Shown: positions 1-32,000 of the stretch, one piece after another
Position numbering within the stretch: the first letter of the stretch is position 1
How the letters are laid out: every line of letters starts with the position of its first letter
Source of the DNA: Horticoccus luteus
GTDB lineage: Bacteria; Verrucomicrobiota; Verrucomicrobiia; Opitutales; Opitutaceae
Direction of reading: 5' to 3'
NCBI RefSeq assembly: GCF_019464535.1
Contig: NZ_CP080507.1
Coordinates: 990,001 to 1,022,000, forward strand
Length of the DNA stretch: 32,000 bases
Notes under the pieces: model-generated
Database searches by the model: none
What the model saw: only the letters and a program-made list of their open reading frames with translations
What the model was told of the DNA's origin: nothing
Position numbers and translations under genes: made by a program

Positions 1-81
1 GAGCCCGCGAGCGGCGACTGTGGCGGTTGGCGTGGTGGCCATGGCGCTTGTGGCGCAGCCGAAAGCGACCTAGGGCGGAGG

Positions 82-513
82 CTAGCTTCGCGCACCGATC
101 CACACGCCAAGTATGACAAGAGCCACGCCCAGCCACTGATGGATCTGCACGCGTTCACCGAGAAGAAGTGGCGTGAGAGCCAGAGTTAGCACGATCGCCA
201 GACTCATGAAGGGGTAGGCAAAACTAAGATCAGCGCGCGAAACGGCGGCCATCCATGTGAGGGCAGCGGCCCCCGCACACGCAAGGCCGAGCACTACAAG
301 AGGATTACTGAGCGCTTGTATAAGATGAGCCGTCCATCCTTCAGCGCCGCTCCCGAAACTGCCGATCTTCATCATGCCTTTCTTGAGAAGAAGCTGGCCT
401 GAGACGGTGAAAAAAACGGTGAGGAGGATAAACCCAACCCCAGAGGCATTAGTCGACTTCACGTTAGACGATGAATTGCTGGATACATTCGATGACCCGC
501 GCCTGATCTTCAT
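82..513 (-). CDS. Small 4-TM membrane protein of the SMR/EamA (DMT) type, ArnE/ArnF-like polyprenyl-phosphate-aminosugar flippase subunit
   Basis: 143-aa hydrophobic ORF. Motifs TVSGQLLLKKG, FAYPFMSLAIVLT and WLGVALVILGVWIG line up with E. coli ArnE as recalled (SVAGQLCQKQA / IAYPMLSLNFVW / WCGVAFIIGGIVIL). It is the last gene of the long minus-strand operon. The true start may be the GTG at 462, 2 nt past the upstream stop. The ATG at 513 would overlap the aminotransferase by 50 nt. Confidence 0.6.
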   Translation of the reverse strand: MKIRRGSSNVSSNSSSNVKSTNASGVGFILLTVFFTVSGQLLLKKGMMKIGSFGSGAEGWTAHLIQALSNPLVVLGLACAGAAALTWMAAVSRADLSFAYPFMSLAIVLTLALTPLLLGERVQIHQWLGVALVILGVWIGARS

Positions 514-1600
514 CAGAAAGCGTATTGTAAAAAGGCAGGCGGACGAGACGGTCGCTGACGTCTTCGGTCACGGGGCATTGCCCTGGCTTGAAATCCCAGC
601 GGCGGGCGTATTCGGAGAGATGCAAGGGGAGATAGTGAAAGACAGCCGAAATTTGCCGCTCTTTAAGGTGGGCGAGGAATCGCGTTCGTGCTGCAGCTGT
701 GGGCATGAGGAGATAGTACATATGCCAGGCCTGTTCGCAATGTGGAGGAATGAAGGGACGTCGCACATCATTGTGGGCAGCCCAAGATGTGAGCGCTTCG
801 TCATAGCGAAGCCACTTGTCACGCCGGTTGCTTTGGATAGTATCCCAACATTGGAGTTGGCCGAATAAAAAGGCGGCGAGCACGTCGCTCATCACGTAAC
901 TACTGCCAATGTCCACCCACGAGTATTTATCGATCTGGCCGCGAAAGAATCTCGCTCGATTGGTGCCTTTCTCGCGAATGATTTCCGCACGCTCAATCAA
1001 TGCCCGATCGTTGATGAGAAGCGCGCCTCCTTCGCCGCAGGTGATGTTTTTCGTTTCGTGAAAACTTTGCGTCGCAAGATCGCCGAGGGTGCCCAGCCAG
1101 CGTCCGCGATAGCGGCCGAACAAACCGTGCGCGTTGTCTTCCACCACGGCGGCGCCGTGGTGACGCGCGAGAGCCAGCAAGGGGTCCATTTCGCACGCGA
1201 CGCCTGCGTAGTGCACCGGAACGAGCGCCTTGGTTTTTGACGAGAAGAGTGCACCGACTTTGCTTTCATCGATATTGAGCGTATCTGGCCGAATATCGCA
1301 AAAGACGGGCCGCGCTCCGCGGAGCACAAAGGCGTTGACCGTCGAGACAAACGTGAACGCCGGGATGATCACTTCGTCACCGGGTTGGAAGTCGAGCAAG
1401 AGGGCGGACATTTCCAACGCATGAGTGCATGAGGTGGTGACGAGGGCGCGGGGAATGCCCAAGGTGCCTTCGAGCAATTGCTGGCATCGCCGGGAAAAGG
1501 TCTGATCGCCGGCGATCTGTCCGCTCGAAATGGATTGGAAAATAAATTCTAGCTCCCGTCCTTGGAGCGAGGAGCGGTTGAACGGAACAGGGGCGTTCAT
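464..1600 (-). CDS. wecE: DegT/WecE-family PLP aminotransferase (dTDP-4-amino-4,6-dideoxygalactose transaminase-like)
   Basis: Near-colinear with E. coli WecE/RffA from memory: PFN..., RRCQQLLE, PAFTFVSTVNAFVLRGARPVF, VPVHYAGVACEMD, SFHETKNITCGEGG (PLP lysine), ALIERAEIIREKGTNR, FFRGQIDKYSWVDIGSSYVMSD, AVFHYLPLH. Start placed at ATG 1600 (MNAPVPFN...), which forms an ATGA overlap with the upstream stop at 1597. The track start at 1630 is a 5' extension. The nucleotide carrier of the substrate (dTDP vs GDP) cannot be read from sequence. Confidence 0.85.
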   Translation of the reverse strand: MNAPVPFNRSSLQGRELEFIFQSISSGQIAGDQTFSRRCQQLLEGTLGIPRALVTTSCTHALEMSALLLDFQPGDEVIIPAFTFVSTVNAFVLRGARPVFCDIRPDTLNIDESKVGALFSSKTKALVPVHYAGVACEMDPLLALARHHGAAVVEDNAHGLFGRYRGRWLGTLGDLATQSFHETKNITCGEGGALLINDRALIERAEIIREKGTNRARFFRGQIDKYSWVDIGSSYVMSDVLAAFLFGQLQCWDTIQSNRRDKWLRYDEALTSWAAHNDVRRPFIPPHCEQAWHMYYLLMPTAAARTRFLAHLKERQISAVFHYLPLHLSEYARRWDFKPGQCPVTEDVSDRLVRLPFYNTLSDEDQARVIECIQQFIV

Positions 1601-2304
1601 GGATTTGAAATCGAGTGCCAAAGCCAGCAACCGACGGGAGCGGAGAAGCGGGCTCCGAGTTGGGCGTAGATGTTCATAACAGGAGTATTACGCACACTAA
1701 AGGCAGCCTGCCCGACGGTGAACCCGTGGTCCGCATAAAATCGAAGCGCGCGATGATACAGATGGTGACCGGAAATGGTCGAGCCCGCGGCCAGCATGGC
1801 GAGAGCGAGATGCAGCCCTGCGTTGGTGGGTTCGGCGATAAACCAGCCCTGCACGCGTCCAGCAAAGATGATTTGAACGCAAGAAGCCGGACTGCGGGTA
1901 ATCACTTCGTTCGCCCAACGGCTATATCGTTCCGCGAGGCGCGCCTTGTCCGCTCCGGGTAGTTGTAAGAATCGCTCGTGTTCGAAGTGGCGCATTTCGC
2001 CCGCGTTTAGTTGCCAGGGATGGGTCTTTGCACTGTGGCATTCGAGAGGAGCTAGCGAGGGAGACTGGGGCAAACGGGACAGCGACAAGCGAAAGTTAAT
2101 TTGCACATCGACAAAGGCGAATCCGGCTCGGGCCAACAGGAACGGGGAGGGCGACTGGGTGAGTGCCGCCTTGTATTCGACCCAGCTAAATCGGCCCAGA
2201 TCGTGTCGACGTGCGATTTCCTCCTGGTCGAACCAGCGAGCGTCCTCCACGAGTCCCACCGGAGAGCCCCACCAAGCGGTATTTGTTTCGTGCAGTCTAA
2301 TCAC
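1597..2304 (-). CDS. GNAT-fold N-acyltransferase, WecD (dTDP-fucosamine acetyltransferase)-like
   Basis: Same two-domain layout as E. coli WecD as recalled: N-terminal ...TAWWGSPVG..., a central FEHERF... segment and a C-terminal ...GCWLWH matching ...TAYWLYR. It lies immediately upstream of the WecE-like gene, as in wecD-wecE pairs. Start re-assigned to the GTG at 2304, which forms a GTGA overlap with the LuxC-like stop at 2301. The track start at 2358 would overlap by 58 nt. Confidence 0.6.
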   Translation of the reverse strand: MIRLHETNTAWWGSPVGLVEDARWFDQEEIARRHDLGRFSWVEYKAALTQSPSPFLLARAGFAFVDVQINFRLSLSRLPQSPSLAPLECHSAKTHPWQLNAGEMRHFEHERFLQLPGADKARLAERYSRWANEVITRSPASCVQIIFAGRVQGWFIAEPTNAGLHLALAMLAAGSTISGHHLYHRALRFYADHGFTVGQAAFSVRNTPVMNIYAQLGARFSAPVGCWLWHSISNP

Positions 2305-3482
2305 GTGGCGATTTGGACTTCGTCGAAGAGTTGGCGCCAGAAATTCCCGCCGTCCCAAATCGGGCCAAAATGGTGCATCCGACGCAGGGGAACCCAGCGC
2401 TTTATGTCGGTTTGAGCGAGCAGGGCGATCCAGTGGGCAGCCGACGGATCACGTAAGTGATGGCCGACGGTTTGAATATTGGCCGGCAGCGACGCAACGG
2501 CGGCCTCGGGCGTGGCCGAGACGATGGCGAGACTCATCGCGCCCCGCAGAGGGTCTTGTTCGAGCGAGCCAGCTGCCAAAACTGCCGCATTTTGATCGAC
2601 TGTAATCGACTGCCAGCCGTCGGCGAGTGCGAGTTGGTGATGGAGCACGTTCTGCGAAGCGACATGCATCGGCGTTTGCTCGCGTTGGACGGAGGGCCAC
2701 CGGGCCGCGAGTGCATCGCGCAATCTTAGGCAATCGTCGTGCGTACCATCGATTACCACGACACGTCGCGGTGAGGTGCAGCCGGTTTGACCATAGATGG
2801 CGAACACACTGATAAGCGCGTCCACAGCGGCATCGTCCATTGCCGCGAGTTCCACCCACACTTCGGATTGATGGTCGCCGAAGGGGAGGGCGATGCTGTC
2901 GGGGCGATGAGGCAGAGCGTGAATCTCTGTGATGGACGCATCAGAACCGAAAGCGATGCGAACATCTGCTTCCGCGGCCATGGTGCGGTTTCGAGGATCA
3001 AATCGATCAAAATTTGCAACGGTCACCTGGTCGCTCAAATAATGCTGCAGGTCGGACTTCGATGGAAGCTGCCTCCGAGCATAGGTGACGAATGCCTGAC
3101 ATAAGTCCGTGGCCCGAGAGCCCGACTTCACGTGGATTTGCGCGCCGGTCAAGCTGCACAAGATGAGTGTTAACGGACCGAGCAGGCTGACATTATTGGG
3201 CAGCCAAAGGGCGATGGTTGGCCGGGGGCGGAAAAGCGAAACCAGCTGCTGGGGATCACCGCCCTGCCGGCCAAAGGATAGGAGAGCCGGGCGCGCGAGC
3301 TGATCGCCATGAAGGAAATTCACCAAATAGGCCCATTCGTCGCGCGTGAAGGCGGGATCGACCCTGCGAACCATGGTGTAGCGGAGACTCTCCCAATCCG
3401 AAATGCGAATCGACAGAGCGAAGGGGAGGGCGACGGCTACGGTGCCCGCCGAATTTTGGAAGTACTCCAAGTGATCACACAT
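2301..3482 (-). CDS. LuxC-family acyl-CoA/acyl-protein reductase (aldehyde-forming)
   Basis: 393 aa. Contains WLPNNVSLLGPLTLILCSLTGAQIHVKSGS and a YGQTGCTSPRRVVVI segment carrying the ALDH-superfamily catalytic Cys, typical of LuxC-like reductases. Overlaps the LuxE-like gene by 8 nt. Confidence 0.75.
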   Translation of the reverse strand: MCDHLEYFQNSAGTVAVALPFALSIRISDWESLRYTMVRRVDPAFTRDEWAYLVNFLHGDQLARPALLSFGRQGGDPQQLVSLFRPRPTIALWLPNNVSLLGPLTLILCSLTGAQIHVKSGSRATDLCQAFVTYARRQLPSKSDLQHYLSDQVTVANFDRFDPRNRTMAAEADVRIAFGSDASITEIHALPHRPDSIALPFGDHQSEVWVELAAMDDAAVDALISVFAIYGQTGCTSPRRVVVIDGTHDDCLRLRDALAARWPSVQREQTPMHVASQNVLHHQLALADGWQSITVDQNAAVLAAGSLEQDPLRGAMSLAIVSATPEAAVASLPANIQTVGHHLRDPSAAHWIALLAQTDIKRWVPLRRMHHFGPIWDGGNFWRQLFDEVQIAT

Positions 3483-4521
3483 TCGCGCACCCTCGAACTT
3501 CGGCTTTAGGAATTCTACCGTGTAAATCGAAATGCGGGCCGGCTCGGCCGCACGGGCATGGAGTCGAATGAAGCACCCCGATATCCTCCGTCAATACGTT
3601 GTGGTAGGGCGCTCCAAAGCTGAGGGTGTTCATCAACTGCAGCATGCCTGGCTTTTCTCGGACGCAATCGAGCGTCCATGGATCGCGCGTAAGGGCCAGC
3701 GCCCATCGCGGGATGTGGCGGTGACCGGCTGGACATAGGGGAAAGATGACGCCCACCTGTTCCACCAGTCCGTAAAAATCGAGCACTTGGGAATTAGGCG
3801 CACCGGTCGCGATCAGCCGGCGGTCGAAGGCCGCTCGGTCGACGGCCTGCGCCTCGAGTTTTTTCCAACCCCCGCTATGAACGAATTGGATCCGAGTGCG
3901 GGCGAGCACTTGGCGGACAGTATCGGGAATCTCCGCAGTGGCCCAAGTTTGCCATAGGAGCCACGTGAAGCCGTAGACGCGCACATGATCGTGTTGTGCG
4001 CACACCGCGGCAATTTGGTCCCACAAAAGGCGTGGACCGGCGGGATCTTCCGCCATCACGAAGTGCAACGCCGAAGCCAGAGGACGCAAACTCAACGCTG
4101 CCGCGATGCGGGCGCTGGTTTCTCCTCGCTGGAGAAGAGATTTTGCATGATCGAGTACGATCAACGGGCGCAACTCGCCACCCAACGCGTCCCGCAAGAT
4201 GCTGGAGCTGCTCGCGGCTTGGAGTGTGGAGCTACGTTCATCGAGCGAAATGCGACTGTTACCTGCGTTGGAGGTTGCGGAACTCTTGAGCACGCGTTGG
4301 TGCCGCACGCCGGCGCCGGCGGTCTGCCACAGCCTTTTTTTGAAGACTCCCACGTGAAGGAAGGGAAGATCTTCTACGCGTGTAGAGTTTTTCCAGTCCG
4401 GCCAAATCGCGCGGTAGCCAGGACATCCGTCGATATGCCACTGCGTGAGCGCATTCATCTCCGCTAAAAAAGCGGCGTCGTCGCGTTCCGAAAAAGGGGG
4501 AAAGTGGAGAAGCTCACTCAT
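3475..4521 (-). CDS. LuxE-family acyl-protein synthetase (ATP-dependent carboxylate activation)
   Basis: Colinear with recalled Vibrio LuxE landmarks. LPFLHVGVFKK matches IPVFPTSMFK. VHSGGWKK matches ITGGGWK. IPRWALALTRDPWTL matches PPWVYARALDPETL. VLTEDIG matches IVTDDIG. The C-terminal RGCA matches KGCA. Start set to ATG 4521 (MSELLHFPPF...), an ATGA overlap with the Fe-ADH stop at 4518. The track start at 4611 would overlap by 94 nt. Confidence 0.75.
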   Translation of the reverse strand: MSELLHFPPFSERDDAAFLAEMNALTQWHIDGCPGYRAIWPDWKNSTRVEDLPFLHVGVFKKRLWQTAGAGVRHQRVLKSSATSNAGNSRISLDERSSTLQAASSSSILRDALGGELRPLIVLDHAKSLLQRGETSARIAAALSLRPLASALHFVMAEDPAGPRLLWDQIAAVCAQHDHVRVYGFTWLLWQTWATAEIPDTVRQVLARTRIQFVHSGGWKKLEAQAVDRAAFDRRLIATGAPNSQVLDFYGLVEQVGVIFPLCPAGHRHIPRWALALTRDPWTLDCVREKPGMLQLMNTLSFGAPYHNVLTEDIGVLHSTPCPCGRAGPHFDLHGRIPKAEVRGCANV

Positions 4522-5438
4522 GGGGTGAACTCGAGGAAGAATTCCCGATCGGCCGGACGAACCATACTGCAATTCGTCCGCGAGCAGCGGTCGCGAATGA
4601 CTGACGTCCAATGATCGGCCAGGAAGGGAAGGAGCGTGGCATAAGCCGGCGGGTCGAAAAACTCCCTCAGGCGGGTGTCGATAGAATCAAGGGTAATGAA
4701 ATGCTGGGCCAGCAACTCGCCAGGCTTGGTGCTCGTCGTGCGATTGAATCGAAAGACAGGGAGGAGAAATGTCGCACAGAGCTTCGCGTGTCCCCATGAG
4801 GGATCGCGGAGCATTGGTTCCAAGGTATGTGCAAGGCCATGAATCAACCCGACGCTCGAGCGCGCTTGTCCCGCGGCGGCAAGCGCGCTGACGTGAAACC
4901 ATTCGGGGTGGTGAGCGAGGGGTAATACGAGGAGGCGCCGAAGCAAATCGGCGAGGTCTTGCCGCAGTTCTTGCGAAGCAAGAGGGGAAAGAAAGCCCTC
5001 GAGCGCGTGGGCCCAAGTGTCTCCGCAAGCGGCGAAAATTCTATCGCCGGGTAGACTGACGGCAAGTTCAGGATGTTCGATGATAAGATCGGGCCGCAGC
5101 CGAGAATTGAGGTAAATGCGCTTATGATTCGCCTCGTTCACCACTGCAATCGGCGACGCTTCGGCGCCGCTGCCCCAGATCGTGGGCAGCGCAGCCAGTT
5201 TCCCCGCCGGGTAGGTCTGACGAAACAGCTTAGCCTCGTCGATCATGGTGCCGCCGCCGGCCACAACGAGCCAGCCGCCCTCTTGCAAAAATGCCGGCCG
5301 GTCGATTAACGGCCATAGTCGCTGATCGGCCAGCTTGCCGCGAACGGACGGGGTTGCCCAGAGTGCCGCCGCCGCACCGATCGAAGATCGAGCTTCCGCG
5401 AGCGTGCAACGCGGAGGAAGTTCAATCATCGAACGCAA
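4518..5438 (-). CDS. Iron-containing (group III) alcohol dehydrogenase family protein, short form
   Basis: Carries the GGGTMIDEAKLF nucleotide-binding motif, the metal-ligand region ACGDTWAHALEGF and the histidine motif GLIHGLAHTLEP. At 306 aa it is shorter than typical ~380-aa family members (N-terminal part missing). The start is uncertain within the first 4 codons. Confidence 0.75.
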   Translation of the reverse strand: MRSMIELPPRCTLAEARSSIGAAAALWATPSVRGKLADQRLWPLIDRPAFLQEGGWLVVAGGGTMIDEAKLFRQTYPAGKLAALPTIWGSGAEASPIAVVNEANHKRIYLNSRLRPDLIIEHPELAVSLPGDRIFAACGDTWAHALEGFLSPLASQELRQDLADLLRRLLVLPLAHHPEWFHVSALAAAGQARSSVGLIHGLAHTLEPMLRDPSWGHAKLCATFLLPVFRFNRTTSTKPGELLAQHFITLDSIDTRLREFFDPPAYATLLPFLADHWTSVIRDRCSRTNCSMVRPADREFFLEFTP

Positions 5439-5667
5439 TACCCTTAGAGCTAAGGATGGTCATGACGTGCTGCACGCCGGTGATGCTGTTAGCCTCGTCC
5501 GGGCTGAAATGGTAACCGAAAATTTGCTGCACACCGACAGCCAGAGCCACGACACCCAATGAGTCCCACGTCTCCACCTCGTCACGCCGCAAATCGAAAC
5601 GAAATTCGTCAGGCGAAAGGAGAAAGACATCTTGGATCAAGGCGCGGAGTTTTTCGCGATTGGACAT
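5422..5667 (-). CDS. Acyl carrier protein
   Basis: 81 aa with the phosphopantetheine attachment motif ETWDSLGVVALAV. The Ser codon lies at 5560..5562. Sits between the AMP-ligase and Fe-ADH genes. Confidence 0.85.
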   Translation of the reverse strand: MSNREKLRALIQDVFLLSPDEFRFDLRRDEVETWDSLGVVALAVGVQQIFGYHFSPDEANSITGVQHVMTILSSKGIAFDD

Positions 5668-5671
5668 GTGA

Positions 5672-6853
5672 TTAGGCTAATTGCCGCCAGACGACGGCTT
5701 TTCCGGCCAAATCCGTCAAGGCTCTGATATCCGTTTTCCCATTCGGCAACAGCGGCAGGGCAGAGAGCGTCTCAATGCGCAATGGCCAATGGGCTCGCGG
5801 GTGCTTGCGCCGCAAAGCGAGGAGGACTCCGTTGATTGCTTCGCGGGTCGCGAGGGGAGTGAGGACTAACACGCACCCATCTTCTCCGGTCGGATCTCTT
5901 TCGCGATAAAATGCGCATTGACCAGACCACGGAGCGGAGACGGTCGCGAGCAAAGCGAGCAGGGAGACCTTTTCGCCATGTCGTTTGAAAATGTCGTTAC
6001 CCCGGCCAAGGAGTCGCCATGCGCCGTCACCGTCTTGCGCAGCCAAATCTCCCGTGGGGAGCCATTCGTCGGGTTGAATTTCACGGCAGACCTGATTCTC
6101 GATGAGAGCAATGGCGCGGTAAGGACTGCGGAAGAAGAGCCGATCTGCGCCGTCAGTTTGAAGTTCTACGCCCGGCAGCGGCTGGCCAATGTTAGCGGGA
6201 TCGGCAGCCGCTTCGGCGGATCGCAACGCGAGTCGCGGCATGGCTTCGGCACAGCCGTAGTTGTTGTAAACGCGAGCTTCGGGGAACAGTCGCTTGAGCT
6301 GGGGTAGCTGTTCTTGGGGGAAGCGGCCTCCTGCGAAGTGAATGCGCCAAACACCTGGAAAAGTCTCAGTGGGAAATGCGTTCACAAGGAGCGGTACCTG
6401 CACGCCCACCAGGCAAAGCATAGCCTGATGTGCCGCACGGAGGTTTTCGCGGAGGGCATGAGGATCTGCCAAGCCCCGCGTAGGGACAAGCCGGCGCCTA
6501 AATTGCCGGGCCCAGAGCCACTGGTTCACAAAAGAGTAGCTATAAGAGAGCGGGAGGAGAAGAAGCGTTTCCTCGACCACATCGCTCGATTGCAGGTGGT
6601 GGAGGATGGCGACGAGGGCATCGGCGCGCCGACGTTCGCCAATGACGAGCTTCGGAGAGCCGGTACTTCCGGAGGTCAGCAGGATGAAATGCCATTCCCG
6701 CAAGTGCGGGGGCAGCGTCGCTGCACAGTCGGCGAGCCATTGGTCGTCGACGCTCAGTTTGGCCGAGACAAGAACGAAGGTCGCGGGGAGCGTCCATGCG
6801 CGTTCAAGAGCTTGCAGGTCGAAACTAGGCGTATCCTCGCGCAGGATCTTCAT
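5672..6853 (-). CDS. AMP-dependent synthetase/ligase (short adenylating enzyme, probable acyl-ACP ligase)
   Basis: AMP-binding signature LLTSGSTGSPKLV, plus YGCAE, LPTGDL, GRGNDIFKRHGEKVS and LPNGKTD. At 393 aa it is shorter than classic acyl-CoA synthetases. ATGA overlap with the GT2 stop at 6850. Confidence 0.85.
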   Translation of the reverse strand: MKILREDTPSFDLQALERAWTLPATFVLVSAKLSVDDQWLADCAATLPPHLREWHFILLTSGSTGSPKLVIGERRRADALVAILHHLQSSDVVEETLLLLPLSYSYSFVNQWLWARQFRRRLVPTRGLADPHALRENLRAAHQAMLCLVGVQVPLLVNAFPTETFPGVWRIHFAGGRFPQEQLPQLKRLFPEARVYNNYGCAEAMPRLALRSAEAAADPANIGQPLPGVELQTDGADRLFFRSPYRAIALIENQVCREIQPDEWLPTGDLAAQDGDGAWRLLGRGNDIFKRHGEKVSLLALLATVSAPWSGQCAFYRERDPTGEDGCVLVLTPLATREAINGVLLALRRKHPRAHWPLRIETLSALPLLPNGKTDIRALTDLAGKAVVWRQLA

Positions 6854-7875
6854 AATGAGCGAGGCAGTTGCTCAGAAGAAACGTGGCCCCGAATCGTATA
6901 CGCCGGTTTTTCCATAATGCGGAAATGCATCCGCGCGAGGTATTCGCCAATAACCCCGAGGGCAAAAAGCTGGACCCCAGCAAACATGGCTATGATGGAA
7001 GCGAGAAATGGGAACCCGGCGACCGCGCTGCCGAAGAGCATGTAACGGCCGACCACATAAGCCAGTACGGTGATGCCGAGAGCGGTGAAGGCGAAGCCCA
7101 TCATGCTGGCGAATTGAAGCGGCAGGACCGAAAAGCCCGTGGTCATGTTCAGTGCATGGCGCACGAGCTTTCCGAAAGTGTAATTCGATTTACCTTCAAA
7201 GCGTGGAGCATGGAGCACCTGCACCGAAGTGAAGCGAGTAGTGGCCCAAGTGAGCAGGACATCGATGGAGACGGTCGGGCTGCCGTAGTTTGCGAACGCC
7301 TGCCGCAGGTCGGTCCGAAAAACACGGAAGGCGCTTGTTTGCGCGGCGGTTTTGGCTCCCATGGCGCTCCGCAGGGCGAGTTTGGTGATAAGAGAGGCCA
7401 GATCGCGGAAGAGACCGTGTTGTTCTCGTGCGGGAGTGCCATAGACTACGTCGACGTCCTCCTCCAGCGCGGCCAAGAGCTTGTCGATTTCCGTCGGCGG
7501 ATGTTGTAGATCGTCATCCAGAGTGACGGTGACGTTGTAGCGCGCGTTCCGAAGGCCCGCGAGAAGTGCGTTATGTTGCCCGTAGTTTCGAAACAGGCAA
7601 ATCCCTCGCAGCCATGGGCGACCGGCCGCTAGTTCCGTGATGATGCTCCAGCTCGCATCATGGCTGCCGTCATTTACCAAAATCACTTCGAATGGCGTTT
7701 TCGCCTGCAGGAACGCCTGTTCGACGGCATCCACGAGCATAGGCAACGTTTTCGCGCTGTTGTAAACGGGGACGATGATGGAGTGACCAGCTGTGGTCGT
7801 TGCCCCGGTGCTCGATGCGGCATTCATGATGCTAAGTTGGCAAAACCTCATTTGGAGAGAGAGCGCACAAGCCAA
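6850..7875 (-). CDS. GT2 polyprenyl-phosphate glycosyltransferase (ArnC / GtrB / DPM1-like)
   Basis: Contains SIIVPVYNSAKTL, VILVNDGSHD, FRNYGQHNALLAGL and LDDDLQHPP, plus two C-terminal TM helices ending in GVIGEYLARM, the hallmark of ArnC/GtrB-type enzymes. The true start is probably ATG 7827 (MNAASS...) rather than 7875. Confidence 0.85.
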   Translation of the reverse strand: MACALSLQMRFCQLSIMNAASSTGATTTAGHSIIVPVYNSAKTLPMLVDAVEQAFLQAKTPFEVILVNDGSHDASWSIITELAAGRPWLRGICLFRNYGQHNALLAGLRNARYNVTVTLDDDLQHPPTEIDKLLAALEEDVDVVYGTPAREQHGLFRDLASLITKLALRSAMGAKTAAQTSAFRVFRTDLRQAFANYGSPTVSIDVLLTWATTRFTSVQVLHAPRFEGKSNYTFGKLVRHALNMTTGFSVLPLQFASMMGFAFTALGITVLAYVVGRYMLFGSAVAGFPFLASIIAMFAGVQLFALGVIGEYLARMHFRIMEKPAYTIRGHVSSEQLPRSL

Positions 7876-7876
7876 T

Positions 7877-9760
7877 TTAGCGTTCTCGCCCTGCAGGGGA
7901 CGCCAGTGCGTAATAGCGAGCGAGAGGGCGAAGGGGCGGCCGCACGGCTGGCTGCGAGGATTTCAAGCGGAGGGTCCCCCCTTCGACGGCAGCTGTCCCC
8001 TGCCAGCGCGTCCACCCGGTCGCGGTTCGCTCCAATACGATCACGTTGCCATCCTGGGGCTGCTGTTCGGCGGATTTTGGAAGCATGAAATAGTCGGTCG
8101 GCTTCCATTGAAAATGCCCGTCACGGAGGCTGATGGTTTCGGCGAGCGTGGGCGCGCACAGGATCACAGACGGCGGAATTTGTAGCGGAGATCGCGCGGG
8201 CCGGTCGCTCGCTGAAGCGACAACGGCGTTGTAGTCGTAAAGCGCGCCCGGGGTGATTTCAGAGGTCCAACTGAAGCAATCGGTGTAGCGAAAGTGTGGT
8301 AATTTGCGATCGACCACGACGACGAAGGTGCGCTCGCCGGCATCTTCGCAGAGTTGGTCAAAAGCGCGCCAAAACGTCTTTTGGAAGCGCCAGACCCCGC
8401 AGTAATCCTGTTGCACGATCGACCCAAATGCCGCCAACGACCCAAGCGTTGCGCCCAGCAGTATCCGCAGGGCGAACTGCGCACCTCGCCAATTGACAAG
8501 AGTCATTCGGTCCACGGCAAAGCCGATGCACAAAGCACCTCCTGCGCTGGGCACGCAATGCAATCCTGACATGAAGCCCGTGCTCCATGTGCCGGGGAAC
8601 CAAGGGGCCCGAAAGAAAGAGGCGTAGGCACCCGCCAACACGAGCGCACCGGCGACGAATACCCGCCAAGACCCAAGCTTAACTGCGGCGCCGTTGGGCG
8701 CAGTCGGAACTTGCACGGGCGACGAGTTCTTGGGCCGAATTAGGCGATGGCCGAACTGGAATAAAAGAGTGACAGCGCTCCCAACCGCGAGAAAAACCAC
8801 GACGGACTCACCGCTAACATGATGCCACGGCACCATGATTCTTTCTCCAATGAGTTTAAATTGGGTGACCGTGCCGGTCCCTGCGGCCATCAACGCCCGC
8901 CGTGCGACTTCCGCCGGGTGTCCGAACAATTCTCCGACCCGTTCTTGCCCCCAAGGATCGCCAATTCGAACGCGCAATACCAGGACTGTGGCAACGGACC
9001 CGATCCAGAGAAGAATTGTCCGCAACGGATATCCCATCCACTGTCGTTTCCGCCATTCGAGAGTTAATGCAAACGGCAGGAGTAGCGCCGCAACACTTGC
9101 TGGTTCGCCCATCAATGTCGTCACGACCACTCCGGCTACATACCAAAGCCATCGGCCGTGAATCGCTGCGAATGCGCTAAGTAATGCGCAAAGCAACGAT
9201 ATTTGTGTATTATACGCAAAAACAAGCTGTGCCTGTACAACGGCGACGGGCGCAAGTGCGTAGAACGCAGCGACGCCATAGACGCCGGCGAGAGAGAGAA
9301 ATCGGTTCGACAACCGTGCCAAAAGGTAACCGTTGGTGGCAAAAACAACTAATCCGAAGAGATGCAGGGCGAGCAGGCCGCCCGACTTTCCCACCAAGTA
9401 GGGTAGCAGGCTGAGATTGAGCCCCATCCCCAGAGGCCGTCCTTGAGGCCATTTTGTGAAACAAAAATTAACCCAAGCCCATTCCTCACCCCAAGGGCGG
9501 TTAAGCGCAGTGCCAATAAATGCGACGTCGTCGCCGTATAGACCAAAACCGGCGACATGAGTGAAATACCCGGCCCAGGCAATAAGCGCTGTGAAGACCC
9601 AAAGTGGCCAACCTATAACTTGACCGGCACACACGAGGGGCCGCAATTTTTGGAGCATTTTTTGTCCTGAAGCGTTGCCCGTAGCGGACATCGTAAATGG
9701 CGTTGGAGGGACTAAGGTGCGTCGCTTAACGCGCTGAGCTGCGTTGCGGCCAGCCGACAT
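7877..9760 (-). CDS. Polytopic membrane protein, GT-C-like (ArnT/PMT-style) glycosyltransferase candidate with a C-terminal soluble domain
   Basis: About 11-12 predicted TM helices in the first ~440 aa. An acidic motif (LYGDDVAFIG) sits in the first extracytoplasmic loop, as in GT-C enzymes. A ~170-190 aa non-hydrophobic C-terminal domain follows. It lies directly upstream of an ArnC-like GT2. I recognise no specific family. Alternative starts at ATG 9691 or 9658 would remove the 35-nt overlap with the methyltransferase gene. Confidence 0.5.
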   Translation of the reverse strand: MSAGRNAAQRVKRRTLVPPTPFTMSATGNASGQKMLQKLRPLVCAGQVIGWPLWVFTALIAWAGYFTHVAGFGLYGDDVAFIGTALNRPWGEEWAWVNFCFTKWPQGRPLGMGLNLSLLPYLVGKSGGLLALHLFGLVVFATNGYLLARLSNRFLSLAGVYGVAAFYALAPVAVVQAQLVFAYNTQISLLCALLSAFAAIHGRWLWYVAGVVVTTLMGEPASVAALLLPFALTLEWRKRQWMGYPLRTILLWIGSVATVLVLRVRIGDPWGQERVGELFGHPAEVARRALMAAGTGTVTQFKLIGERIMVPWHHVSGESVVVFLAVGSAVTLLFQFGHRLIRPKNSSPVQVPTAPNGAAVKLGSWRVFVAGALVLAGAYASFFRAPWFPGTWSTGFMSGLHCVPSAGGALCIGFAVDRMTLVNWRGAQFALRILLGATLGSLAAFGSIVQQDYCGVWRFQKTFWRAFDQLCEDAGERTFVVVVDRKLPHFRYTDCFSWTSEITPGALYDYNAVVASASDRPARSPLQIPPSVILCAPTLAETISLRDGHFQWKPTDYFMLPKSAEQQPQDGNVIVLERTATGWTRWQGTAAVEGGTLRLKSSQPAVRPPLRPLARYYALASPAGRER

Positions 9761-10475
9761 TTATCGAAAATGGCCGTCCGAATTCCGAATAGTCGTCTTT
9801 CGTTATCGGTTTCCAATTGGAGTCGTAGGCTTGTTGCGACATGACGTAGCAATTCGCGTCGTTTTGGATGGTGCTGATTGCTGTTTCGAGAGTGTCGGCT
9901 GAAATCTGGGAATAGAGATACGGGACCAAACCGTTGATCCAGGACGTCCCGCCGGGGCGGAGAATGGCGTCGAAGCAGTGGAGCGAGTAGCCACCTGGCT
10001 TCAGGACCCGATTCATGTCTTTGAGGATATTCTCCCGGATGGTCGGGTCTTCCGGAGTGTGCTCGAGCGCAGAAATGGAAAACACGAAATCGAAGTAGCC
10101 GTCCGACAGCTCGGGACTGAACGAGCCCATGTAGTCGTAAACGATGCGATAGTCGGGCGAGATAAATTTCGTCGGGCCATTACCGAGACCCTCGCATTTG
10201 TCCGCGTTCCAGCATTCGTAATCACGAGAGAGGAATCGCAGAACACGGCTGTCGCCGCCGCCAACTTCCAGGAGGCGTGATCCCGGCGGTACATTATTGC
10301 GGATGAAAAGATATACGAGATAGTCCTGATAGACTTTCAGGTCGCAAATCGTGGGATCCGGATCGCCGACGTTGTAGGACTGAAAGGGTAGATCGCGGAA
10401 GAGTTCGAAGTGGGACAGCTTCGAAAATGAGAATTCGGCGAGATTGCCGGGATGCGGCCATTGCGGATTGTTCAT
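9726..10475 (-). CDS. Class I SAM-dependent methyltransferase
   Basis: Motif I RLLEVGGGDSRVL, acidic post-I residue (WNAD), FDFVFSISALEH and LKPGGYSLHCF. ATGA overlap with the upstream glycosyltransferase stop (10472..10475). Confidence 0.8.
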   Translation of the reverse strand: MNNPQWPHPGNLAEFSFSKLSHFELFRDLPFQSYNVGDPDPTICDLKVYQDYLVYLFIRNNVPPGSRLLEVGGGDSRVLRFLSRDYECWNADKCEGLGNGPTKFISPDYRIVYDYMGSFSPELSDGYFDFVFSISALEHTPEDPTIRENILKDMNRVLKPGGYSLHCFDAILRPGGTSWINGLVPYLYSQISADTLETAISTIQNDANCYVMSQQAYDSNWKPITKDDYSEFGRPFSINVGWPQRSSAR

Positions 10476-11536
10476 GTCGAAGAAACGGCGCGGCTCTCAT
10501 TGGCGCTGGCTTGGGCGAGGGCGCGCGTGGCAGCGAGGAGTTGGCGGCGCTTGTCGGCGACCTCGCGTTCGAGTTCGTGCAGGCGGCGATCCTTGCGCAG
10601 GAGTTCGGCGCGAGCGTGGCCGAGTTTGCCCTCGGGCGAGAGAACCTGCTCGACCCACCACGTTTGGTGCAACGACTCCAGAAAACGGAGAAAGAAGATG
10701 ATGTCGTCGACGACCGGATTCGGTTCGAGGGGAATCGTTTCGTGCGGCGGGATCCGGAGAGGTGCGACGGGGAGATTAGCCATCGGGCTCTCGAAATTCG
10801 TATGCGTGGCCTCCGGCCCGTAGCCGAGGTTGGAGATAAGATTTCGGCCCGGCATGACGTGACAGGCGCCGGCTCTCCAAGAATGAAAAAAGACTTGGAA
10901 ATCCCACGTGTCGAAGACTCCGGCTTTGAGCGCACGGTAGACTTCGCGCCAATAGGCCGCCTGCACTGGGTTCGCGTGAGTGCGCTCCAAGACCGACCAC
11001 CAACCCGCTTCGTCAAGTTCGTCCAGGGAGTGCGAATACGTGGTCCAGGTGCGGCGCCATGTGGCCCAGCCCCACATCTGGAAATATTTGGAAACGTAGT
11101 GGCTTTGCGTGCAGGCAAATTCGGGAGGGAGAAAATGAGTGCCCGCGATCGTCGCCACGCGGGGTTCAAAACGATAACGTTGAAGAAGTGTTTCGCAGTA
11201 AGAGAAAAAGTCCGGGTGCGGAAGACAGTCGTCCTCCAAGATGATGCCTTCCTCGACGTGGCTGAAAAACCAGGAGATGGCCTCGCTGACCGCTCGCCCG
11301 CAGCCCGCATTGTGATCGCGAAACAGGTACTTCACTTCGCACGGCCAGTCTATGTCGGCGATGATTGCGCGCGTGGCTTTGACCAAGTCAGCTTCGCCTG
11401 CTTTGTCGTCGCGGGCGCCATCAGCGGCGACAAATAGTTGCCGCGGCTGCTGGGCACGAATGGAGGCAAAGACCTGCCGCGTAGGTGCCGGGCGGTTGAA
11501 GATGATGAAAAGGATTGGCGTGCTGAACTCCGACAT
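10472..11536 (-). CDS. GT-A fold nucleotide-diphospho-sugar glycosyltransferase (GnT-I/GT2-like) with a C-terminal coiled-coil tail
   Basis: The N-terminus PILFIIFNRPAPTRQVF...LFVAADGARDD and the motif GIILEDDCLPHPDFF are typical of this GT-A group. The last ~60 aa (AELLRKDRRLHELEREVADKRRQLLAATRAL) are heptad-like and charged. Confidence 0.6.
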   Translation of the reverse strand: MSEFSTPILFIIFNRPAPTRQVFASIRAQQPRQLFVAADGARDDKAGEADLVKATRAIIADIDWPCEVKYLFRDHNAGCGRAVSEAISWFFSHVEEGIILEDDCLPHPDFFSYCETLLQRYRFEPRVATIAGTHFLPPEFACTQSHYVSKYFQMWGWATWRRTWTTYSHSLDELDEAGWWSVLERTHANPVQAAYWREVYRALKAGVFDTWDFQVFFHSWRAGACHVMPGRNLISNLGYGPEATHTNFESPMANLPVAPLRIPPHETIPLEPNPVVDDIIFFLRFLESLHQTWWVEQVLSPEGKLGHARAELLRKDRRLHELEREVADKRRQLLAATRALAQASANESRAVSST

Positions 11537-11610
11537 GAGCCGCTTTCACTCCAAGAAGCGGGTCCGGTGAATGCAAGCGGCTTCAATCGAACGTGCAGCC
11601 GGCAGCCAAC

Positions 11611-13566
11611 TTATCCGCGCAGCCACGCCCGCAGTCGGTTGAAGACGCTTAGTGCAGAGGGAGCAGGAGGTGCCGACCACGCGAGTAAGAGGGCGACGGG
11701 GCGGCCGAAGTCGTCGTAAGGCCGCTTAGTCACCGCGGCCCATTGCAGATCGTACGCTTTGCGGCTCATAGTATAGAGATCCGGATCTGCCAAAAGCGAA
11801 TCCAGCTCCCATGAAGCTAATCCGAAGGCGTCGCGAAGAAAGGCGGCGGCGGGACCTGTCCAAAAATAGTCCGGATGAATGACGGCTGTTGCGCCATGAA
11901 GATTGAGGCCGCCGGGTTTGATGTGTCGTTTCAAACGCGCGACCAAGCAGGCCAGTTGTTCCGCCGTCGTCACTTGGTCGAGCCACGATCCGCTGAGGAT
12001 CGCGTCAAATTTCTCGGGGACGCCGGATGAAGGGGTGGCGGCACCGAGTGCTTCGATCGCGTGGAAGTTTTCGCGATCAACAAGCCAGTCGTTGGTGTTG
12101 GCGGGATGCCACAAACGGTGCCCGCGATTCAACAGGTGCGTCCAGTGGCCGGCCGCGTCGTCAAGAATAAGGAAATCGCCGGGCGTGCGCGTCGCAGTCA
12201 GCGCGCCCGTGGCAACCGCGGCGCGCAAAAATACCCCGAGCTCGATTTCTTCCAGGGATGGCAGGGCCATCCCCTGAGCCACCGCCCACCCGTGATGACG
12301 ATTGCGAAGATGAACCAAGGCGAGAGGTGCGGGCGTATCATTTGCTGGCGAAGGGCGCGTCCAAGGCGACGTCGCAAAGGGCTCGATACGTTCGAGCCAG
12401 CCAGGAGGAAACGTTTCGGGAGGAAACGCAGCATGGAAAGGGGCCGGTGCTGACGTGCCTTTGGCGAGCGATGACCAAATCCATTCGCCGGCGTCAGGAA
12501 GCACCAAAGCCGGCGACCAATGGCGGATCGCTTGCTGGATTTTTCGGCGAACGGCGGCGTTCGTGAGCGCCTGAATCGTTTGGATCAGTGCGTGCGGTTG
12601 ATAGGCGCAGCATTGGCCCGTGCCCAAGCGGCAAAGAAAGCGGCCGGCGGCTGTATCGGGACTGCCGAGTAGCAACACGGGCGTATCGGTGGCCGTGTGG
12701 AGGAAGACCAACCGGGACGGCAGGCTTAAATGAGAAAACGCGGGGTTATCATCGTGTTGATCAAGGCTGCCGGAGGGGACGACGATGAAAGGATAGGAGG
12801 CGAGCGCCGCGATGAGATCTTCTTCGGGGAGGAATCCCATGGTGCGAATGTGGTCGACCTCCCATTCTTCGGGCGCGCCGGTCAGCCAGGGGGCTTGGGT
12901 TCCGTTGCCATACCAATCGATATGCAGCCCCGTGGCGCGCGTGAGCTCGCGCAATTGATCGAACCGCGCGGCCGTCCAGACGTTCCCCAGCATGGCCGCG
13001 CGCAGCGGCTCGCCAGGCTCAGTTTCCCAATAGCAGGGGATGAGTGGAACCGCTTTTGTGACGACGGGGGGCAGCAACTCCAGCGGATACGAGAAACGCC
13101 GAGCGTAGGCAGCGCAGAGTTCGGGTGAGATACCCAGCCGCAAGTCGGAGGAGGCGAGTAACCGAGCAGGCCAGTGCGCGGGCACCTGCGGCGTGAAGAC
13201 GGTCTGGTCATCCATGATGAACGTGCAGAGCGGCGCTCCGGTGAGTTCTTTTGCCAGGATGCCGTGAATGAAATCCTCCCGATAGTAAGGCACGCAAAGA
13301 ATGCGCCGGATGCGGCGGCCAGCGAGAAGGTCGGCGAGCCGGCTTCGCGTGTCAGGGACGGTCCGAAACTGCGAACGCAGCTCCCAGTGCTCTTGGCCAA
13401 AGGATTCCTGGCCGCCGTAGAGTGAGCGGGAACGAAGGGTGATGATGCCGGAAGAGTCCGGAAAAAACCGTTGGAGAAGAATGCCAACGCCGTGATGGTT
13501 GTTTACCTCGACGGCGCTGATGAGCAGGTCAGGCGAGTCCATTACAGCGCGGGGCGCAATGGACAC
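11611..13566 (-). CDS. Two-domain protein: N-terminal GT-B-like glycosyltransferase candidate fused to a C-terminal methyltransferase-like domain
   Basis: The segment aa ~240-305 (FLPEEDLIAALASYPFIVVPS...LPSRLVFLHTATDTPVLLLGS) resembles the C-terminal Rossmann half of GT4-type enzymes. The segment aa ~420-632 is paralogous to the 9726..10475 methyltransferase. PGDFLILDDAAGH aligns with PGSRLLEVGGGDS. IKPGGLNLHG aligns with LKPGGYSLHC. YTMSRKAYDLQWAAVTKRPYDDFGRP aligns with YVMSQQAYDSNWKPITKDDYSEFGRP. Confidence 0.5.
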   Translation of the reverse strand: MSIAPRAVMDSPDLLISAVEVNNHHGVGILLQRFFPDSSGIITLRSRSLYGGQESFGQEHWELRSQFRTVPDTRSRLADLLAGRRIRRILCVPYYREDFIHGILAKELTGAPLCTFIMDDQTVFTPQVPAHWPARLLASSDLRLGISPELCAAYARRFSYPLELLPPVVTKAVPLIPCYWETEPGEPLRAAMLGNVWTAARFDQLRELTRATGLHIDWYGNGTQAPWLTGAPEEWEVDHIRTMGFLPEEDLIAALASYPFIVVPSGSLDQHDDNPAFSHLSLPSRLVFLHTATDTPVLLLGSPDTAAGRFLCRLGTGQCCAYQPHALIQTIQALTNAAVRRKIQQAIRHWSPALVLPDAGEWIWSSLAKGTSAPAPFHAAFPPETFPPGWLERIEPFATSPWTRPSPANDTPAPLALVHLRNRHHGWAVAQGMALPSLEEIELGVFLRAAVATGALTATRTPGDFLILDDAAGHWTHLLNRGHRLWHPANTNDWLVDRENFHAIEALGAATPSSGVPEKFDAILSGSWLDQVTTAEQLACLVARLKRHIKPGGLNLHGATAVIHPDYFWTGPAAAFLRDAFGLASWELDSLLADPDLYTMSRKAYDLQWAAVTKRPYDDFGRPVALLLAWSAPPAPSALSVFNRLRAWLRG

Positions 13567-13569
13567 GCT

Positions 13570-15060
13570 TTAGCGAGCCTTGGTCAACTCATTGCGTTGC
13601 ACTTCCAACGTGCGGATATGTTCCGCTTGTTCGCGGGAGACATTTTGGAGTCGGCTGACTTCCCGTTGGGTTTCGGCGAGATGACGTTCAAGCCGCTCCC
13701 GCTCATTCTGCAAAGTGGTGATGAACGCCGTCTGTTCGGCGATGATTTCATCCTGGCGCGCCACGCGCGTGCGCAGTTGGACGAGGGGACCTTCGGCGGA
13801 GGTCAGCTCATCGCGTTGCGTTTCCAATGATCGGATATAGCGCAGTTGTTCGTCGCCGACGGCGGCCTGCCGATCCGTTTCCTGACGGAGCTCAGCCAGA
13901 TAGGTTTCCAGTTGTTGGCGCTGCGCCTGCAAATTTGTGATCAGAGCCGATTGTTCGGCGACGGTCTGATCGGCGCCTGCGGCGTGCGTCCGCAACCGAC
14001 CGATCCAGCCAGTCGCGGACTGAGCGTTCTCGAATTCGGCGATATAGTCGCGTTGCTGGCTGACGGTTGCGGCGAGTTGGTGCACCTGTTGGTTGAGCGC
14101 GTTGACATCGTTTTGTGCGCGGCCTCCGGATTCCCGGAGCGCCGCGATGAGGGAGTTCTGCTCCCCCAGCAAGCGGGTCACGCGGGCCAGTTCGCCGTCG
14201 AAATCGTCGCGTGAAAAAAGCCCCGCTTGAAACTCCGAAATTTTGCGCCGGATCAATTCGCGATCATCGGCGTCAGAAAATGCGGGCTCGGCCTCAAGAA
14301 GCCGGAAGCGGACGATGAGCTCGACGAGCTGATGAGCCTGGCGCTCGCGGCTCCAGATGCCGCCGCCGTGCCGGCGATAGGCGGCCATGTTACGATCCAG
14401 AAAGTAGAGCGGGCCGTGGCTGGCCAGATGAAGATCCAAGAAGAGATCACATGGCCGCCGAAGAAACCAGTCGGGCAGCGGATCGTAACGATCGCGACGA
14501 AACACGAGCGAGCAGGTGGGTTCCTGCGAAAGGAGCGTGTCGAGCACATCGCGTCGTGTGAAGGTGGTCTGGGCCGACTGAAAATAGCTCTCGGAGAGGA
14601 CGCGACCATCAGCGTCGACCAAGCGGGCGTTGTGGAAGCAAGCGCTGCACTCCGGGTGTCGGCGGAGAATTTCAATTTGCGCTTCCAGCTTGTCGGCTTC
14701 GATCCAAAAGTCGTCACCTTCACAAAGGGCGACGAATTCGCCGCGACTTTCGCGGCCGAGCAGGCGGAGAGGAGAGAGGCCTGCGCTCCATTGGTTTTGG
14801 GTCTGAAGAATCGGTCGGATGATGTTTGGATAACGGGCCGCATAGTCGCGGATGATGGCTTGGGTGTCATCGGTGGACGCATCGTCGTGGATGATGATCT
14901 CCACCGGGAAGGTGGTTGCTTGGCGCAGGAAGCCTTCGAGACATTCCGACAAGAACGCCGCGTGGTTGAAGGTCACGCAAAACACGGTCACGACCGGCGG
15001 TGTGCCCGCCGGCCAGGTTTGTTGAGCGAGCGGTAGAGGGCGGAGAGTGGTCGACGTCAC
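13570..15060 (-). CDS. GT2 glycosyltransferase with a long C-terminal coiled-coil extension
   Basis: GT2 core: VVTVFCVTFNHAAFLSECLEGFLRQ, IIIHDDASTDDT, ALCEGDDFW. The ~200 C-terminal aa are Q/E/R/L-rich and heptad-like, and contain an internal duplication (see the repeat feature). Confidence 0.85.
   Translation of the reverse strand: MTSTTLRPLPLAQQTWPAGTPPVVTVFCVTFNHAAFLSECLEGFLRQATTFPVEIIIHDDASTDDTQAIIRDYAARYPNIIRPILQTQNQWSAGLSPLRLLGRESRGEFVALCEGDDFWIEADKLEAQIEILRRHPECSACFHNARLVDADGRVLSESYFQSAQTTFTRRDVLDTLLSQEPTCSLVFRRDRYDPLPDWFLRRPCDLFLDLHLASHGPLYFLDRNMAAYRRHGGGIWSRERQAHQLVELIVRFRLLEAEPAFSDADDRELIRRKISEFQAGLFSRDDFDGELARVTRLLGEQNSLIAALRESGGRAQNDVNALNQQVHQLAATVSQQRDYIAEFENAQSATGWIGRLRTHAAGADQTVAEQSALITNLQAQRQQLETYLAELRQETDRQAAVGDEQLRYIRSLETQRDELTSAEGPLVQLRTRVARQDEIIAEQTAFITTLQNERERLERHLAETQREVSRLQNVSREQAEHIRTLEVQRNELTKAR
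13582..13998 (-). repeat. Internal tandem duplication (two 66-aa units with a 7-aa linker) inside the coiled-coil tail of the GT2
   Basis: Unit 1 (13801..13998) is RLRTHAAGADQTVAEQSALITNLQAQRQQLETYLAELRQETDRQAAVGDEQLRYIRSLETQRDELT. Unit 2 (13582..13779) is QLRTRVARQDEIIAEQTAFITTLQNERERLERHLAETQREVSRLQNVSREQAEHIRTLEVQRNELT. They align without gaps, with roughly 45% identity counted by hand. Confidence 0.7.
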
Positions 15061-15178
15061 TTGCGGTGCAGCACTACAGCGGATTACGGAAAGTAAAGCA
15101 GGCCTTTTCGAAGGAGAAGTTGGGGGCAGAATTGGAATCAGCCTTGGCCAGACCGGGCCGAGGCGTTTAAGTTGCGCG
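15061..15178. promoter_or_regulatory. Divergent intergenic region that must carry the promoter(s) for the 15060->82 minus-strand operon and for the plus-strand acyltransferase
   Basis: 118-nt gap between divergently oriented start codons (15060 minus, 15179 plus). Only weak sigma70-like hexamers are seen (TTGGCC - 17 nt - TTAAGT, ending 8 nt before the ATG). No confident -35/-10 assignment. Confidence 0.4.
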
Positions 15179-15745
15179 ATGCATTACACGGACGAAGAAC
15201 TGCGGGCATTGGGGCTCCAGTTTGGCGATCACGTCTCCATCCATCGCACGGTTGAGTTTTTCCGTCCGGAGCGGATCCGGTTGGGTTCTCATGTGCGGAT
15301 TGATTGCTTCAGCGTGTTGTCTGCGGCCGAACCACTGGTCGTTGGAAGCCACGTGCACCTCGCAGCGGGCGTGATGATCTTTGGCAGCGAAGGGGTCGAG
15401 ATTGGCGATTTCGCCGGGCTGTCCAGCCGGGTCGCCGTTTACACAGCTTCGGATGATTATGTGGGAGGCCATCTTACGAATCCGACGGTGCCGGAAAAGT
15501 ATAGGAAAGTGAGCCGCGGCAAAGTGCGTATCGAGCCCCACACCATCGTGGGCAGCGGTAGCGTGATCTTGCCCGGAGTCACACTCGGGCGCGGCGCTTC
15601 AGTTGGTGCACTGACTTTGGTGCGGAAGGACGTGCCCGCATGCCAGATTGTCGCCGGAAACCCAGCGCGGGTTTTGGGCCAGAGGGACGCGGAGAAGCTC
15701 GCCGTGCTAGAGGCAGAATTCCTGCGCGAAGAGAGGGGGAAGTAA
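15179..15745 (+). CDS. Left-handed beta-helix (hexapeptide-repeat) acyl/acetyltransferase
   Basis: Hexapeptide repeats: IRLGSHVRIDCFSVL, VVGSHVHLAAGVMIFG, VEIGDFAGLSSRVAVY, IEPHTIVGSGSVILPGVTLGRGASVGALTLV, then IVAGNPARV. Start set to ATG 15179 (MHYTDEEL...). The track start at 15047 overlaps the divergent GT2 gene. Confidence 0.85.
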   Translation: MHYTDEELRALGLQFGDHVSIHRTVEFFRPERIRLGSHVRIDCFSVLSAAEPLVVGSHVHLAAGVMIFGSEGVEIGDFAGLSSRVAVYTASDDYVGGHLTNPTVPEKYRKVSRGKVRIEPHTIVGSGSVILPGVTLGRGASVGALTLVRKDVPACQIVAGNPARVLGQRDAEKLAVLEAEFLREERGK

Positions 15746-15748
15746 GCT

Positions 15749-16903
15749 TCAGCGCGCGGCCGCGTGTGCCACCATCGTTTTTATCAATCCGCAGATGGCA
15801 GCAATATCGTCGAGTCCCACCGATTGGCCGGTGGGCAAGACCATGACCCCTTGTGCGACCCGTTCGGTGACTGGTAGATGACGCCAGGCGTTAGGTTGAA
15901 GTGTGATGTAGGGCTCCATGCGGTGGCAGCCGGGCCAGAAGTATTTTCGAGCGAGGATGTTGTTGGCGTGCAGGTGCCGAACCAATTCGTCGCGGCCAAC
16001 CGGGCAGAGGGCTGGATCGACCTGAACGACGACGTATTGGTAGTTATTCGCTTCGGTCGGCGGATAATCGATAAGCGCGATCCCAGGGGTGCCGCGGAGA
16101 TTGCTTTGATAAGCCAGGTAGTTGCGGCGGTTGATCGCGATCAGGTCCGCCACGCTCTCCAAACTCGTAAGACCCATGGCGGCACAAATTTCGGTCATCT
16201 TGCCATTGACTCCGAGGTGGACCACGCGGTCGAAGTCGAGGAAGCCGAAGTTGCGCATGAGCCGCATTTTTTCCGCGAGCGCGTCATTGTTCGTGACGAC
16301 GGCGCCGCCTTCAAAGCTGTTGAGAAACTTGGTCGCGTGAAAGCTAAACACTTCGCAGTCGCCGAGCCCTCCGATGAGGCGTCCGTTGTGAGAAGAGCAA
16401 CCGAACGCGTGGGCGGCGTCATACATCAATTTGAGCCCGTGCTTCTTCGCGAGATGAGCGAGAGCGGCGTCATCGCACGCGCGGCCCCAAACGTGCACTC
16501 CGACTATGCCGGAGGTGCGCGGGGTGATCAGGCGTTCGACCGAGTTGGGATCAATATTGTGCGTGCCGGGATCGATGTCCGCGAAAACAGGTGTGATACC
16601 TTGCCATTGAAGCGCGTGGGCGGTGGCGACGAAGGTGAACGCAGGCACGATGACCTCGCCTGAGAGACCCAGCGCCTGGCTGGCGATTTCCAGCGCCACG
16701 GTGGCGTTGCACATCGCGACGCAGTGTTTGACGCCGATAAAGTCGGCGACGCTGTGCTCAAATTGTTGGACGAGGGGACCGTTGTTGGTGAACCACCGGC
16801 GGTCGAGCATGCTGCCGACGCGGGACAGGAAGGCCTCGCGGTCGCCGATATTAGGGCGGCCGACGTGCAATGGTTCGGGAAACAGAGGCTGGCCTTCAGA
16901 CAT
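15749..16903 (-). CDS. DegT/DnrJ/EryC1/StrS-family PLP sugar aminotransferase (candidate 4-keto-6-deoxyhexose transaminase, e.g. perosamine-synthase-like)
   Basis: Contains GRPNIGDRE, WFTNNGPLVQQFE, VIVPAFTFVATAHAL, SFHATKFLNSFEGGAVVTN (PLP lysine) and LAEKMRLMRNFGF. Last gene of the rmd-like/gmd/wzm/wzt operon. Substrate specificity is not readable from sequence. Confidence 0.85.
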   Translation of the reverse strand: MSEGQPLFPEPLHVGRPNIGDREAFLSRVGSMLDRRWFTNNGPLVQQFEHSVADFIGVKHCVAMCNATVALEIASQALGLSGEVIVPAFTFVATAHALQWQGITPVFADIDPGTHNIDPNSVERLITPRTSGIVGVHVWGRACDDAALAHLAKKHGLKLMYDAAHAFGCSSHNGRLIGGLGDCEVFSFHATKFLNSFEGGAVVTNNDALAEKMRLMRNFGFLDFDRVVHLGVNGKMTEICAAMGLTSLESVADLIAINRRNYLAYQSNLRGTPGIALIDYPPTEANNYQYVVVQVDPALCPVGRDELVRHLHANNILARKYFWPGCHRMEPYITLQPNAWRHLPVTERVAQGVMVLPTGQSVGLDDIAAICGLIKTMVAHAAAR

Positions 16904-16926
16904 GGTGTGCGAACGGTGAAAGACAT

Positions 16927-18321
16927 TTACCCGGCTGCAAACGACAGCGGGGTCTCGAGGTGGACCGGGCCGTGGATCCCCAGATTGAATTGTGGGAGGA
17001 TTTCAATAAAAGCGCTGAAGCTGAGCAAGTCGGCGGCGGTGGAGCGACTGAAGTCCAGCGTGCCTCCGGGAAACACGGCATCATCGGGAAAAATGAAGAG
17101 GCCGGAAAAAAGTGCGTAGCGGCCGGCGACGAGCGGGAATTTCACCTGCATGGTGAGCACCTCTTCCGCGCCCGGCTTCAGCCTGAGGCGATGTTGATGG
17201 GTGCGATCGGTGCATGAAAGCAATTCCACGCCTTGCAAGCTCATGCAGGTGACGCTGAGCCGAAAAAGGCCATCAAACTCGCGATCACTGCCGACGACAT
17301 AAACGGCTGTCACCTCTTGGTCCCAAGTGAGTTCGGTGGTTCGTTTCCCGTCTGCATCGAGCAGAAAAAAATTTCTGATTTGCACGCGTCCGTTGCCGCG
17401 CCGGCTCAGTCGCGCGTTTTTCTGGAATTCGGCGCGGCTTTCCCGCAGGAGAACGGAAGAACGATTCTTTGCCGTGTTGCTGACGGACTCCTGTTGCACC
17501 GGCGCCGACTCCTGATACTCCATCCCCATGGCCCGGGCACAATCCCGGGCATAAGCGGCACATACATCGTTAGCTACGCCTTGCGCTTGCGGGATACCGT
17601 GGTCGAGCCACAGCGCCTGCTGACAGAAGGCGCGCACCGTTCCGATGTCGTGCGAGACAAAAAGAATGGTGCAGCCCGCGGCCTGGATGGAGCGCAGCCG
17701 CGCAAAGCATTTGGCTTGAAAAGGGGCATCGCCGACCGAAAGCGCCTCGTCGACGATCAAAATGTCCGGTTCCACCGCAGTCTGCACGGCGAACGCCAGT
17801 CGCATCATCATGCCGCTGGAATACGTTTTCACCGGCTGATCCATGAAGTCGCCGATGTCGGCGAAATCGGCGATGCCGTCGAAGCGGGTTTCCATTTCCG
17901 CGCGCGAGTAGCCGAGCACGGCACCGCTCAGGTGAACGTTTTCTCGCCCGGTGAAATCGGGGTTAAAGCCGCTGCCGAGCTCGAGAAGTGCAGCGACTTT
18001 ACCTCTCAATTTCACGTCGCCGGTCGTCGGCTGAAGCGTGCCGGCGATGATTTGCAAAAGAGTCGATTTCCCAGAGCCATTGCGGCCCAGAATCCCGACA
18101 CTCTCGCCTCGGTGAATGACGATCGACACTTCCTGCAGCGCGGCGAAATCGCGATAACTTTGGGCGGCCCGCGCCTCCCACCAGTGCCGCAGTCGCGAGC
18201 GGCGCGGAAAGACGCGGGCGAGGTTTCGTTGCAAAGGCGAGGTCAACCGCGAACTGGGACTGTCCCAGATCCGGTAAACTTTGCTCACGTTGCGAACAAG
18301 AATGGCCGGCTCTGCGTTCAT
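16927..18321 (-). CDS. wzt: Polysaccharide ABC exporter ATP-binding protein Wzt, with a C-terminal glycan-binding domain
   Basis: Walker A GRNGSGKST, signature YSSGMMMRLAFA, Walker B ILIVDEALSVGD, H-loop FVSHD. The ~160-aa C-terminal extension (16930..17409; GRVQIRNFFLLDADGKR...VTAVYVV...) has the beta-rich character of Wzt C-terminal carbohydrate-binding modules. Confidence 0.9.
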   Translation of the reverse strand: MNAEPAILVRNVSKVYRIWDSPSSRLTSPLQRNLARVFPRRSRLRHWWEARAAQSYRDFAALQEVSIVIHRGESVGILGRNGSGKSTLLQIIAGTLQPTTGDVKLRGKVAALLELGSGFNPDFTGRENVHLSGAVLGYSRAEMETRFDGIADFADIGDFMDQPVKTYSSGMMMRLAFAVQTAVEPDILIVDEALSVGDAPFQAKCFARLRSIQAAGCTILFVSHDIGTVRAFCQQALWLDHGIPQAQGVANDVCAAYARDCARAMGMEYQESAPVQQESVSNTAKNRSSVLLRESRAEFQKNARLSRRGNGRVQIRNFFLLDADGKRTTELTWDQEVTAVYVVGSDREFDGLFRLSVTCMSLQGVELLSCTDRTHQHRLRLKPGAEEVLTMQVKFPLVAGRYALFSGLFIFPDDAVFPGGTLDFSRSTAADLLSFSAFIEILPQFNLGIHGPVHLETPLSFAAG

Positions 18322-18393
18322 GTGAGGATGGCGCTTTCGCGGTGCATGTTGCGCTGTCGTGGGATGATGCCCGCCCTACGCCCAGGCTTTACG

Positions 18394-19245
18394 CTATACC
18401 ACATCGGCAAAGGTGGGTTTCAGTTTGGAGAATATCCAAAAGCCCCCCGCGCTGGCGAGAAGACCGGTCGCGAAAAGGTAAGCCAAGTAGGTGAAATGCA
18501 TGGGTCGATCCCACATCACGACATCGCGGGAAAGCTCAACCGCCAGCAGCATGGGGTTAAAACGCAGCCACACCCAGACTGAATGTGGGATGGCGGAGGC
18601 AGGATAGACGACTGCGCTGGCATACATCAGCGCCATGCTCACGAAGCCCATCACCTGCGAAATATCGCGAAAGAAGACGCCCACGGCGGCGATCATCCAT
18701 GCGGTGCCAAGTAGCAAGAGCAGCACCGGCAGCAGGATGACCGGGAGCCAGAACACGCTCCAACCCAGCCCCGGACCGAACAGGGCGATGCCGGTCAAAG
18801 CCAGCGCGAGGCTGATCAGCATGTGAAAAAACGCAGAGCTGACGGCCGCCGCGGGTAGTATTTCCAACGGGAACACCACTTTTTTCACGAAATTGGGATT
18901 CGTGATGATGATCATAGGCGCCACGCCCAGCACCTCCGCGAAGAGATGGAAAAGCGTCAGGCCAAGGAATATGCCGAGCGCATAGTCCATGCGGCTTTCG
19001 GGATGCGCCGCGTTGAAGCGACCGCGGAAAATGTAGCCGAAGACCAGCACATAAAGTGCGAGCATCAAAAGCGGATTCAGCACCGACCACACCAATCCGA
19101 GGTGGCTGCCGCGGTGCCGCAGTTCGACGTTGCGCAGAGTGAACTGCCACAGCAGACCGCGGAACCGCCACATGGAGCCGATGAAGTTTCCGTGGGCGAG
19201 GAAACCAGACGCGGCGGGGGCCGGTGCCGTGAGCGGGGCACTCAT
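18394..19245 (-). CDS. wzm: ABC-2 type polysaccharide exporter permease Wzm
   Basis: 283 aa. The N-terminal region RNVELRHRGSHLGLVWSVLNPLLML is typical of ABC-2/Wzm permeases and is followed by six hydrophobic helices. Adjacent to wzt. Confidence 0.85.
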   Translation of the reverse strand: MSAPLTAPAPAASGFLAHGNFIGSMWRFRGLLWQFTLRNVELRHRGSHLGLVWSVLNPLLMLALYVLVFGYIFRGRFNAAHPESRMDYALGIFLGLTLFHLFAEVLGVAPMIIITNPNFVKKVVFPLEILPAAAVSSAFFHMLISLALALTGIALFGPGLGWSVFWLPVILLPVLLLLLGTAWMIAAVGVFFRDISQVMGFVSMALMYASAVVYPASAIPHSVWVWLRFNPMLLAVELSRDVVMWDRPMHFTYLAYLFATGLLASAGGFWIFSKLKPTFADVV

Positions 19246-19255
19246 GGGCGACGAT

Positions 19256-20245
19256 TTACTGCGGCCGCAGCGCGGCGCAGTCGGCGTCGACCATGAGTTC
19301 GGCCAAGCCTTTCATGCGCGTGGCGGGCTCCCAGCCCAGCTTGGCCTGCGCCTTGGCGTAGTCGCCGATGAGCAGGTCCACTTCGGCGGGACGGAGGAGG
19401 CGGTCGTCGAACTTCACGTGGTCGTGCCAGTCCAGGCCGACCCGCCCAAACGCGACGTCGAGGAATTCACGGATGGTATGGGTCTCGTTCGTCGCGAGCA
19501 CGTAGTCATCGGGCTCATCCTGCTGCAGCATGCGCCACATGCCTTCAACGTATTCCTTGGCGTAGCCCCAGTCGCGTTTGGAGTCGATGTTGCCGAGAAA
19601 AAGATCCTTCTGCAGGCCGGCCTTGATGCGCGCGGCGGCGATCGTGATTTTGCGCGTGACGAACGATTCTCCGCGGCGGGGCGACTCGTGGTTGAAGAGA
19701 ATGCCGCTGCACGCGAAAAGATTGTAGGATTCGCGGTAGTTGACCGTCAGCCAGTGCGCCATGAGTTTGGCACATGCGTAGGGCGAACGCGGATAGAAGG
19801 GCGTCGTTTCCGTCTGCGGGACGGCCTGCACCTTGCCGAACATTTCGGAAGAGGACGCTTGGTAATAGCGCACTTTCTTGCCGATGCCGGATTCGATCAC
19901 CGCCTCCAAGATGCGGGCGGCACCGACACCGGTGATGTCAGCGGTGTATTCGGGAATATCGAAGCTGACGCGAACGTGACTCTGCGCGGCGAGATTGTAG
20001 ATTTCGTCGGGCTGGAGCTGGTAAAGCAGTTTGACGAGCGAAACGCTGTCGGCGAGGTCGCCGTAATGCAGCCAGAGGCGCTTGTTCTCTCCGTGCTCGA
20101 AGGCTTGGAGGTGGTCGATTCGCGCGCGGTTGATGCTGCTCGAGCGGCGCACGATGCCGTGCACTTCGTAACCTTTTTCCAGCAGTAATTCAGCTAGATA
20201 GGAGCCGTCCTGGCCGGTGATGCCGGTGATAAGCGCTTTTCTCAT
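19256..20245 (-). CDS. gmd: GDP-mannose 4,6-dehydratase
   Basis: [55 protein letters not shown] (Y-x3-K), [22 protein letters not shown] overlap with the upstream paralogue's stop (20242..20245). Confidence 0.9.
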
Positions 20246-21219
20246 GCGACCTTGTTCAGTTCGGATTCGACGAGTCGCGCAATCATTTCTTCGAAAGCCA
20301 CCGTGTTTTCCCAGCCGAGGACGCGCTTGGCCTTCGCGGGGTTGCCGCAGGGGGCGACGGGCTCGATGCTCGTCACCAGGTTCGCGTCAAAATCCACGTG
20401 ATCGCGCCAGTTCAGATCAACACAGCGGAATGCGATTTCGACCAACTCCTGGACGCTGTGCAGGCGGCCGCTGGCGAGCACGTAATCGTCGACGGGCACG
20501 TTTTGCAGCATGAGCCACATCGCGCGCACATAGTCGGGCGCCCAGCCCCAATCGCGCCGGCCGCCCAGCGCGCCGAGAGTGAGTTTTTGCTGCAAGCCGC
20601 GTTTGATGCGCGCGGCGCCGCGGGCGATTTTCATCGTGACAAAATTGCCGCTGCGCCGCGGCGACTCGTGGTTGTAGAGAATGGCCGAGCAAGTCTGCAG
20701 TTTGTAAGCCGTGCGGTAAATGCGCGCCATTTGCTGCGAAAAGGCCTTGGCCGCGCCGTAAGGCGTGGTCGGGGTCAGGGGCGTGTTTTCATCCTGCGGC
20801 GAGTGGGGCGGTGAGCCGAAGACTTCGCTGCTTGAGGCGTAGAGAAACTTCGGCGGGTCGGGCAGGTCGCGCAGGATTTCCAGCAGGCGCAGCGTGGCCA
20901 TGCCGATGCTGTCGACGGTGCTTTCGGGCAGCTCCAAGCTCAACCGCGGACTCGACTGGCCGGCGAGATGGTAGAATTCGTCGGGCTTCACTTTGCCAAT
21001 GATGCGGCGCAAATGCGTGGCATCCTCGAACGCGCCGTTGTGCAGGAAGAGGCGCCGGTTCAACACGCCGCTGTCGCCGAGCAGATGGCGAAGATTGCTG
21101 TTCATCAGTGCGTCGGGCCGGTGCACGAGTCCGTGGATCTCGTAGTCCTTTTCGAGCAACAGGTCCACGAGGTAGGAACCATCCTGCCCCGTGATCCCGG
21201 TGATGAAAACTTTCTTCAT
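20242..21219 (-). CDS. Second GDP-mannose 4,6-dehydratase-family SDR, candidate GDP-4-keto-6-deoxy-D-mannose reductase (Rmd-like) or second GMD
   Basis: [49 protein letters not shown] (Y-x3-K), [18 protein letters not shown]. Start set to ATG 21219. The track extension to 21324 is Arg/Pro-rich and non-homologous. Confidence 0.7.
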
Positions 21220-21358
21220 CAGGGCAGATAAGCCGCGCGAAATTCGACGGTCAACCTCCACCTCGGCGCGCCCGTCGCGGCGGACAAGGTGGCGGGCGGG
21301 CGCGGGGGGCTTTGGGCTTGCCACGACTCGGCCGGGTCGCGTGGCTACGAGTTTACGT
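21220..21358. promoter_or_regulatory. Divergent intergenic region between the glycan operon (minus) and the efflux operon (plus); promoters expected
   Basis: ~139 nt between the re-assigned start codons 21219 (minus) and 21359 (plus). Contains a G-rich tract at 21294..21316. No confident promoter hexamers identified. Confidence 0.4.
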
Positions 21359-22735
21359 GTGACTTTCTTGCGCTTCAGCCCGGGTGGCCGGGTCCTTCTG
21401 CTGTGCCTCCTATCCGGGCTGCTCGCCTGCTTCGGGCGGGCGGAGCCGAACCCGCCGCCGCTGCCCGAGGAACTGCATCCGGAGTTGCAACGTCTGCTCG
21501 ATTGCGCGCTGGCGCAGTCGCCGCAGATGCTGGAGCGGGCGGCGCAGATGGCGGTCGCGGATGGCGATGCGATGGTCGCCCGATCCGGGCTGCTGCCGCA
21601 CGCCTCCGCCTACGGCCAATTCAACGAGCAGCGCGAGTCGCGGCAGGATTTGCCGGGCAGCCAGATTTCGCAGAAGACGTATTACAATGTCGGCGTGTCG
21701 CAGTCGGTCTTTCACTGGGGAGAGCTGCGCAATCGCGCCCGCATCGGCACGCTGCGGCAGAAATTTGAAAGCGGGCAGACGGCCGAGGCGTATCGCCTGC
21801 TCGTCAACGAAGTGCGCGGGCAGTTTTTGCAGTTGATCGTGAAACACCAAACGCTCGCCCGCGCGCGGTTTGGCATCGATCTGGCGAAGGAAAACAACCG
21901 GCTGGCGCAGGGGCGGCTGGCGGATAAATCCATCTCGGCCTCGGAAGCGGCCGCGGCGACCCTGGCCATCACGCGTGCCGAACTCGCCGCAGATCGTGCG
22001 GAGGAGGACTATACGTTCGCGAAAGGCGCACTCGAGCGGCTGACGGGTTGCGGCACGATCCCGGACGCGGCGTTGGCGGATGCGGTGGCGAAAGTTGATC
22101 CCGCGCCGGATGCGATCAGGGCGCTCGAGGCCGGCTTTCTTTCGCAGTCCGAGCCGCAAAGCTTTGTGCTGCGCAACTTGAAACGGCAGGCAGAAGTCGA
22201 GCGGCTGAACTACGATATCGCCCGCGTGCAGCTGCGGCCGATGGTCAACTTCGTGGCGGGACTGAGCCAGGATCAAGTGAGTTACACGGCGAACATCGGG
22301 CAGCGCTACGGGGTGAACACGCTTTTCGCCGGCGTGCAGGTGACGTGGTCGATTTTTGACGGATTCGCGACGCGCGGCGCGGTCGCGTCGGCGAGCGCGC
22401 GCCGGCGCCTTTACGAACTCAGTTATCGCACGACGAGCGACCAATTGAAGGCGCAGGTGCAACATGCCGCCAAGCTGCTCGGGTTTGCGGGCCGAGAACT
22501 CAAGTTTGCGGAGGATGGTTTGGCGGCCGCGGAAAGTGTCGTGACGACATATAAGGAGCAGCTCGGCCGCGGCGAAGTATCGTCTTACGACGTGAAGACA
22601 GTGGAAGGCTCGCTGCTCGATGCGCAGGTGGCGGCTTCCTTGGCGCGTTCGGATTATCTGATGAAATCCGCCGAGTTCCTCTCGCTCGTCCAACAAGATC
22701 CGGCTTTGAAGCGCTTACCCGCCGTCCAACCATGA
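21359..22735 (+). CDS. TolC-family outer membrane efflux protein (OMF)
   Basis: Two-repeat alpha-helical OMF pattern: LLDCALAQSPQML...ARSGLLPH...YYNVGVSQSVFHWGEL, repeated in ...FVAGLSQDQ...GVQVTWSIFDGF. Start placed at the GTG at 21359, giving the signal peptide MTFLRFSPGGRVLLLCLLSGLLAC with a lipobox-like LLAC. The track start at 21191 would overlap the divergent gene. Start coordinate uncertain. Confidence 0.8.
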   Translation: MTFLRFSPGGRVLLLCLLSGLLACFGRAEPNPPPLPEELHPELQRLLDCALAQSPQMLERAAQMAVADGDAMVARSGLLPHASAYGQFNEQRESRQDLPGSQISQKTYYNVGVSQSVFHWGELRNRARIGTLRQKFESGQTAEAYRLLVNEVRGQFLQLIVKHQTLARARFGIDLAKENNRLAQGRLADKSISASEAAAATLAITRAELAADRAEEDYTFAKGALERLTGCGTIPDAALADAVAKVDPAPDAIRALEAGFLSQSEPQSFVLRNLKRQAEVERLNYDIARVQLRPMVNFVAGLSQDQVSYTANIGQRYGVNTLFAGVQVTWSIFDGFATRGAVASASARRRLYELSYRTTSDQLKAQVQHAAKLLGFAGRELKFAEDGLAAAESVVTTYKEQLGRGEVSSYDVKTVEGSLLDAQVAASLARSDYLMKSAEFLSLVQQDPALKRLPAVQP

Positions 22736-23838
22736 AAAAAATCATCGTGATCGTCGTCCTCGCCGCCGTGGTGGCCGTCGCCGCAGTCGTGTTGTTGCGT
22801 CCGACGGCGGATGTGGTGGCGGTGGCGGGAGGCAAGGCCGTGGAGGCGGTGCCGGGGAGCGTCGTGGTGCGGGCGGAATTTCAGATGGAGCTCAAGAGCG
22901 AAGAGGCGGGACGCATCGTGAAAAGTGAGCTGAAGCCCGGGCGTCACTTCGCGCGGGGCGATTTTGTCGCGCAGCTCGATCCGACTGACGTGAAGCTGGC
23001 GATTGAGAAAACGGAATCGGACTACGCGGCGGCGAAAAAGCGGATCGCGGTGGGATCTTCGATCGCGTTGGAATTGGAAACGGCGAAGCAGGACCTCGCC
23101 GCCGCGGAGCGGCAGTTGAAGGCCGGCGGGATGGCGCAGGCGTTGTTGGATAAACAGCGGCGCGACGTGCAGCAGATCGAGCAGCGCCGCGCGTTGGAAG
23201 AGGTCAACAACAAGAACCAGCTCGATAATTTTGAGAACGATCTCGCCGTGAAACGGCGGCAACTCGCGAAGATGACGATCACAGCGCCTGCGGATGGGAC
23301 GATTTCGCAAGTCCTGGCCCGACCGGGCGATTTGATCGGCGGTGGCACCTCGATCGCCACGCTGATTTCCGATGATCGCACGGTCGAGGCGCGCATCAGC
23401 GAAGAGAATTTTGCGGGCATCAAGCTCGGGCAGAAATGCTACGTGCGTTTTCTCGGCTACGGCGCCTATTTGTTTGACGCCACGGTGGCGCAAATCCTGC
23501 CGACGGCCGATCCGGCGACGCAGCGTTACATCGTGCATCTCGACGTGAAAATCGACCCGGCGAAGCTCGTGCCGGGCATCACGGGAGAAGTGAGCATCGT
23601 GACGGCGGAACGTGAAGCAAAGGTGCTGGTGCCGCGGCGAGCCATTTTCGACAACACCGTGTTCGTCGTGGAGGACGGGCGGGTGCGGGAGCAGTCGATC
23701 GAGGTCGGCTACACCAGCCTCAACATCGTTGAGGTGCTGAAGGGGCTGCAGCCGGGAGATCAGGTGATTGTCGACATGCTGGATCAATTCCATCCCGGCC
23801 AGCGCGTGAAGGTGCGGGTGTTGCCGCCGGCCAACTAA
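22732..23838 (+). CDS. HlyD/MacA-type periplasmic adaptor (membrane fusion protein)
   Basis: N-terminal TM anchor MKKIIVIVVLAAVVAVAAVVLL, a lipoyl-like segment (GDFVAQLDPTD...ITAPADGTISQVLARPGDLI), an alpha-hairpin rich in A/K/Q/R, and a beta-barrel tail. ATGA overlap with the OMF stop. Confidence 0.85.
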   Translation: MKKIIVIVVLAAVVAVAAVVLLRPTADVVAVAGGKAVEAVPGSVVVRAEFQMELKSEEAGRIVKSELKPGRHFARGDFVAQLDPTDVKLAIEKTESDYAAAKKRIAVGSSIALELETAKQDLAAAERQLKAGGMAQALLDKQRRDVQQIEQRRALEEVNNKNQLDNFENDLAVKRRQLAKMTITAPADGTISQVLARPGDLIGGGTSIATLISDDRTVEARISEENFAGIKLGQKCYVRFLGYGAYLFDATVAQILPTADPATQRYIVHLDVKIDPAKLVPGITGEVSIVTAEREAKVLVPRRAIFDNTVFVVEDGRVREQSIEVGYTSLNIVEVLKGLQPGDQVIVDMLDQFHPGQRVKVRVLPPAN

Positions 23839-23854
23839 ACAGGCGCATCGTCGC

Positions 23855-25099
23855 ATGTCGCCCAACCTTGGCATCGCTTTTCGGTTTCTCACGGCGCGCA
23901 AGCGTGCGATGGCGATGAGCCTGGGTTGCACGATTCTGGGGGTGGGGCTGTTTATCGTGACTCAGGCCACGACCAGCGGCTTCCAGGATTTTTTCATCAA
24001 CACGATCCTGGGGACGGATGGCGCGATCCGGATCGAGGACAAGCTGCAGGACACGTTGCGGAGCATGACGGCGGGGCGGGGCTCGAATTTCGAGGTGAGC
24101 CAGCGCGACGCGCGCAAATACATCCCGGGGGTCGAGGACACGCGGCTCGTGATGGATGCGTTGCGGCAATTCCCCAACGTGGCGGGCATTTCGCCGGTGT
24201 TGCGGGGAAATGTTGTCGTGCGCAGCGCGTTCATGAATGAATCGGCGCAGGTTTTCGGAGTGGATTTGGATCAACACCTGAAGGTCTCCGATCTGGCGCA
24301 GCAGATCACGAGCGGGAGTCTGGCGTCATTTCGCGAATCGCCCTCGGCGGCGCTGATCGGCCGCGTGCTCGCGGACCGGCTGCAGTTGAAAGTAGGGGAT
24401 TCGTTTATGATCGATGCGCGGGGCGAGACGCGGCGTTACCATGTCGGGGGAATTTACGAGACGGGCGTCCGCGATATCGACAAAACGCGAATTTATGTGG
24501 ACTTGAGCGAGACGCGTTCGCTGCTGCACTACCCGACGGGGGTGACGTTTATTCAGTTGAGTCTGCACAACCCGACGCGCGCTCCGGAAGACGCGGCCCG
24601 CATCGAGACGGTGATCGGATACAGTGCGAAGGCGTGGCAGGAGCGGGAGAAATCGTGGCTGTCGGTGTTCCACGCGTTGCGGGTATCCTCGCTCATCACG
24701 GTGTCGGTCTTCACGTTGATCGCGAGTCTGGCGATGTTCAATACGCTCGCGATGATGGTCATCGAGAAAACCAAGGATATCGCGATCCTGCGCTCCATGG
24801 GTTACGATCGGCGCGATATCACCCAGATTTTCCTGTGGCTGGCGGCGGTGGTGCTGATCATCGGCGCGGTGCTGGGTTCGGCGTTTGGCGCCGCAGTGAC
24901 GTATGCGGTTTCCCTGATGCCGATCGGTCAGATTTCGGGGATATTCGCCACCAATCGCTACATTGTCGCGTGGTCGTGGCTGCATTATGCGGAGGCCATC
25001 GGCACCGCGGTGGTGATGGTGATGGTCGCGAGCCTCATTCCGGCGCGACGGGCGGCACGGCTTGAACCGGGCGACATCGTGCGAGGGTCCGCTCAATGA
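23855..25099 (+). CDS. ABC transporter permease, FtsX/MacB/LolC-E/DevC type
   Basis: N-terminal IAFRFLTARKRAMAMSLGCTILGVGLFIV (TM1), a ~220-aa periplasmic domain, and three C-terminal TMs containing TKDIAILRSMGYDRRDI and ending in PARRAARLEPGDIVRG. This is the type VII ABC topology. Confidence 0.85.
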   Translation: MSPNLGIAFRFLTARKRAMAMSLGCTILGVGLFIVTQATTSGFQDFFINTILGTDGAIRIEDKLQDTLRSMTAGRGSNFEVSQRDARKYIPGVEDTRLVMDALRQFPNVAGISPVLRGNVVVRSAFMNESAQVFGVDLDQHLKVSDLAQQITSGSLASFRESPSAALIGRVLADRLQLKVGDSFMIDARGETRRYHVGGIYETGVRDIDKTRIYVDLSETRSLLHYPTGVTFIQLSLHNPTRAPEDAARIETVIGYSAKAWQEREKSWLSVFHALRVSSLITVSVFTLIASLAMFNTLAMMVIEKTKDIAILRSMGYDRRDITQIFLWLAAVVLIIGAVLGSAFGAAVTYAVSLMPIGQISGIFATNRYIVAWSWLHYAEAIGTAVVMVMVASLIPARRAARLEPGDIVRGSAQ

Positions 25100-25794
25100 G
25101 GGCCGACGCCAATGTGGCTCCGGCGATCCGCTGCGTGGACTTGCACCGCTATCTCGGGCGCGACGAAGGTCGCGTCCATGTGCTGAAAGGGGTGTCGTTT
25201 GAAGCGCGGGCCGGCGAGATCAACGCGATCGTAGGACCGTCGGGGTGCGGCAAATCGACGTTGCTTTATCTGCTGGGCTTGCTCGATCAACCCGATGGCG
25301 GAGAAATCCAGATCGGAGGCAGGATCGTGTCGCACACCGACGATCTGGCGCGCACCGCAGCGCGGGCGGAGCATATCGGGTTCGTGTTTCAATTTCACTT
25401 TCTGATGCTGGAATTCACCGCCTTGGAAAATGTGCTGATGCCGATGCGCAAGCTCGGGCGCCTCGCGCCGGCGGCGATGAAAGAACGCGCCCACGAACTG
25501 CTCCGGACCGTGGGATTGGGTGATAAGACTCATCGCCTCGGCACGCACCTGTCGGGTGGAGAACAGCAGCGGGTGGCGGTCGCGCGCGCGCTCGCCAACC
25601 AGCCATCACTCCTGCTCGCCGATGAGCCGACGGGTAATCTCGATGCCGCGAATTCGACGTTGGTGTTTGACTTGCTCACGAGGCTGGCCCGCGAAAACGG
25701 TCAGGCCGTGGTGCTGGTCACGCACAACCACGATATCGCGCAGCGCTGCGATGCGATCTTTGCGATGCGTGACGGACGGTTCGTCGCAGAGTGA
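25096..25794 (+). CDS. ABC transporter ATP-binding protein (MacB/LolD/DevA-like)
   Basis: Walker A GPSGCGKST, Q-loop, signature LSGGEQQRVAVARAL, Walker B LLLADEPTGNLD, H-loop VTHN. ATGA overlap with the permease stop. Confidence 0.9.
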   Translation: MRADANVAPAIRCVDLHRYLGRDEGRVHVLKGVSFEARAGEINAIVGPSGCGKSTLLYLLGLLDQPDGGEIQIGGRIVSHTDDLARTAARAEHIGFVFQFHFLMLEFTALENVLMPMRKLGRLAPAAMKERAHELLRTVGLGDKTHRLGTHLSGGEQQRVAVARALANQPSLLLADEPTGNLDAANSTLVFDLLTRLARENGQAVVLVTHNHDIAQRCDAIFAMRDGRFVAE

Positions 25795-25933
25795 CGCAGA
25801 ACGGATTAGCGCGAGCATTCCGCCTCGCCGCGCGTTCTAATTTCACCCGCCGGGAAAAGCTTCGGAAAATATTTGGTTTACAACGCAAACTCCGCTCCGT
25901 TCCTTCACAACGATTTCAACCCGCAACCTGCAC

Positions 25934-26122
25934 GTGGATCACGCTCTTTCCCGCAAAAATTTCTTCGCCAAGCTGACCGGGCTTATTGCCTTGGCCGGCG
26001 TGGCCCCGCAGGCGCTCATGAAACGCGCCTCGGCGACGAGCAATCGCGCCGCGCCGAAAAATCAACCGTTCCAAATTCGCCCCGAGCCGCGTGCCGTTGC
26101 GCGTGACGGCGCCTCGCTTTAA
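25934..26122 (+). CDS. Hypothetical small protein (62 aa) with a Tat-signal-like N-terminus
   Basis: GTG-initiated ORF in the 361-nt gap upstream of actA. The N-terminus SRKNFFAKLTGLIALAGVAPQA resembles a twin-arginine leader with an RK variant. Third-codon positions are GC-rich, as in neighbouring genes. No homologue recognised, so it may be spurious. Confidence 0.3.
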   Translation: MDHALSRKNFFAKLTGLIALAGVAPQALMKRASATSNRAAPKNQPFQIRPEPRAVARDGASL

Positions 26123-26155
26123 GCGGGATTTTGGCTCACCCGTCCACTCGCGCCC

Positions 26156-26809
26156 ATGTCGAAACTATTCCCGAAAGCGGCCAATCGGTTGCCGCTGCAG
26201 ATCGTCATTTTCCTGGTTTTGGTCGGAGGCATCGCGACCGCGGGCGTCACCTATTACATGACGCCGAAATACACGCGCGTCGGTTACGCCCCGGTGCAGC
26301 CGGTGCCGTTCAGCCACGCCCAGCATGCGGGCGAGCTCGGCATCGATTGCCGTTACTGCCACAGCAACGTTGAGAAGTCCGGTTTCTCGAATGTGCCCAC
26401 GTCGCAGACGTGCATGAACTGCCATAACCAGATCAAGACCCAAAGCCCGCTGTTGGAGCCTGTGCGGCACAGTTATGCGACGGGTGAGGCAGTGCCGTGG
26501 GTGCAGATTCATTCCACGCCCGACTTCGTTTACTTCAACCACGCGGTGCACGTGAATCGCGGCGTCAGTTGCTGGGAGTGCCACGGCCAGATCAATCAAA
26601 TGGAGGTCGTGCGCCATGAGAAACCGCTCAGCATGTCGTGGTGCTTGGATTGTCACCGCAATCCGGGTCCCCATCTGCGCCCACGCGATCAGATCACGAA
26701 TCTCGACTGGCGACCGGCCAGCCCGGAAGCCCAGGAGAAACTGGGTCGGGATTTGGTTGCGCACATGAAGATTAACCCGCCGCAAAGCTGCTCTGGCTGC
26801 CATCGATGA
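26156..26809 (+). CDS. actA: Alternative Complex III subunit ActA, membrane-anchored pentahaem cytochrome c
   Basis: N-terminal TM helix (LPLQIVIFLVLVGGIATAGVTYYM) and five CxxCH motifs: CRYCH, CMNCH, CWECH, CLDCH, CSGCH. Position directly upstream of actB, with an ATGA overlap. Confidence 0.85.
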   Translation: MSKLFPKAANRLPLQIVIFLVLVGGIATAGVTYYMTPKYTRVGYAPVQPVPFSHAQHAGELGIDCRYCHSNVEKSGFSNVPTSQTCMNCHNQIKTQSPLLEPVRHSYATGEAVPWVQIHSTPDFVYFNHAVHVNRGVSCWECHGQINQMEVVRHEKPLSMSWCLDCHRNPGPHLRPRDQITNLDWRPASPEAQEKLGRDLVAHMKINPPQSCSGCHR

Positions 26810-29800
26810 AACGAATCGTTCAACATCCCCAACCGTCGCCGCGCGAGCTGACTGGTCCGAAATATTGGCGCAGCTTGGATGAGCTAGCCAACACGCCGGG
26901 ATTTCAGGAACAGGTGGCCCGTGAATTTCCGGGTGGCGCCGCGGAACTGAACGGCGTCGATCGCCGGCAGTTCATGAAGATCATGGCGGCTTCGTTTGCG
27001 CTGGGTGGGATCGGTCTCGCCGGCTGCCGCCGCCCCGAGAAGCATATTTTGCCTTACGGCAAGTCGGTCGAGGGTGTCATTCCCGGACTGCCATTGTATT
27101 TCGCCACGGCGATGCCGATGCGCGGAGGAGCCATTCCGCTGCTGGCGGAAACGCACGAAGGGCGCCCCACCAAGGTGGAAGGCAATCCGAGCTACGCGCC
27201 CCACGGCGGTGCCGCATCGGCCATTGCGCAAGCATCCCTGTTGGAGCTTTACGATCCGGACCGGGCGACGACGCACACGAAGGGCGGAGCAACGTTGGAT
27301 CGCGAGGCGGTGGATGCCTTGCTCGCCAAGCTCAGCACCGACCACGCGGGGAACGCCGGCGCGGGTCTTGCGTTTTTGGCTGAAGAATCCAGTTCGCCTA
27401 CCCGCACTCGGCTGGTGGCGGCTCTGCGGGCGAAATTTCCGCAAGCGATTTGGGCGGAATATGAGCCAGTCAGCGGTGAGGTGACCAGCGCTGCGCGCAC
27501 AATTTTCGGGGCGCACGTCAAGCCGTTGTATCGTTTTGACCGGGCTGACCGCGTGGTCTCGCTCGACGCCGATTTTCTCCATTCGGAGGAGGGCAGCCTC
27601 ATCTACGCACGTGATTTCTCGAAAAAACGGCGCGTAACGAAAAAGGAAGATGCGATGAACCGCCTGTATATGGCGGAGAGTGGCTTTACGATCACCGGAA
27701 CGATGGCGGATCATCGCCTGCGGCTGGCTACGAGCCACATGGTCGGGCTCGCGGCGGCGTTGGCGGGGAAGATCACGGGGTCGTCGGATTATAGCGGTCT
27801 CGCCCAAGGGTTGACCGGTGTGCCGTCAGGCTGGGTCGAGGAATGCGCCGCCGATTTGGCGCAGCATCGAGGACGTTGCGTGGTGATCGCCGGCGCGCAT
27901 CTGCCAGCGGCTGCGCACGCATTGGCGCACGCCATGAACGCCGCGCTTGGCAATCTCGGACAGACCGTCGAGTTGGCGACGTTGGCAGAAAACAATGCCT
28001 CGTCCATTCAGGATCTGGCGAGGTCGATCAAGGGCGGAGCAGTCAAGACGCTGGTGATTCTTGGCGGGAATCCCGCTTACAATGCCCCGGCGGAACTTGG
28101 GTGGGCGGCCTTGCAAAAGTCGGTCGCCGACGTGGTTCATTTCAGTTACTATCAGAACGAGACCTCGGTGCTCGCTGGAACGCACATCGCAGCGACGCAC
28201 TATCTCGAATCGTGGGGCGATGCACGCACGATGGAGGGGATTATCGTCCCGATCCAGCCGATGATCCTGCCGCTGTTCGGCGGTTACACGGAAATCGAAG
28301 TGCTCGCGAAGATTGCCGGTGAAAAAGAAACCGACCCGCATGGCATGGTGCGCGCGACGTTTGCCGGAGTGGTGGGCGAGGGCGTCGACGCGGAGAAAGC
28401 GTTCCACAAATTTCTCCATGACGGCTTGCTGGAAGGTTCGGCTTATCCGATTTCCGGTGGCGGCATCAATTCCGCAGGCCTGAAAAGCCTCACGGATGCG
28501 GCCGGTTCGCCGTCTGCGACAACGTTGTCGCAACAGAACCTCGAGGTGCGCTTTTGCGCCGACTACAAAGTCGATGACGGCCGATTTGCCAATAACGGCT
28601 GGCTGCAGGAACTGCCGGATCCGATCACCCGCATTTGTTGGGACAATGCCATTCTCGTCAGTCCGCACCTCGCGAAGGAGCTCGGCATCTTGCCGAAAGG
28701 AGCTTTGGTGCAGGTGGCGCGCATTGAATTGGCGGATTCCGACAATGGTCGGGAAATGGCCCACGAAGCGGAGATCACGCTGAATGGTCGTACGATTCGC
28801 GGTCCGTTGCACATTCAGCCGGGTCTCTCGAACTACACGCTCATCCTTTCTCTCGGTTATGGTCGGACCACGACCGGCCGCGTCGGCGAAGGCGCCGGCA
28901 CGAACGTCTACCCGCTCAGGACGACGGAAGGACTTCACTTTGCCACTGGTGCAAAGGTTTCACTTACCGGCAAACGCATCGCTCTCGCCAATACCCAGGA
29001 ACACTGGTCGATGGAAGGGCGCGGCATCGTGCGGGAGGCCAATCTCGAGGAATACCAAGAGAATCCGGCGTTTGTGAAGGAGATCGGCATGGAGGCGGAA
29101 ACCCCGCCGGTTTATGGTCAGAATGGCGCGGCGATTCCGCTCGCGACCAAATCGACGACGATCCCCCGCGGAAACTCGCTCTATAAAACGCCGGAATTTG
29201 ATGGTGTTCACCAATGGGGCATGAGCATCGATCTAAACACCTGCATCGGGTGCAACGCCTGCGTGATTGCCTGCCAATCTGAGAATAACATCCCGATTGT
29301 CGGTCGCGATCAGGTCTTGCGCGGTCGGCAAATGCATTGGATCCGCATCGACCGTTATTATTCCGACGGTCGTGCCGACGCGGCGGCATTTGGCGGCGAA
29401 GGCAACCGGGAAATCCCGCAGGATCCGCAAGTCTCGCTCCAGCCGATGGCCTGCGTGCAATGCGAGCTCGCGCCGTGCGAAACGGTGTGCCCGGTCAACG
29501 CCACCGTCCACGACGACGAAGGACTAAACGTCATGGCTTACAACCGCTGTATTGGCACACGATACTGCGCAAACAATTGCCCTTACAAAGTCCGGCGATT
29601 TAACTTCTTCGACTGGAATCAGCGGTCACTCGATAGTTTGTATATGGGACCGCTCGGGCCGCACGGCATGCCGGAACTGGTCCAGATGTCGAAGAATCCC
29701 CAAGTCACCGTGCGGATGCGCGGCGTGATGGAGAAGTGCACGTATTGCGTGCAGCGCATCGAAAACGGGAAAATTCAGCACAAGGTAAAGGTGGCGCAGG

Positions 29801-30189
29801 AAGGCAATCCCGGCGATGTCGTGGTGCCGGACGGCGTCATCAAGACGGCTTGTCAGCAGACTTGTCCGGTGGGTGCCATCGTGTTCGGCAACATTCGTGA
29901 TCCGGAGAGCGCGGTTTCGAAGGCGAAGGCGCGCGAGCAGGATTACGCGGTGCTCGGCTATCTGAACACGCGTCCGCGCACGACTTACCTGGGTAAGCTG
30001 CGCAACCCGAATCCGCGTATGCCCGACTTCCAAAAACTGCCGTTTACGCGGCAGGAGCAAAATCGCAAAAGCCATCCCGCCTCCGCAGGCGCGGAAGGTG
30101 GCGCGCACGGCGAAGGCCACGGAGAAATGAAGAAGCAAGCAGACCACGCGATGCTCGATTCCGCCAAACGTTTAGGAGGCGTTAGCTAA
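26806..30189 (+). CDS. actB: Alternative Complex III subunit ActB (fused molybdopterin-oxidoreductase-like B1 domain plus 4Fe-4S ferredoxin-like B2 domain)
   Basis: Tat motif [23 protein letters not shown], with the RR codons at 26962..26967. A ~750-aa CISM-like domain follows. From ~29221 come the Fe-S cluster motifs [46 protein letters not shown] and [10 protein letters not shown]. The 1127-aa size matches fused ActB. Confidence 0.9.
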
Positions 30190-31676
30190 TGGCTCACGTC
30201 GAACAAACCGCCCCTCCGGCTATTCTGCGGGAGGTCAAGCCAGCCATTTTGCCGCGCGCAGAGTTGGTCGAGCATGGCCGCAGCTTCACTTGGATTACAG
30301 AGAAGATCTGTGGGATCGTGGAAGGCCAAACCCCGACGTGGTGGTGGTGGTGCTTCGCGGTCGCTTGCTTTGTCGCTTCGTTTACCTTTGCGGGCATCAC
30401 CTACCTTGTCGCCACCGGCGTCGGTGTGTGGGGCCATCGCAATCCCGTGAACTGGGGCTGGCCGATCGTGAACTTCGTTTTCTGGATCGGTATCGGTCAC
30501 GCCGGCACTTTGATCTCCGCGATCTTGTGCCTGTTGCGCCAAAAGTGGCGGACGTCGATCAACCGTTCCGCGGAGGCGATGACGATCTTCGCCGTCGTCT
30601 GCGCCGGCATTTTCCCGGTCTTTCACGTTGGTCGCGTTTGGTATGCATGGTTCTTGTTCCCGATCCCGAATTCCAACGCGATCTGGCAGAATTTCCGCTC
30701 ACCGTTGGAATGGGACGTGTTCGCTGTTTCGACCTACGGAACGGTTTCGGTGCTCTTTTGGTATGTCGGTATGATTCCTGATCTGGCGGTCTTGCGTGAC
30801 CGTTTTCAGGAAAAAGGGCGCCGCGTCCGCTCCTTCTGCTACGGCCTGTTCGCGATGGGGTGGCGTGGATCGAACCGCCATTGGAGCAACTACGAAATGG
30901 CGTATTTAATCTTGGCCGGCATCGCGACGCCGCTCGTGCTTTCGGTGCACACGGTCGTTTCGTTCGACTTCGCAGTCGCGCTGATCCCAGGCTGGCATAC
31001 AACAATTTTCCCGCCGTATTTCGTGGCGGGCGCAATCTTCTCAGGCTTCGGCATGGTGCTGACCCTGATGCTGCCCTTGCGATCGATCTACCGCCTCGAA
31101 GATCTCATTACGCAGTATCACATCGACTGCATGTGCAAGATCACCCTCGCGACGGGCACGATGGTCGGATATGCCTACGCGATGGAGTTCTTCATCGCGT
31201 GGTATGGCGCGAATCCGTTTGAAGGCTTCACGTTTATCAACCGCGCGTTCGGCCCTTATGCTTGGGCGTATTGGATCATGATTTCCTGCAACGTCATCAC
31301 GCCGCAGTTCTTCTGGTTCAAGTCCGTCCGTCGCAATACGACGATGGTTTGGGTGCTGTCGTTGTTCGTGAACGTAGGCATGTGGTTTGAGCGTTTTGTC
31401 ATCATCTGCACGTCGCTCACCCGTGATTTTCTCCCGTCGAGCTGGGGTTATCTCAGCCCGACCGTGGTCGATATCTTCACATTCTTCGGCACCTTCGGGC
31501 TGTTTTCCGTCCTCTTCTTGCTCTTCATCCGCTTCCTGCCTCTGATGGCGATTGCCGAACTGAAGGTAGTAACGCCGCAGGCGGACGTGCATGGACCGCA
31601 CGGTACGCCGGAGCATGCCACGGGTTTTGGTGATCCGGTGGAAGTTGAACAAGGCGGTCCGAGCCCGAAACACTAA
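30189..31676 (+). CDS. actC: Alternative Complex III subunit ActC (NrfD/PsrC-like quinol-interacting membrane subunit)
   Basis: Polytopic 495-aa protein with NrfD-family segments: [57 protein letters not shown] sits 12 nt upstream of the ATG. TAATG junction with actB. Confidence 0.9.
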
Positions 31677-31682
31677 ACGACC

Positions 31683-32000
31683 ATGGCTGCACAAACTTAC
31701 GGCCTGATCGCCACTTTCGATAATACGCCCGCGCTTTATCACGCGGCGCAGCAAGTGCGCGATGCCGGCTACAAGAACTGGGACTGTATCACTCCGTTTC
31801 CCGTGCACGGGCTTGATCGTGCGATGGGCTTGCGTCGCTCGATCGTGCCCCGCATTTCCCTCGTCGGTGGCATTACCGGCTTTTGCACCGGCATGCTGCT
31901 CATCTGGTGGGCGAACGGTTTCGAATATAAACTCATCGTCGGCGGCAAACCGTACTTCAGTCCGATGTTTGCGTTTCCGATCAGCTATGAGCTGACGATT
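31683..32000 (+). CDS. actD: Alternative Complex III subunit ActD (DUF3341-like), 5' part, truncated by the window end
   Basis: Translated by hand from ATG 31683: MAAQTYGLIATFDNTPALYHAAQQVRDAGYKNWDCITPFPVHGLDRAMGLRRSIVPRISLVGGITGFCTGMLLIWWANGFEYKLIVGGKPYFSPMFAFPISYELTI. The soluble N-terminus followed by a TM helix, and the position after actC, fit ActD. This ORF is open at the window end and absent from the ORF track. Confidence 0.75.
   Translation, partial: MAAQTYGLIATFDNTPALYHAAQQVRDAGYKNWDCITPFPVHGLDRAMGLRRSIVPRISLVGGITGFCTGMLLIWWANGFEYKLIVGGKPYFSPMFAFPISYELTI

What the first reader, a model, noticed from the sequence alone, without database searches (positions are those of the whole stretch)
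464..6853. Seven-gene ACP / AMP-ligase / Fe-ADH / LuxE / LuxC / WecD-like / WecE-like cassette: predicted synthesis and attachment of a non-acetyl N-acyl group to a 4-amino-4,6-dideoxyhexose
Seen in sequence: seven consecutive minus-strand genes are joined by overlaps or gaps of 4 nt or less. In order they are an AMP-ligase, an ACP (DSL serine), an Fe-ADH, LuxE-like, LuxC-like (catalytic Cys retained), a WecD-like GNAT and a WecE-like transaminase.

Established knowledge (from memory, to be verified): the Vibrio cholerae O1 rfb/wbe region encodes RfbK (ACP), RfbL (AMP-ligase-like), RfbM (Fe-ADH), RfbN (LuxC/LuxE-like) and RfbO (acetyltransferase-like). These were proposed to make 3-deoxy-L-glycero-tetronate and attach it to perosamine. 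That O-antigen also depends on gmd, a perosamine synthase, Wzm/Wzt export and a terminal methyltransferase. All of these have counterparts in this window.

Inference:
- LuxE activates a carboxylate of a small (di)acid.
- LuxC reduces it to the aldehyde and the Fe-ADH reduces that to the alcohol, giving a hydroxy-acid.
- The AMP-ligase loads the acid on the ACP.
- The GNAT transfers it to the amine made by the transaminase.

As far as I know this enzymology has never been reconstituted biochemically. Here LuxE and LuxC are separate genes and the acyltransferase is WecD-like, so this would be a distinct variant.
Basis: partly seen in the sequence, partly recalled or inferred. Interest (0 to 1): 0.8.

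Follow-up and report, generated by a model that had tools for sequence, protein, structure and literature searches.

The report
Hydroxyacyl-ACP cassette for amino-sugar N-acylation
A tightly packed operon in the soil bacterium Horticoccus luteus appears to build an unusual short acyl group on a carrier protein and attach it to a 4-amino-4,6-dideoxy sugar. The sugar is then probably added to the cell surface through a lipid carrier. The same gene set occurs uncharacterised in hundreds of bacterial species.

Summary
The seven genes are real, at the stated coordinates, and every family assignment holds: a short AMP-ligase, ACP, a short Fe-ADH, LuxE, LuxC, a WecD-fold GNAT and WecE. Two junctions overlap by 8 nt, not 4 nt or less.

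The window is from Horticoccus luteus (Verrucomicrobiota). The five-gene core (ligase-ACP-ADH-LuxE-LuxC) keeps the same order in relatives from 330 species genomes across many phyla, all annotated as hypothetical.
- A WecD-like gene follows LuxC in 34 of 51 well-flanked loci.
- Four examined loci without it carry other N-acyltransferase types just downstream of LuxC.

The ArnC-like gene is present in 21 of 34 loci with the WecD-like gene and in 0 of 17 without it.

Best reading: a dicarboxylic acid is loaded on ACP. Its free carboxylate is reduced to an alcohol. The hydroxyacyl group is transferred to the dTDP-4-amino sugar. The sugar is then moved to undecaprenyl phosphate for periplasmic attachment. 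All chemistry is inferred.

This is a new variant of the Vibrio cholerae O1 tetronate scheme, which is itself known only from sequence. I could not compare sequences with V. cholerae directly.

The parts
5672..6853 (-). Short (393 aa) adenylate-forming ligase. It lacks about 100 N-terminal residues of typical ANL enzymes. Proposed to load the acid on the ACP.
   Evidence: PF00501 at 59.7 bits, matching profile positions 158-353 only. Best NCBIfam hits are TIGR03098, the amino-acid adenylation domain, and AmcH 2-oxoglutaryl-ACP ligase. The nearest solved relatives are NRPS A-domains and DltA, which are carrier-protein loaders. A3, A5, A8 and A10 motifs are conserved in 69 relatives.
5422..5667 (-). 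Dedicated 81-aa acyl carrier protein with Ser36 in a WDSL motif.
   Evidence: NCBIfam ACP models at E = 0.001. A family profile hits solved ACPs at E = 6.5e-7, with the serine aligned. W34-D35-S36 are conserved in at least 95% of 73 sequences.
4518..5429 (-). Short (303 aa) iron-type alcohol dehydrogenase. Proposed aldehyde-to-alcohol step.
   Evidence: PF00465 at 33.7 bits against a cut-off of 31.3. Aligns to solved Fe-ADHs from their residue ~90-110 onward, with the Asp/His/His/His ligands and the GGG motif kept. The ~300-aa length is typical of the whole family.
3475..4521 (-). LuxE-like acyl-protein synthetase (348 aa).
   Evidence: PF04443 at 128 bits. Aligns to Photobacterium LuxE (7XC6_E), including the C-terminal Gly-Cys. 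Cys345 is invariant. It scores far below the NCBIfam LuxE equivalog cut-off, 47 against 550.
2301..3482 (-). LuxC-like acyl-thioester reductase (393 aa).
   Evidence: PF05893 at 58.3 bits. The YG..GCTSP motif with Cys235 is conserved in at least 95% of 72 relatives. phmmer finds no hit in the PDB.
1597..2304 (-). WecD-fold two-domain GNAT (235 aa, GTG start). Proposed N-acyltransferase.
   Evidence: NCBIfam WecD model at only 17 bits against a cut-off of 219. A family profile hits only E. coli WecD (2FS5), E = 3.6e-4 over the full length. The AF2 model has pLDDT 96, and its top Foldseek hit is 2FS5 with TM 0.70. It directly follows LuxC in 34 of 51 well-flanked loci.
464..1600 (-). WecE-type dTDP-4-keto-6-deoxyhexose 4-aminotransferase (378 aa).
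   Evidence: NCBIfam PRK11706 at 538 bits against a cut-off of 375. E. coli WecE (4PIW) at 416 bits, against ArnB at about 165 and perosamine synthase at about 152.
82..462 (-). ArnE/ArnF-like small EamA membrane protein (about 126 aa, GTG start 1 nt after the WecE stop). Candidate flippase subunit.
   Evidence: NCBIfam ArnF E = 2.4e-11 and ArnE E = 1.3e-8. EamA PF00892. Homologues lie just upstream of the GT2 in L009 and L078 and beside it in L024.
6850..7875 (-). ArnC/GtrB-type polyprenyl-phosphate glycosyltransferase (GT2 with two C-terminal TM helices). The start codon is uncertain.
   Evidence: PF00535 at 92.8 bits. NCBIfam ArnC model at 174 bits over its full length, below the equivalog cut-off of 529. 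Orthologues (at least 45% identity) occur in 21 of 34 loci with the WecD-like gene and 0 of 17 without it, Fisher p about 1e-5.
7877..9760 (-). Polytopic membrane protein (604-627 aa, about 9 or more TM helices). Probable divergent GT-C glycosyltransferase.
   Evidence: No Pfam hit. The family has 977 representatives. An invariant Y-x-D-D motif follows TM1. 3 of 68 members hit PMT_2 and 3 hit DUF2079. The low-confidence AF2 model (pLDDT 54) has top Foldseek hits to ALG9, STT3, EmbA/B and ALG6, with E = 0.02-0.3. Polytopic proteins flank the GT2 in many related loci, and two of them hit PMT_2.

Best explanation
The operon makes an N-(hydroxyacyl)-4-amino-4,6-dideoxyhexose and sends it to the periplasm on a lipid carrier. 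The proposed steps are below. All are inferred from family membership, conserved residues and gene neighbourhood. None is shown biochemically.

1. WecE converts dTDP-4-keto-6-deoxy-D-glucose, made by RmlA/B encoded elsewhere, into the dTDP-4-amino sugar.
2. The short A-domain-like ligase adenylates one carboxylate of a small dicarboxylic acid and loads it on Ser36 of the dedicated ACP. Candidates are malate, succinate, an aspartate- or 2-oxoglutarate-type acid, or similar.
3. LuxE adenylates the remaining free carboxylate and holds it as a thioester on its C-terminal Cys345. It passes the acyl group to LuxC Cys235, which reduces it with NAD(P)H to the aldehyde.
4. The short Fe-ADH reduces the aldehyde to the alcohol. 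The product is an omega-hydroxyacyl-ACP, such as 2,4-dihydroxybutyryl or 4-hydroxybutyryl.
5. The WecD-fold GNAT transfers this acyl group to the 4-amino group.
6. The ArnC-like GT2 moves the acylated sugar to undecaprenyl phosphate. The ArnE/F-like protein helps flip it. The GT-C-like membrane protein attaches it to a periplasmic acceptor, plausibly the polysaccharide exported by the Wzm/Wzt transporter encoded upstream, or the LPS core or lipid A.
For: - Two separate ATP-dependent carboxylate activators, one carrier protein, one thioester reductase and one ADH, all with intact catalytic residues. The simplest substrate for this set is a diacid.
- The five-gene core keeps its order in 47-51 of 51 well-flanked loci drawn from 330 species genomes.
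- The slot after LuxC is filled by the WecD-like gene in 34 of 51 loci. In four of the examined loci that lack it (L071, L065, L077, L033), an RimJ-type GNAT, a PglD/NeuD-type LbH or another LbH acyltransferase lies just downstream of LuxC, sometimes with a DegT aminotransferase. So the cassette behaves as an acyl-donor module for N-acyltransferases.
- A distant Rhizobium plasmid version pairs the cassette with an LpxA-like (acyl-ACP-type) transferase and a DegT.
- WecE is present in 20 of 34 loci with the WecD-like gene against 2 of 17 without. The ArnC-like GT2 is present in 21 of 34 against 0 of 17.
- The ligase resembles carrier-protein loaders.
- Precedent: the V. cholerae O1 antigen carries 2,4-dihydroxybutyryl on perosamine, and its wbeK-O genes contain the same five families, with LuxC and LuxE fused (PMC3441752, PMC9915646, PMC12208996). 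The fusion argues for LuxE-to-LuxC channelling.
Against: - No biochemical or glycan-structure data exist for this organism or for any close relative.
- The acid is unidentified.
- Whether reduction happens on ACP-bound or free acid is unknown.
- The WecD-like protein could still use an acyl-CoA.
- rmlA and rmlB are not in the window.
- The GT-C assignment rests on weak signals, and hhalign against one PMT_2 protein gave nothing.
- Only 2 of 51 related loci show an ArnE/F homologue within 5 kb of the core.
- The co-occurrence statistics are not corrected for phylogeny.
- Orthology to V. cholerae WbeK-O was not tested by sequence.
Confidence: 0.5

Rival explanations
1. Same enzymes in the first reader's order. 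LuxE, LuxC and the Fe-ADH reduce a free diacid to a free hydroxy-acid. Only then does the ligase load it on ACP for transfer by the GNAT.
For: Canonical LuxE acts on free fatty acids. For V. cholerae, RfbL is described as activating 2,4-dihydroxybutanoic acid, the already reduced acid (PMC12208996). Gene content cannot separate the two orders.
Against: A free diacid has two carboxylates. Without tethering, choosing which end is reduced and which is activated depends entirely on enzyme specificity. The invariant ACP placed between the ligase and the reductive enzymes fits on-carrier chemistry. This is weak evidence.
Confidence: 0.2
2. The cassette handles a long-chain fatty acid. It would make a fatty aldehyde or alcohol, or a lipidated 'liposugar'. 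This is what authors assumed for similar genes in the flagellin glycosylation islands of Aeromonas and Enterobacteriaceae.
For: LuxC and LuxE are named for fatty-acid reduction. Published annotations call these genes 'fatty acid synthesis' (PMC7874193, PMC4875605).
Against: Reducing a monocarboxylic acid to an alcohol leaves nothing for an N-acyltransferase to transfer. That would leave the second activating enzyme, the ACP and the tightly coupled acyltransferase unexplained. No FAS elongation genes are in the operon. LuxE and LuxC score far below the luminescence equivalogs. The one chemically known product of this gene set (V. cholerae O1) is a C4 dihydroxy-acid (PMC3441752).
Confidence: 0.1
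3. The WecD-like protein is an ordinary acetyl-CoA-dependent acetyltransferase making dTDP-Fuc4NAc. The acyl cassette modifies something else, such as an O-ester on the glycan or a lipid.
For: The only detectable relative is E. coli WecD, an acetyl-CoA enzyme. The donor cannot be read from sequence.
Against: It scores only 17 bits against the WecD equivalog model (cut-off 219), so it is a separate family. Its donor loop has a two-residue insertion relative to E. coli WecD. Its start overlaps the LuxC stop. It follows LuxC in 34 of 51 loci, and other acyltransferase families take its place elsewhere.
Confidence: 0.12

Closest known systems
Vibrio cholerae O1 wbeK-O (rfbK-O, VC0248-VC0252): proposed 3-deoxy-L-glycero-tetronate synthesis and transfer to perosamine
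   Same: The same five protein families: ACP, AMP-ligase, Fe-ADH, LuxE and LuxC domains. An acyltransferase is present, next to 4-amino-4,6-dideoxyhexose genes and a Wzm/Wzt system. The gene order is nearly the same. The V. cholerae pathway also rests only on sequence (PMC3441752, PMC9915646, PMC12208996).
   Different: - LuxE and LuxC are separate genes here. WbeN is a fusion of about 825 aa.
- The ligase is 393 aa against 471 aa for WbeL.
- The Fe-ADH is 303 aa against about 374 aa for WbeM.
- The transferase is WecD-fold.
- The amine comes from a WecE-type dTDP enzyme, not from GDP-perosamine synthase.
- An ArnC-like, flippase and GT-C set is attached.
- Direct sequence comparison could not be run.
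LuxCDE fatty-acid reductase of luminous bacteria
   Same: LuxE and LuxC Pfam membership. The LuxE C-terminal cysteine aligns with Photobacterium LuxE. A cysteine in LuxC is conserved.
   Different: No LuxD and no luciferase. The LuxE equivalog model scores 47 bits against a cut-off of 550, and no NCBIfam LuxC model matches. The operon has an added ACP, a second ligase and an ADH. The likely substrate is a short diacid, not myristate.
E. coli ECA enzymes WecE and WecD (dTDP-Fuc4NAc synthesis)
   Same: WecE is an equivalog-level match. The acyltransferase shares the two-domain WecD fold.
   Different: The WecD-like protein is a distinct, unnamed family at about 18% identity. It is coupled to an acyl-ACP factory rather than relying on acetyl-CoA.
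Arn (L-Ara4N) pathway and Gtr-type three-component glycan modification
   Same: The operon has the same kinds of parts. It has a DegT-family aminotransferase. An N-acylation step comes before lipid transfer, as ArnA formylation does. It has an ArnC-like GT2 with C-terminal TM helices and an ArnE/F-like small membrane protein. It also has a large polytopic protein in the position of ArnT or GtrC.
   Different: The sugar is a dTDP-6-deoxyhexosamine. The acyl group is built on an ACP. No ArnA or ArnD is present. The GT2 scores below the ArnC equivalog cut-off. The GT-C candidate belongs to no named family.
ACP / SDR / AMP-ligase / LuxE / LuxC cassettes in flagellin glycosylation islands of Aeromonas (group II) and Enterobacteriaceae, with similar plasmid loci in Ponticoccus and Rhizobium
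   Same: The same logic and gene set next to a GT2 (fgi-1) and amino-sugar genes (PMC7874193, PMC4875605).
   Different: An SDR replaces the Fe-ADH. The target sugar is pseudaminic-acid-type. LuxE identity to the window protein is only 29-35% in the plasmid examples.

Membership tests
V. cholerae O1 tetronate pathway (WbeK-O) | ACP with a phosphopantetheine serine | tested here: met
   A family profile hits solved ACPs at E = 6.5e-7, with the serine aligned. WDS is conserved.
V. cholerae O1 tetronate pathway (WbeK-O) | AMP-ligase, Fe-ADH, LuxE and LuxC domains in one operon | tested here: met
   Pfam hits are all above their cut-offs. Here LuxE and LuxC are separate genes, and the ligase and ADH are shorter than WbeL (471 aa) and WbeM (1125 nt) (PMC3441752, PMC9915646).
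V. cholerae O1 tetronate pathway (WbeK-O) | Sequence orthology to VC0248-VC0252 | not testable with these tools
   No V. cholerae sequences could be obtained. The single genome-collection scan went to the LuxE neighbourhood survey.
V. cholerae O1 tetronate pathway (WbeK-O) | Product is 2,4-dihydroxybutyryl amide on a 4-amino-4,6-dideoxyhexose | not testable with these tools
   Needs glycan NMR/MS or in vitro reconstitution.
LuxCDE fatty-acid reductase | LuxE with an acylatable C-terminal cysteine, and LuxC with a nucleophilic cysteine | tested here: met
   Alignment to 7XC6_E ends at the Gly-Cys. Cys345 of LuxE and Cys235 of LuxC are conserved in at least 95% of relatives.
LuxCDE fatty-acid reductase | Equivalog-level similarity, and the presence of LuxD and luciferase | tested here: not met
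   NCBIfam LuxE scores 47 bits against a cut-off of 550, and no LuxC model matches. None of the 20 minus-strand or flanking genes scanned matches LuxD or LuxAB.
ECA WecE/WecD pair | WecE equivalog | tested here: met
   PRK11706 at 538 bits against a cut-off of 375. 4PIW at 416 bits.
ECA WecE/WecD pair | WecD equivalog (acetyl-CoA-dependent dTDP-fucosamine acetyltransferase) | tested here: not met
   PRK10975 at 17 bits against a cut-off of 219. Only the fold and a remote profile match are shared.
Arn/Gtr-type lipid-carrier glycan modification | Polyprenyl-phosphate GT2 with C-terminal TM helices | tested here: met
   ArnC model at 174 bits over positions 8-314 of 316, below the equivalog cut-off of 529. 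The two C-terminal hydrophobic helices are read from the window protein's sequence. A crude hydropathy count gives 2-3 TM segments in the orthologues.
Arn/Gtr-type lipid-carrier glycan modification | Small flippase subunit | tested here: met
   ArnF E = 2.4e-11 and ArnE E = 1.3e-8, both below the equivalog cut-offs. Only one such gene is seen, whereas Arn uses a heterodimer.
Arn/Gtr-type lipid-carrier glycan modification | GT-C fold transferase | tested here: inconclusive
   For:
- A YxDD motif after TM1.
- 3 of 68 relatives hit PMT_2 and 3 hit DUF2079.
- GT-C enzymes top the Foldseek list, but with E = 0.02-0.3 from a model of pLDDT 54.

Against:
- hhalign against one PMT_2 protein was negative.
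- A family profile found nothing in the PDB.

The most novel reading that the evidence does not exclude
This would be a widespread, unnamed surface-decoration system found in at least 330 species across Verrucomicrobiota, Acidobacteriota, Planctomycetota, Proteobacteria, Myxococcota, Chloroflexota and others. A carrier-protein-built hydroxyacyl group takes the role that formyl plays in the Arn pathway. The N-hydroxyacyl-4-amino-4,6-dideoxyhexose is made on dTDP. An ArnC-like enzyme hands it to undecaprenyl phosphate. A new GT-C family adds it in the periplasm. The same five-gene acyl module would also explain the V. cholerae O1 tetronate group and the unidentified 102-Da and 376-Da moieties on Aeromonas flagellin.
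Probability: 0.3. Interest if true: 0.75.

Novelty: new variant of a known kind. Interest (0 to 1): 0.6.

Why it matters
- The N-acyl group of the V. cholerae O1 antigen is needed for O-antigen assembly, and the O1 antigen is the receptor for lytic cholera phages. Its biosynthesis has been only a sequence-based proposal since 1995.
- This family offers the same chemistry as separate, small and probably soluble proteins. It comes from many organisms, which makes reconstitution practical.
- It links a conserved 'hypothetical' gene set in hundreds of environmental bacteria to a concrete, testable product.
- It suggests that the 'fatty-acid synthesis' genes in flagellin glycosylation islands make short hydroxyacyl decorations rather than lipids.
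- It points to a possible new undecaprenyl-phosphate-linked donor and a new GT-C family.

Tried and rejected
- **Comparison with V. cholerae WbeK-O:** not possible. No V. cholerae sequences were reachable.
- **LuxC against PDB sequences:** no hit. The catalytic cysteine is therefore assigned from family conservation and motif, not from alignment to solved LuxC.
- **WecD-like protein against the PDB as a single sequence:** only a spurious chlorophyllase hit. A profile and a structure model were needed.
- **627-aa membrane protein:**
  - No Pfam hit even at E = 1.
  - Only 5 word-index homologues.
  - The AF2 model is poor, pLDDT 54.
  - A profile found nothing in the PDB.
  - hhalign against a PMT_2-positive neighbour from L037 was negative.
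  - phmmer against membrane proteins from related loci found nothing.
  - It is therefore not orthologous to the polytopic proteins next to the GT2 elsewhere.
- **Plasmid tblastn with LuxE:** only distant relatives at 26-35% identity.
- **Literature searches:** none found a description of this cassette with a WecD-like or ArnC-like partner. One search failed on syntax.
- **Rejected idea:** that the window's second aminotransferase is a clear perosamine synthase.

Full report
**Observation**

The window is from Horticoccus luteus (Opitutaceae, Verrucomicrobiota). The LuxE-like and membrane proteins are identical to K0B96_03925 and K0B96_03950.

On the minus strand, 464-6853 holds seven ORFs. 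I refined the starts by reading the sequence.

| Gene | Coordinates | Junction with the gene upstream |
|---|---|---|
| AMP-ligase | 5672-6853 | ATGA overlap with the GT2 stop |
| ACP | 5422-5667 | 4-nt gap |
| Fe-ADH | 4518-5429 | 8-nt overlap |
| LuxE | 3475-4521 | ATGA overlap |
| LuxC | 2301-3482 | 8-nt overlap |
| WecD-like | 1597-2304 (GTG start) | GTGA overlap |
| WecE | 464-1600 | ATGA overlap |

The coupling is real. The claim of '4 nt or less' fails at two junctions.

**Family assignments**

Pfam supports AMP-binding (59.7 bits), Fe-ADH (33.7 bits, cut-off 31.3), LuxE (128 bits), LuxC (58.3 bits) and DegT (293 bits).

WecE passes the NCBIfam equivalog cut-off, 538 bits against 375. 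Its best solved relative is E. coli WecE at 416 bits, against about 165 for ArnB and about 152 for perosamine synthase.

The ACP and the WecD-like protein have no Pfam hit as single sequences.
- An ACP family profile hits solved ACPs at E = 6.5e-7, with the WDSL serine aligned.
- A profile of 45 WecD-like relatives hits only E. coli WecD (2FS5), E = 3.6e-4 over the full length.
- The AF2 model of the WecD-like protein has pLDDT 96, and WecD is its top Foldseek match at TM 0.70.

LuxE aligns with Photobacterium LuxE up to the C-terminal Gly-Cys. The Fe-ADH aligns with solved enzymes only from their residue ~90-110 onward, but keeps the metal ligands.

These residues are conserved in at least 95% of roughly 70 relatives:
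- ACP Ser36.
- LuxC Cys235, in a GCTSP motif.
- LuxE Cys345.
- The Fe-ADH GGG motif and Asp/His/His/His ligands.
- The ligase A3, A5, A8 and A10 motifs.

The ligase is short, and its nearest solved relatives are NRPS adenylation domains and DltA. These load carrier proteins.

The array continues on both sides.
- Upstream lies a GT2 with two C-terminal TM helices. Its best match is ArnC at 174 bits over the full length, below the equivalog cut-off.
- Further upstream lies a 604-627-aa polytopic membrane protein.
- Downstream, 1 nt after WecE, lies an ArnE/ArnF-like small EamA protein.

The membrane protein matches no Pfam family, but several weak signals point to a divergent GT-C:
- It belongs to a family of 977 cluster representatives.
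- It has an invariant Y-x-D-D motif after TM1.
- A few family members hit PMT_2 or DUF2079.
- A poor AF2 model (pLDDT 54) finds ALG9, STT3, Emb and ALG6 first, with weak E-values.

I treat the GT-C assignment as probable, not established. hhalign and a PDB profile search were negative.

**Conservation**

A scan of one genome per species found LuxE relatives in 330 genomes. The phyla include Verrucomicrobiota, Acidobacteriota, Planctomycetota, Gamma-, Alpha- and Betaproteobacteria, Myxococcota, Chloroflexota and Actinomycetota. A few archaeal MAG contigs also carry it. Nearly all relatives are annotated as hypothetical.

In 51 non-redundant loci with at least 4 kb on both sides:

| Gene | Loci with it (of 51) |
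|---|---|
| Ligase | 47 |
| ACP | 49 |
| Fe-ADH | 48 |
| LuxE | 51 |
| LuxC | 50 |
| WecD-like gene | 34 |

The five core genes keep one order.

Seventeen loci lack the WecD-like gene. I looked at fifteen of them and ran Pfam on ORFs from five. Four carry another N-acyltransferase type just downstream of LuxC:
- RimJ-type GNATs in L071 and L065.
- A PglD/NeuD-type LbH with a MaoC protein and a DegT in L077.
- An LbH in L033. L040 has a tblastn match to the window's hexapeptide acetyltransferase at the same place.

The five-gene core therefore behaves as a portable acyl-donor module.

Association with the WecD-like gene, Fisher tests not corrected for phylogeny:

| Partner gene | Loci with WecD-like (34) | Loci without (17) | p |
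|---|---|---|---|
| ArnC-like GT2 (at least 45% identity) | 21 | 0 | about 1e-5 |
| WecE | 20 | 2 | 0.002 |

Large polytopic proteins flank the GT2 in many loci, and two of them hit PMT_2. They are not orthologous to the H. luteus protein.

**Mechanism**

All steps are inferred. The set has two independent carboxylate activators, one carrier, one thioester reductase and one ADH. This is most simply explained by a dicarboxylic acid.
1. One carboxylate is tethered to ACP by the ligase.
2. The other is activated by LuxE, reduced by LuxC to the aldehyde, and reduced by the Fe-ADH to the alcohol.
3. The WecD-fold GNAT transfers the hydroxyacyl group to the amine made by WecE.
4. The ArnC-like GT2, the ArnE/F-like protein and the GT-C candidate then suggest transfer to undecaprenyl phosphate, flipping and periplasmic attachment.

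In this scheme N-acylation takes the place of ArnA formylation.

The acceptor may be the polysaccharide made by the upstream genes. These are gmd, a gmd paralogue, a DesI-like aminotransferase, a hexapeptide acetyltransferase, glycosyltransferases, methyltransferases and Wzm/Wzt.

The identity of the acid is unknown. It is also unknown whether reduction comes before or after loading, and whether the donor is acyl-ACP or acyl-CoA.

**Comparison with known systems**

The V. cholerae O1 antigen carries 3-deoxy-L-glycero-tetronate on perosamine. VC0248-VC0252 are assigned to its synthesis on homology alone (PMC3441752).
- In 2025 RfbL was still described as putatively loading 2,4-dihydroxybutanoate on CoA or RfbK. 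That paper cites Morona et al. 1995 (PMC12208996).

I could not fetch V. cholerae sequences, so orthology is untested.

The present system differs from it in these ways:
- LuxE and LuxC are split.
- The ligase and ADH are shorter.
- The transferase has a WecD fold.
- The amine source is a WecE-type dTDP enzyme.
- An Arn-like set is attached.

Related cassettes with an SDR in place of the Fe-ADH occur in Aeromonas and enterobacterial flagellin glycosylation islands, where they were read as fatty-acid synthesis (PMC7874193, PMC4875605). They also occur on Ponticoccus and Rhizobium plasmids.

**Verdict**

This is a new variant of a known but never reconstituted kind. It is widespread and testable.

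- Interest: 0.6.
- Confidence in the full mechanism: about 0.5.
- Confidence in 'an acyl-donor module feeding an N-acyltransferase': higher than that.
- Confidence in the lipid-carrier leg and in the identity of the acid: lower.

Noticed in passing
DesI is a dTDP-4-keto-6-deoxyglucose 4-aminotransferase (PDB 2PO3). It scores 393 bits, against 197 bits for solved perosamine synthases. NCBIfam DesI scores 500 bits, below its cut-off of 650. Its nucleotide-sugar substrate is therefore uncertain.
   Followed up: partly
window 19256-20245 (-) and 20242-21324 (-): Two adjacent GDP-mannose 4,6-dehydratase-family genes. The first passes the gmd equivalog cut-off (521 bits against 415). The second does not (324 bits) and may have a different activity, for example a 4-reductase. 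No rmlA or rmlB is in the window to feed WecE.
   Followed up: partly
window 9726-10475 (-) and 11611-13566 (-): The 249-aa SAM methyltransferase and the C-terminal ~190 residues of the unassigned 651-aa protein are homologous (BLASTP E = 3e-14, 24% identity). The 651-aa protein may be a chain-terminating or modifying enzyme with a methyltransferase-derived domain.
   Followed up: partly
window 13570-15060 (-) and 16927-18321 (-): A GT2 with a long C-terminal coiled coil (it matches SMC/Rad50 models), and a Wzt ATPase with a weak Wzt_C carbohydrate-binding domain (24 bits, cut-off 30). These features resemble O-polysaccharide systems that measure chain length and recognise the chain terminus.
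   Followed up: no
Literature: Aeromonas piscicola AH-3 flagellin glycan (PMC7874193): The glycan has an unidentified 102-Da unit and a 376.14-Da pseudaminic acid derivative. Its island carries ACP, SDR, AMP-ligase, LuxE and LuxC genes. A dihydroxybutyryl residue (C4H6O3) is 102.03 Da. Pse5Ac7Ac with one acetyl swapped for that group is 376.15 Da. This is only a mass coincidence, but it fits the proposed chemistry.
   Followed up: partly
L088 (Rhizobium anhuiense plasmid pRA_T24_2, locus 4048-11994): A distant version of the module. It holds an LpxA-like (acyl-ACP-type) LbH acyltransferase, a 79-aa hypothetical protein (likely an ACP) and an AMP-binding protein. It also holds a glycosyltransferase, a DegT aminotransferase, LuxE (annotated as a long-chain fatty acid--CoA ligase), LuxC and an SDR.
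   Followed up: no
L087 (Salmonella enterica plasmid CP053580.1, locus 8923-13800): A LuxE-like gene lies next to an ~800-aa AMP-binding protein and a PaaK-family ligase. An HlyD protein and a peptidase-domain ABC exporter are nearby. No LuxC or sugar genes are present. This is a different use of LuxE-like enzymes, possibly peptide modification.
   Followed up: no
L041, L074: Contigs binned as Promethearchaeota and Poseidoniales archaea carry the cassette at 49-51% LuxE identity. This could be horizontal transfer or a binning error.
   Followed up: no
window 21191-25794 (+) and 26156-31676 (+): Downstream of the glycan genes lie an ORF set resembling a TolC/HlyD/FtsX-permease/ABC-ATPase efflux system and an operon resembling alternative complex III (multihaem cytochrome, a large Fe-S/molybdopterin-like subunit and a polytopic subunit). 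I read this from the translations only and did not run it against any library.
   Followed up: no

Follow-up and report, generated by a model that had tools for sequence, protein, structure and literature searches.

A candidate three-component system for an N-acylated amino sugar in an O-polysaccharide locus of Horticoccus luteus

A coupled gene set beside O-polysaccharide genes

The window, by which we mean the whole 32-kb stretch of DNA analysed here, comes from Horticoccus luteus (Verrucomicrobiota), a soil bacterium. Between positions 82 and 9760 lie ten translationally coupled minus-strand genes, all of them present and each with a significant family assignment (Table 1). The junctions from the GT2 gene to the EamA gene, taken from the DNA and the coordinates of the open reading frames (ORFs), are overlaps or very short gaps, which indicates translational coupling. 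The first-pass annotation had described such a tightly coupled set, and this observation is confirmed. It had also let the operon begin with the gene for the large GT-C-like protein, which does not hold for the transcription unit: directly upstream on the same strand, a methyltransferase gene, two glycosyltransferase (GT) genes and a 651-aa ORF extend back to around 15060.

Table 1. Features of the module and its surroundings in order of transcription of the minus strand, with junctions to the gene in the following row
Feature	Position	Strand	Evidence or remark	Junction
Per/DesI-like transaminase	15749..16903		second amino-sugar route in the window	
Acetyltransferase gene	15047..15745	+	separates the upstream GT-C-side genes from per-like/wzt/wzm/gmd	
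Class I SAM methyltransferase	9726..10475	-	PF08241 9.1e-08; directly upstream of the GT-C gene	
Polytopic membrane protein	7877..9691 (NCBI start, 604 aa) or 7877..9760 (ATG at 9760, 627 aa)	-	uncatalogued GT-C-like family	
ArnC/GtrB-type GT2, two C-terminal TM helices	6850..7875	-	full-length match to ArnC and GtrB structures	ATGA overlap
Adenylate-forming ligase (short AMP-binding enzyme; AMP-ligase)	5672..6853	-	PF00501 2.9e-16	4-nt gap
Acyl carrier protein (ACP), 81 aa	5422..5667	-	weak NCBIfam ACP matches (1e-3)	8-nt overlap
Iron-containing alcohol dehydrogenase-like reductase (Fe-ADH)	4518..5438	-	PF00465 3.5e-08	ATGA overlap
LuxE-like acyl-protein synthetase, 348 aa	3475..4521	-	PF04443 5.4e-37	8-nt overlap
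LuxC-like acyl reductase	2301..3482	-	PF05893 8.3e-16	GTGA overlap
Divergent WecD-like GNAT, 235 aa from the most likely start, GTG at 2304	1597..2304	-	NCBIfam WecD E 3.4e-3	ATGA overlap
WecE-type dTDP-4-keto-6-deoxyhexose 4-aminotransferase	464..1600	-	NCBIfam NF008687, TIGR02379	1-nt gap
Single 4-TM EamA/DMT half-transporter, 126 aa, ArnE/F-like	82..462	-	PF00892 7.2e-09	

Several gene limits deserve comment. The EamA protein has a GTG start and is identical to the NCBI product, which replaces the earlier interval 82..513. The large-protein ORF is present with the proposed ATG at 9760, but NCBI starts it at 9691. The GT2 could start at 7875, 7851 or 7827. For the LuxE-like gene, ATG 4521 is the most likely start, because the resulting protein has the length of LuxE homologues.

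The methyltransferase has orthologues in L001, L002 and L100 (398–418 bits); of these, only L002-type contigs have it next to the GT-C gene. It is conserved as a neighbour, but its membership of the module is uncertain. The O-polysaccharide genes of the window comprise gmd, the per-like transaminase, GTs and Wzm/Wzt. The 32-kb window contains neither rmlA/rmlB nor a second GT-C candidate, and the module lacks ArnA, ArnD and any deacylase.

Families of the encoded proteins

The transaminase, for which the ATG at 1600 stands, had been read as ArnB/WecE-like, and only the WecE half of that reading was retained. It scores above the equivalog cut-offs of NF008687 (537.9 bits; cut-off 375) and TIGR02379 (496.7; cut-off 434.85), and far below that of the ArnB model (only 222.9 bits; cut-off 631); the predicted sugar chemistry is of the WecE type (dTDP-4-amino-4,6-dideoxyhexose), not ArnB/L-Ara4N. 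The neighbouring GNAT has no Pfam match. It aligns by BLASTP (7e-6) with a canonical WecD-like protein in the same position in L001, and profile–profile comparison with WecD (hhalign, 95.6%, E 1.1e-8, 214 columns) identifies it as a WecD homologue over its full length; we propose that it acts as an acyl-ACP:dTDP-4-amino-4,6-dideoxyhexose N-acyltransferase.

Five genes form an acyl cassette. The best NCBIfam matches of the AMP-ligase include the adenylate-forming 2-oxoglutaryl-ACP ligase AmcH (5.9e-18), and the enzyme is proposed to load an acid onto the ACP. The ACP translation carries the phosphopantetheine-attachment motif (DSL, within WDSLG), and its gene keeps its position across cassette loci. 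The Fe-ADH has NCBIfam matches of the 4-hydroxybutyrate dehydrogenase and lactaldehyde reductase types, and homologues of the LuxE-like protein number over 1,500, with identities of 54–63% for the best of them.

The call of an ArnC/GtrB-type GT2 was confirmed by full-length matches to the structures of ArnC (8vxh, 4.8e-41) and GtrB (5ekp, 1.7e-37), which mark the protein as a polyprenyl-phosphate glycosyltransferase; against the NCBIfam ArnC model it reaches 174 bits, under the cut-off of 529. Its orthologues (337–440 bits) lie beside the acyl cassette in metagenome loci. The members of the ArnC family studied to date take UDP- or GDP-sugars as donors, and a dTDP donor is an assumption here.

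The EamA protein matches NCBIfam ArnF (2.4e-11) and ArnE (1.3e-08), both under their cut-offs, and is a proposed flippase for the polyprenyl-phosphate sugar. Its family contexts are not those of drug-efflux SMR proteins: homologues lie beside orthologues of this GT2 and WecE, with an N-acyltransferase and a GT-C gene of the PMT_2, YfhO or large-protein family. L014 and L018 have them together with GT2, WecE and a GT-C, L016 with GT2 and WecE, and in L013 the EamA gene directly follows WecE. The GT2/WecE/EamA orthologue trio occurs also with other N-acyltransferases and other GT-C families.

The large protein gave no sequence match in Pfam, NCBIfam or PDB. It has some ten TM helices or more and, at its C-terminus, a domain rich in beta structure (residues ~456–604 of the NCBI form), and its family comprises about 976 representative clusters. 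Among 109 family sequences, five residues (G50, Y52, E196, H378, Q427) never vary, and D54/D55 are conserved in at least 90%, the latter within a near-invariant GLYxDD motif directly after TM1. An acidic motif in this position is the catalytic hallmark of GT-C enzymes. An AF2 model built from a deep alignment (pLDDT 90.8, pTM 0.91) supports the GT-C fold predicted for the protein: from a probability of ~0.8 upwards, all Foldseek matches in PDB are GT-C enzymes (ALG9, STT3, AglB, ArnT, DPY19, ALG12) or the GT-C-like PIGU, with ArnT (5f15) among the top matches at 0.99 and transporters below 0.3. E-values are marginal (6.7e-4 to ~0.1) and TM-scores low (0.25–0.37). No sequence-level tie to a GT-C family emerged: the family profile found nothing among PDB sequences, comparison with four PMT_2 sequences by hhalign reached 5% probability, and only 2 of 60 family members matched PMT_2, weakly. 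We propose that the protein is a periplasmic transferase using a polyprenyl-phosphate-sugar donor.

Conserved gene order and a proposed pathway

Co-occurrence of the flanking genes was found in relatives. The order GT-C, GT2, N-acyltransferase, WecE is kept in five close relatives; in L001, L099 and L100 (from a complete Opitutaceae genome), the acyltransferase is a WecD-type GNAT, whereas L002 has a decayed GNAT and, beside it, a formyltransferase. The acyl step thus varies among close relatives between an acetyl-type GNAT, a decayed GNAT plus formyltransferase and, in H. luteus, the ACP cassette. The L002 arrangement fits an exchangeable acyl step, in keeping with the earlier claim that acylation replaces the formyl step.

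Cassette linkage was counted over 80 metagenome loci, and the cassette with its GNAT proved widespread. The common order is AMP-ligase, ACP, Fe-ADH, LuxE, LuxC, GNAT: the AMP-ligase precedes the ACP in 46 loci (the rest being mostly contigs too short to tell), Fe-ADH occurs in 72, LuxC follows LuxE in 75, and the GNAT directly follows LuxC in 28 of the 37 loci with room for it. WecE is present in 21/80 loci and GT2 orthologues (300 bits or more) in 14/80. An EamA orthologue (120 bits) occurs in L031, L054 having only a weak EamA-like match (28 bits), and PMT_2 GT-Cs lie beside the cassette unit in L064, L087 and L091. Around two thirds of the long cassette loci have no GT2 orthologue, and the cassette therefore appears also to serve cytoplasmic routes.

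From sequence, structure prediction and synteny, we infer all functional steps of the following pathway. WecE would convert dTDP-4-keto-6-deoxy-D-glucose, supplied by RmlA/RmlB encoded outside the window, to dTDP-4-amino-4,6-dideoxyhexose. In parallel, the AMP-ligase would place a small acid, probably dicarboxylic or hydroxy-dicarboxylic, on the dedicated ACP. The LuxE-like enzyme would activate its free carboxyl, the LuxC-like enzyme reduce this to the aldehyde and Fe-ADH to the alcohol, yielding an omega-hydroxyacyl-ACP that, by analogy with Vibrio cholerae O1 tetronate, may be of the 2,4-dihydroxybutanoyl type. The GNAT would then transfer the acyl group from ACP to the 4-amino group, the GT2 would load the N-acylated sugar on polyprenyl (undecaprenyl) phosphate, the single EamA protein would flip it, probably acting as a homodimer, and the GT-C-like protein would transfer the sugar to its acceptor in the periplasm. 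This acceptor is most likely the O-polysaccharide that the products of the upstream genes in the cluster make and export. With no deacylase present, the acyl group would be a permanent decoration, unlike the transient protecting group in the Arn pathway. We consider it reasonably likely that the module is a three-component periplasmic system whose donor is a 4-(hydroxyacyl)amido-4,6-dideoxyhexose linked to polyprenyl phosphate, with the ABC-exported O-polysaccharide as its probable acceptor.

The overall interpretation of the first-pass annotation, periplasmic decoration with an N-acylated amino-deoxy sugar, is thereby supported, with lipid A a less likely acceptor than the co-encoded O-polysaccharide. 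An Arn-type modification, in which an ArnT-like GT-C would place the sugar on a lipid A phosphate or the inner core and alter charge or permeability, could draw on ArnT among the structural neighbours and on ArnC and ArnE/F as the nearest named families of the GT2 and EamA proteins. We regard it as unlikely. Lipid A modifications of the Arn, FlmK and Lgm types serve to add positive charge, and an N-acylated sugar without a deacylase would add none; the transaminase is WecE rather than ArnB; and the module is part of an operon for O-polysaccharide that includes Wzm/Wzt, which homologous modules in L014 and L027 likewise adjoin. In L002 and L100, the close GT-C subfamily is accompanied by backbone genes shared with H. 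luteus (GT354 and the methyltransferase).

The acyl group could in principle be received instead by the product of the Per/DesI-like transaminase. The cassette would then acylate GDP-perosamine as in V. cholerae O1, leaving the GT2, EamA and GT-C proteins to handle another sugar or to function separately. The cassette equals RfbK, RfbL, WbeM and WbeN in make-up, gmd, a Per/DesI-like transaminase and Wzm/Wzt are clustered here as in the wbe region, and many cassette loci lack the GT2. This arrangement is nevertheless very unlikely: a WecD-like GNAT directly follows the cassette here and in 28 of 37 metagenome loci, often with WecE after it, and stands in place of canonical WecD beside WecE in relatives; a separate hexapeptide acetyltransferase adjoins the Per-like gene; and DegT_Per-type partners occur in only 5/80 loci, far fewer than WecE. 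It also seems quite unlikely that the large protein does not act on this donor but is polymerase- or ligase-like or a GT-C for another lipid-linked donor, with the sugar used by a GT-C elsewhere or passed to a protein acceptor (PMT-like O-glycosylation). Its fold similarity is distant, distant family members (L008–L012) have no ArnC-like GT2 alongside, and in other loci the GT-C found with the trio is of the PMT_2 or YfhO family. Against this, the gene lies directly upstream of the ArnC-like GT2, followed by an N-acyltransferase and WecE, in 5/5 close-subfamily contexts, the protein bears the acidic motif after TM1, and the window offers no other GT-C candidate.

Comparison with known systems

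The proposed H. luteus pathway follows Arn-like logic but is most likely no Arn pathway; it would be a novel form of a known mechanism, not a mechanism in its own right. Like the Arn pathway (ArnB, ArnA, ArnC, ArnD, ArnE/F and ArnT; L-Ara4N on lipid A), it would aminate, N-acylate, load on undecaprenyl phosphate, flip and transfer by a GT-C enzyme, with ArnC and ArnF/E as nearest named relatives and ArnT as a structural neighbour. It differs in that no protein reaches an Arn equivalog cut-off, ArnA and ArnD are missing, the acyl group would stay on, the predicted sugar is a WecE-type 6-deoxyhexose, one flippase gene replaces the heterodimer pair and the acceptor is likely to be O-polysaccharide.

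Aeromonas and Enterobacteriaceae have ACP/AMP-ligase/LuxE/LuxC sets as well, in their islands for flagellin glycosylation (PMC7874193, PMC4875605). These too are carrier-protein acyl cassettes with LuxE and LuxC inside glycan-biosynthesis loci, but they have FabG-type reductases instead of Fe-ADH and accompany pseudaminic-acid glycans on flagellin, with no link to polyprenyl-phosphate GT2, flippase and GT-C genes. In Xanthomonas campestris, wxc region 3 (wxcK to wxcO) adds a FucNAc side branch to a D-rhamnan O-antigen; wxcK, for a transaminase, and wxcN, for a small membrane protein, are required for the branch, and mutants lose it (PMC4878081). There, as proposed here, a dTDP-derived N-acylated (in that case N-acetyl) amino-6-deoxyhexose branches from a gmd-dependent, Wzm/Wzt-exported polymer, but with plain acetyl and no ACP cassette. 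The wxc branch sugar is a 3-amino sugar, and the small membrane protein is GtrA-like.

The cassette chemistry has a described precedent, which qualifies the first-pass reading. According to the accounts of the V. cholerae O1 tetronate genes in PMC3441752, PMC12208996 and PMC9915646 (Morona et al. 1995 as cited there), RfbK (ACP), RfbL/WbeL (AMP-ligase), WbeM (Fe-ADH) and WbeN (LuxC+LuxE fusion) provide for the N-(3-deoxy-L-glycero-tetronyl) amino sugar, on perosamine, in an ABC-transporter O-antigen locus. Compared by enzyme type, all five recur in H. luteus in nearly the same order and in the same kind of locus. In H. luteus, however, LuxE and LuxC are not fused, the part of the acyltransferase would fall to a WecD-like GNAT, coupled to WecE and not to perosamine, and the product is proposed to enter a polyprenyl-phosphate carrier.

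Gtr-type systems include GtrA/GtrB/Gtr* of Shigella and Salmonella, the Klebsiella O2 galactose addition and a Citrobacter youngae pentofuranose system with GT136, and such three-component systems are established on ABC-exported O-polysaccharides, as in Klebsiella O2 (PMC11127046). As in these, H. luteus encodes three roles together, within an O-polysaccharide locus using Wzm/Wzt: a donor synthase (the GT2 is homologous to GtrB), a candidate flippase in the form of a small membrane protein, and a transferase of predicted GT-C fold. The predicted donor is a dTDP-derived N-acylated 4-amino-4,6-dideoxyhexose rather than Glc, Gal or pentofuranose; the flippase candidate is an EamA/ArnE-F-type half-transporter rather than GtrA or a MATE protein; the module contains seven embedded genes for sugar and acyl tailoring (WecE, GNAT and the cassette's five); and the family of the GT-C-like protein has no Pfam model and no earlier catalogue entry. 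The H. luteus system is better filed with the Gtr-type three-component systems than with Arn.

The ten-gene set and its setting

The window comes from Horticoccus luteus (Opitutaceae, Verrucomicrobiota). Its minus-strand polysaccharide genes run from position 21324 down to 82, and the ten genes studied here, which encode a polytopic protein (the large protein, a putative GT-C), a GT2, an AMP-binding ligase, an ACP, an Fe-ADH, LuxE-like and LuxC-like proteins, a GNAT, WecE and EamA, are the last of them (table). All ten are real genes, and from GT2 to EamA neighbouring genes overlap, or stand apart, by no more than 8 nt. The gene positions need small corrections. EamA, taken in the first-pass annotation as 82..513, is shorter; its 126-aa product matches that of NCBI, and a 1-nt gap separates it from WecE. 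The tight coupling noted there was likewise borne out, but the operon does not begin at the GT-C: the unit extends upstream to at least about 15060. Scans for promoters and terminators gave background levels and were uninformative on operon boundaries. The large protein, 100% identical to NCBI K0B96_03950, starts at 9691 or 9760, and the GNAT (253/235 aa) starts at GTG 2304. The NCBI product of the LuxE-like gene (3475..4611, minus strand) has 327 aa, compared with 344-349 aa in more than 100 closest homologues, and homologue alignments begin at ATG 4521, a start that overlaps the Fe-ADH stop codon. The deposited LuxE start is probably too far downstream, and ATG 4521 would be preferred.

Features of the window in and around the ten-gene set
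Feature	Position	Strand	Remark
gmd paralogue and true gmd, tandem GDP-mannose dehydratase family	19256..21324	-	first genes of the cluster
wzm, then wzt with Wzt_C domain	after the gmd genes	-	family matches
Per/DesI-like transaminase	after wzt	-	family match
Hexapeptide-repeat acetyltransferase (WbbJ/NeuD-like)	15047..15745	+	inverted within minus-strand cluster
GT2 with coiled coil, 651-aa ORF without family, second GT with coiled coil	after 15047..15745	-	651-aa ORF at 11611..13566
Methyltransferase	between second coiled-coil GT and ten-gene set	-	
Large protein (putative GT-C)	7877..9691 or 7877..9760	-	604/627 aa
GT2	6850..7875	-	
AMP-ligase, ACP, Fe-ADH, LuxE, LuxC		-	
GNAT	1597..2304	-	divergent, WecD-like
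WecE		-	
EamA	82..462	-	
TolC/MacB/ABC-type efflux operon	21191..25794	+	
Cytochrome c7, 1127-aa Fe-S protein, NrfD	26156..31676	+	alternative complex III-like

In the upstream part of the cluster, one member of the tandem GDP-mannose dehydratase-family pair scores above the gmd equivalog cut-off (520.9 versus 415) and the other below it (324.2); the latter could be an Rmd-like enzyme (GDP-4-keto-6-deoxymannose reductase) or some other paralogue. The backbone genes, including those at 9726..15060 (minus strand), resemble a chain-terminating ABC-transporter O-antigen system in having a Wzt with a Wzt_C carbohydrate-binding domain and two GTs with C-terminal coiled coils. The inverted acetyltransferase gene stands tail-to-tail with the Per/DesI-like transaminase gene and head-to-head with the GT2/coiled-coil gene, whose start it overlaps by 14 nt. 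It probably splits the polysaccharide cluster into two transcription units, and its product may N- or O-acetylate a backbone sugar. The 651-aa ORF has no family match at all, and the methyltransferase beside the GT-C is very strongly kept in relatives (398-418 bits). To the right of the cluster, the efflux operon and the cytochrome c7 set are unrelated to the finding.

Proteins proposed to make, flip and transfer a lipid-linked sugar

The GT2 aligned over its full length to the structures of ArnC (4.8e-41) and GtrB (1.7e-37), with residues 27-338 pairing with 24-336 of GtrB (5ekp, 341 aa) and residues 30-338 with ArnC (8vxh). Its translation carries the motif DDDLQ and, C-terminally, two hydrophobic helices, and it falls within the GtrB/ArnC/DPMS type of polyprenyl-phosphate GT2, below the ArnC equivalog (174.1 bits versus 529). 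The single flippase-type gene of the locus encodes EamA, a candidate small membrane flippase (flipping is its predicted role) that is nearest to ArnF and ArnE but below their cut-offs (44.1 versus 99 and 35 versus 92, respectively). WecE passed the WecE equivalog model NF008687 over its full length (537.9 bits versus a cut-off of 375; residues 15-387 on model positions 2-374 of 375) and fell short of the ArnB model NF008658 (222.9 versus 631). Because the transaminase passes the WecE equivalog and fails that of ArnB, the sugar would be a dTDP-4-amino-4,6-dideoxyhexose; of the initial ArnB/WecE-like label, only the WecE half survives.

Other roles can be proposed for both of these proteins. As a small membrane protein, EamA could be a drug-efflux SMR, but its gene contexts reject this. 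Its orthologues are linked to GT2 and WecE in four loci (L014, L016, L018 and L031) and to WecE in a fifth, the short contig L013, and EamA homologues adjoin GT2 orthologues (364-416 bits) and WecE (522-562 bits), together with a variable N-acyltransferase and a methyltransferase. Two of these loci (L014 and L018) also have a GT-C; the GT-Cs at EamA-homologue loci are of the PMT_2 or YfhO type, and L014 has one from the new family described below (hhalign, 98.5%). Such modules often adjoin Wzm/Wzt or RmlA/RmlB, and in an Opitutaceae MAG, EamA is the last gene before a convergent gene. Similarly, WecE could aminate the aldehyde made by LuxC; this was rejected, because WecE passes a sugar-transaminase model and the Fe-ADH is there for the aldehyde.

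The large protein had no match in Pfam, NCBIfam or PDB sequences (phmmer against the PDB included), and none to PMT/PMT_2. A word-indexed search found five relatives. Exhaustive searching with a profile brought in 976 representative clusters (461 with E-values below 1e-30), nearly all of 550-620 aa, a family of around 1,000 clusters when clustered at 50% identity. G50, Y52, E196, H378 and Q427 do not vary among 109 family members, and at least 90% of these keep D54/D55. A GLYxDD motif (FGLYGDD at residues 48-55) directly follows TM1 (around residues 19-43), which would place an acidic motif in the first extracytoplasmic loop, a GT-C hallmark, and two short helices (54-64 and 67-80) come after TM1. 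An AF2 model built on the 109-sequence alignment (pLDDT 90.8, pTM 0.91) has a helical membrane core, those two short helices and a C-terminal beta-rich domain; an earlier model from only 5 sequences (pLDDT 52.5) was kept out of inference. The best Foldseek match in the PDB was ALG9 (E 6.7e-4), and STT3, AglB, ArnT (5f15, 0.99), DPY19 and ALG12 were matched at probabilities of 0.97-1.0, with PIGU and EmbB also found. All high-probability matches were GT-C or GT-C-like, and non-GT-C proteins (transporters) stayed below 0.3; the TM-scores of only 0.25-0.37 indicate that the similarity to solved GT-C enzymes is distant.

The family profile found nothing in the PDB, PMT_2 was matched by only 2 of 60 family members, both weakly, and hhalign against four PMT_2 proteins gave only 5% probability. 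Compared with Pfam, the PDB (by profile) and PMT_2 sequences, the protein belonged to no catalogued GT-C family. Given the low TM-scores and the absence of sequence-profile links to PMT_2, the large protein is best regarded, on its predicted structure, as belonging to a distant and so far uncatalogued family of GT-C-like proteins. The GT-C fold proposed from the sequence of the 627-aa protein is thus supported by a confident model whose top matches are GT-C enzymes, including ArnT.

A profile search of genome contigs from a shallow alignment returned 6 loci, and the neighbourhoods of their distant members were uninformative. Distant members in SAR324 and Anaerolineae (L012 7527..13869 and L010 7402..9036) adjoin other large membrane proteins, namely a PMT_2-TPR fusion and ORFs of 544 and 774 aa without a family match, which hints at multi-GT-C loci. 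In L100, which is the complete genome CP023344.1 of an Opitutaceae member, the GT-C has a 581-aa neighbour that was considered as a paralogue and rejected.

The acyl cassette and the variable acyl step

The five cassette proteins are present and contiguous, and the ACP carries a WDSLG motif. The GNAT that follows has no Pfam match, reaches the NCBIfam WecD model at only E 3.4e-3 and lies far below the WecD equivalog (NF008212, 17.2 bits versus 219). BLASTP nevertheless linked it to the canonical WecD-like protein that holds the matching position in L001 (7e-6), and hhalign of a 33-homologue GNAT profile against three WecD-like proteins gave 95.6% (E 1.1e-8, 214 columns); judged by these alignments, its homology to WecD is real but distant. 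The Q/R-x-x-G-x-G/A pyrophosphate-binding motif, QGRGLGAQL in the L001 protein, reads STISGHHLY in the GNAT, and the loss of a canonical CoA motif would fit a non-CoA donor.

The cassette recurs widely. Homologues of the LuxE-like protein number more than 1,500 (best 54-63% identity), and the order AMP-ligase, ACP, Fe-ADH, LuxE, LuxC, GNAT recurs in 80 metagenome loci, with the GNAT directly after LuxC in 28 of the 37 loci that have room for it. WecE is found in 21 of the 80. GT2 orthologues of at least 300 bits occur in 14 cassette loci; among loci that reach 10 kb, the figure is 8 of 25. EamA has an orthologue in L031 (120 bits) and only a weak match in L054 (28 bits). PMT_2 GT-Cs adjoin the order GT2, WecE, cassette, GNAT in L087 and L091 and lie near it in L064. 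Because about two thirds of the long cassette loci have no GT2, we regard the cassette as a module for N-acylation in general, whose products pass through a lipid carrier only in some cases.

Close relatives of the large protein (35-43% identity) all show the order GT-C, ArnC-like GT2, N-acyltransferase, WecE (L001, L002-L005, L099 and L100, the last with rmlB/rmlD-type genes nearby), and in each of them, as in the window, the GT-C adjoins the GT2; the module genes do stay together, as had been predicted. In L002-L005, only N- and C-terminal pieces of the WecD-like gene are left, and a formyltransferase gene lies after WecE; in L003, the formyltransferase is itself followed by a fragment of an IS110-type transposase (L003 7587..7769; L002 region 6131..8576). 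This looks like a swap of the N-acyl group caught in the act in a metagenomic relative. By eye, the L002 formyltransferase sequence looks AT-rich. The arrangement is thus conserved, and the acyl step is where the module varies.

The GT2 of the window groups with widespread WecE/EamA-linked orthologues (337-440 bits), and so does that of L099, one of four close GT-C relatives (434 bits), whereas it does not group with those of the other three (129-142 bits). The comparison suggests that the whole block from GT2 to EamA may have replaced a simpler GT2-WecD-WecE block downstream of a conserved GT-C. In L100, 7 kb upstream of the GT-C homologue, a predicted fusion of GtrA_DPMS_TM and ribulose-phosphate 3-epimerase (2055..3128) is followed by a His_Phos protein, a 2',5'-RNA-ligase-like protein and an NTP-transferase gene; this region could be a second lipid-linked sugar route.

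Proposed route and comparison with known systems

From homology, predicted structure and synteny, on which all functional assignments here draw, we infer the following route. An acid would be loaded onto the ACP; LuxE would activate its distal carboxyl, and two reductions, first by LuxC and then by the Fe-ADH, would follow. The GNAT would then move the acyl group onto the WecE product, the GT2 would put the sugar on polyprenyl phosphate, EamA would flip it, and the GT-C would transfer it in the periplasm. We consider this overall mechanism somewhat probable. The likeliest acceptor is the ABC-exported O-polysaccharide, because the module lies in that operon, related modules adjoin Wzm/Wzt, and L002 and L100 combine members of the close GT-C subfamily with the same backbone genes; even so, we give this acceptor about an even chance. 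A tetronate-like identity for the acyl group, drawn by analogy, seems to us somewhat less likely than not.

We infer a three-component variant in which the donor class and the GT-C family are new and the acyl group is built on an ACP. Known polyprenyl-phosphate donors are simple hexoses, pentofuranoses, Ara4N and (N-acetyl)hexosamines; if correct, our reading would widen them to a 6-deoxy amino sugar with a tailored hydroxyacyl group, the first known lipid-monophosphate sugar donor with a carrier-protein-derived acyl. The chances seem evenly balanced that the locus represents a widespread, so far undescribed class with a conserved GT2/WecE/EamA trio and a swappable N-acyl group and GT-C. If so, the trio makes and flips polyprenyl-phosphate-linked 4-acylamido-4,6-dideoxyhexoses, with formyl, acetyl, other acyltransferase types or an ACP-built tetronate-type hydroxyacyl as the N-acyl options. 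The Opitutaceae transferase would then stand as the first example of a large GT-C family without a Pfam model or characterized member, and a family of roughly 600-aa membrane proteins that is blank in domain databases would gain a testable function. The reading would also account for the six-gene ACP cassette, which is plentiful in metagenomes from soil and peat (in Acidobacteriota and Verrucomicrobiota, among others) and whose sole studied analogue, to our knowledge, is the V. cholerae O1 tetronate pathway, not itself known to have been reconstituted. O-antigen side-chain chemistry could then diversify by exchange of one sub-module, and the system would supply parts for glycoengineering.

Within the searchable literature, whose coverage is incomplete, nothing describes a system with a polyprenyl-phosphate-linked N-acyl 4-amino-4,6-dideoxyhexose, in agreement with the first-pass annotation, which knew of no such combination. 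Earlier papers remark on LuxC/LuxE/ACP cassettes within glycan loci but assign them no function (PMC7874193, PMC4875605). In V. cholerae O1, RfbK, RfbL, WbeM and WbeN are needed for the tetronate (2,4-dihydroxybutanoyl) on perosamine (PMC3441752, PMC12208996, PMC9915646); taking the Vibrio composition from the literature, that cassette has the same enzyme set as ours, a likeness by enzyme type. For an amino-6-deoxyhexose side chain that depends on a small membrane protein, the FucNAc branch of Xanthomonas wxc offers a genetic precedent (PMC4878081), and three-component modification of ABC-exported O-antigens is established (PMC11127046). The locus has all three Gtr-type components, a GT2, a flippase candidate and a linked GT-C, with the donor form and periplasmic transfer predicted. 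No gene of 82..21324 matched a formyltransferase or deacetylase family; as first proposed, the ArnA/ArnD-type pair is missing and the ACP cassette is there instead. The idea of an Arn-type pathway with acyl in place of formyl holds for its logic only: unlike in Arn, no protein reaches an Arn cut-off, the sugar is different and the acyl group would be permanent. Judged by its genes, the locus would work like Arn and Gtr but is not the Arn pathway.
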